Part shown: one piece after another, positions 1-24,000 of the stretch
Numbering within the stretch: the first letter of the stretch is position 1
Layout: every line of letters starts with the position of its first letter
From: an uncultured Nitrososphaerota archaeon
Lineage (GTDB): Archaea; Thermoproteota; Nitrososphaeria; Nitrososphaerales; Gagatemarchaeaceae
DNA: 24,000 bases
Direction of reading: 5' to 3'
NCBI GenBank assembly: GCA_963703285.1
Contig: OY969807.1
Coordinates: 583,577 to 607,576 of the forward strand
Position numbers and translations under genes: made by a program
The notes under the pieces: generated by a model
What the model was told of the DNA's origin: nothing
The model's input: the letters and a program-made list of their open reading frames with translations, nothing else
The model's database searches: none

Positions 1-828
1 AGCGTCCCTCTTTACCATCTTCGCCAGGTGCCTGTAGCAAGCGTAGTACACAGCGAGCTGCGACTCGTCGAGAATCTCGGCCGAGAATGTGCGGTTCTTT
101 ATCAGCCCGAGCGGCACGTTCTGCATGGGTGTGACGGTGAACTCTGAGGGCATGCTGCCGACGTCCATCTCGCTCAGCCGGTTGACCATCGCCACCGTCT
201 CCCAGTTGTCGTCGGGCGCCTCGTCCATCTGTCCGACCTGGACCGTGAACGCCGGCCGCCAGTAGGCGCGGTTCATCGCCCTCACGCCCTCCGCAACTAT
301 GGACTGCCAGGTCCCGTCGGGCCCTATCTTCAGCGGCAGGGTCTTGTTTGGCATGTGTCTGAGGGCCAGCTTGTCGCTGCCGGTCTCGAGACCCACCTGT
401 ACCCCTATCCACTTGTCCGGACCGGCATGGACGACGGACGAAATCTCCTTGACCAGTTCAGGATAGCCCGCAGGGACGGAGATTCTCCCGTGTGTTGGGT
501 TCGCATATTCGATACCCTTGACGCTCATGGTGGCCTCGAATAGCTCCTTTATCGCGTCCCCGTTGGGCGTGAAGTGGGGGCCATGCTGATACGCGAATAT
601 CTCGTCGCTGTGCAGCCAGGCGGCCGTCTTCCCGGACTTGGCGTTGACCTCCACCTCCTTCTTGACCATCTCCGGCGAGTAGTATCTTATGGGCCTGAGC
701 GTCACCTCGCAAAAGTCACAGCCGATGCCGCAGCCTCGCATCACCTCGCTCAACCCCTTCACGGTGGGAGCCTGAATCAGGGGTATGTCATCCAGCGTCG
801 GGAACTGCTTTGAGTTACGCGTGCCGCG
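1..828 (-). CDS. Radical SAM enzyme, core and C-terminal part. Its 3' end runs off the window, and it is out of frame with the 815..1486 ORF that appears to supply its N-terminal domain.
   Basis: Manual translation of the minus-strand frame with codons 826-828, 823-825 and so on gives NSKQFPTLDDIPLIQAPTVKGLSEVMRGCGIGCDFCEVTLRPIRYYSPEMVKKEV...GLETGSDKLALRHM... The CX3CX2C cluster motif (CGIGCDFC) lies at 709-732. The frame is open from 828 to base 1 and closed upstream by TAA at 829-831. It is absent from the ORF track because it has no stop in the window. Confidence 0.75.
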
Positions 829-1486
829 TTATGAAGCGGTCGTGCTTCACCCACTGCTTGTGGAATCCCTCGTCGAAAGACTGGTAACCCTGGAAGTAGC
901 CCTTCTCGTAGATCGCGTTCTGGGTTATGTCCTCAAGCACTTCGTTGATTATGTCGTCTGCCTCGCCCTGGAACGCAAGGTCGATGCCGAGCTCTTCCAT
1001 CACCTCCGGCATCACGGTCAGTTCCCAGACTCCGGGTCCGCCGACGACCACCTTGGCCTTCTTGCCCTTCCTGGCACGGTCGATCGTCTTCATCAGCCGC
1101 TCGAATTCGACCCTCACCCACGCCTTGGAGTGGTCGCCGAAGAGTATCGAGTAGGACATGGTCAGGGGGCCTAGACCCAGCGGGTCCATCGTGTAGACAC
1201 CGATTATCTCGGTGTCGTCCTTGATGAAGGAGGTCGCGTAGTCCTCGTGGGGGATGACCACTTCCTCTCTCTTGTGCTGCGCCAGGAGCGCGGACTCGAG
1301 CTTTCTAAGGGCGTATGGGGCGATTATGGCTCTACCGCTGTCGTCCGGCGTCCGTTTCCCCTTCAGAAAGTTGTAGAGAAACTCGGGGAGGGTTCCGCTC
1401 GGCGCACAGGGCAGAAAGTCGAGGAGTGGGAAGTTGTTGTACTCGCGGGAGAGGCTGGGATCCGAGATGAAGACGTATTTGGCCAT
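815..1486 (-). CDS. N-terminal (B12-binding-like / Rossmann-like) domain ORF of a radical SAM enzyme. It ends at TAA 815-817, just before the radical SAM core resumes in another frame.
   Basis: A 223-aa ORF with no CX3CX2C motif of its own. The stretch KAKVVVGGPGVWEL...QGEADD resembles the N-terminal domain of B12-binding-domain radical SAM proteins. The radical SAM core follows immediately in a different frame. Confidence 0.7.
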   Translation of the reverse strand: MAKYVFISDPSLSREYNNFPLLDFLPCAPSGTLPEFLYNFLKGKRTPDDSGRAIIAPYALRKLESALLAQHKREEVVIPHEDYATSFIKDDTEIIGVYTMDPLGLGPLTMSYSILFGDHSKAWVRVEFERLMKTIDRARKGKKAKVVVGGPGVWELTVMPEVMEELGIDLAFQGEADDIINEVLEDITQNAIYEKGYFQGYQSFDEGFHKQWVKHDRFITRHA

Positions 1487-1626
1487 CTGTCTATCTCGTC
1501 TCCACGCGCAGCGCCGAAGGAGACGCTGCGGCTATACCCAGGCTCAGCACGACCGTGTTGGATCCGTTCGCGTGCATGGGTTCGAGTCTCGGGCGACCGG
1601 TCCAGCTCAGGGTTGCCAACAGCGGT

Positions 1627-3261
1627 TCAGCGCGCCTCCTTGACTAGGAAGTATGGATTCTTCCCTCCGGTCTCGAGGTAGATGACCCTGCTGGAGAATC
1701 CCCTGAGTTCCTCAATCGTCTCCTTCGAGACGCCCGCCATGTCCCTCAGGGATGTGTATAGTTTGTGAGTACTCGCCAGCTGTCCCGGAAACTTCGCTAT
1801 CTCCCTCACGTACTCTGGCATCATGTTGAAAGCGAATTTCTGCGCGTTTAGCATCAGGTCTCTCTTGAATCCCTTGAGCTTGCGTTCTGCGTCGCGCCTG
1901 ACCTTGCCCTTGAACCAATTCAGGACGTAGAACGAGTAGTTGCCGTAGAACTGGAGCAGCTGTATGAGTGCTGGGTTGACTCTCGTCTTCATGACGGGGG
2001 TCGAGACATCGTACCTGTTCCAGTCGAGTGTGAAGAGCCTGTTGTTCTTCAGAGCGTCATCGAATATCCTCGTACCCGGCAGAGGAGTGTATATGGTGAA
2101 CTGCACCCCATTGGCACCGGCATCCGCGAGCCGGTGAGAGAACCGCACCGTGGCGAGCATGTCTCCGAAGCTCTCGTATGGCGCGCCTAGCATCATCCCG
2201 ACGAGGACGATGACTCCGTTCTCGCTGAGGACCCTCACAGCCTTGACGGACTGAGGTGTAAGGAGGCCCTTGTGCATCTTCTTGAGCGTCTCTTGGCTTC
2301 CTGACTCGACCCCGAGGAAAGCGAGGCGCATGCCCGCCTCGGCGCCCCTCCCGATGAGCTCAGGGTTCCTTGCGGTTACGTCAGCCCTCATTTGGACAAT
2401 CCACTTGAACCGGTCATATCCGTTCTCTATCATTGCGTTGAAGAGTGCCATCCTCTGGTCCACGTTCGGGTGGACGACGAAGATGTCGTCGGTGAAGAAG
2501 ATCCAGTCATACCCAAGCCTTTTCGCGAGTTCTAGCTCCATGAGTATCCTCTTGTTGGACTTGTTCCTCCACTTGTGCCCCCACGTCGGTGTGACGGAGC
2601 AGAAGTCGCAGGCGTAAGGGCAGCCCCTGGACGTTTCGAGGCAGGTGATGCTCCCCTCGCCGAATAGCTTGATTGTGTAGAGCTCTTTCCTAACGAGGTG
2701 AAGGGCCGGAAGAGGTAGGGTGTCCAGGTTCGGAATGAGGGCCCTCGGCGTGTTTTGCACTATGCTTGATTTTCCGTACTCCTTCTTGTTGAAGAGGATG
2801 CCCGGGATCTTCTCGAACCTCTCTCCGCCTCGCAACGCGGCGGCTATCTCGGTTATCGTCTGGTCGCCCTCTCCGAGCGCGACTACATCGAAACCGTTCC
2901 TGAGAAGGTCGTAGGGGACGAATGTCGCGTGGTGCCCTCCGGCGACGAGGAGGGTGTTCTCCTTCCCCTCCTTCACCCTCTTGGCGATCTCGGTCGAAGT
3001 CCCGTGGGCGGCGGTCGCGTGAATGGTAAGCCCGACCATGTCCGGGTCGAAGCTCAGAGCCTCCTTTACAGCATCCTCGACTGTCCTCTTTTCGTCGGCC
3101 TCCATATCGATGACCCTGACTTCGGAATCTTCAAGCGTCAGAAGAGAGGAGGCGAGCTGAAGGAGGCCGAGGGGTAACGGCAGAAAGCCAAATTTTGTGA
3201 GGTAGGCGCTCCCGCCTGGGTTCGATGGCCTTATGAGAACCGTCTTCATCTTCCATGCCAC
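1627..3261 (-). CDS. B12-binding-domain radical SAM protein (class B-like)
   Basis: A 544-aa ORF. The N-terminal cobalamin-binding-like domain reads VGLTIHATAAHG...LLVAGGHHATF...VVALGEGDQT, and the radical SAM motif is SRGCPYACDFCSV. The start is GTG at 3261 or ATG at 3249, 3 nt after the MarR stop. Confidence 0.9.
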   Translation of the reverse strand: MAWKMKTVLIRPSNPGGSAYLTKFGFLPLPLGLLQLASSLLTLEDSEVRVIDMEADEKRTVEDAVKEALSFDPDMVGLTIHATAAHGTSTEIAKRVKEGKENTLLVAGGHHATFVPYDLLRNGFDVVALGEGDQTITEIAAALRGGERFEKIPGILFNKKEYGKSSIVQNTPRALIPNLDTLPLPALHLVRKELYTIKLFGEGSITCLETSRGCPYACDFCSVTPTWGHKWRNKSNKRILMELELAKRLGYDWIFFTDDIFVVHPNVDQRMALFNAMIENGYDRFKWIVQMRADVTARNPELIGRGAEAGMRLAFLGVESGSQETLKKMHKGLLTPQSVKAVRVLSENGVIVLVGMMLGAPYESFGDMLATVRFSHRLADAGANGVQFTIYTPLPGTRIFDDALKNNRLFTLDWNRYDVSTPVMKTRVNPALIQLLQFYGNYSFYVLNWFKGKVRRDAERKLKGFKRDLMLNAQKFAFNMMPEYVREIAKFPGQLASTHKLYTSLRDMAGVSKETIEELRGFSSRVIYLETGGKNPYFLVKEAR

Positions 3262-3264
3262 CGC

Positions 3265-3741
3265 CTATCCGCCGGGTCTGGACATCTCCCTCTGGAGCTT
3301 CGCAAGAAGACCGCGGAGCGTCTCCTGTTCTTCCGTCGTGAATCCCTGAAGGGCTCTCCGCATCATCTCGCTGTACCTTACAGCCACCCTCTCTTGCACC
3401 GCCCTCCCCTCTGTGGTAAGCTCTATGATCGTAGCTCTCCTGTCTCCTTGGCGGGCCACCCTCTTGACGAGTCCCTTGTGCTCCAGCCTGTCTATTATCC
3501 CGGTGACGTTGGCAGGAGTAACGAGCATCTCCTCGCTGATCTTACACATGAGCATGGCTCCCTTCCTTGAAAGCACCCTCAAAGCGATAAACTGTGGCTG
3601 AGTCAGATCCTCCTTGGCGAGCAGCTCTGCGATGCTGCGATGCATCGCCTTGTAAGTGGCGATGACGGCGTTGTAGGTCTCGTTCTGCTGCTCCTCAGCC
3701 AGCGCCAGTGGTCCGACCATGCTTTTAGAAGTGATAATCAA
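3265..3741 (-). CDS. MarR-family winged-helix transcriptional regulator
   Basis: LTQPQFIALRVLSRKGAMLMCKISEEMLVTPANVTGIIDRLEHKGLVKRVARQGDRRATIIELTTEGR is a typical MarR wHTH. The ORF-track start is TTG at 3741. ATG at 3720 lies about 24-27 nt downstream of a TTTATA box and is an equally good, leaderless start. Confidence 0.9.
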   Translation of the reverse strand: MIITSKSMVGPLALAEEQQNETYNAVIATYKAMHRSIAELLAKEDLTQPQFIALRVLSRKGAMLMCKISEEMLVTPANVTGIIDRLEHKGLVKRVARQGDRRATIIELTTEGRAVQERVAVRYSEMMRRALQGFTTEEQETLRGLLAKLQREMSRPGG

Positions 3742-3783
3742 AGTATAAATAATTAATCCTTTAACTTTTCCGACGTCGCATCC
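3742..3783. promoter_or_regulatory. AT-rich divergent promoter region between the MarR operon and the DLH-MFS pair
   Basis: This is the only strongly AT-rich stretch nearby (aagtataaataattaatcctttaactttt). TTTATA on the minus strand (3744-3749) sits about 25 nt from ATG 3720. TATAAATAA and TTTAAC on the plus strand precede TTG 3784. Confidence 0.4.
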
Positions 3784-4641
3784 TTGAATTCAAGCAGGAT
3801 AATCTCCGAGGCTGTCACTTTTGGAGGCACGCGAGGAGTCGTGGAAGCCTATCTCTCCAGGCCCGAGACGAACGAACCACGTCCCGCGATCGTCGTGATA
3901 CACGAGGCGTGGGGGCTTGTAGAGCACACGAAGGACGTAGCGGACAGGTTCGCGAGGGAGGGCTACGTGGCGCTCGCTCCCAACCTCTTCTCCTCGGACC
4001 CGGAGCTTGTTTTGCTGCTCACGCCTCAGAACATCGGGGTCGCCATGGGCTTCATGCAGACTCTCTCCCCCGAGAGAAGGGCGGACATGGCGTACGTGCA
4101 GGAAGAGCTGGCAAAACAGCCAGCGGCGACAAGAGACGTGACCCAAAGGGTGATGGGCAAGATGTTCGGAGGATTGCCGAAGGAAGCCCTGACGAAAGAG
4201 GCGGTAAAGGCGGTGGAGCACCTGAACTCGCAGAATTACGTCAAGAGGGACTCGATAGGCACGGTAGGCTTCTGCTTCGGAGGAGGCGTCTCGATAAACA
4301 CAGCGTGCCACACCAAGACGGAAGCGTGCATCGTCTTCTACGGTGAGAATCCCTCGCCGATAGAGCTCGTCGAGAGCATCCAGTGTCCCGTGCTTGGTCT
4401 GTACGGCGGAGAGGACATGCGCATAAACGCGAACCTCGACAAGCTGGTCACCGCGATGGTGCGCTACAAGAAGGACTTTCAGATGAAGCTCTACCCTGGA
4501 GCACCGCACGCTTTCTTCAACGACACGAACAAGGCAACCTACAGGGAAGAAGCCGCAAAGGACGCCTGGGACCTGGCGCTCCGCTTCTTCGCGCATTCGT
4601 TACATCGGGCTAGCGGGTTGCGCGCATCACCCGCCGCTTGA
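3784..4641 (+). CDS. Dienelactone hydrolase family protein
   Basis: The family-typical [12 protein letters not shown] is present. The nucleophile motif is [10 protein letters not shown] (Cys nucleophile), and the C-terminal His context is [11 protein letters not shown]. The start is TTG. Confidence 0.85.
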
Positions 4642-4714
4642 TTGGAGCAGAGGTGCAAGCTTAACGGTCGAATACAAGTGGGTCGCGCTCTCCAACACAA
4701 CAATCGGGACGCTC

Positions 4715-6418
4715 ATGGCAGGCATCGACGGCACCATCGTCCTGATCTCCCTCCCCGCGATTTTCCGAGGCCTATCGATCAATCCCCTCACTTCGTTCCA
4801 GTACCTTCTATGGATCCTCTTTGGATACAGCCTGGTGACCTCGGTCCTCCTCGTCTCATTTGGCCGAATCTCGGACATGTTCGGGAGGGTCAGGCTGTTC
4901 AACCTGGGCTTCGTGATCTTCACGGTGGGCTCGCTGCTCTGCGCCGCCACCCCAAGTACCGGTGATTTGGGTGCGACGGAGCTCATCGGGTTCAGGATAA
5001 TCCAGGGGGTCGGAGGCGCCTTCCTGTTCGCCAACAGCGCCGCGATCCTGACCGACGCTTTCCCCGAGAACGAGAGAGGAAAGGCTCTCGGGATAAACAT
5101 GACCGCGGTCATCGCCGGCTCCATCATCGGTTTGGTTCTGGGCGGAATCCTCGCCCTCTTCGACTGGCGCTATATCTTCCTGGTGAGCGTGCCGGTCGGG
5201 GCGCTTGGCACAGTCTGGTCCTATGCTAAGCTCAAGGAGATTGCGGCCAGAAGAAAGAATCAGAGGCTCGACATACTGGGCAACGCCACCTTCGGGGGAG
5301 GCCTTACCCTGTTGCTCGTAGGGGTTACCTACGCCCTGATTCCGTTCGGAACCTCGTCGATGGGCTGGGGCGACCCCTGGGTCATCGCCTCCCTGGCTGC
5401 AGGGTTCGCCCTGCTCGTGGCCTTCCCGTTCGTAGAGCGCAGGGTGGCGGACCCTATGTTCAGGCTGGAGCTGTTCAGGAACCGCATGTTCAGCGCAGCG
5501 AATTTTGCCGGTTTTCTGTCCTCGATGGGGAGGGGTGGAGTCCAGATAATGCTCATCATCCTCCTCCAGGGGATATGGCTCCCGCTGCACGGGATCAGCT
5601 ACCAGTCCACGCCGTTCTGGGCGGGGGTCTACATGATTCCGATGATTCTCGGATTCGTGATAATGGGTCCGCTTAGCGGATTCCTCTCGGACAAGTACGG
5701 GGCGAGGACGTTTGCCACCCTAGGGATGGTCGTCACGGCCAGCACGTTTCTAGCGCTTTCGCTCCTTCCATACGATTTCAGCTACCCGATTTTCGCGATA
5801 ATCATCTTCGTCATGGGGCTCGGGGGAGGGATGTTCGCAGCTCCGAACACCGCGTCAATCATGAACGCGGTGCCGGCGGAGGACAGGGGTGCGGCCTCCG
5901 GAATGAGGGCGACGCTTCAGAACACGGGGCAGACGGTGAGCCTGGCGATCTTCTTCACCGTGATAATCACGGGGCTGTCCACGAGCCTGCCGAACGCGCT
6001 CTCAGCCGCTATGACGAACGCCGGGGTGCCGCAGCTCGCTAGCGCGTTCACCTCAATCTCACCGACTAGCGCCCTCTTCTCCGCTTTCCTCGGGTACAAC
6101 CCGATGCAGTCCATTCTCTCCACGCCGCAGCTCTCTTCGGTGGTTAGCCAGATACCCCAGACGGCTCTGACCTATCTGGAGGGGAAGACCTTCTTCCCGA
6201 CCGCGATAGCCTCCGCGTTCATCTCGGCGCTCGATCTTTCATTCTACATAGGTGCGGGGCTGTCTGTTGCAGCCGCCGTCGCATCGCTTCTGAGGGGTAA
6301 GAAGTACGTATACCGCGCGAAAGAGGAGGCCGTTCCGATCGCTTCTCCACCACCGCTGACTCCCAAATCGCGAAGAGCCGCACCAATAGCTCGTGGTGAA
6401 GGTTACACCACCGAATAG
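4715..6418 (+). CDS. MFS transporter, DHA2/EmrB-like multi-TM drug:H+ antiporter type
   Basis: A 567-aa hydrophobic ORF. It has LD/IDGTIV...SLPAI in TM1 and motif-A-like [11 protein letters not shown]. Family-like sequence ([14 protein letters not shown]) continues upstream of ATG 4715 in the same frame with no start codon, so the true 5' end is unresolved. Confidence 0.85.
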
Positions 6419-6547
6419 GCCGCGTGGCAGCAACACTCAATCTGGGAGGCTGGGGGCTGCTGCACTTCATAGAGAGACTGCGCAAGGAGCGCCCCCTCCA
6501 CCTTGAGAAGACAAAGCGGTATGGTCTCGAGTGAGACTGACCCCCGG

Positions 6548-6856
6548 CTACATCGCATCGAACCTGGCGAAGACACGAAGAAGAATGTTGGCTAGCCGGT
6601 ACGACTGGAGTCGCAGGAAGTAGAAGGCAAAGACTACGAACGATGCCACCTCAAACGCGAAGAAGTGAAGAGAGAGGCCTATGGTAATTAGGATTGGGAG
6701 GACAAGCTGCCTTCTGTATCCTACCGCAATGAGAAGAAAATACAGGCTTGAGACAAACGTCATGTATCTCGTGCTGATTCTGTTCTTCCACCCGTCTACC
6801 GCCCTCAACGCCCCAGATGTCTTGATTCGCACGTCCCTGACACACTCAGACACCAC
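6548..6856 (-). CDS. Hypothetical small membrane protein
   Basis: A 102-aa ORF with two or three hydrophobic segments (FVSSLYFLLIAVGY, LVLPILITIGLSLHFFAF, VASFVVFAFYFL). No recognisable family. It lies in a lower-GC stretch. Confidence 0.35.
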   Translation of the reverse strand: MVSECVRDVRIKTSGALRAVDGWKNRISTRYMTFVSSLYFLLIAVGYRRQLVLPILITIGLSLHFFAFEVASFVVFAFYFLRLQSYRLANILLRVFARFDAM

Positions 6857-7170
6857 GGTGCGCTATTTTAGCGCAACGAAGCCTCCGTCCATCTAGGAGC
6901 ATGGAAAGATGGTCTATCCATTCCCGTCGCCTAAATCAAGAACTCATCCTTGTCGTCGGCCCACGTGACCTTGGCGTCGTAGTCCAAGGCCCCCCGCCTG
7001 GTCTTCTCTCCGACGCCGAGCTTCGATGCCCGATTTGATCAATCCGGTATACTGGTAATTTCGTCCCAAAGCCGCGCCGCAGGAATAGATTACACAAGTA
7101 TATCTTGAACGATGTACAGAACTATAGTCGGGCATCACGCAAAGCGGTGGCGAATCCGCAGCGTGCCGCT

Positions 7171-7551
7171 TCAGCCGTTCGTCGGAGCGGCCATTCTCGT
7201 CTCGGCGTAGTGCGCCATGCCCTGGAAGTCGACGACGACCACCGGTTCATTCCCGACGACCCAGGCGTCGTGCGGGCATGGCACGAAGGAGACCTCGCCC
7301 GCCTTCGCGACCTTCGAGGTCCCGTCGCTCATCTCGATGTGCAGCCTGCCCGAGAGGTGATACTGGAAGTGAGGGGCGTCGCACCACTCGGTCCCCTCGT
7401 GCTGCTTGAGGGACGTCGACCAGCGCCAGCCGGGCTGGTAGACCGCGCGCTCCACCCTCACACCGCCGATCCTCGCGATCTCGACCCTGCCGTTCCTGAA
7501 CCTCCGAGTCTCCTCAGGCTCGTCGAAACTTATTACCTCCAAGCTCTCCAA
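7171..7551 (-). CDS. Cupin-domain protein
   Basis: A 126-aa ORF with a cupin-like beta-barrel pattern (GWRWS...H.G.EWCDAPHFQYHLSGRLHIEMSDG...AGEVSFVPCPHDAWVVG). Confidence 0.8.
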   Translation of the reverse strand: MESLEVISFDEPEETRRFRNGRVEIARIGGVRVERAVYQPGWRWSTSLKQHEGTEWCDAPHFQYHLSGRLHIEMSDGTSKVAKAGEVSFVPCPHDAWVVGNEPVVVVDFQGMAHYAETRMAAPTNG

Positions 7552-7759
7552 GTTACCTTCAACTATTCGGATTACGTCCAGTCGCTATAACACTATGCAC
7601 GCAAATTTTCTCAACTGCACGCAGCGCTGGGACTGCACTGGGCAGTCTCGAGTCAACCAGTCGGTTGCTGGAACCCAGTCACAAGCAAGCGATGTAGTGA
7701 CTTCTAGCCAAATCCCCCGAAGTCGAACCCTATTCAATCGCCTTAACCTAAGATTGCGA

Positions 7760-7882
7760 CTACGCGAAGTCGACTATCGCAAGTAGAACTATCGTGACGA
7801 CAAGAACCGCTGCCCCTATCGTTAGGTTTCTATTGATCCTCTCCAATCTGCGCACGTTCCCTTCCGCTGTGTCCATTCCCAT
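7760..7882 (-). CDS. Mini-protein (40 aa) with a single C-terminal TM helix
   Basis: Manual translation gives MGMDTAEGNVRRLERINRNLTIGAAVLVVTIVLLAIVDFA. A strong SD-like AGAGGTGA lies 7 nt upstream of the ATG. Its architecture matches the ORF immediately upstream. It is below the ORF-track size cutoff. Confidence 0.4.
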   Translation of the reverse strand: MGMDTAEGNVRRLERINRNLTIGAAVLVVTIVLLAIVDFA

Positions 7883-7899
7883 TCTCTTTCACCTCTCGC

Positions 7900-8016
7900 T
7901 CAAACGATCAGCAAGACGAGCGCGACCACGGACAGAACGGCCACTACAATTGCCAGTTGTTCCGTTCTCTTCAGTGCCCTTTCGTAGCGGTCCGAGGTAT
8001 CAAAGGTGTTGGTCAT
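7900..8016 (-). CDS. Mini-protein (38 aa) with a single C-terminal TM helix
   Basis: Manual translation gives MTNTFDTSDRYERALKRTEQLAIVVAVLSVVALVLLIV. A TATA-like TTTAATAA lies about 38 nt upstream on the minus strand. It pairs with the 40-aa ORF 17 nt downstream. Confidence 0.4.
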   Translation of the reverse strand: MTNTFDTSDRYERALKRTEQLAIVVAVLSVVALVLLIV

Positions 8017-8197
8017 TTCGAATAACACTTCTGTGCAAGAGTCGGAGGGTTCGATTATTAAACTCTGAGGCTCATGTGGGAAAGGAAGGCGGCGGAGAAA
8101 ATTACCGACGAGTCGTAAAGGAATTAAAAGACGGGAGACACGTCAGGAGTAGATGGAGTAATAGAAATCCGTGCTGAAGATTCCAGCAGATCTTCAA

Positions 8198-8341
8198 TCA
8201 TTCTTCACACCTGAAGTCCTTACGAAGGTAGTAGACTCCGAACGTGGTATCGAGGTGGAAATGAACCAGCCAGATAGAGTCGGTTAGGATTGTCGAAAGG
8301 TAGCCATTTTGGCCGAAATCTTCGAACTCAGCCCAGCCCAC
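8198..8341 (-). CDS. Candidate small ORF (47 aa from GTG) in the same frame as the upstream radical SAM gene and directly after it
   Basis: Manual translation gives VGWAEFEDFGQNGYLSTILTDSIWLVHFHLDTTFGVYYLRKDFRCEE. Third-position GC is about 62 percent, which fits coding sequence. The frame stays open all the way back to the radical SAM TGA stop (8369-8371). No family recognised. Confidence 0.2.
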   Translation of the reverse strand: MGWAEFEDFGQNGYLSTILTDSIWLVHFHLDTTFGVYYLRKDFRCEE

Positions 8342-8368
8342 ATCTATATTGATGAGGCTAACGACCTC

Positions 8369-9502
8369 TCACATTGGATCGGATGCTCTCTGGTTGAGCA
8401 GGATCCTCGTGTCACCGACAAGGTTCATCAGATTGAGAGGCTTAAGGTCGTAGGCGTACGAGTACCCCCTGACGCACGTCCTAAGGCACATGTTGCAGTT
8501 CTCAGCTCTGGCCACGTGATTCCGGTAGAGGTCGCTCGAAAAATAGTCCTCGAAAGACCCCTTCTTGAGGTCGTAGCTGTGGTCGAAGGTGCAACTGTAA
8601 ATCTTCTTGTCGGGGGAGACGTAGACGAACATCTTCGGGAAGTGGCAAGTCCAGCTCCTTCCTTCGACGAAGTGCTTCAGCACGTATTCGGTCTCCAACA
8701 GAGGATACCCTTCTCGCTTCAGTCTGAGCAGAGTGACGTAGAAGTCGTGGAGCTGCGCTCCGCTGAGCCCCAAGCTTTCGTTACTTCTACCCATGTTGGG
8801 TAAATCTGTCGACTCGTCCGAGCCGAGGCCCGATGCGGGCTCTGGGAAACCGTAAGAGATGCCTGCGGGCTCTACGGTATTGTAGGATATGCCGACCCTC
8901 AGGTACCTCGCCAGCTTCGCCATCGGCTCCATCGCATCGAGATTGTATGTGCCGATGGTCGTCACCAGTATGACCCGAGTCTTACCCGCCTCCCTTATTC
9001 TGTTGATTCCCCTCATCGCGTCGTCAAATGAACCACGCCTCCCCCTGATAGTGTCGTGGTAATCATTGTAGTAGTCCAGCGAGACGAAAGCGAAATCGAG
9101 ATTACTCAGGGACGCGGCCTTGCTTGCGAGCAGCGAAGCGTTCGTGTTCATCGTCGTCAGGAAGCCCTTGTTCTTCGCATAATCCACGATCTTTCCGATG
9201 TCCTTCCTGATGAGCGGCTCACCGCCAAAGACGTAGTAAGCGCGCATGCCAAAATCGTACGCTTCATCGAGAAGCTGGTAGACCTCCTCGGTGGAAAGGT
9301 CCTCCTTCATCCTCGGAGTCAACTGCCAGTATGTACACATTCTGCACTTGGAGTTGCAACCGAACGTGATGGCGTGGGCTAGGAAGAAGGGCTTGTGAGT
9401 GTAGACCCTTGATTTCAGCAGCGAGAGAGAGGAGTCAAGATACCTGGCTGCGTCCCCCCTTGCTCCTCCTTGATTCCTCCCGGGCTTCATGGCGACCACC
9501 AT
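8369..9502 (-). CDS. Radical SAM protein with a Cys-rich (SPASM/twitch-like) C-terminal domain
   Basis: The N-terminal cluster motif is FGCNSKCRMCTYW (CX3CX2C). GGEPLIRKD is the SAM-binding GGE motif. The C-terminal cysteines are C..(17)..C and CNMCLRTC. This is the MoaA/NifB/PqqE-type fold family. Confidence 0.9.
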   Translation of the reverse strand: MVVAMKPGRNQGGARGDAARYLDSSLSLLKSRVYTHKPFFLAHAITFGCNSKCRMCTYWQLTPRMKEDLSTEEVYQLLDEAYDFGMRAYYVFGGEPLIRKDIGKIVDYAKNKGFLTTMNTNASLLASKAASLSNLDFAFVSLDYYNDYHDTIRGRRGSFDDAMRGINRIREAGKTRVILVTTIGTYNLDAMEPMAKLARYLRVGISYNTVEPAGISYGFPEPASGLGSDESTDLPNMGRSNESLGLSGAQLHDFYVTLLRLKREGYPLLETEYVLKHFVEGRSWTCHFPKMFVYVSPDKKIYSCTFDHSYDLKKGSFEDYFSSDLYRNHVARAENCNMCLRTCVRGYSYAYDLKPLNLMNLVGDTRILLNQRASDPM

Positions 9503-9522
9503 CGTAGACTTGCAGGCAGGTC

Positions 9523-9532
9523 GCTAATAAAC
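9523..9532 (-). promoter_or_regulatory. TATA-like box for the radical SAM gene (leaderless geometry)
   Basis: TTTATTA on the minus strand lies 22 nt upstream of ATG 9502. The same AT-rich element reads TAATAAAC on the plus strand. Confidence 0.4.
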
Positions 9533-9870
9533 ACGGGAACGATTCTCAATCTCGGGAAAGATGTTGAGGGAAGTTTTCAGTGGTGCTGAAGACGGCTGGT
9601 CGATTCGACCACGAAAACAGCGACCCATAGGTCTCAGTTGAGGGCGGGCGCTCTTCACATGGCTCGATATCAGTCCACAACAGCGATTTAGTCTCCAATC
9701 TCTGCTGAAATCGCTTCGCAACGGAGAGTCTCGGATGGATGACCATCCCAGGCATTTTTCCAGCCTGTCCACGTAAGCGCAACTCCACAGAGGGTGGAAC
9801 TTGCCCAATGACCTCAAATCAACCTCCACCTCCCGCAAAAGCTTTAAGGAAGGGATTTAAACTCAGAGCT

Positions 9871-9972
9871 ATGGCACCAAAGAAGGGAAAGAAGAAGGTC
9901 GTGAAGCGAAAGACCTCGAAGAAGGTTGCTCCCGGTCCGGTCGCATCCACTCCCGAACCGGCGAAGGCATAA
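9871..9972 (+). CDS. Candidate Lys-rich basic micro-protein (33 aa)
   Basis: The sequence is MAPKKGKKKVVKRKTSKKVAPGPVASTPEPAKA. CTTTAAGG and TTTAAA elements lie 12-30 nt upstream. A hairpin plus T6 run follows 30-65 nt downstream. No family recognised. The longer 77-aa ORF-track version has an implausible N-terminus. Confidence 0.3.
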   Translation: MAPKKGKKKVVKRKTSKKVAPGPVASTPEPAKA

Positions 9973-10001
9973 CCTAACCACCTTACGGCTAATCTTGACA
10001 G

Positions 10002-10038
10002 GACCCTCGTCCGAGCGGCGGGGTCATCCTTCTTTTTT
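10002..10038 (+). terminator. Hairpin plus oligo-T terminator-like element
   Basis: GACCC (10002-10006) pairs with GGGTC (10021-10025). A T6 run follows at 10033-10038. Confidence 0.35.
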
Positions 10039-10289
10039 GCTCTCAGGAGGAAGAGACTCGTGTCCTTTGACATTTCGACAGCCGCCTTCAAGTACAGGTT
10101 CCAACGAGCCTCAGAGTTAGTCAGTCGGGGTGCTCTTCCATCGCGAGACGAGACTACAACACCCTGTTCGAGAGGTCGCTCCAGAGGACTACCCTAACCA
10201 GCATCACGATGGAGCCAGAGAGCCGGCGGTCAGCGCCCCTGCGGCGTCAGCGTTCACACCTAAGGTCGTGTCGAGAGCCAACCATTTCA

Positions 10290-12152
10290 TCAAATGCCGT
10301 TGGAGAGCCAGGGCAGGTTCAGCGGCGTCTGCACAGGTATACTGGACTCGCCCTCGAGCGAGTTCAGAATATCCCCGTACAGCGCCCTGTCACTCTTCTT
10401 CGCGGCCTTCGAGAGCTTCATGATGATCAGCTTCGGCGTGCTAGACCCGATGTGGTCGAACTTCGGCTGCCTGTCGACGATGAGCTCTCCCTCTCTGTCA
10501 AGACCCTCCGCCTCTATCCCGTCGACCCTGATCGAAAGCTTCACGTGAGGAAGGGTCTCCCGGGCAAGGTGCGTCACCAGGAGGAGGAGGCTGCTGCCCG
10601 TCGCGGCCGTGTTCACTATCCCCGCCAGGATCCTGCCCGCGGCTCCGGGTTCGGTCAGGGCCTCGAATTCGTCCATGAGGACGAGCTTCCTGCGCCTGTC
10701 GGCGAAGACGGGGATGAGCGAGCCGAGGGCCTGCTCGAGGCTCCCTATCTTCCGCGTCACCCTCCTCCTGAACAAATAGATGGGGATGGGGGCGACCTCG
10801 GCGCTCTCGCAGGGAACCGGCAGGCCGAGGAGCGCGAGGATGTGAACTGAGGCGAGGGTCGTGAGGAGCGTCGTCTTTCCCCCGCTGTTCGCTCCCGTCA
10901 GCATGACGACGTTCCTTGGCTTGGCCCCAGCTATCTTCGTCGACCTCGTACTGCCCAGCGCGTAGCTGACAGGCTGGACGACCGCCCTTCTCCCGCCCTC
11001 AATCTCATCCTTCGTCAGGAAGAGGTTGCGGCCATTTACGAAGGCCATACCCTCGTTTCCGATAACAGGCACTGTGAGGGTGTACTCTTCCATCATGGAT
11101 GCTACCGCCAGCATCTGGTCGAGAGAGACTACTCTCTCAACCGCATCATCCACCACGACCCAGTACCGCTTCAGAGACGACTCTGTCCTGGCGAGCTTGG
11201 CTGCCCTCTCCTCCTTCTGTCGTCCCTCCCATTTCTGGACGACTCTCCGCCTTCCAGCCCTCTCGAACTCGAAAGGAATCGACAGCCCCTCGAGTGCTGC
11301 CCTTCTGACCTCGCTCTCCTCCTCCGAGTCCATCCTGAGAGTGCTGACCACCTCCTCGACCTGCTCTTCGACTATCCTCCTCGCCCGCTCTTCGTCAACC
11401 CCTCCCTTTCGGAACTTCTCGTTGATCAGAATCTCCGCGTCGGACAGGACCCCCTCCGCATCCTGGACTCCCTTGCTCTCATGCTCCTCTAGGGTCTTCA
11501 TTACGCTCTCCAGAATGCTCCCATCGGTGTTCCTGAAGAACGACCTCAGCGTCACAACCTCGTCGAAGCTTCCAATGATCGAATGAGCCGCCTTGATCAT
11601 GCGCCTGCGTTTGATGAAGTAATCCAGGGTGTCGGATTCCGTCCTCGAGGACGGCTTCTTTCCGGACGGAGCATCGAAGGAAACCTCGGCGAGCACACCC
11701 CTTAGCTCATCGAGCCTTCCTAGCTGCCTCAGCTCCCTCATGATGTCCGTTCCAGTCAGGCACGCGCTCAGCCTGCTCTGGATCGCCTCCCTGTCCAGCG
11801 CTGGCGCAAGCAGCGAGAATCTGTTCTTGGCGAGCTTGGACGAGGCGTGCTCCGAAAAGAGCGAGAGTATGTCCCTGGCAAGCTTTCTGGCGTCCGGCGT
11901 CCTGAAGACCCTCCTCTCCCGGACACCCGAAGCCTCTTCGCTGTGCGCGCGCATGAGCTGGTACGCCTTCTTCCTCCCTGTCGCAGCCATCTCGGCGAAG
12001 CCATCGACGTCAGCCAGCCTGACCCTGCCCAGCAGATCCCGGGCCTTCTCTTCGGAGACGGTCTGGAGGTTGACTCCGAGACGACCGGCGAGCTTGAGTA
12101 AGTCATCGTACTTCATCGGCGCCCCCCGCCTCGACAAATCTGAGACCGACAT
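10290..12152 (-). CDS. MutS-family ATPase (MutS2/MutS5-like), with a helical N-terminal region and MutS domain V but no Smr or mismatch-recognition domain
   Basis: Walker A is MLTGANSGGKTTLL. The Walker B/MutS signature is KLVLMDEFEALTEPGAAG. The conserved TH is in LLLVTHLARE. The N-terminal 400 aa are helical and charged, like a core/clamp region. Confidence 0.85.
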   Translation of the reverse strand: MSVSDLSRRGAPMKYDDLLKLAGRLGVNLQTVSEEKARDLLGRVRLADVDGFAEMAATGRKKAYQLMRAHSEEASGVRERRVFRTPDARKLARDILSLFSEHASSKLAKNRFSLLAPALDREAIQSRLSACLTGTDIMRELRQLGRLDELRGVLAEVSFDAPSGKKPSSRTESDTLDYFIKRRRMIKAAHSIIGSFDEVVTLRSFFRNTDGSILESVMKTLEEHESKGVQDAEGVLSDAEILINEKFRKGGVDEERARRIVEEQVEEVVSTLRMDSEEESEVRRAALEGLSIPFEFERAGRRRVVQKWEGRQKEERAAKLARTESSLKRYWVVVDDAVERVVSLDQMLAVASMMEEYTLTVPVIGNEGMAFVNGRNLFLTKDEIEGGRRAVVQPVSYALGSTRSTKIAGAKPRNVVMLTGANSGGKTTLLTTLASVHILALLGLPVPCESAEVAPIPIYLFRRRVTRKIGSLEQALGSLIPVFADRRRKLVLMDEFEALTEPGAAGRILAGIVNTAATGSSLLLLVTHLARETLPHVKLSIRVDGIEAEGLDREGELIVDRQPKFDHIGSSTPKLIIMKLSKAAKKSDRALYGDILNSLEGESSIPVQTPLNLPWLSNGI

Positions 12153-12306
12153 TGGCTCGTGCGCTTGTCGGCCTCGCTTTATCCGTTTGTTGCCAATACT
12201 TGCTGATTCACTCGCGCTTCTTGTCTATCCTGCGACGGAGGAGGCGTCGAAGCGCTCAGCTCTGCTCCTTTGCCTCGACTCGATTCGCGGGCAACACCCC
12301 AGACGC

Positions 12307-13545
12307 CTATGCAGCCTTGTACCTGAGCAAAGCAGCAAAACCGCCAAGAGCGTTGAGTTTTTCCTTCTCCTCGGACTCGGAAGAGATCACTTCAACCTTG
12401 GCATCGGTTGAGCTAGCGGCATCTTCCAAGACATCCACGATGTCTCTATCTTCCACCTCGTACTCTAGCCCATCGCACTTTCCGCATCGTACTGCCAGTT
12501 CCTGCTCGGTGGTTTCCATCTTCTCATCTTCATGCGCCAGTCGTGTTCTTGACTCCCCGCACTTTTTGCATGTCAGGATAATCTCGGTCAGGCCGGTGTT
12601 ATCCGCGACTAGAACGGTGTTTGCAACTCCATTCCTCACAGCGTCCAGCACCTTATCCAATCCCTGAATTGCCAACCCGTCTTCCTTGGCCATGTCTGCC
12701 TCCAGCCGTTGCAACAACTTGGCATCCTCAGCAGAATGAATCCTTTTCAGCGCCTCGGCTGATTTCTCAAGAGCTTCTTTCACCCCCTCTTTTCCTGAAA
12801 GCGCTGTGTTCACCTGGGGAAGAAGGATGTTCTTGAGCTCGTAGCGAAGGAAATCTTCTTTCAGAAAATCCTCCTTGGTAAAGCCCGGCCCTCCGACGAT
12901 CAGTGCCGTAACTCTTTGTTTTGTGATGAAGGCCTCCGTCGCGTAATCCGCGACCCTGTGAAAGTAATACGTGAGCTCCATGTCGCGCTCTCGCTCATAC
13001 CTTCTCTGGCTCCATCCGCCCTTGTCGGTCTTGCCAGGAATGCCGGAGGTGATGTGGTCAACTATGTCGAGTCTATCGCCGTTCAGGACACCAAATCCTG
13101 CCTCGTCAGCATCCATCGCGATTACTCCGACGACCCTTTCTTCTCGGAGCATCTTCCTGAGCGTCGCTAGATTGAAGTGATCGTCGATATCGAAAGTAAA
13201 CTCGGTTAGGGGTTCTGGCGGGATCAACACTTGAACCTCCGCGCCCTTTGCGCCTACATTGGCGGCAGCGAATATCGCGAGGCCATTGTCTGGAATCTCG
13301 CTTCGCGTCTTGAGAAGATGAATTATCTCCGAGAGTTCGTCTCGAACCTCTCGTCTTGCCTCTTGAGATTTGATTTCTGGAGAATCTAACCTTTCCTTGA
13401 GGAACGCATCCAATTCCTCAATCGTCTTACCCCTCGGTATGTAGAGCGATACAAGGTCTCTTGCCGTTCCCTCTTTGCTCGACAAGGAAGCCATGAGCTT
13501 CCTCATCTTGTACTGCTTTAGAGAATTCGTACTCGTTGCAAGCAA
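12307..13545 (-). CDS. aRF1/eRF1-family paralog with degenerate decoding and catalytic motifs
   Basis: The full three-domain aRF1 layout is recognisable: GTARDLVSLYIPRGK, VGVIAMDADEAGFGVL, LIVGGPGFTKEDF, the zinc ribbon CKKCG...CGKCDG and the C-terminal LGGFAALLRY. However, GGQ reads GGW (KGGWSQRRYER, 13012-13020), NIKS reads EIKS (13366-13377) and YxCxxxF reads FDIDDHF. Confidence 0.85.
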   Translation of the reverse strand: MLATSTNSLKQYKMRKLMASLSSKEGTARDLVSLYIPRGKTIEELDAFLKERLDSPEIKSQEARREVRDELSEIIHLLKTRSEIPDNGLAIFAAANVGAKGAEVQVLIPPEPLTEFTFDIDDHFNLATLRKMLREERVVGVIAMDADEAGFGVLNGDRLDIVDHITSGIPGKTDKGGWSQRRYERERDMELTYYFHRVADYATEAFITKQRVTALIVGGPGFTKEDFLKEDFLRYELKNILLPQVNTALSGKEGVKEALEKSAEALKRIHSAEDAKLLQRLEADMAKEDGLAIQGLDKVLDAVRNGVANTVLVADNTGLTEIILTCKKCGESRTRLAHEDEKMETTEQELAVRCGKCDGLEYEVEDRDIVDVLEDAASSTDAKVEVISSESEEKEKLNALGGFAALLRYKAA

Positions 13546-13657
13546 TCCCTCCAGTTAGCTCCACTCAAAGTGCATGTATCCTTTGCGCGCTCCTTCAAGC
13601 CTGTGCTTGGACTTGGACTCCGGCGTTCTAGCCCAGAGATTGTACATGGGCCCTCGT

Positions 13658-13763
13658 GCCGGGGGGGGTCAACAAGAATGGTCAACGTCGTGGGAATGAG
13701 GCGCCATCCGCCTCAGACCTCCCATCCCTTAGGGGTTCGTGGGTTCGAATCCCACCCCCCGCA
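13658..13763 (+). tRNA. tRNA-Leu (anticodon GAG) with a 17-nt intron at 37/38. The 3' two-thirds are canonical and the 5' third is aberrant.
   Basis: Hand fold. The anticodon stem is TGGGA (13691-95) / TCCCA (13720-24). The loop is A-U-GAG-G...C, with the intron CGCCATCCGCCTCAGAC at 13702-13718. Its GCCTCA segment pairs with U33-GAG-G37-C. The type II variable arm is TCCCTTAGGGGTTC. The T arm is a perfect GTGGG-TTCGAAT-CCCAC, and the acceptor 3' strand is CCCCCGC plus A. On the 5' side, GCCGGGGGGGGTC carries one extra nucleotide or a C3 mismatch, U8 is missing, and the D loop is over-long with a GGTCAAC direct repeat. Confidence 0.55.
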
Positions 13764-13840
13764 CTTATGTGGTACATATATTATGCCCCAGCGATATTTT
13801 TCCCACCATCTTTAACTAGTGGGACGACGCAAGGCTGAAT

Positions 13841-14089
13841 ATGAGCGAATTGGTTTCGATGGATAAGAAGGGCAGGCTTGTCTTGCCAAAAAAAGTCAGG
13901 ACAGAAGCGCGTATTGATGTCGATAGAAAGCTGGTTGCCAGAGTGATAGGCGTAGGACGCGTGGAGTTGTCCGATCCGGATGTCCTATCGACGAAGGCGC
14001 AAGAAATCGGGAAAAAGAAACTGGCAGGGTGGAGGGAAGAAAAGCACGAGTCAAGCAATTACCTCTACGAGTCGGCGAAAGGGAAATGA
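13841..14089 (+). CDS. vapB: AbrB/SpoVT-family antitoxin (VapB-like)
   Basis: MDKKGRLVLPKKVR is the SpoVT-AbrB swapped-hairpin signature. Its stop overlaps the PIN gene start (ATGA at 14086-14089). Confidence 0.85.
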   Translation: MSELVSMDKKGRLVLPKKVRTEARIDVDRKLVARVIGVGRVELSDPDVLSTKAQEIGKKKLAGWREEKHESSNYLYESAKGK

Positions 14090-14472
14090 GACTTATCGAC
14101 ACCGTCGTGCTGATTGGCTATCTTAACCCCCTGGACAAGGAGCACAGGCCATCAGTTGGACACCTTGAGAAAGTCAATTCAGATGAGGACGTTTTTGTTC
14201 CAAATCTCTCATTGGTAGAAGCTGATCTCGTCATGAAGATCCGAGGGTATTCTCACTCCGAGAGGGAAACCTCCTGGCGCGCGCTTGAAAGCAAGATTCC
14301 TCAATCGAAGATAATGGTGCACTCAGTGTCTTCGATTTACTCGGCATTGCAGCTCCAGGAACAAGGAATGGACTATTTCGACTCTCTCATCACATCACTC
14401 GCTCTGGAGACTAGCTCTATCGTAGTGACCACGGACAAACAAATTGGAACAGCGGTGAAGACGGAATGGTAA
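14086..14472 (+). CDS. vapC: PIN-domain toxin (VapC-like)
   Basis: MRLIDTVVLIGYL carries the first acidic residue. Further PIN acidic positions are in LVEADL, YFDSLITS and VVTTDKQ. The start chosen is ATG 14086 rather than the ORF-track 14029. Confidence 0.85.
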   Translation: MRLIDTVVLIGYLNPLDKEHRPSVGHLEKVNSDEDVFVPNLSLVEADLVMKIRGYSHSERETSWRALESKIPQSKIMVHSVSSIYSALQLQEQGMDYFDSLITSLALETSSIVVTTDKQIGTAVKTEW

Positions 14473-14506
14473 GGGAACCACCTCGGCGCATTGCCCCCTG
14501 ACGTCC

Positions 14507-14553
14507 AAGGGAACTGTCATGGGGTTCTCGTGTTCGAATCCCACCCCCCCGCA
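14507..14553 (+). repeat. Decayed copy of the tRNA-Leu 3' end (copy 2 of 4), not a functional tRNA
   Basis: The sequence is AAGGGAACTGTCATGGGGTTCTCGTG-TTCGAAT-CCCAC-CCCCCCGC-A. The T-loop, 3' T stem and acceptor 3' strand match the tRNA at 13744-13763. The 5' T-stem strand is TCGTG, which cannot pair, and there is no 5' half. Confidence 0.7.
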
Positions 14554-14724
14554 TCTTAATAGAGTTGAATCTTGCTCTGTTCATCATTTAAAGTTAGATT
14601 TGAGGGGCTTGTCAATGACTATAGAAGTTTGTTCGACCAGCTGCAAACCAGCTTGGCAGGCGGCTATCATGCACATGGGCGGTTATATCCTTCCTAAACT
14701 CGAAAATCAGATAGGTGCGCGAAG

Positions 14725-15129
14725 TTGGCAGAAGAGATCAAGTATCCCTCTATGGACCAGGTTTCGAGGCTCTATAATCGAACGATTGACGCGACAGGCG
14801 GTGAACGCGGATACCTCAGCAAGTCTAACCTGGACTACCTTTTGGACACGGTCCGAGATGTTGGGGAGAGGCTGCCGAGAAGACGGGCCATTCTGAAGAA
14901 GGCAGCGTTTTTACTGTACAACATAATTGTGATACACCCGTTCCTTAACGGCAACAAGCGAGCCGCTTATGGACTTGTGGAGCTATTCTTGAACTCTAAT
15001 GGCTACAAGGTTTCTCCCGAGACCAATGAGGCATACCTATTCCTCATTGAAGTTGCATCTGGGAAGATTTCAGAGAGCGAAGTCGAAACGTGGATAGCAA
15101 TGCATTTAACGGAGCTGACAGCAGAATGA
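14725..15129 (+). CDS. doc: Fic/Doc-family toxin (death-on-curing type)
   Basis: The Fic core motif is HPFLNGNKRAAY (HxFx[D/N]GNKR). The size is about 130 aa. The start is TTG 14725 or ATG 14752. Confidence 0.85.
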   Translation: MAEEIKYPSMDQVSRLYNRTIDATGGERGYLSKSNLDYLLDTVRDVGERLPRRRAILKKAAFLLYNIIVIHPFLNGNKRAAYGLVELFLNSNGYKVSPETNEAYLFLIEVASGKISESEVETWIAMHLTELTAE

Positions 15130-15136
15130 AGAGCAG

Positions 15137-15250
15137 ATGGCCCAGAAAGTGAGGACAGCGAAACAGATTACAGATAGAGATTTCGACAGACTAGCAGAAT
15201 TAGTCCTCGAAGAAAACAGCGAACTCTTCGAAATGCTGGCCAAGGTATAG
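15137..15250 (+). CDS. Candidate 37-aa ORF immediately downstream of Doc (possible cognate antitoxin)
   Basis: Manual translation gives MAQKVRTAKQITDRDFDRLAELVLEENSELFEMLAKV. It starts 8 nt after the Doc stop and is predicted helical and acidic. No Phd-like ORF lies upstream of Doc. Confidence 0.25.
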   Translation: MAQKVRTAKQITDRDFDRLAELVLEENSELFEMLAKV

Positions 15251-15325
15251 CTACGGTTCTCCCACGCCTTTGTGTAATGGTTGCTACCCAAGGGGTCGCC
15301 ATCTCGATGGGAACCCCCATCCAAT

Positions 15326-15374
15326 AAGGGAACTGTTGGGGGTACCTCGTGTTCGAATCCTACCCCCCGCACCA
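15326..15374 (+). repeat. Decayed copy of the tRNA-Leu 3' end (copy 3 of 4), with encoded CCA
   Basis: The sequence is AAGGGAACTGTTGGGGGTACCTCGTG-TTCGAAT-CCTAC-CCCCCGC-A-CCA. Its first 33 nt are identical to copy 4. Confidence 0.7.
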
Positions 15375-15430
15375 CTTGGTCTGAATTCGGCTTGTACTCG
15401 AATCTGGCGGCCCAGACAGCAGGTCGTAAC

Positions 15431-15462
15431 GTTTTTATCGATAGATATGATAAGATATCATA
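15431..15462 (+). promoter_or_regulatory. TATA-like box plus 7-bp inverted repeat (candidate RHH operator) upstream of the RHH-RelE pair
   Basis: GTTTTTATCG starts at 15431, about 30 nt before ATG 15467. TATGATA (15446-52), a 3-nt spacer and TATCATA (15456-62) form a perfect inverted repeat between the box and the start codon. Confidence 0.4.
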
Positions 15463-15466
15463 CGCT

Positions 15467-15835
15467 ATGGCGCAGATACTGGTTCGAGTAGATGAGGATT
15501 TGGCGAAGGAGGTTAGGAGGATGGTCAAGGAAAAATACGGGGGAAGAAGAGGTGGTCTGAGCCTGATCGTCGAGGAGGCGCTCCGGAATGCTGTTTCGCC
15601 TCCGGCTGAGATTTCATCGTCCACGCTCCTTGAGGTAATCGACTACGTTTCGAGAGCTTCCAGAGAAGGCCAGCCCAAGGATCAAATACTGACCAATGTC
15701 TTTCTCATGCTGGACCGGGAGTTCGAGCAGAGTATCATCAAGGGGCTAGAAGATCAAGGGAAGGGCAAATACAAGAGCGCCCCGAAGGGGGAAGACCCCG
15801 TCGAGTTTCTTCGGAAGTTGGCCCAGCGAGTATGA
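15467..15835 (+). CDS. Ribbon-helix-helix (CopG-like) antitoxin
   Basis: MAQILVRVDEDLAKEVRRMVKEKYG...LSLIVEEALRN is a typical RHH N-terminus. The start chosen is ATG 15467, because the ORF-track start at 15281 would run through the tRNA-like repeat. Confidence 0.8.
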   Translation: MAQILVRVDEDLAKEVRRMVKEKYGGRRGGLSLIVEEALRNAVSPPAEISSSTLLEVIDYVSRASREGQPKDQILTNVFLMLDREFEQSIIKGLEDQGKGKYKSAPKGEDPVEFLRKLAQRV

Positions 15836-15838
15836 GCT

Positions 15839-16117
15839 TTGCCAAGGCAGATTAGATACACGGACGAATTCGTGATTCGTTTCAAGGAGCTCTCGCGGGG
15901 ACAGCAGTCATTGGTGGAGGAGTCCGTAAGACGAATCCTCTCAGCTGATGATCCAACAGCATTTGCCCATCACTTGGAACGCAGGGCCTACTTCTGTAAC
16001 TGGAGTCACAGAGTGAGGAACAACTTGATAATCGTCTTCGGCTTATCAAAGATGACACTTACATTCCTGTCCACAGGAACTCATTCGCAAGCTTACCGGC
16101 CAAAACCATTAGCCTAG
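15839..16117 (+). CDS. RelE/ParE-superfamily toxin
   Basis: A 92-aa ORF starting 3 nt after the RHH stop. The pattern I.YT..F...F..L.......V...I..L...P......L.......W..RV....IIVF......L.FL..G.H..Y is typical of RelE/YoeB-like toxins. The start is TTG. Confidence 0.7.
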   Translation: MPRQIRYTDEFVIRFKELSRGQQSLVEESVRRILSADDPTAFAHHLERRAYFCNWSHRVRNNLIIVFGLSKMTLTFLSTGTHSQAYRPKPLA

Positions 16118-16183
16118 GAGTCCCCAGAGCTCAGGCAATCGTTGGACTTGAGCCCCCCTAACCTGCTGCGACCCCTGACACCG

Positions 16184-16231
16184 AAGGGAACTGTTGGGGG
16201 TACCTCGTGTTCGAATGCCCTCCCTTCCGTA
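16184..16231 (+). repeat. Decayed copy of the tRNA-Leu 3' end (copy 4 of 4, most degenerate)
   Basis: The sequence is AAGGGAACTGTTGGGGGTACCTCGTG-TTCGAAT-GCCCTCCCTTCCGTA. The 33-mer is identical to copy 3, and the tail keeps only about 10 of 13 matches to CCCACCCCCCGCA. Confidence 0.65.
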
Positions 16232-16417
16232 CAAACGGCTAGGAGATTCTAACGGTCGCATGCAGCGTAGAGTGTGGAGCAGAACCCTCCGGCGGAACTG
16301 GCTTACAGTGACACAATCTGCCAAGTCTGAAAACCTGTCAATACGTCACTGTAATCACAGCTCATGGTCAGGGTTGCCAAAAGGGTGCTGCGCGGTAAGA
16401 CTTTCGCCCAGGCGATT

Positions 16418-16439
16418 CCTACCTCTCGGTAGGATAAAG
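16418..16439 (+). promoter_or_regulatory. Perfect 6-bp hairpin/inverted repeat abutting a TATA-like ATAAAG upstream of the second AbrB-PIN pair
   Basis: CCTACC-TCTC-GGTAGG lies at 16418-16433, followed by ATAAAG at 16434-16439. ATG 16471 is 32 nt downstream. Confidence 0.35.
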
Positions 16440-16470
16440 TTCAAATGTGAGTTCATACCTCCTTCCTCAC

Positions 16471-16731
16471 ATGTCAGCCAAGCGAACCGTGGGAGCGAAG
16501 GGCCAGGTTGTAATCCCCAAGGACATGCGAGACCAGCTTGGGATCTCTCCTGGTTCAGAGATAGTCTTCGACCTCAGGGACGATAAGATTACGATCCGAC
16601 CCGGGAGGGACCCGGCGAGCGAGGTCGAGGCGTACCTCTCGGTGATAAAGGACAAACTGAAGAAAGAGGTCGACCTAAAGAAGATCATCGAAGAGGAGTC
16701 GTTTGTCGCGAATGATCTACCTGGACAGTAG
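16471..16731 (+). CDS. vapB: AbrB/SpoVT-family antitoxin (VapB-like)
   Basis: MSAKRTVGAKGQVVIPKDMRDQLGISPGSEIVF is an SpoVT-AbrB domain. It overlaps the following PIN gene by 20 nt. Confidence 0.85.
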   Translation: MSAKRTVGAKGQVVIPKDMRDQLGISPGSEIVFDLRDDKITIRPGRDPASEVEAYLSVIKDKLKKEVDLKKIIEEESFVANDLPGQ

Positions 16732-17119
16732 CATCTTCCTTTCCGCGGCTCTCTACGATCCAAAAGCTTCGGCATCCGCAAGTAGAGCCAGGGCGGCCCT
16801 CAAGCGACTCCCCAGCGGGGAGATTGAAGCCTGCACGGCGACGCTCACCTGGGACGAGGTTGTCTGGACCGTTCGAAGGCTCGTCGGCGCAAAGGAGGCT
16901 CTCGACCAGGGAAGGGCCCTCCTACGCCTCCCCCGGCTCAGGCTCCTCTCGGTGGACTCGGATGCCCTCGCGAGAGCCCAGGAAATCGCGGAGGAGGACC
17001 ACCTCAAGCCCAGGGACGCGATACACGCCGCAGTCGCCTTGAACAACGGCGTCAGGGACTTCATGAGCTTCGACGGCGAATTCTCCGATGTCAGGGGCGT
17101 CAGGAGAATTGAGCCGTAA
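16712..17119 (+). CDS. vapC: PIN-domain toxin (VapC-like)
   Basis: The PIN acidic positions are in MIYLDSSIFL, TWDEV, PRDAIHAAVA and SFDGEF. The start chosen is ATG 16712. Confidence 0.85.
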   Translation: MIYLDSSIFLSAALYDPKASASASRARAALKRLPSGEIEACTATLTWDEVVWTVRRLVGAKEALDQGRALLRLPRLRLLSVDSDALARAQEIAEEDHLKPRDAIHAAVALNNGVRDFMSFDGEFSDVRGVRRIEP

Positions 17120-17176
17120 CGGGCCGTCTATACCCCCGGTCTGGACCCCGCGTCTAGATGCGGCATTCTTCCGCCC

Positions 17177-17182
17177 TATATA
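17177..17182 (+). promoter_or_regulatory. TATATA box upstream of the secreted-protein gene
   Basis: CCCTATATAGC is centred about 34 nt upstream of ATG 17214. Confidence 0.35.
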
Positions 17183-17213
17183 GCATCCAGCAGTTCTGCA
17201 GCCCTGACGACAT

Positions 17214-17795
17214 ATGAAGACAGCGAAAGTCGCAGCAATCGGCGCAGCCTCCATCTTCGCGGTGGTAGCGCTGCTCCTCGCAGTCCCGGCAATGGCAGCC
17301 ACGCAGAACACATCCCTGATAGCCAACACATCCACCACGGGCGCGACCACCTCGGTGGTCCCCGCCCCGACGACCCTCTCGCCCGGTCAGACCATAACCT
17401 TCACCAGCACCACAGGTGCCTGGAAGGTCATAGCGTCCCCGTCCGCGGTCGAGAAGGTCAAGTCAGGTCCGGCGTCCGGCACGATGACCCTCACCGTGAC
17501 AGGCGCCTACAAGGGCGGGTACGCCCTCTCCCTGACGTCGGGCTCCGTCTCAATCAACGGGACGACCTACGCCTTCGGACCCGGCTCGGCTGAGATGGGC
17601 CCGCACCAGGCTCACCTGGTCGGCCAGGGCACCCTCGCCACAACCACCGCCTCCGCCACCCGAGGCTCGTTCCTCTTCGCGGCTGGCGCGCACGCCAACT
17701 TCCAGGGGTCGACCTACAACACACTGCGCCTAGACGTACAAGTGAACGGACAGGAGTACGGCGTCCTCCTCTTGGTGACCGCAACGGTCTCCTAG
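17214..17795 (+). CDS. Secreted Thr/Ser/Gly-rich beta-type protein with a Sec signal peptide
   Basis: The N-terminus MKTAKVAAIGAASIFAVVALLLAVPAMA-ATQ is a signal peptide with an AxA cleavage site. The mature part has low complexity and is T/S/G-rich. No family recognised. Confidence 0.7.
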   Translation: MKTAKVAAIGAASIFAVVALLLAVPAMAATQNTSLIANTSTTGATTSVVPAPTTLSPGQTITFTSTTGAWKVIASPSAVEKVKSGPASGTMTLTVTGAYKGGYALSLTSGSVSINGTTYAFGPGSAEMGPHQAHLVGQGTLATTTASATRGSFLFAAGAHANFQGSTYNTLRLDVQVNGQEYGVLLLVTATVS

Positions 17796-17822
17796 GGGAC
17801 GCCCCTCCTTCCTCCCCTTTTT
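17795..17822 (+). terminator. Short GC hairpin plus T5 run
   Basis: GGGG-ACG-CCCC at 17795-17805 is followed by a pyrimidine tract ending in TTTTT (17818-17822), directly after the stop codon. Confidence 0.35.
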
Positions 17823-17932
17823 GTGATGAAATACCAGTGCTCTCAAGGCTATAGACACGCGAGATGCGCCACCGGACGCGAATCCAATGGCGACTTCGAT
17901 GGTCTGGAAACCGGCGGAGCGCGTCGGCTGCC

Positions 17933-20243
17933 CTAGGAAAGCGGCGCCGTGAACGAGCGCGAGAACGTCAGCCCTATCGCCGTGGTAACGGTGACCGTGT
18001 AGATCTGCCCCGGGATCCAGTCGAAGGACTCCGCCATGATTATCTTCTGCCCGGGGCTGAAGTAGAAGTTGGAAGCGAAGTTGGAGGTCGAGCGCGGCGC
18101 CAGGCCCCGTTATCACCAGCGAGAGCAGCTTGATGTCCGTGTTGCTTAGGTTCTTGAGTTCCACGACGGCCCTGGTCTCGTTGAAGGTCTGGATGACGGC
18201 GTAGATGGAGACCTTGACGGTGTAGGGCGTGAGCGGCTCCGTGCAGGCGTACGCAGGCGCGGGGCAGGCGGACGACGTGGCGTTTATCCTGATGTTCAGG
18301 TCCCCAGTCTCAGGCACCCCGACCTTCGTGTAGGTCGTCGAGTTGACGTAATACGCGGCCTGTGGAAGGGGTATGACGGTGTCTATCACGCTGGCGTTGG
18401 TGGTCGAGGCGGACCCGAACTGCGCCCAGAGCACGGGGTTGTAGACGAAACGCGAGTTGTCCGAGACGAACGCGTAGATCGTCGTGTTCTGGGGCGCGCT
18501 CGTCATGTTGACACCGAGCTCGAGCCCCTGTACCTGGTTGTAGCTCAGCCCGGTCGGAAGCTCGAAGGTCTGCGACCCGTAGTAGGTCGCGGGGTCCGGC
18601 TTCAGAGCTAGCCCCACGTTGTCTAGGTAGACCGACAGGGCGGGAGGATAGCCCGCCGACTCGGGGAACTGGCCCGGAACCGTCATCGCCACAGATATCG
18701 TGAGGGTGTAGGTGCCCGCGTACCATCCTCCTCCCGCGGTGGTCCACGACACGGGCGGGATGAAGCAGGCGTCGCTCGTGACCCACCCGGAGGGCCCGAA
18801 GTCGTTCTGGACGGTGGGGTTCACGTAGTAATAGTCGCTGGGGCTCGCGCCGCACGAGGTCCCGCCAATCGGAAGTTCGATCGTTCCCTTCGGTCCCTGG
18901 AGGTAGACCTGGTAGAGGACGAGGGAGTCGCGGGGGGCGTTGATCGACGCCATGTCGCTGTCCCAAGTCAGCGTGCAGCACTTGGACCCGGCGATGTTGG
19001 CCGCCGTCGCCTGGTCGAGATAGAAGGACGTGGTGAAGTCCGCGGTGCTCGTGAGCTGCTGGCCGTCCGAAATCGGCACCGAGTTGAACGATGGCTCGAA
19101 GGTCGCATACAGGCTCCCCGGCGCGCTCTCCGAGGACGCAACGAGCGTGTTGCTGTCGTAGCCCGCGGACATCCCGCTGGGGGTGAGGGGCTGCGACGGG
19201 GCCGGGTTGATGGCGGCGATGGACGTTCCCGGCCCGAGCGCAACGATGATGAAGTTATCGTTTCCCGTTGGGGTTGGAGCGGGGTTGAACGCCGAGCCGG
19301 TCGTTATCGTCATTCCGCCGTTGCCGATGATCTCCAGACTTTGGCCCATCGCTGGTCCTGAGGTGTACTGAAGGAAGTCACCAAACCACTGGGCCGCCGT
19401 CCAAGTTGCTGCTGCGTCAGTTAGAATCGTGGGCGAAGCTGCCGTCGTGGTACCACTGAAGAGGGGGGAAGCCACCGTGGCGTTGACAGTTGCTATGGCC
19501 GTGTCGGTGAACGGGAGCATGCTGTTCTTCAGCCAAGACACGACGACGGTCATGTAGAACGTCCCGTGGGCATTTGGAACGCTCGCGGACCAGTCGAATG
19601 TCTGACTCCCACCGTTCGGCCCTATTTCGAAGGGAAGGCTCGAGAGCCACGTGATGTTATTGCCCGTTACGTTCGGCGGGCCGGTCGCGAGGAACGTGGA
19701 GCCCCAGTTCACGGTCGTCGGTTGCGGGACCGGGACCGTCCACTGCGAGTCCACAAGGAGCGAGACCTTAGCGATCCCGTACGGCGAGCCGAGCGGATCA
19801 CCATTCGTCACGGTTAGCGTAAACGGGACTGTGGAGGGCGAAGAGGAGGAGGGGTAGATGTTCTGCGGGCTCGTCTGGACAGAGCCGGTGTCGCTCACTG
19901 GAGTGTAGCTGCGCGACGTCGTCCATCCGTCCATGTTCGACGTGAAGTTCATGTTGCTGATGGGCAGGATCGGGTTCTGCTGGTTGTTCTGGCTCAGCGT
20001 GACGGAGCCGGTCGTCGCGTAGTTGAACGAGCTGTACGAAGTCAAACCGCCGAACACGATGTCCTGTACGCCAACCGCCTGCGCCTGGGCGCTGAGCGTG
20101 CTCGCGTTGGACGTGTGCTGACCGTCCACGTAGCTGTTGAAGGTCCCGAACATCGTCGCGAGGGCGCCGACCATCAGCACGACTATCAGGATGAAGAAGA
20201 CCGCGCCGACGATGTTGGCTATCCCTGATCTTCTCGCTCTCAT
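17933..20243 (-). CDS. Large extracellular protein with an archaeal type IV pilin-like (class III signal) N-terminus. The reading frame is interrupted near 18085-18109.
   Basis: The start chosen is ATG 20243 (MRARRSGIANIVGAVFFILIVVLMVGALATMF), 2 nt after the upstream gene's stop. The body is T/S/N/P-rich. After ...LVITGPGAA the ORF-track frame decays into Arg/His/Leu-rich sequence and overlaps the convergent gene. A one-base shift gives STSNFASNFYFSPGQKIIMAESFDWIPGQIYTVTVTTAIGLTFSRSFTAPLS, stopping at 17933-17935. Confidence 0.75.
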
Positions 20244-20245
20244 TC

Positions 20246-21127
20246 TCAAATCGCCGCGAGGTATCCGGTGAAGTACAGCAACAGCAGCACGGCGAGCGGC
20301 ACGAAGACCACGGCCCAAAGGACTTTGTTCCACCTTAAGACCTTAGCCCCGTCCAGGGGCATCACGGGAAGCATGTTGAAAGCCCCCAGGAAGACGTTGA
20401 AGTACGAGCCGAGGAAGCCGGCGAGGAAGAGATAGGGGTTGTTCAGGTCCAGCCCGACCACATACAACGGCACGAAGAGGACCGCGATGATGACGTTGGT
20501 AAGCGGACCGGCGAATGAGATTATCCCGTTCTCCTTGGTCCTTATGCCGTAACCTTCTATGTAGGTAGCCCCCGGCGCGGCGAATACGAAGCCGGTGAAT
20601 GTCGAGATGACGAGCGCAAGCACAAGGCCCTGTGGCCACATCCGGAACTCCGCCTGGAATCCGTATCTCTGCGAAGTAAACTTGTGCATCAGCTCATGCA
20701 GTACGAACCCCGCGCCTACAGTCCCGAGCGCCATCACGAGCACCAGAGCTGTGGGTATGACCGTATGCGGCGAATTGGGGGCGCAGGTCAGAGCGACCGG
20801 GTTGCAGACGCCAATGACGTAGGCAAAGCCTTGGATGAGACCCCCGGTTTCTGCAATCGTGAACGCGGTCCCCAGGGCCAGCCATGCGATGATGATGTCC
20901 CTCACCTCGTGGCGCGTGAATGACATGGATATCGGCCTCCGGCCCGCTGAGACCGCGGCGTCGCTCCACGAGAAGGTGGAGGCGGTCGTCTCGGCCACCG
21001 GCCTACGGGAGAGGTCTCCGGTGCACCTGTGCGACTCGGGGAGCCTGTGTTCCCCGCAGAACACGCCGCCGCAGTAGTTGCAGACGAAGGGCAGGGACTC
21101 CTCCTTGCCGCAGTACTGACAGTTCAA
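20246..21127 (-). CDS. AN1-type zinc finger fused to an M50 (site-2 protease-like) membrane metalloprotease
   Basis: The N-terminus CQYCGKEESLPFVCNYCGGVFCGEHRLPESHRC matches the AN1 Cys/His pattern. The HExxH motif is in a TM helix (FVLHELMHKF), and the second M50 motif is FNMLPVMPLDG. There are multiple TM segments. The start is TTG. Confidence 0.85.
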   Translation of the reverse strand: MNCQYCGKEESLPFVCNYCGGVFCGEHRLPESHRCTGDLSRRPVAETTASTFSWSDAAVSAGRRPISMSFTRHEVRDIIIAWLALGTAFTIAETGGLIQGFAYVIGVCNPVALTCAPNSPHTVIPTALVLVMALGTVGAGFVLHELMHKFTSQRYGFQAEFRMWPQGLVLALVISTFTGFVFAAPGATYIEGYGIRTKENGIISFAGPLTNVIIAVLFVPLYVVGLDLNNPYLFLAGFLGSYFNVFLGAFNMLPVMPLDGAKVLRWNKVLWAVVFVPLAVLLLLYFTGYLAAI

Positions 21128-21153
21128 TCGCTATTCGAGCCTTCCTCTGCCCG

Positions 21154-21160
21154 ATATATA
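21154..21160 (-). promoter_or_regulatory. TATATAT box upstream of the AN1-M50 gene
   Basis: The minus strand reads CCGTATATATCGG, with the box about 27 nt upstream of TTG 21127, in the 45-nt gap after the large upstream gene. Confidence 0.3.
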
Positions 21161-21172
21161 CGGTCTCTGTGG

Positions 21173-24000
21173 CTAGATGACGCAGAACTTCACTGCGTAC
21201 TGTGCGCCCGATGTCTGGACCCATGTGAGCCCCACAGTGTTCCCTGAGTATGATATCGTCACGCCGCCAACGAGGCCCGACACTCCCGGAACCTCGACGG
21301 CCTGGGACCACGACACTGCGTAGTTCGGTGCCGCGCCCACTGTGCCCACCTGGAACGCGAGCTGGTCGTCGATGCCGTACGCGACGTAGAGGCTGCTCCC
21401 TCCGAACGCCATGGAGATGTGCCACGAGTGGTTGACCACGGCGTTGGCCGGGATCACGGAGATCGAGAGTGCGGTGGGAGCCGAGAAGCATCCGCCGTTG
21501 GTCCCTGAGTAGCCCGCGGGGCAGGCTCCTCCGGCTGGGTTGTAGTTGAATGTGTAGAACTGGACGTCAGCCGAGCCTCCCGCGGCAGTCGCCAGGCCTG
21601 CGAAGAAGACCACGTCCGTTCCCGCTACCGGCATCACCACGCCCTGCTGCTGTTGGGTGTAGATCTGGACGCCGGACCAGCTCGCGGGGAGGTCGCTGCA
21701 GAAGCCGGACGCGAGGCTGCCGCCGAGGCAGTAGGTGTTGGACATCGTGTACCCGTGGTCGAAGACCGTTATGTGCGGATACTGGGGCGTGTTACCGACC
21801 GTGAAGGTCGCGGCGACGGCATCAGGCATCACGTAGAGCTCTGAGTGGACCTGGGAGTCGGGGCCGGTGTAGACCGCGTGCAGCTGGACGTCGCCAATCC
21901 CGCCTATAGCTGCCGGAATCTTCCAAGTCGTGAGCGTGAGCTGCCCTACCTCGACGTGCCACATCAGGTTGGAGTCGAGAGCGGGGATTGTGACCCAGAT
22001 GCATCCCTCACCCGGGGAGACCGTCAGACACTGCGCCGACGAGTCGACGTAGATGTTGGGTGACCCGGCCGTGGTGAGACCCGGCGCCGTGTGCACCATC
22101 AGCATCTGGACAGGGCCGAGGCCGCAGTTGCCTGAGCACGCGGTCCACGAGATGGACGCGCCGCCAGCGTTGGCCACGACGGTACCGGAGGCAAAGTAGA
22201 AGCCGCCCGTGAACGAGGGTGAGAGCAGCACTAGGTAGACGTTGTTGTTGTAGTTGGCGACGGCGAAGGAGTACCCCTGGTCGATGCCGTTGACGATCTC
22301 CGTGGCCGGCCCCCACGAGTTGCCGGTGTTGTCCGTGCTCGCGCGGTAGACCAGGTTGGTCCCGTCCGAGTACACCACGAACCAGTGGTTGTCGGCGAAG
22401 AAGAGGGCGTTCTGGCTCCCGTAGGTTATCGCGTAGGCGCTCGTCGTGAACCCGATGGTGGTCACGCTCGGCGAGATGATGGTCAGCTGGTATGTTGAGC
22501 TCGACTGCAACCCGTCAGAGTCTGTCGCGGTCACCGTCCACGTGTAGACACCGAAGGGCGCGTTGGGCGCTATCGTAATCAGCATCGTCGAGGAGGCCCC
22601 GCTGGCGCTCGCCGGGAAGCCATTTGAGGTGTAGATGAGCGTCACTCCTGAAGGCAGGGCGCTGTTTGACAGCGTGATGACGCCGCTGCCACCCGTCGCG
22701 GTTATTGAGCAGCCCACCTGAGTTCCGACTCCCGCCGTCTCGGGCGTGCAGACGCTTATGGAGAGCGGTACAAGGAAGTTCGCGGTCGCGGTCTCAGGTC
22801 CGTTCATGGTGATCTGGATCGAGGGAGAGTCGCACGAAGGTGCGCAGGACCACCCTGACCAGTCTTCGAAGACCGCTCCGGGGGAGGTTGCGGTCGCCGT
22901 CAGGGTCGGGATCGTCCCCCCGAAGTACCACCCGGGCGACGCGCCGGCGCTGCTGGGGGGGGCGGCCGCGACCGTGCCCGCCGAGATCGGGTTAATCACC
23001 ACCGTCAGGAGGTACTGTACCTCGAATGGCACTGTGACTGTGGCCGAGGGGTCCGCGGCCGACAGGGTTACCGGTGTGGGGACAGGGCCCGTGTAGGCGT
23101 ACTGCGTCCCCGCAGGCAGCCATGCCTGCGGCGATGGGACGGTGTAGGTGTAGGACCCCACCGGAGCTGAGCTTATCACTATGTCCTGTGAAGTGCTCGA
23201 ACACGTGTAGGTGGTTCCCGAGTCGAGGACGCACCCGGAGGATCCCGGATTCGGTATCGCTGACGGGGCGGTAACCTGCACGGACCACGAGGGCCCAATC
23301 AGATTCATGCCTGTCTCGACGAATGCGAGTCCCGTGACCAGCGTGAAGCTGGCCGTTATGGTCCCGGTCCCGCTTATGACCGCGGTCGTGCTCGAGGACC
23401 CGGGCACTTCTATCAGGATGCTCCCGGTTTCACTCCACCCTCCGAAGCTGTAGCCGCCGATCCAGTTCCCGATGATGCTCACGCCGGGGAGACCCGCTGC
23501 CTCCCAGACCGGGGTTGCAAAGGGCACGGCCATGCCGCCGGCCGTTATCGAGCCCGTCCCCACGGGCGAGACCACGAAGGTCACCTGGAACTGGTGGTTG
23601 TAGACTATCGGGTCGGTGACCTCGTTGCTCTCGTAGATCGAGGGCCAGGAGCTTAAGCCGGGCTGAACCGTCCACTGCTCCGTGGGGAACGCACCGAGTA
23701 TAGGATCGTTCACGAAGACCTGCTTCGTGGCGTCCAGCCAGACGACGTTGGCCGTGAGGTTCAGGAGGTGGGCCTTGTCGACGCCGAGCGAGTAGTAGTT
23801 TATCGTCACGCTGCTGGGGGCACCGTGGATCGCGCTGCCGTCGGAAGTTTCGTACACGAGCGTCTGTTGGAACTGGTGGTACCATACTATCGACGGGTTC
23901 GTAACGATGTTGGTGGCCGTGATGGTCCAGGATGCGGTTGGCGTGTACCAGCGCTCTCCCGAACCGCCGACGTAGGTCTGGGTCACGCTTGCCGTGGTGC
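21173..24000 (-). CDS. Very large secreted/surface protein (over 940 aa, 5' end outside the window) with InlB-B-repeat-like modules and a C-terminal BNR/Asp-box-containing beta-rich region
   Basis: The frame is open through 24000; the ORF-track start at 23986 is an internal GTG. Repeated modules follow the pattern Y.L/V.V...P...G.......Y..G....L.A.....F..WSG.......T...TA.F, for example QYLLTVVINPISAGTV...FEDWSGW...ATANF and QFQVTFVVSPVGTGSI...FGGWSETG...ITASF. An Asp-box-like STDNTGNSWGP is also present. Confidence 0.8.
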   Translation of the reverse strand, partial: TTASVTQTYVGGSGERWYTPTASWTITATNIVTNPSIVWYHQFQQTLVYETSDGSAIHGAPSSVTINYYSLGVDKAHLLNLTANVVWLDATKQVFVNDPILGAFPTEQWTVQPGLSSWPSIYESNEVTDPIVYNHQFQVTFVVSPVGTGSITAGGMAVPFATPVWEAAGLPGVSIIGNWIGGYSFGGWSETGSILIEVPGSSSTTAVISGTGTITASFTLVTGLAFVETGMNLIGPSWSVQVTAPSAIPNPGSSGCVLDSGTTYTCSSTSQDIVISSAPVGSYTYTVPSPQAWLPAGTQYAYTGPVPTPVTLSAADPSATVTVPFEVQYLLTVVINPISAGTVAAAPPSSAGASPGWYFGGTIPTLTATATSPGAVFEDWSGWSCAPSCDSPSIQITMNGPETATANFLVPLSISVCTPETAGVGTQVGCSITATGGSGVITLSNSALPSGVTLIYTSNGFPASASGASSTMLITIAPNAPFGVYTWTVTATDSDGLQSSSTYQLTIISPSVTTIGFTTSAYAITYGSQNALFFADNHWFVVYSDGTNLVYRASTDNTGNSWGPATEIVNGIDQGYSFAVANYNNNVYLVLLSPSFTGGFYFASGTVVANAGGASISWTACSGNCGLGPVQMLMVHTAPGLTTAGSPNIYVDSSAQCLTVSPGEGCIWVTIPALDSNLMWHVEVGQLTLTTWKIPAAIGGIGDVQLHAVYTGPDSQVHSELYVMPDAVAATFTVGNTPQYPHITVFDHGYTMSNTYCLGGSLASGFCSDLPASWSGVQIYTQQQQGVVMPVAGTDVVFFAGLATAAGGSADVQFYTFNYNPAGGACPAGYSGTNGGCFSAPTALSISVIPANAVVNHSWHISMAFGGSSLYVAYGIDDQLAFQVGTVGAAPNYAVSWSQAVEVPGVSGLVGGVTISYSGNTVGLTWVQTSGAQYAVKFCVI

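What the first reader, a model, noticed from the sequence alone, without database searches (positions are those of the whole stretch)
12307..13545. aRF1-family protein that has lost GGQ, NIKS and YxCxxxF
The 412-aa ORF has the complete aRF1 three-domain layout, including the C-domain zinc ribbon and the ...GGFAALLRY tail. At the universally conserved peptidyl-tRNA hydrolysis loop it reads KGGWSQRRYER, where class I release factors of the a/eRF1 type have GGQ followed by S.RF. The catalytic Gln codon is TGG at 13012-13014. The NIKS stop-codon recognition loop reads SPEIKSQ (13366-13377). The YxCxxxF motif region reads FTFDIDDHF, with Cys replaced by Ile. Losing both decoding and catalytic signatures while keeping the fold parallels Pelota/Dom34. 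The GG-x-SQ spacing recalls the shifted Gln described for Vms1/VLRF1-type release-factor homologs. This therefore looks like a non-terminating aRF1 paralog, such as a ribosome-rescue, quality-control or regulatory A-site binder, rather than the housekeeping release factor. The functional assignment is inference only.
Basis: partly seen in the sequence, partly recalled or inferred. Interest (0 to 1): 0.8.

Follow-up and report, generated by a model that had tools for sequence, protein, structure and literature searches.

The report
Second, motif-altered archaeal release factor copy
This gene encodes an extra copy of the archaeal protein that normally ends protein synthesis; the copy has lost its stop-codon-reading tip but keeps a precisely conserved catalytic-type loop, so it probably acts on ribosomes without reading a stop codon, and databases wrongly label it as the ordinary release factor.

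Summary
ORF 12307-13545 (-) encodes a 412-aa, three-domain aRF1 that reads GGW for GGQ, EIKS for NIKS and FTFDIDDHF for YxCxxxF.

It is not an error or a pseudogene. It belongs to a large monophyletic family (over 1,000 sequence clusters) in Bathyarchaeia and some Nitrososphaeria-like archaea.

Two MAGs that carry its closest relatives (75-76% identity) also carry a fully canonical aRF1 in a conserved housekeeping neighbourhood. Bathyarchaeia genomes in general carry their own canonical aRF1. The family is therefore an accessory paralog. It branches beside Nitrososphaeria-type aRF1 and probably reached Bathyarchaeia by gene transfer.

- **Relaxed parts:** the NIKS tip and the GGQ glutamine are among the fastest-changing positions. 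The N domain is the least conserved domain.
- **Fixed parts:** G176, G177, S179, Q180, R181 and R182 never change. This gives a GGxSQ motif, like the one reported for aVLRF-1 and acVLRF-1.

Best reading: a stop-codon-independent A-site factor that still inserts its loop into the peptidyl-transferase centre. It is probably a rescue-type peptidyl-tRNA hydrolase that uses a shifted glutamine. No biochemistry exists. A non-catalytic A-site binder is the main rival. I rate it a new variant of a known kind and fairly interesting.

The parts
12307..13545 (-). Gene for the 412-aa aRF1 paralog (TTG start, TAG stop)
13547..13552 (-). GGAGGG stretch just upstream of the TTG start. It may be a ribosome-binding site, but the spacing is very short. 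An in-frame TAA lies at 13555-13557.
   Evidence: read from the sequence
13141..13545 (-). N domain (residues 1-135), the eRF1-type stop-codon-reading domain. It is the least conserved domain in this family.
13366..13377 (-). EIKS (E57-S60), the equivalent of NIKS. The Asn is deleted or replaced, and tip positions 56-58 are hypervariable across the family.
13174..13200 (-). FTFDIDDHF (F116-F124), the equivalent of YxCxxxF, with Cys replaced by Ile (Val or Ile in 118 of 120 family members).
12736..13140 (-). M domain (residues 136-270), the most conserved domain in the family.
13006..13020 (-). G176-G177-W178-S179-Q180, the GGxSQ loop. TGG lies at 13012-13014. G, G, S and Q are invariant, and x changed at least 25 times in the family tree.
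12310..12735 (-). C domain (residues 271-412), of eRF1_3 type.
12475..12570 (-). Zinc-ribbon insert spanning C326, C329, C354 and C357.
12319..12345 (-). C-terminal GGFAALLRY tail (G401-Y409). It is conserved in the family and in canonical aRF1.
12307..15129 (.). Low-GC3 island (GC3 0.54-0.59, against 0.72-0.84 in the other window genes). It holds the aRF1 paralog, a VapB/PIN pair and a Doc/Fic gene.

Best explanation
**What it is.** The gene encodes an accessory paralog of archaeal release factor aRF1. The same cell also keeps a canonical aRF1.

**Origin.** The paralog arose by duplication of a Nitrososphaeria-type aRF1 (KGGQSARRY / YLYxCDDHF type). It has since moved between lineages, including into Bathyarchaeia.

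**What is kept and what is lost.**
- It keeps the tRNA-shaped three-domain body, the zinc ribbon and the C-terminal tail, so it should still enter the ribosomal A site.
- Its stop-codon-reading tip (NIKS, the GTS loop, the Cys of YxCxxxF) is no longer constrained, so binding should not depend on a stop codon.
- Its peptidyl-transferase-centre loop is frozen as GK..KGGxSQRRYERERD. The old catalytic Gln position is free to vary, and a Gln two residues downstream is invariant.

**Most likely mechanism.** It inserts this GGxSQ loop into the peptidyl-transferase centre and releases peptidyl-tRNA from ribosomes that are stalled or lack a stop codon. That would make it a rescue or quality-control hydrolase. 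Catalysis would come from the Gly-Gly backbone geometry plus the shifted Gln.

**Shown versus inferred.**
- Shown: paralogy in the nearest relatives, the family-wide conservation pattern, the fold and the phylogenetic position.
- Inferred: A-site binding, codon independence, catalysis, and the nature of the substrate.
For: **1. A canonical copy coexists with it.**
- GCA_030041355.1 carries variant P0008 on a 235-kb contig and canonical P0272 on a 215-kb contig.
- GCA_029850555.1 carries variant P0007 (MDH2901217.1) and canonical P0275 (MDH2899684.1).
- The two contigs of GCA_030041355.1 have similar GC3.
- Bathyarchaeia-labelled species genomes carry a canonical ASNIKS/YxC/GGQ aRF1 in about 29 sampled cases, including the complete chromosome CP070820.1. 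They carry the variant in 7 cases.

**2. The canonical genes are syntenic and the variant is not.**
- Canonical genes share neighbours (amino-acid-kinase-family gene, class-I aaRS, ribosomal proteins).
- The 12 variant loci share no neighbour family.

**3. Phylogeny.**
- The family is monophyletic in 100 of 100 bootstraps.
- Its sister group is made only of Nitrososphaeria-type canonical aRF1 in 99 of 100, and never Bathyarchaeia canonical aRF1.

**4. Constraint pattern.**
- Position 178 changed at least 25 times (95th percentile of all columns). G176, G177, S179, Q180, R181 and R182 changed 0 times.
- NIKS-tip positions 56-58 changed 25-30 times.
- Domain conservation is N > M > C among canonical proteins but M > C > N between the variant subclades.
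- Deep-branching members L118 and L136 lack the NIKS loop or have a degenerate one. They keep an identical M-domain loop and a near-identical C-terminal tail.

**5. The A180Q change.** It is fixed in 61 of 61 variants, against Ala in 78 of 78 sister canonical proteins.

**6. Link between losing the Gln and gaining Gln at +2.**
- Across 138 aRF1 cluster representatives, a non-Gln residue at the GGQ position goes with Gln at +2 in 21 of 24 cases.
- With GGQ intact the figure is 29 of 114. Fisher p = 1.8e-8, not corrected for phylogeny.

**7. An aRF1 in the canonical gene position reads GGFSQ.** A Nanoarchaeia aRF1 has intact NIKD and YxCxxxF and sits in the conserved aRF1-aaRS position.

**8. 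Literature.**
- aVLRF-1 and acVLRF-1 carry GGxSQ (PMC6514570).
- Yeast Vms1 uses GGSQ (10.1101/301341).
- The Gly-Gly backbone and the Gln main-chain amide are the critical catalytic elements, and a Gln-to-Glu release factor keeps activity (PMC4691834).

**9. Fold.** The AlphaFold model (pLDDT 81.9) is closest to aRF1/eRF1 (TM 0.73 to 4af1). Balon and Pelota match much less well.
Against: - No experiment, expression data or ribosome-binding data exist for any family member.
- The window's own genome could not be searched. Coexistence with a canonical aRF1 is shown only for relatives at 75-76% identity, and in MAGs, where mis-binning is possible.
- No Bathyarchaeia assembly was caught carrying both copies. 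The genome scan stopped at 120 rows.
- Ser-Gln after GGQ also occurs in many ordinary aRF1s (29 of 114 representatives), so Q180 need not be catalytic.
- Tyr249 corresponds to A. pernix Tyr257, which is needed for aEF1-alpha binding (PMC3467058). It is lost in the family, so delivery by aEF1-alpha is uncertain.
- No conserved partner genes point to a rescue pathway.
- The trees are neighbour-joining only.
Confidence: 0.5

Rival explanations
1. It is a non-catalytic A-site occupant. It would bind vacant or stalled ribosomes to silence them, protect them or help split them, in the manner of Pelota/Dom34 or the bacterial hibernation factor Balon. It would not hydrolyse peptidyl-tRNA.
For: - The stop-codon-reading motifs are lost and the classical catalytic Gln is unconstrained.
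- Balon shows that an aeRF1-fold protein lacking NIKS and GGQ can act as a hibernation factor delivered by EF-Tu (10.1101/2022.11.24.517861).
- Burroughs and Aravind propose that glutamine-less baeRF-1 families are non-catalytic A-site inserters.
- One Bathyarchaeia locus has two universal-stress-protein genes next to the variant.
Against: - Pelota, Balon and the glutamine-less baeRF-1 families have lost or scrambled the catalytic loop. This family instead keeps GG, SQRRYERERD and the loop length without a single change in 120 sequences.
- It also fixed a new Gln at +2.
- No hibernation or stress gene recurs next to it.
- Its structure is much closer to aRF1/eRF1 than to Balon or Pelota.
Confidence: 0.22
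2. It is still a stop-codon-dependent release factor. It would be a second, specialised terminator with a remodelled reading head, for example tuned to one stop codon, to a sequence context or to a stress condition.
For: - It passes the curated aRF1 model (331.9 bits against a cut-off of 234.7).
- K59 and S60 of NIKS, the Tyr/Phe of YxCxxxF and several new N-domain residues (D54, S55, E111) are well conserved within the family.
- GGxSQ appears compatible with ordinary release factors in DPANN-like archaea.
Against: - The tip residues that contact the codon are among the most variable in the protein.
- The loop is deleted or degenerate in deep-branching members, which keep the rest of the protein.
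- The N domain is the least constrained domain.
- All three stop codons are used in the window, and relatives keep a canonical omnipotent aRF1.
Confidence: 0.1
3. It is a regulatory decoy. It would compete with aRF1, Pelota or aminoacyl-tRNA for aEF1-alpha or for the A site. This would tune termination, readthrough or elongation, and possibly link to the neighbouring toxin-antitoxin genes.
For: - The C-terminal tail that a/eRF1 and Pelota share is conserved.
- In the window the gene lies in a low-GC3 island with VapBC-like and Doc genes, whose toxins typically target translation. That last point rests on general knowledge.
Against: - The toxin-antitoxin neighbours are not found at the other 11 loci examined.
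- The Tyr needed for aEF1-alpha binding in A. pernix is lost.
- A decoy role does not explain the frozen peptidyl-transferase-centre loop.
Confidence: 0.08
4. It is the only, housekeeping release factor of the window's organism, or else a sequencing error or a decaying pseudogene.
For: The window's own genome could not be searched, so a canonical copy has not been seen in it directly.
Against: - Both MAGs examined that carry a relative at 75-76% identity also carry a canonical aRF1.
- GGW recurs in 29 of the 120 homologs listed, from independent assemblies.
- The family has intact ORFs with 71% mean column identity and many invariant columns.
- The gene sits in a compositionally foreign island.
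Confidence: 0.04

Closest known systems
Classical archaeal release factor aRF1 (TIGR03676; structures 4af1, 3agk)
   Same: - Same three-domain fold, zinc ribbon, C-terminal GG.AALLRY tail and Gly-Gly loop at the M-domain tip.
- It scores above the curated family cut-off.
- Phylogenetically it is nested beside Nitrososphaeria-type aRF1.
   Different: - NIKS Asn is deleted, the GTS-loop Thr is changed, and the YxCxxxF Cys is Val or Ile.
- The GGQ Gln is unconstrained, and the Tyr equivalent to A. pernix Y257 is lost.
- It is a second, non-syntenic copy beside a canonical gene.
aVLRF-1 / acVLRF-1 and Vms1/ANKZF1 (VLRF-1 clade of the aeRF-1 superfamily; Burroughs and Aravind 2019)
   Same: - Its GGxSQ loop is the motif reported for aVLRF-1 and acVLRF-1. 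Yeast Vms1 has GGSQ.
- Those proteins are stop-codon-independent release factors for quality control.
   Different: - Different architecture. aVLRF-1 lacks the C-terminal Pelota-type domain and has an N-terminal coiled coil. acVLRF-1 lacks the N domain.
- This protein has all three classical domains and branches inside classical aRF1.
- Its acVLRF1 model scores are weak, and canonical aRF1s reach similar scores.
- The resemblance is therefore convergent.
Pelota/Dom34
   Same: [quoted passage not shown]
   Different: - Pelota has an Sm-like N domain and has lost the whole GGQ mini-domain. This protein keeps the eRF1-type N domain and an invariant GG loop.
- The Pelota model scores 70 bits against a cut-off of 178.
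Balon (Rv2629 family) ribosome hibernation factor
   Same: It has an aeRF1-like fold, lacks NIKS and GGQ, and occupies the A site.
   Different: - Balon is bacterial, with about 10% identity to aeRF1, an HP motif and a lasso loop in place of the GG loop.
- Model score 41 bits against a cut-off of 320; Foldseek TM about 0.47.
Bacterial ArfB / mitochondrial ICT1 (codon-independent GGQ hydrolases)
   Same: This is the proposed job: peptidyl-tRNA hydrolysis on stalled ribosomes without a stop codon. This rests on general knowledge.
   Different: They have the unrelated bacterial RF fold and retain a strict GGQ. The similarity is one of function only.

Membership tests
Classical a/eRF1 release factor | Three-domain architecture (eRF1_1/2/3) and a profile score above the curated cut-off | tested here: met
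   TIGR03676 scores 331.9 against 234.7. Pfam finds eRF1_2 and eRF1_3. The N domain is aligned to aRF1/eRF1 by sequence and by model. Pfam eRF1_1 itself was not reported for the window protein at E<=1.
Classical a/eRF1 release factor | NIKS stop-codon recognition motif | tested here: not met
   The window reads EIKS. The Asn column is a gap in all 61 aligned variants and Asn in 78 of 78 sister canonical proteins. The tip is hypervariable.
Classical a/eRF1 release factor | YxCxxxF motif | tested here: not met
   FTFDIDDHF. Cys is replaced by Ile, or by Val/Ile in 118 of 120 family members. Cys is 100% conserved in the sister canonical clade.
Classical a/eRF1 release factor | GGQ catalytic tripeptide | tested here: not met
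   The window reads GGW (TGG at 13012-13014). Family counts are Q49, W29, S19, E15, M7, A1. GG is invariant.
Classical a/eRF1 release factor | Single housekeeping copy in a conserved gene neighbourhood | tested here: not met
   It is a second copy beside a canonical aRF1 in GCA_030041355.1 and GCA_029850555.1. No neighbour family is shared among 12 loci.
Classical a/eRF1 release factor | Stop-codon-dependent peptide release | not testable with these tools
   This needs a reconstituted translation assay.
VLRF-1 clade (aVLRF-1 / acVLRF-1 / Vms1) | GGxSQ or GxuQ catalytic loop motif | tested here: met
   G176-G177-x-S179-Q180, with G, G, S and Q invariant. The motif is as described in PMC6514570.
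VLRF-1 clade (aVLRF-1 / acVLRF-1 / Vms1) | Family architecture: no C-terminal Pelota-type domain plus an N-terminal coiled coil (aVLRF-1), or no N domain (acVLRF-1) | tested here: not met
   The full eRF1-type N, M and C domains are present and there is no N-terminal extension.
VLRF-1 clade (aVLRF-1 / acVLRF-1 / Vms1) | Profile or phylogenetic membership | tested here: not met
   NCBIfam acVLRF1 scores 42.7 against 125. Canonical aRF1s score similarly. The family branches with Nitrososphaeria-type aRF1 in 99 of 100 bootstraps.
Pelota/Dom34 | Sm-like N domain, loss of the GGQ mini-domain, and a profile score above cut-off | tested here: not met
   TIGR00111 scores 70.4 against 177.65. The GG loop is retained. 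The model's N domain matches eRF1 N-domain structures.
Balon / Rv2629 hibernation factor | Profile score above cut-off; HP motif and lasso loop | tested here: not met
   NF052289 scores 41.1 against 320. Foldseek TM is about 0.47, against 0.73 for aRF1. The HP motif was not examined specifically.

The most novel reading that the evidence does not exclude
Archaea possess a previously unrecognised, horizontally mobile release-factor paralog that frees peptidyl-tRNA from ribosomes without a stop codon. It would be an archaeal counterpart of ArfB/ICT1/Vms1, and it would use a catalytic glutamine shifted two residues (GGxSQ). The same shift would operate in the ordinary release factors of some DPANN-like archaea. 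If so, the 'universal' GGQ motif is not universal.
Probability: 0.35. Interest if true: 0.85.

Novelty: new variant of a known kind. Interest (0 to 1): 0.72.

Why it matters
- **Ribosome rescue in archaea.** It is currently explained almost entirely by Pelota with ABCE1. A widespread second aRF1-type factor that ignores stop codons but keeps a peptidyl-transferase-centre loop would add a new, directly testable player.
- **The GGQ rule.** The pattern "classical glutamine free to vary, glutamine at +2 fixed" bears on the textbook view that GGQ is universal. The pattern also appears in NIKS-bearing aRF1s of other archaea. It gives a natural experiment on what the catalytic loop needs.
- **Annotation.** Pipelines name these proteins "peptide chain release factor aRF-1". 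If TIGR03676 is used as a single-copy marker, as I recall but did not check, that could inflate contamination estimates.

Tried and rejected
1. **Conserved operon.** The MutS2-like ATPase directly downstream (10290-12152) looked attractive because bacterial MutS2 senses ribosome collisions (general knowledge). However, neither it nor any other neighbour recurs at the 11 other variant loci. The 82-aa ORFs upstream in the window and in L001 are unrelated.
2. **Defence-system link.** PADLOC gave no hit for the protein or its neighbours.
3. **Same-contig proof in Bathyarchaeia.**
   - I compared contig lengths between variant hits and canonical hits and found no match.
   - The metagenome scan with P0130 did not return the 2.46-Mb contig that carries P0019.
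   - The genome-collection scan stopped at 120 rows and sampled no assembly twice.
4. **"Variant is the Bathyarchaeia ortholog" hypothesis.** I rejected it because Bathyarchaeia-labelled genomes carry a different, canonical aRF1 (P0130-like), and the variant never groups with that protein.
5. **Wrong guesses for the Bathyarchaeia canonical aRF1.** P0124 and the intein-bearing P0121 both turned out to be Nitrososphaerales/Thaumarchaeota-type.
6. **First AlphaFold run.** With a family-only alignment the model was poor (pLDDT 64.6). It was replaced by a run with a deeper alignment.
7. **Other searches.**
   - The window has no tRNA and no Rfam hit.
   - Literature searches for an aRF1 paralog in Bathyarchaeia or Thaumarchaeota found nothing.
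Full report
**1.

The minus-strand ORF 12307-13545 encodes 412 aa. It starts at a TTG that follows an in-frame TAA and a GGAGGG stretch.

- The DNA at 13020-12991 reads GGC GGA TGG AGC CAG AGA AGG TAT GAG CGA, with TGG at 13014-13012.
- Coordinates 13366-13377 encode EIKS.
- Residues 116-124 read FTFDIDDHF.
- Alignment to solved aRF1/eRF1 sequences puts these residues opposite NIKS, YxCxxxF and GGQ.

The protein is clearly of aRF1 type:

- Pfam finds eRF1_2 and eRF1_3.
- TIGR03676 scores 331.9 bits against a cut-off of 234.7.
- It matches Halobacterium aRF1 over its full length at 1e-44.
- An AlphaFold model built on a 139-sequence alignment (pLDDT 81.9) is closest to archaeal aRF1 4af1 (TM 0.73) and to ribosome-bound eRF1. 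Balon and Pelota match far less well.

**2. It is a family, not an accident**

- A search of 5.8 billion proteins returned 1,240 hits. The best 120 (53-100% identity) all share the altered motifs.
- At 50% clustering of about 15 billion proteins, nearly all full-length members of the family collapse into one cluster (P0049). A few fragments and shorter members form clusters of their own. The next full-length hits are canonical NIKS/GGQ aRF1s at 46% identity or less.
- Across the 120 members, the Asn of NIKS is never present. MAFFT places a one-residue deletion there.
- The Cys of YxCxxxF is Val or Ile in 118 of 120.
- The GGQ position reads Q49, W29, S19, E15, M7, A1.
- The 15 nearest homologs, from independent assemblies, all read GGW. 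This rules out an assembly error.
- Mean column identity is 71%, with dozens of invariant columns. This rules out a decaying pseudogene.

**3. It is a second copy**

- GCA_030041355.1 carries the variant P0008 (76% identical to the window protein) on a 235-kb contig. It carries P0272, with GTASNIKS, YLYRCDDHF and KGGQSARRY, on a 215-kb contig.
- GCA_029850555.1 carries the variant P0007 (MDH2901217.1) and the canonical P0275 (MDH2899684.1).
- The two long contigs of GCA_030041355.1 have matching GC3.
- The canonical gene lies in a conserved housekeeping setting. A class-I aminoacyl-tRNA synthetase follows it directly, and an amino-acid-kinase-family gene, L31e, L39e and S19e are nearby.
- Twelve variant loci share no neighbour family at all. 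Canonical loci analysed the same way share several.

**4. Bathyarchaeia**

Most family members come from Bathyarchaeia, so I asked whether the variant might be that class's own release factor. It is not.

- I scanned one genome per GTDB species with a degenerate DNA pattern for the M-domain loop. The scan stopped at 120 rows, in apparently random order.
- Classification and record titles show about 29 Bathyarchaeia-labelled genomes with a canonical aRF1 (ASNIKS, YLYRCDxxF, AGGQSARR[FY]). One is the complete chromosome CP070820.1 of Ca. Bathyarchaeum.
- Seven Bathyarchaeia-labelled genomes carry the variant. So does the 2.68-Mb chromosome OY970286.1, which is labelled only "uncultured archaeon".
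- Roughly a quarter of Bathyarchaeia species may therefore carry it.
- No assembly was sampled twice. Direct same-genome proof thus exists only for the window's own subclade.

**5. Origin**

- In bootstrapped neighbour-joining trees of 79 sequences the family is monophyletic in 100 of 100 replicates.
- Its sister group consists only of Nitrososphaeria-type canonical aRF1 in 99 of 100. With the full data the sister is a set of peat and soil MAGs.
- It never groups with Bathyarchaeia canonical aRF1.
- It shares that group's KGG..RRY and DDHF signatures.
- The simplest history is a duplication in Nitrososphaeria followed by transfer to Bathyarchaeia.
- In the window, the gene and the adjacent VapB/PIN and Doc genes have GC3 of 0.54-0.59, against 0.72-0.84 for the other genes. 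This fits recent acquisition.
- All three stop codons terminate genes in the window.

**6. What selection keeps and what it lets go**

- Parsimony on the family tree gives at least 25 changes at position 178. That is the 95th percentile of all columns.
- The same analysis gives 25-30 changes at the three tip residues equivalent to S-N-I of NIKS.
- It gives zero changes at G176, G177, S179, Q180, R181 and R182.
- Residues invariant in 78 sister canonical proteins are all changed in the variant. They are the GTS-loop Thr, G54, T55, the NIKS Asn and Ile, D61, T63, H66, K111, C120, Q178 and Y249.
- Y249 corresponds to A. pernix Tyr257, which is required for aEF1-alpha binding (PMC3467058).
- Among canonical proteins the N domain is the most conserved (76%, then M 68% and C 57%). 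Between the two variant subclades it is the least conserved (48%, against M 65% and C 55%).
- Two deep-branching members lack the NIKS loop or have a degenerate one. They keep GK.GKGGQSQRRYERERDME and GGVAALLR[YF] intact.
- The conserved function therefore depends on the M-domain loop and the C domain, not on reading a codon.

**7. The loop is remodelled, not lost**

- Ala180 of the sister clade (78 of 78) is Gln in every variant (61 of 61). This gives GGxSQ.
- Burroughs and Aravind report exactly this motif for aVLRF-1 and acVLRF-1, and a GxuQ motif for the Vms1 family (PMC6514570). Yeast Vms1 uses GGSQ (10.1101/301341).
- Release-factor biochemistry locates the essential features in the Gly-Gly backbone and the Gln main-chain amide, and a Gln-to-Glu mutant retains activity (PMC4691834).
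- Across 138 aRF1 cluster representatives, a non-Gln residue at the GGQ position is accompanied by Gln at +2 in 21 of 24 cases. With GGQ intact the figure is 29 of 114. Fisher p = 1.8e-8, uncorrected for phylogeny.
- About 20 of these non-Gln representatives keep NIKS.
- One example from the genome scan is a Nanoarchaeia aRF1 with NIKD, YRCDQTF and GGFSQ. It sits in the conserved aRF1-synthetase position.
- This suggests that GGxSQ can serve a working release factor.

**8. Interpretation**

- **Best explanation (confidence about 0.5 for the full mechanism, much higher for paralogy).** The protein is an accessory, mobile aRF1 paralog that enters the A site without needing a stop codon and inserts a GGxSQ loop into the peptidyl-transferase centre. 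It probably releases peptidyl-tRNA from stalled or stop-less ribosomes.
- **Main rival.** It is a non-catalytic A-site binder of the Pelota or Balon kind. That reading explains the relaxed Gln, but not the frozen loop or the newly fixed Gln.
- **Other rivals.** A specialised stop-dependent terminator, a regulatory decoy, and sole-release-factor status or artefact are each less likely, for the reasons given under the rival explanations.

**9. Membership and novelty**

- By fold, profile score and phylogeny it is a classical aRF1 derivative. It fails four defining features of a working release factor: NIKS, YxCxxxF, GGQ and single-copy synteny.
- It shares the loop motif of the VLRF-1 clade, but neither its architecture nor its ancestry. 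That resemblance is convergent.
- Literature searches found no description of this family.
- Annotation sources name these proteins as aRF-1 or release factor subunit 1.
- I rate it a new variant of a known kind.

**10. Caveats**

- The window's own genome was not available.
- The co-occurrence evidence comes from MAGs.
- The trees are distance-based.
- The collection scans were truncated.
- Nothing here measures activity.

Noticed in passing
Representatives P0140-P0267; locus L194:1620-2708(-): About 20 of 138 archaeal aRF1 cluster representatives keep NIKS but read GG[W/F/M/A]SQ instead of GGQ. One is a Nanoarchaeia aRF1 (NIKD, YRCDQTF, GGFSQ) directly upstream of a class-I aaRS, the same position as canonical aRF1 genes. 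The 'universal' GGQ glutamine seems dispensable when Gln sits at +2.
   Followed up: partly
P0121, P0122, P0123, P0125, P0128 and many others: Many canonical aRF1 genes carry inteins inserted exactly at the functional motifs. One site lies between GGQ and the following Ser (GGQ|C...HN|S). The other lies just before the Cys of YxCxxxF. Some genes carry both, giving proteins of up to 1,452 aa.
   Followed up: partly
window 12307-15129: A low-GC3 island (0.54-0.59, against 0.72-0.84 elsewhere) holds the aRF1 paralog, a VapB-like/PIN pair (13841-14472) and a Doc/Fic gene (14725-15129). It is probably a recently acquired accessory region. Another PIN gene at 16703-17119 has the host's normal GC3.
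   Followed up: partly
window 10290-12152 (-): A 620-aa protein directly downstream of the paralog carries only a MutS domain-V-type ATPase. Its best matches are weak: MutS2 (63 bits against a cut-off of 400) and the KamC reactivase ATPase. It is not found next to the paralog at other loci.
   Followed up: partly
L118 (OY970286.1, 2.68-Mb chromosome) and L136 (CAVYYP010000006.1): These deep-branching family members have the NIKS loop deleted or unrecognisable and the YxCxxxF region degenerate. Their M-domain loop (GKxGKGGQSQRRYERERDME) and C-terminal tail are unchanged.
   Followed up: partly
P0166: A separate long-branch aRF1 homolog reads SEIKS, GGE-SA and YNYRRNHKF and groups beside the Bathyarchaeia/Caldarchaeum-type canonical aRF1. 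It may be an independent degenerate paralog.
   Followed up: no
L096 (IMGVR_UViG_3300044799_000154) and L097 (IMGVR_UViG_3300031999_007842): Two contigs of 121 and 156 kb, catalogued as viral, encode aRF1-like proteins with [D/Q]NIKS, a Cys-containing YxCxxxF-like region and GGQSQRR[Y/F]ERER. Their M domain is 43-45% identical to the Bathyarchaeia variant.
   Followed up: partly
P0053; L121 (DATIXS010000102.1); L176 (DAIDAB010000028.1); L195 (JAFCGM010000012.1): Archaeal aRF1 genes sit in MAGs labelled Zixibacteria, Candidatus Acidoferrum, 'bacterium' and Pacearchaeota. These are probably mis-binned contigs, and they are a reminder that MAG co-occurrence evidence needs care.
   Followed up: no
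window 17730-20333 (-) and 21173-23986 (-): Two large GC-rich ORFs (867 and 937 aa) have no Pfam, NCBIfam or PADLOC family, apart from one weak InlB B-repeat-like match in the second.
   Followed up: no

Follow-up and report, generated by a model that had tools for sequence, protein, structure and literature searches.

Tandem toxin-antitoxin cassettes bounded by copies of a tRNA 3' end downstream of tRNA-Leu in an uncultured Nitrososphaerota archaeon

Described accretion systems and the tRNA-Leu array

CIMEs (cis-mobilizable elements), known from the ICEs and IMEs of Firmicutes, carry attL and attR sites that stem from the 3' part of their target gene, lack integration genes, and occur in tandem with other elements at the same site (PMC5704250). 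Toxin-antitoxin (TA) cassettes are found in chromosomal integrons, and integrons have been reported in archaeal MAGs (PMC9668308). The archaeal elements surveyed are at least 2.6 kb long and encode an integrase (PMC6563490). In the Tycheposon islands of Prochlorococcus, successive integrations at tRNA genes push older material outward, and partial tRNAs are scattered in the islands (bioRxiv 10.1101/2020.12.28.424599).

The window considered here (the whole stretch of DNA analyzed, 24,000 nucleotides from an uncultured Nitrososphaerota archaeon) contains an array that, by analogy, can be viewed as a variant of such accreted elements, with cassettes that may work like those of integrons or like CIMEs. 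The similarity to CIMEs consists in flanking att sites in which the target gene's 3' end is repeated, the lack of own integration or transfer genes, tandem stacking, and possibly an integrase-bearing neighbor, as in the related metagenomic locus L027 discussed below. CIMEs, however, are heterogeneous products of ICE or IME decay, whereas the window units are uniform sub-kilobase TA modules that recur, each with a conserved hairpin arm; furthermore, the hosts here are archaea, and mobilization is something that we infer. An origin by ICE or IME decay was rejected because no element-gene remnants were found and identical minimal units are present in several genomes.

The resemblance to integrons comprises discrete one- or two-gene units, each with its own structured site, in one orientation and behind a fixed entry point, with TA modules prominent and with order and content varying among relatives. 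Unlike integrons, the window array has no IntI, attI, R''/L''-L'/R' anatomy, or GTTRRRY core, entry is at the 3' end of a tRNA, which the site mimics, and its cassettes appear to bring their own AT-rich leaders. Assignment to the integrons was rejected because no gene for an IntI-type tyrosine recombinase lies at an attI beside the array, and assignment of the sites to attC because, although a hairpin is present, no RYYYAAC...GTTRRRY pair was found by inspection and the boundary is a mimic of the tRNA T-loop and acceptor. With no resident integrase beside the arrays and sites that lack attC anatomy, the integron likeness put forward in the original prediction is a functional analogy only.

The archaeal integrative elements (PMC8371274; for Thaumarchaeota, PMC6563490) share with the array the type of target, the direct repeats of tRNA 3' ends, and, at the phylum level, the hosts, but the units described here are 0.8-1.1 kb long and carry neither a recombinase nor split int(N)/int(C). 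SSV-type gene capture was rejected as a class because the window has no split int(N)/int(C) halves and the L027 integrase ORF is intact, without continuation through att in the circular form. The successive integration at one tRNA that we propose, with older units pushed outward, resembles that of the Tycheposons; these have their own recombinase and replication modules, are 10-20 kb long, and leave remnants without clear boundaries, in contrast to the sharp boundaries and minimal units seen here.

Anatomy of the array

All window features given below are on the + strand. The array follows a tRNA-Leu(GAG)-like gene with an aberrant 5' third (13662..13763; the start had been placed at 13658), taken as the attachment target and characterized with Rfam, ARAGORN, and orthologues. 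The gene scores 22.1 bits against the Rfam tRNA model, whose gathering score is 29; ARAGORN did not detect it with the intron option on or off and called Leu(GAG) only with the intron removed and the threshold lowered. Its defects are a G2.G71 mismatch and a D stem of two pairs; no damage is seen in the anticodon arm, the variable arm, or the T arm. A 17-nt intron lies at the canonical 37/38 position (13702..13718), and excision of CGCCATCCGCCTCAGAC restores the anticodon arm TGGGA-AUGAGGC-TCCCA. Intact tRNA-Leu(GAG) orthologues in the related loci L040 and L039 reach 41.7 and 50.3 bits, respectively (Rfam), and that of L040 has a 17-nt intron in the corresponding place. Given the degraded state of the resident tRNA, the window array may be a fossil.

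Three repeats of about 67 nt lie downstream of this gene, at 14490-14557, 15309-15375, and 16167-16233 (copies 2, 3, and 4), and each closes one TA module. The sequence GGGAACTGTNNNGGGNNNCTCGTGTTCGAAT matches without mismatches at 14509, 15328, and 16186 (0.00 matches expected from 100 shuffles), and a junction covariance model scored copies 2, 3, and 4 at 79.1, 78.9, and 64.6 bits, respectively (E from 1e-24 to 1e-19), with the tRNA 3' end as the only other match. Re-checking confirmed that copies 3 and 4 share an exact 33-mer, matched by copy 2 at 27 of 33 positions, that TCGTG replaces GTGGG in all three copies, and that copy 3 is followed by CCA and the resident tRNA by CTT. Equally sound was the claim that the copies are not tRNAs: the 5' strand of the T stem is replaced, the 5' half is absent, ARAGORN and Rfam made no call at any threshold, and none of the copies scored as a tRNA with covariance models. 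The predicted intervals of 819 and 858 bp were reproduced, but the first one, measured from T-loop to T-loop, is 789 bp and not 782 bp.

Each att site is composed of a GC-clamped hairpin (loop AAGGGAAC), a spacer GGGGTTCTCGTG, and about 20 nt identical to the tRNA from T-loop to discriminator, a core common to the tRNA (TTCGAATCCCACCCCCCGCA, 13744..13763) and the cassette sites. Among 10 related sequences, 84% of the cells in the hairpin are paired, compared to 39-58% with the partners slid, and compensatory changes occur in two pairs, with a covariation score that 5 of the 500 shuffles attained. A partly covarying hairpin with an acceptor/T-loop-like 3' part, which in the window always follows the TA genes closely and in the sense orientation, might act as RNA, that is, as a tRNA-like minihelix at the 3' ends of the TA transcripts that would signal their processing or stability (RNase P/Z, CCA-adding enzyme). 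We consider such a role very improbable: every copy has lost its T stem, and most copies fold no better than shuffles (z from -0.25 to -2.15); one cassette of L040 is inverted relative to its junction, so that the junction there is not the 3' UTR of those genes; and cassette-sized presence/absence and changes of order would be left unaccounted for.

The core, TTCGAATCC(C/T)ACCCCCCGCA, is found at 13744, 14533, and 15352 and is degenerate at 16210. The proposed decay with increasing distance from the tRNA does not adequately describe copy 4 because this copy is a chimera of two repeat classes: its core has diverged much more than its 33-mer, which is perfectly kept, and the identity with copy 3 over this 33-mer is a patch with limits on both sides. 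The divergence of the core is not predicted by simple sequential insertion, so that gene conversion or secondary-site integration must be invoked. The first 25-35 nt on the 3' side of the core belong to one of three sequence families, and which family is present does not track the genes downstream; exchange thus extends beyond the core, and part of the shuffling could be due to homologous recombination between repeats. Since this segment varies among junctions and the intact tRNAs of L040 and L039 themselves have CCA and a similar segment downstream, there is no need for the argument that the CCA marks a fragment of a different tRNA-Leu gene.

Cassette 1 (13764..14553) encodes an AbrB/MraZ-like antitoxin (13841-14089) and a PIN toxin (14086-14472; Pfam, 31.1 bits, cut-off 23.6) and ends in copy 2 (hairpin ~14495-14529, core 14533-14553). 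Cassette 2 (14554..15371) encodes a Doc/Fic toxin (14725-15129; Pfam Fic, 38.9 bits) and a 37-aa ORF (15137-15250) that is kept in every Doc locus (59-76%) and ends in copy 3 (hairpin ~15314-15348, core 15352-15371, then CCA). Cassette 3 (15372..16231), which ends in copy 4 (degenerate core 16210-16231), encodes an RHH-like protein (15467-15835), with a predicted RHH-like beta-alpha-alpha N-terminus, and a possible RelE/YafQ-like toxin (15839-16117); the Pfam matches are weak and below cut-off (RHH_6, E 0.007; YafQ, E 0.007), and the structure model of the 92-aa protein was poor and gave no fold match. Past the last junction, a fourth TA module (16471..17119) consists of MazE/AbrB (16471-16731; Pfam, 55.3 bits) and PIN (16703-17119; 66.1 bits); it has a host-like GC content (about 60%) and is unbounded on its distal side, where the junction covariance model found no fifth junction. 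Three of the four predicted cassettes are thus closed by repeats, and the fourth AbrB-PIN module is present but lacks a distal repeat. Assignment to type II TA modules (adjacent or overlapping small genes with recognized domains) was borne out for both AbrB-PIN pairs and for Doc with the 37-aa ORF, but is weak for the RHH-RelE pair.

The intervals between the repeats each contain two TA genes only, with no integration or transfer genes of their own. In agreement with the prediction of an array free of mobile-element genes, no integrase or transposase was detected across the 24-kb window, no recombinase domain was found in any of its sizeable ORFs, and the L027 integrase used as a tblastn query had no match in it. 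The GC content is 49-52% over 13.5-16.5 kb, compared to about 60-65% in the distal flank, and the window junctions are neither crossed nor touched by a long ORF.

Recurrence of the cassettes behind other tRNAs

The segment consisting of the hairpin and TCTCGTG recurs in loci from independent metagenomes, namely in L018, L021, and L040 (three copies) and, in a diverged form, in L039 and L024; a copy in L024 (9622-9685), from outside the model-building set, scored 24 bits with the junction model. This recurrence supports the central inference that the repeats are tRNA 3'-end att sites, as well as the interpretation of the conserved 26 nt not derived from the tRNA as part of a shared att site rather than as random decay. 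In L040, the intact tRNA-Leu(GAG) is followed by a cassette encoding RHH and a 127-aa protein (1118 bp), an AbrB-PIN cassette (788 bp), an inverted PIN-MazE cassette (1107 bp), which is a distant homologue of the fourth TA module of the window (36-42% amino-acid identity), and a further cassette. The AbrB-PIN cassette, which is the first in the window (789 bp) and the second in L040, among different neighbors, shows about 85% nucleotide and 84-85% amino-acid identity between the two loci.

Doc cassettes homologous to cassette 2 are located behind tRNAs in L024, L025-L030, and L039. Together with the 37-aa ORF, Doc recurs in four lineages and behind three different tRNAs, namely, tRNA-Leu(GAG) in L039, tRNA-Leu(TAG) in L024, and tRNA-Ile(GAT) in L025; each of these cassettes terminates in a copy of the local tRNA 3' end, and the L024 junction reproduces the Leu-TAG end including its T-loop intron. 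L025 and L026, which come from different samples, share a stretch of exactly 1102 bp that runs from the T-loop up to the distal junction with 99.5% identity, and the genes beyond differ; in L028 and L029, the junction before the Doc cassette is 91% identical to the junction after it. In every case, the hairpin arm begins ~20-70 nt past the last stop codon. Cassette order and content vary between the window and L040 and between L025 and L026, L028, and L029. As anticipated, the repeats flank variable rather than fixed gene content, the locus is not invariant among relatives, and the copies do not score as tRNAs. Many Doc and PIN homologues reside on contigs of 0.6-3 kb, and both ends of L001 fall inside the repeated T-loop, the pattern expected of repeat-bounded units. 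Among the PIN homologues, the names given are Nitrososphaerota, Thaumarchaeota, and Conexivisphaerales. Scans of GTDB species genomes and IMG/VR yielded no further copies.

L027 corresponds to L025 with an insert of 6.76 kb at the tRNA-Ile, immediately upstream of the Doc cassette; 23 bp of the tRNA-Ile end are repeated on either side of the insert, and the element is absent in L025. A 450-aa ORF beside the tRNA matches PHROG_1 "integrase" (E 7e-6) and contains the motifs RPEVV, PYILRRYF, WMGH, and HVY, as seen by eye, so that, judging from its sequence, the element probably bears a divergent tyrosine integrase. A full-size, integrase-bearing element adjoining a Doc cassette is what could be expected if three or four such elements, viral or plasmid, had entered the tRNA in succession and each had independently been deleted down to its addiction module, with attL/attR remnants left behind, as in one of the two readings originally offered. 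Tandem tRNA integration with later integrase loss has archaeal precedent (PMC8371274; PMC6563490), and CIMEs in bacteria are defined as arising by such decay (PMC5704250). Nevertheless, we find this course of events unlikely, given that the same minimal AbrB-PIN and Doc units occur in independent genomes, the hairpin arm always lies at a similar distance from the last stop codon, fragments of integrase or other element genes were undetected, and independent whittling would have had to arrive repeatedly at identical end points, which is improbable. Identical minimal cassettes across genomes, with differing order and neighbors and no integrase fragments, favor the other reading, a cassette platform.

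No integrase for the tRNA-Leu family was found in the window, L018, L021, L024, L039, or L040, no recombinase call was made beside the arrays of L024, L039, and L040, and neither circular nor empty-site forms of a TA cassette turned up among the sequences. The missing Leu-family integrase, the independence of the 3'-of-core families from the downstream genes, and the patch in copy 4, which resembles gene conversion, would all suit old, fixed chromosomal TA islands whose cassettes are shuffled and passed between genomes by homologous recombination across direct repeats of 55-75 nt, with no dedicated recombinase. We give this scenario little credence because it does not explain why the repeat reproduces the T-loop-to-3' end of the local tRNA (Leu-GAG, Leu-TAG with its T-loop intron, and Ile), why the arrays begin exactly at the tRNA, or why the integrase element of L027 is inserted cleanly, with 23-bp flanks, at a similar site.

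A model of cassette accretion

The array probably consists of non-autonomous integrative cassettes, each about 0.8 kb, that accreted successively at the 3' end of tRNA-Leu(GAG). The presence of the same cassettes in relatives, in other orders and behind other tRNAs, indicates that they behave as small mobile units devoid of an integrase and not as decayed leftovers. Under this model, a cassette would comprise an AT-rich leader, a two-gene TA module, and its own att site, which a tyrosine integrase encoded elsewhere would recombine in trans with the T-loop/acceptor segment of the tRNA. The crossover would fall inside the 20-nt core, the hairpin might participate in recombination, and excision may release the cassettes as circles; the integrase acting in trans on the Leu family is likewise presumed. 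Cassette sequence would regenerate the tRNA 3' end, and the displaced copy of that end, preceded by the hairpin arm of the cassette, would mark the distal cassette end. Newer arrivals would push older cassettes outward, and the TA module could make a cassette hard to lose.

More tentatively, and with somewhat less than even confidence, we suggest that Nitrososphaerota-type archaea may possess an undescribed cassette-capture system, in which sub-kilobase modules, mostly TA pairs but also other cargo, equipped with hairpin-plus-mimic att sites tuned to particular tRNAs (Leu-GAG, Leu-TAG, and Ile-GAT), would be inserted, excised, and reshuffled at tRNA 3' ends by trans-acting tyrosine integrases of co-resident integrative elements. 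If this is true, these archaea would have an integron-like platform for the accretion of genes that has no integrase dedicated to it.

Repeats behind the tRNA-Leu gene

Downstream of the tRNA-Leu gene, the window contains three repeats of about 67 nt on the same strand (copy 2, 14490-14557; copy 3, 15309-15375; copy 4, 16167-16233; all plus strand), with the 3' end of the tRNA itself counted as copy 1. A covariance model of the junction, trained on ten family members, scored the repeats at 79, 79 and 65 bits, respectively, with the 3' end of the tRNA (32 bits) as the sole other match in the window, and a 25-base degenerate pattern matched all three with 0 mismatches at an expectation of 0.00. 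The repeats of the original prediction are thus real. Two of the three predicted intervals were also recovered: measured from T-loop to T-loop, the spacing is 789, 819 and 858 bp, and only the first value, previously given as 782 bp, had to be changed.

Each copy starts with a GC-clamped hairpin with the loop AAGGGAAC, continues with the spacer GGGGTTCTCGTG (or GGGTACCTCGTG), and ends with a core of about 20 nt, TTCGAATCC(C/T)ACCCCCCGCA, which corresponds to the tRNA from the T-loop to the discriminator. Copies 2-4 all lack the 5' half of a tRNA and have the 5' strand of the T stem replaced; as predicted, they were not called as tRNAs by ARAGORN or Rfam. Interpretations as 3' halves of split tRNAs or as intron-bearing tRNAs were rejected given the replaced T stem and an upstream sequence with no complementary 5' half or acceptor strand. 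Among ten related sequences, 84% of the hairpin cells are paired, compared with 39-58% in slid controls, compensatory changes occur at two pairs, and the covariation score was reached in 5 of 500 shuffles. The folding energies of single repeat sequences are unremarkable.

By the 25-35 nt directly 3' of the core, the junctions divide into three families (CCA..ACTKG, YCTWAATAGAG and CYWATRTGG); membership in the first two shows no link to the genes downstream. These segments contain TCGAAT-like half-sites and may be extra binding sites; they also leave room for some of the exchange being homologous rather than site-specific. Copy 4 is a chimera: on the left strand of its hairpin (CCCCTGACAC) it groups with copy 2 and the junctions in two other loci (L021 and L040), and over the next 33 nt with copy 3, which is of the other class. 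Its core (TTCGAATGCCCTCCCTTCCGTA) is far more diverged than these 33 nt, which are identical to those of copy 3. This looks like a short patch of gene conversion or recombination ending in the conserved loop and at TTCGAAT, or like integration beside an already degenerate site.

The tRNA-Leu(GAG)-like sequence itself (13662-13763, plus strand) scores 22.1 bits in Rfam against a gathering score of 29 and was not called by ARAGORN, with or without introns allowed. It includes a 17-nt intron at position 37/38 (13702-13718), and once this was excised, ARAGORN gave Leu(GAG) at a relaxed threshold, with the acceptor starting from 13662. The anticodon, variable and T arms show no defect; the acceptor has a G2.G71 mismatch, and the D stem has two pairs only. 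Orthologues in two related loci are intact and share the anticodon arm, variable arm, T arm and acceptor with the resident gene, one with an intron at the same position (L040, 41.7 bits) and one intronless (L039, 50.3 bits). The copy in the window must therefore be considered aberrant, if not degraded. A tRNA-Leu-like gene lies at the locus as predicted, but its damaged 5' third had gone unnoticed in the first reading; this damage suggests that the array in the window may no longer be an active target.

Cassette genes and their surroundings

The first interval encodes an AbrB/MraZ-like protein and a PIN protein, the latter above the Pfam cut-off, and the second a Doc/Fic protein, also above the cut-off, with a 37-aa open reading frame (ORF). 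Both agree with the prediction of one toxin-antitoxin (TA) module per interval. The third module, predicted as RHH-RelE, fared less well: its proteins gave sub-threshold Pfam matches only, and although the N-terminus of the first is predicted to be RHH-like, the model of the putative RelE/YafQ protein has a pLDDT of 61 and no significant match in a fold search, so that the RelE label is tentative. Homologues of the cassette PIN protein carry the source names Nitrososphaerota, Thaumarchaeota and Conexivisphaerales.

A 37-40-aa ORF directly 3' of Doc, 59-76% conserved, was found in every Doc locus examined (window, 15137-15250; L024, 8413-8526; L039, 7411-7524; L025, 8417-8539) and therefore represents a genuine partner of the upstream toxin gene, with no match in Pfam or PADLOC. 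This arrangement suggests a toxin-first module with a very small partner protein.

The GC content is 49-52% across the three cassettes and about 60-65% in the distal flank. The fourth TA module, past the last repeat, has strong Pfam matches to MazE and PIN. It is present as predicted, but its GC content of 60% is host-like and it lacks a distal repeat; the covariance model detected no fifth junction behind it in the window.

The window is archaeal and carries an aRF1 gene (12307-13494, minus strand). The closest relative found (L002, 4714-6016; aRF1 89% identical) has only 12306-13608, that is, aRF1 and a short upstream region, in common with the window. The flanks are unrelated on both sides of aRF1, and gene order at this locus is thus not conserved even in close relatives. 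Three large GC-rich ORFs of the window (17214-17795, 17730-20333 and 21173-23986; 193, 867 and 937 aa) have a high content of Ser, Thr and Ala, with one signal-peptide-like start and, in an almost blank Pfam search, a single InlB B-repeat match; they are probably surface proteins.

Related loci

The informative loci were found by locating the genes for homologues of the cassette proteins. A scan of JGI metagenomes yielded two true junction copies (L018 and L021). In the GTDB species genomes, a collection without the source genome, the pattern GGAACTGTN{5,12}TCGTGTTCGAAT had seven matches, all single bacterial sites with no extended similarity, which we attribute to chance. IMG/VR contained no match to two junction patterns, to the tRNA-Leu 3' end or to the integrase of L027 described below.

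In L040 (4.5 kb), an intact tRNA-Leu(GAG) is followed by an RHH plus 127-aa cassette (1118 bp), an AbrB-PIN cassette (788 bp), an inverted PIN-MazE cassette (1107 bp) and the start of another. The AbrB-PIN cassette is about 85% identical to cassette 1 of the window at the nucleotide level, core to core; the same cassette thus takes first place in one genome and second place in the other, among different companions. The inverted PIN-MazE proteins are 36-42% identical to those of the fourth TA module of the window. All junctions in L040 run from the same hairpin through TCTC(G/A)TG to the core, which supports the claim that the segment 5' of TTCGAAT, not derived from the tRNA, is a shared site rather than random decay. 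L039 contains an intact tRNA-Leu(GAG), a Doc cassette with its 37-aa ORF, and a displaced copy with a diverged hairpin.

In L024, a tRNA-Leu(TAG) (7692-7843) is followed by a Doc cassette with the 37-aa ORF, a displaced copy, an HTH plus 126-aa cassette, and a third copy that scores 24 bits even when left out of the covariance model. This tRNA has a 57-nt intron right after TTCGAAT in the T-loop, inside the att core, and the displaced copy 3' of the Doc cassette (8650-8768) carries a homologous 53-nt insert at the position of the intron. The Doc cassette of L025-L030 lies behind a tRNA-Ile(GAT) with an intron, and pieces of the tRNA end recur in its distal junction. The identity between L025 and L026 (99.5%) spans exactly 1102 bp, starting at the T-loop and stopping at the distal junction, past which the two loci are unrelated. 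A junction precedes the cassette in L028 and L029, with 91% identity to the one behind it.

Several further observations concern these and other loci. The tRNA-Ile(GAT) of L025 (7570-7662) has a D-loop enlarged by about 19 nt, and its Rfam alignment is limited to 7597-7662; a tRNA in L004 (1445-1556) has a 42-nt intron and is given as Lys(TTT) by ARAGORN if introns are allowed but not otherwise. Insert-bearing tRNAs of this kind, in these lineages, are overlooked or cut short by standard tRNA finders. Upstream of the junction copy in L018 (minus strand, 450-2083) lie genes for a zinc-type alcohol dehydrogenase, a small membrane protein and a PNPOx-like protein, with no TA pair; the cargo at the att site may therefore extend beyond TA modules. 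L041 (4424-7540) and L042, from Nitrososphaerota MAGs GCA_027322035.1 and GCA_029786265.1, encode an AbrB-PIN homologue (65% identical) within an array of three small cassettes (a 136+128-aa pair; AbrB-PIN; a 71-aa ORF with HicA-HicB), with a different repeat, about 100 nt long, between them (starts at 4424, 5529, 6387 and 7438). This repeat, possibly a cassette junction of a second type, is not obviously tRNA-like, and Rfam detected no tRNA in the locus. L001 (Logan ERR10755947, 1620 bp) is identical to window positions 13736-15355, with both contig ends inside the repeated T-loop segment, and many Doc and PIN homologues lie on contigs of just 0.6-3 kb. Short-read assemblies appear to break up at cassettes bounded by repeats.

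Probable cassette accretion at a tRNA gene

The block from the T-loop to the 3' end is a standard crossover sublocation of tRNA-targeting integrases, and the repeats are best read as att sites of the class that uses this block. Crossover within the 20-nt core would yield the order tRNA-core-[leader-genes-hairpin arm]-core-older material, which matches the observed arrangement. Such a crossover would also explain why the tRNA keeps its functional-looking T stem GTGGG, whereas TCGTG and the hairpin, found in all displaced copies, would be element sequence and not decayed tRNA. The cassette units (0.8-1.1 kb, two genes, no recombinase) recur in several genomes behind three tRNAs, each with an att matched to the local tRNA, and point, therefore, to non-autonomous integrative elements using an integrase in trans. 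We regard this accretion of cassettes at the tRNA as the probable mechanism, with some reserve. That full-size elements were instead integrated and then whittled down to their addiction modules is improbable, given that this would take repeated independent deletions to identical end points.

As predicted, no mobile-element gene was found in the array, and none (integrase or transposase) was detectable in the 24-kb window by Pfam searches of about 38 ORFs or by tblastn with the L027 integrase. L027 corresponds to L025 except for an insert of 6.76 kb, bounded by the tRNA-Ile on one side and by a displaced copy of the tRNA end (23 bp) on the other. The first gene of the insert encodes a 450-aa protein that matches PHROG_1 'integrase' (E = 7e-6) and in which tyrosine-recombinase boxes I and II were discerned by eye (SVRPEVV; PYILRRYF...WMGH...HVY); sequence searches of Pfam, NCBIfam and PDB did not recognize it, so that divergent integrases could be missed elsewhere. 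A split integrase of the SSV type was rejected for L027, as joining the element ends gave no ORF through att. L027 shows an element with a probable integrase arriving at the tRNA site beside a Doc cassette.

Tandem integration followed by integrase loss has been described for archaeal elements (PMC8371274), but in contrast to ordinary tandem integration of prophages or plasmids, the unit here is small, lacks a recombinase and recurs between genomes. Integrons, including those from archaeal MAGs, stack cassettes with attC sites (PMC9668308); the proposed integron-like platform fits as a functional analogy but not in identity: the array has no platform integrase, attI or attC anatomy. In the strict sense, the term CIME denotes a product of decay (PMC5704250), which is not how we read these cassettes. 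Tycheposons build islands at tRNAs and leave partial-tRNA scars (bioRxiv 10.1101/2020.12.28.424599). A full-text literature search of incomplete coverage found no report of arrays at archaeal tRNA genes that consist of TA cassettes under 1 kb, lacking an integrase and carrying a hairpin-plus-tRNA-mimic site.

If mobilized in trans, the cassettes would be smaller than any integrative unit noted in archaea to date: the integrated elements in a survey of Thaumarchaeota go down to 2.6 kb, and all have integrases (PMC6563490). Arrays of this type appear to escape tRNA finders and island finders and to break short-read assemblies. The T-loop intron of L024, which recurs in the displaced fragment, is relevant to the old idea that archaeal tRNA introns and the disruption of tRNA genes are tied to integration. 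If the proposed mechanism holds, ordinary tRNA-targeting integrases could serve as the basis of integron-style cassette accretion, candidate integrases could be tested on a defined set of att sites, and the spread and pile-up of TA modules beside tRNA genes in soil and sediment archaea would be accounted for.
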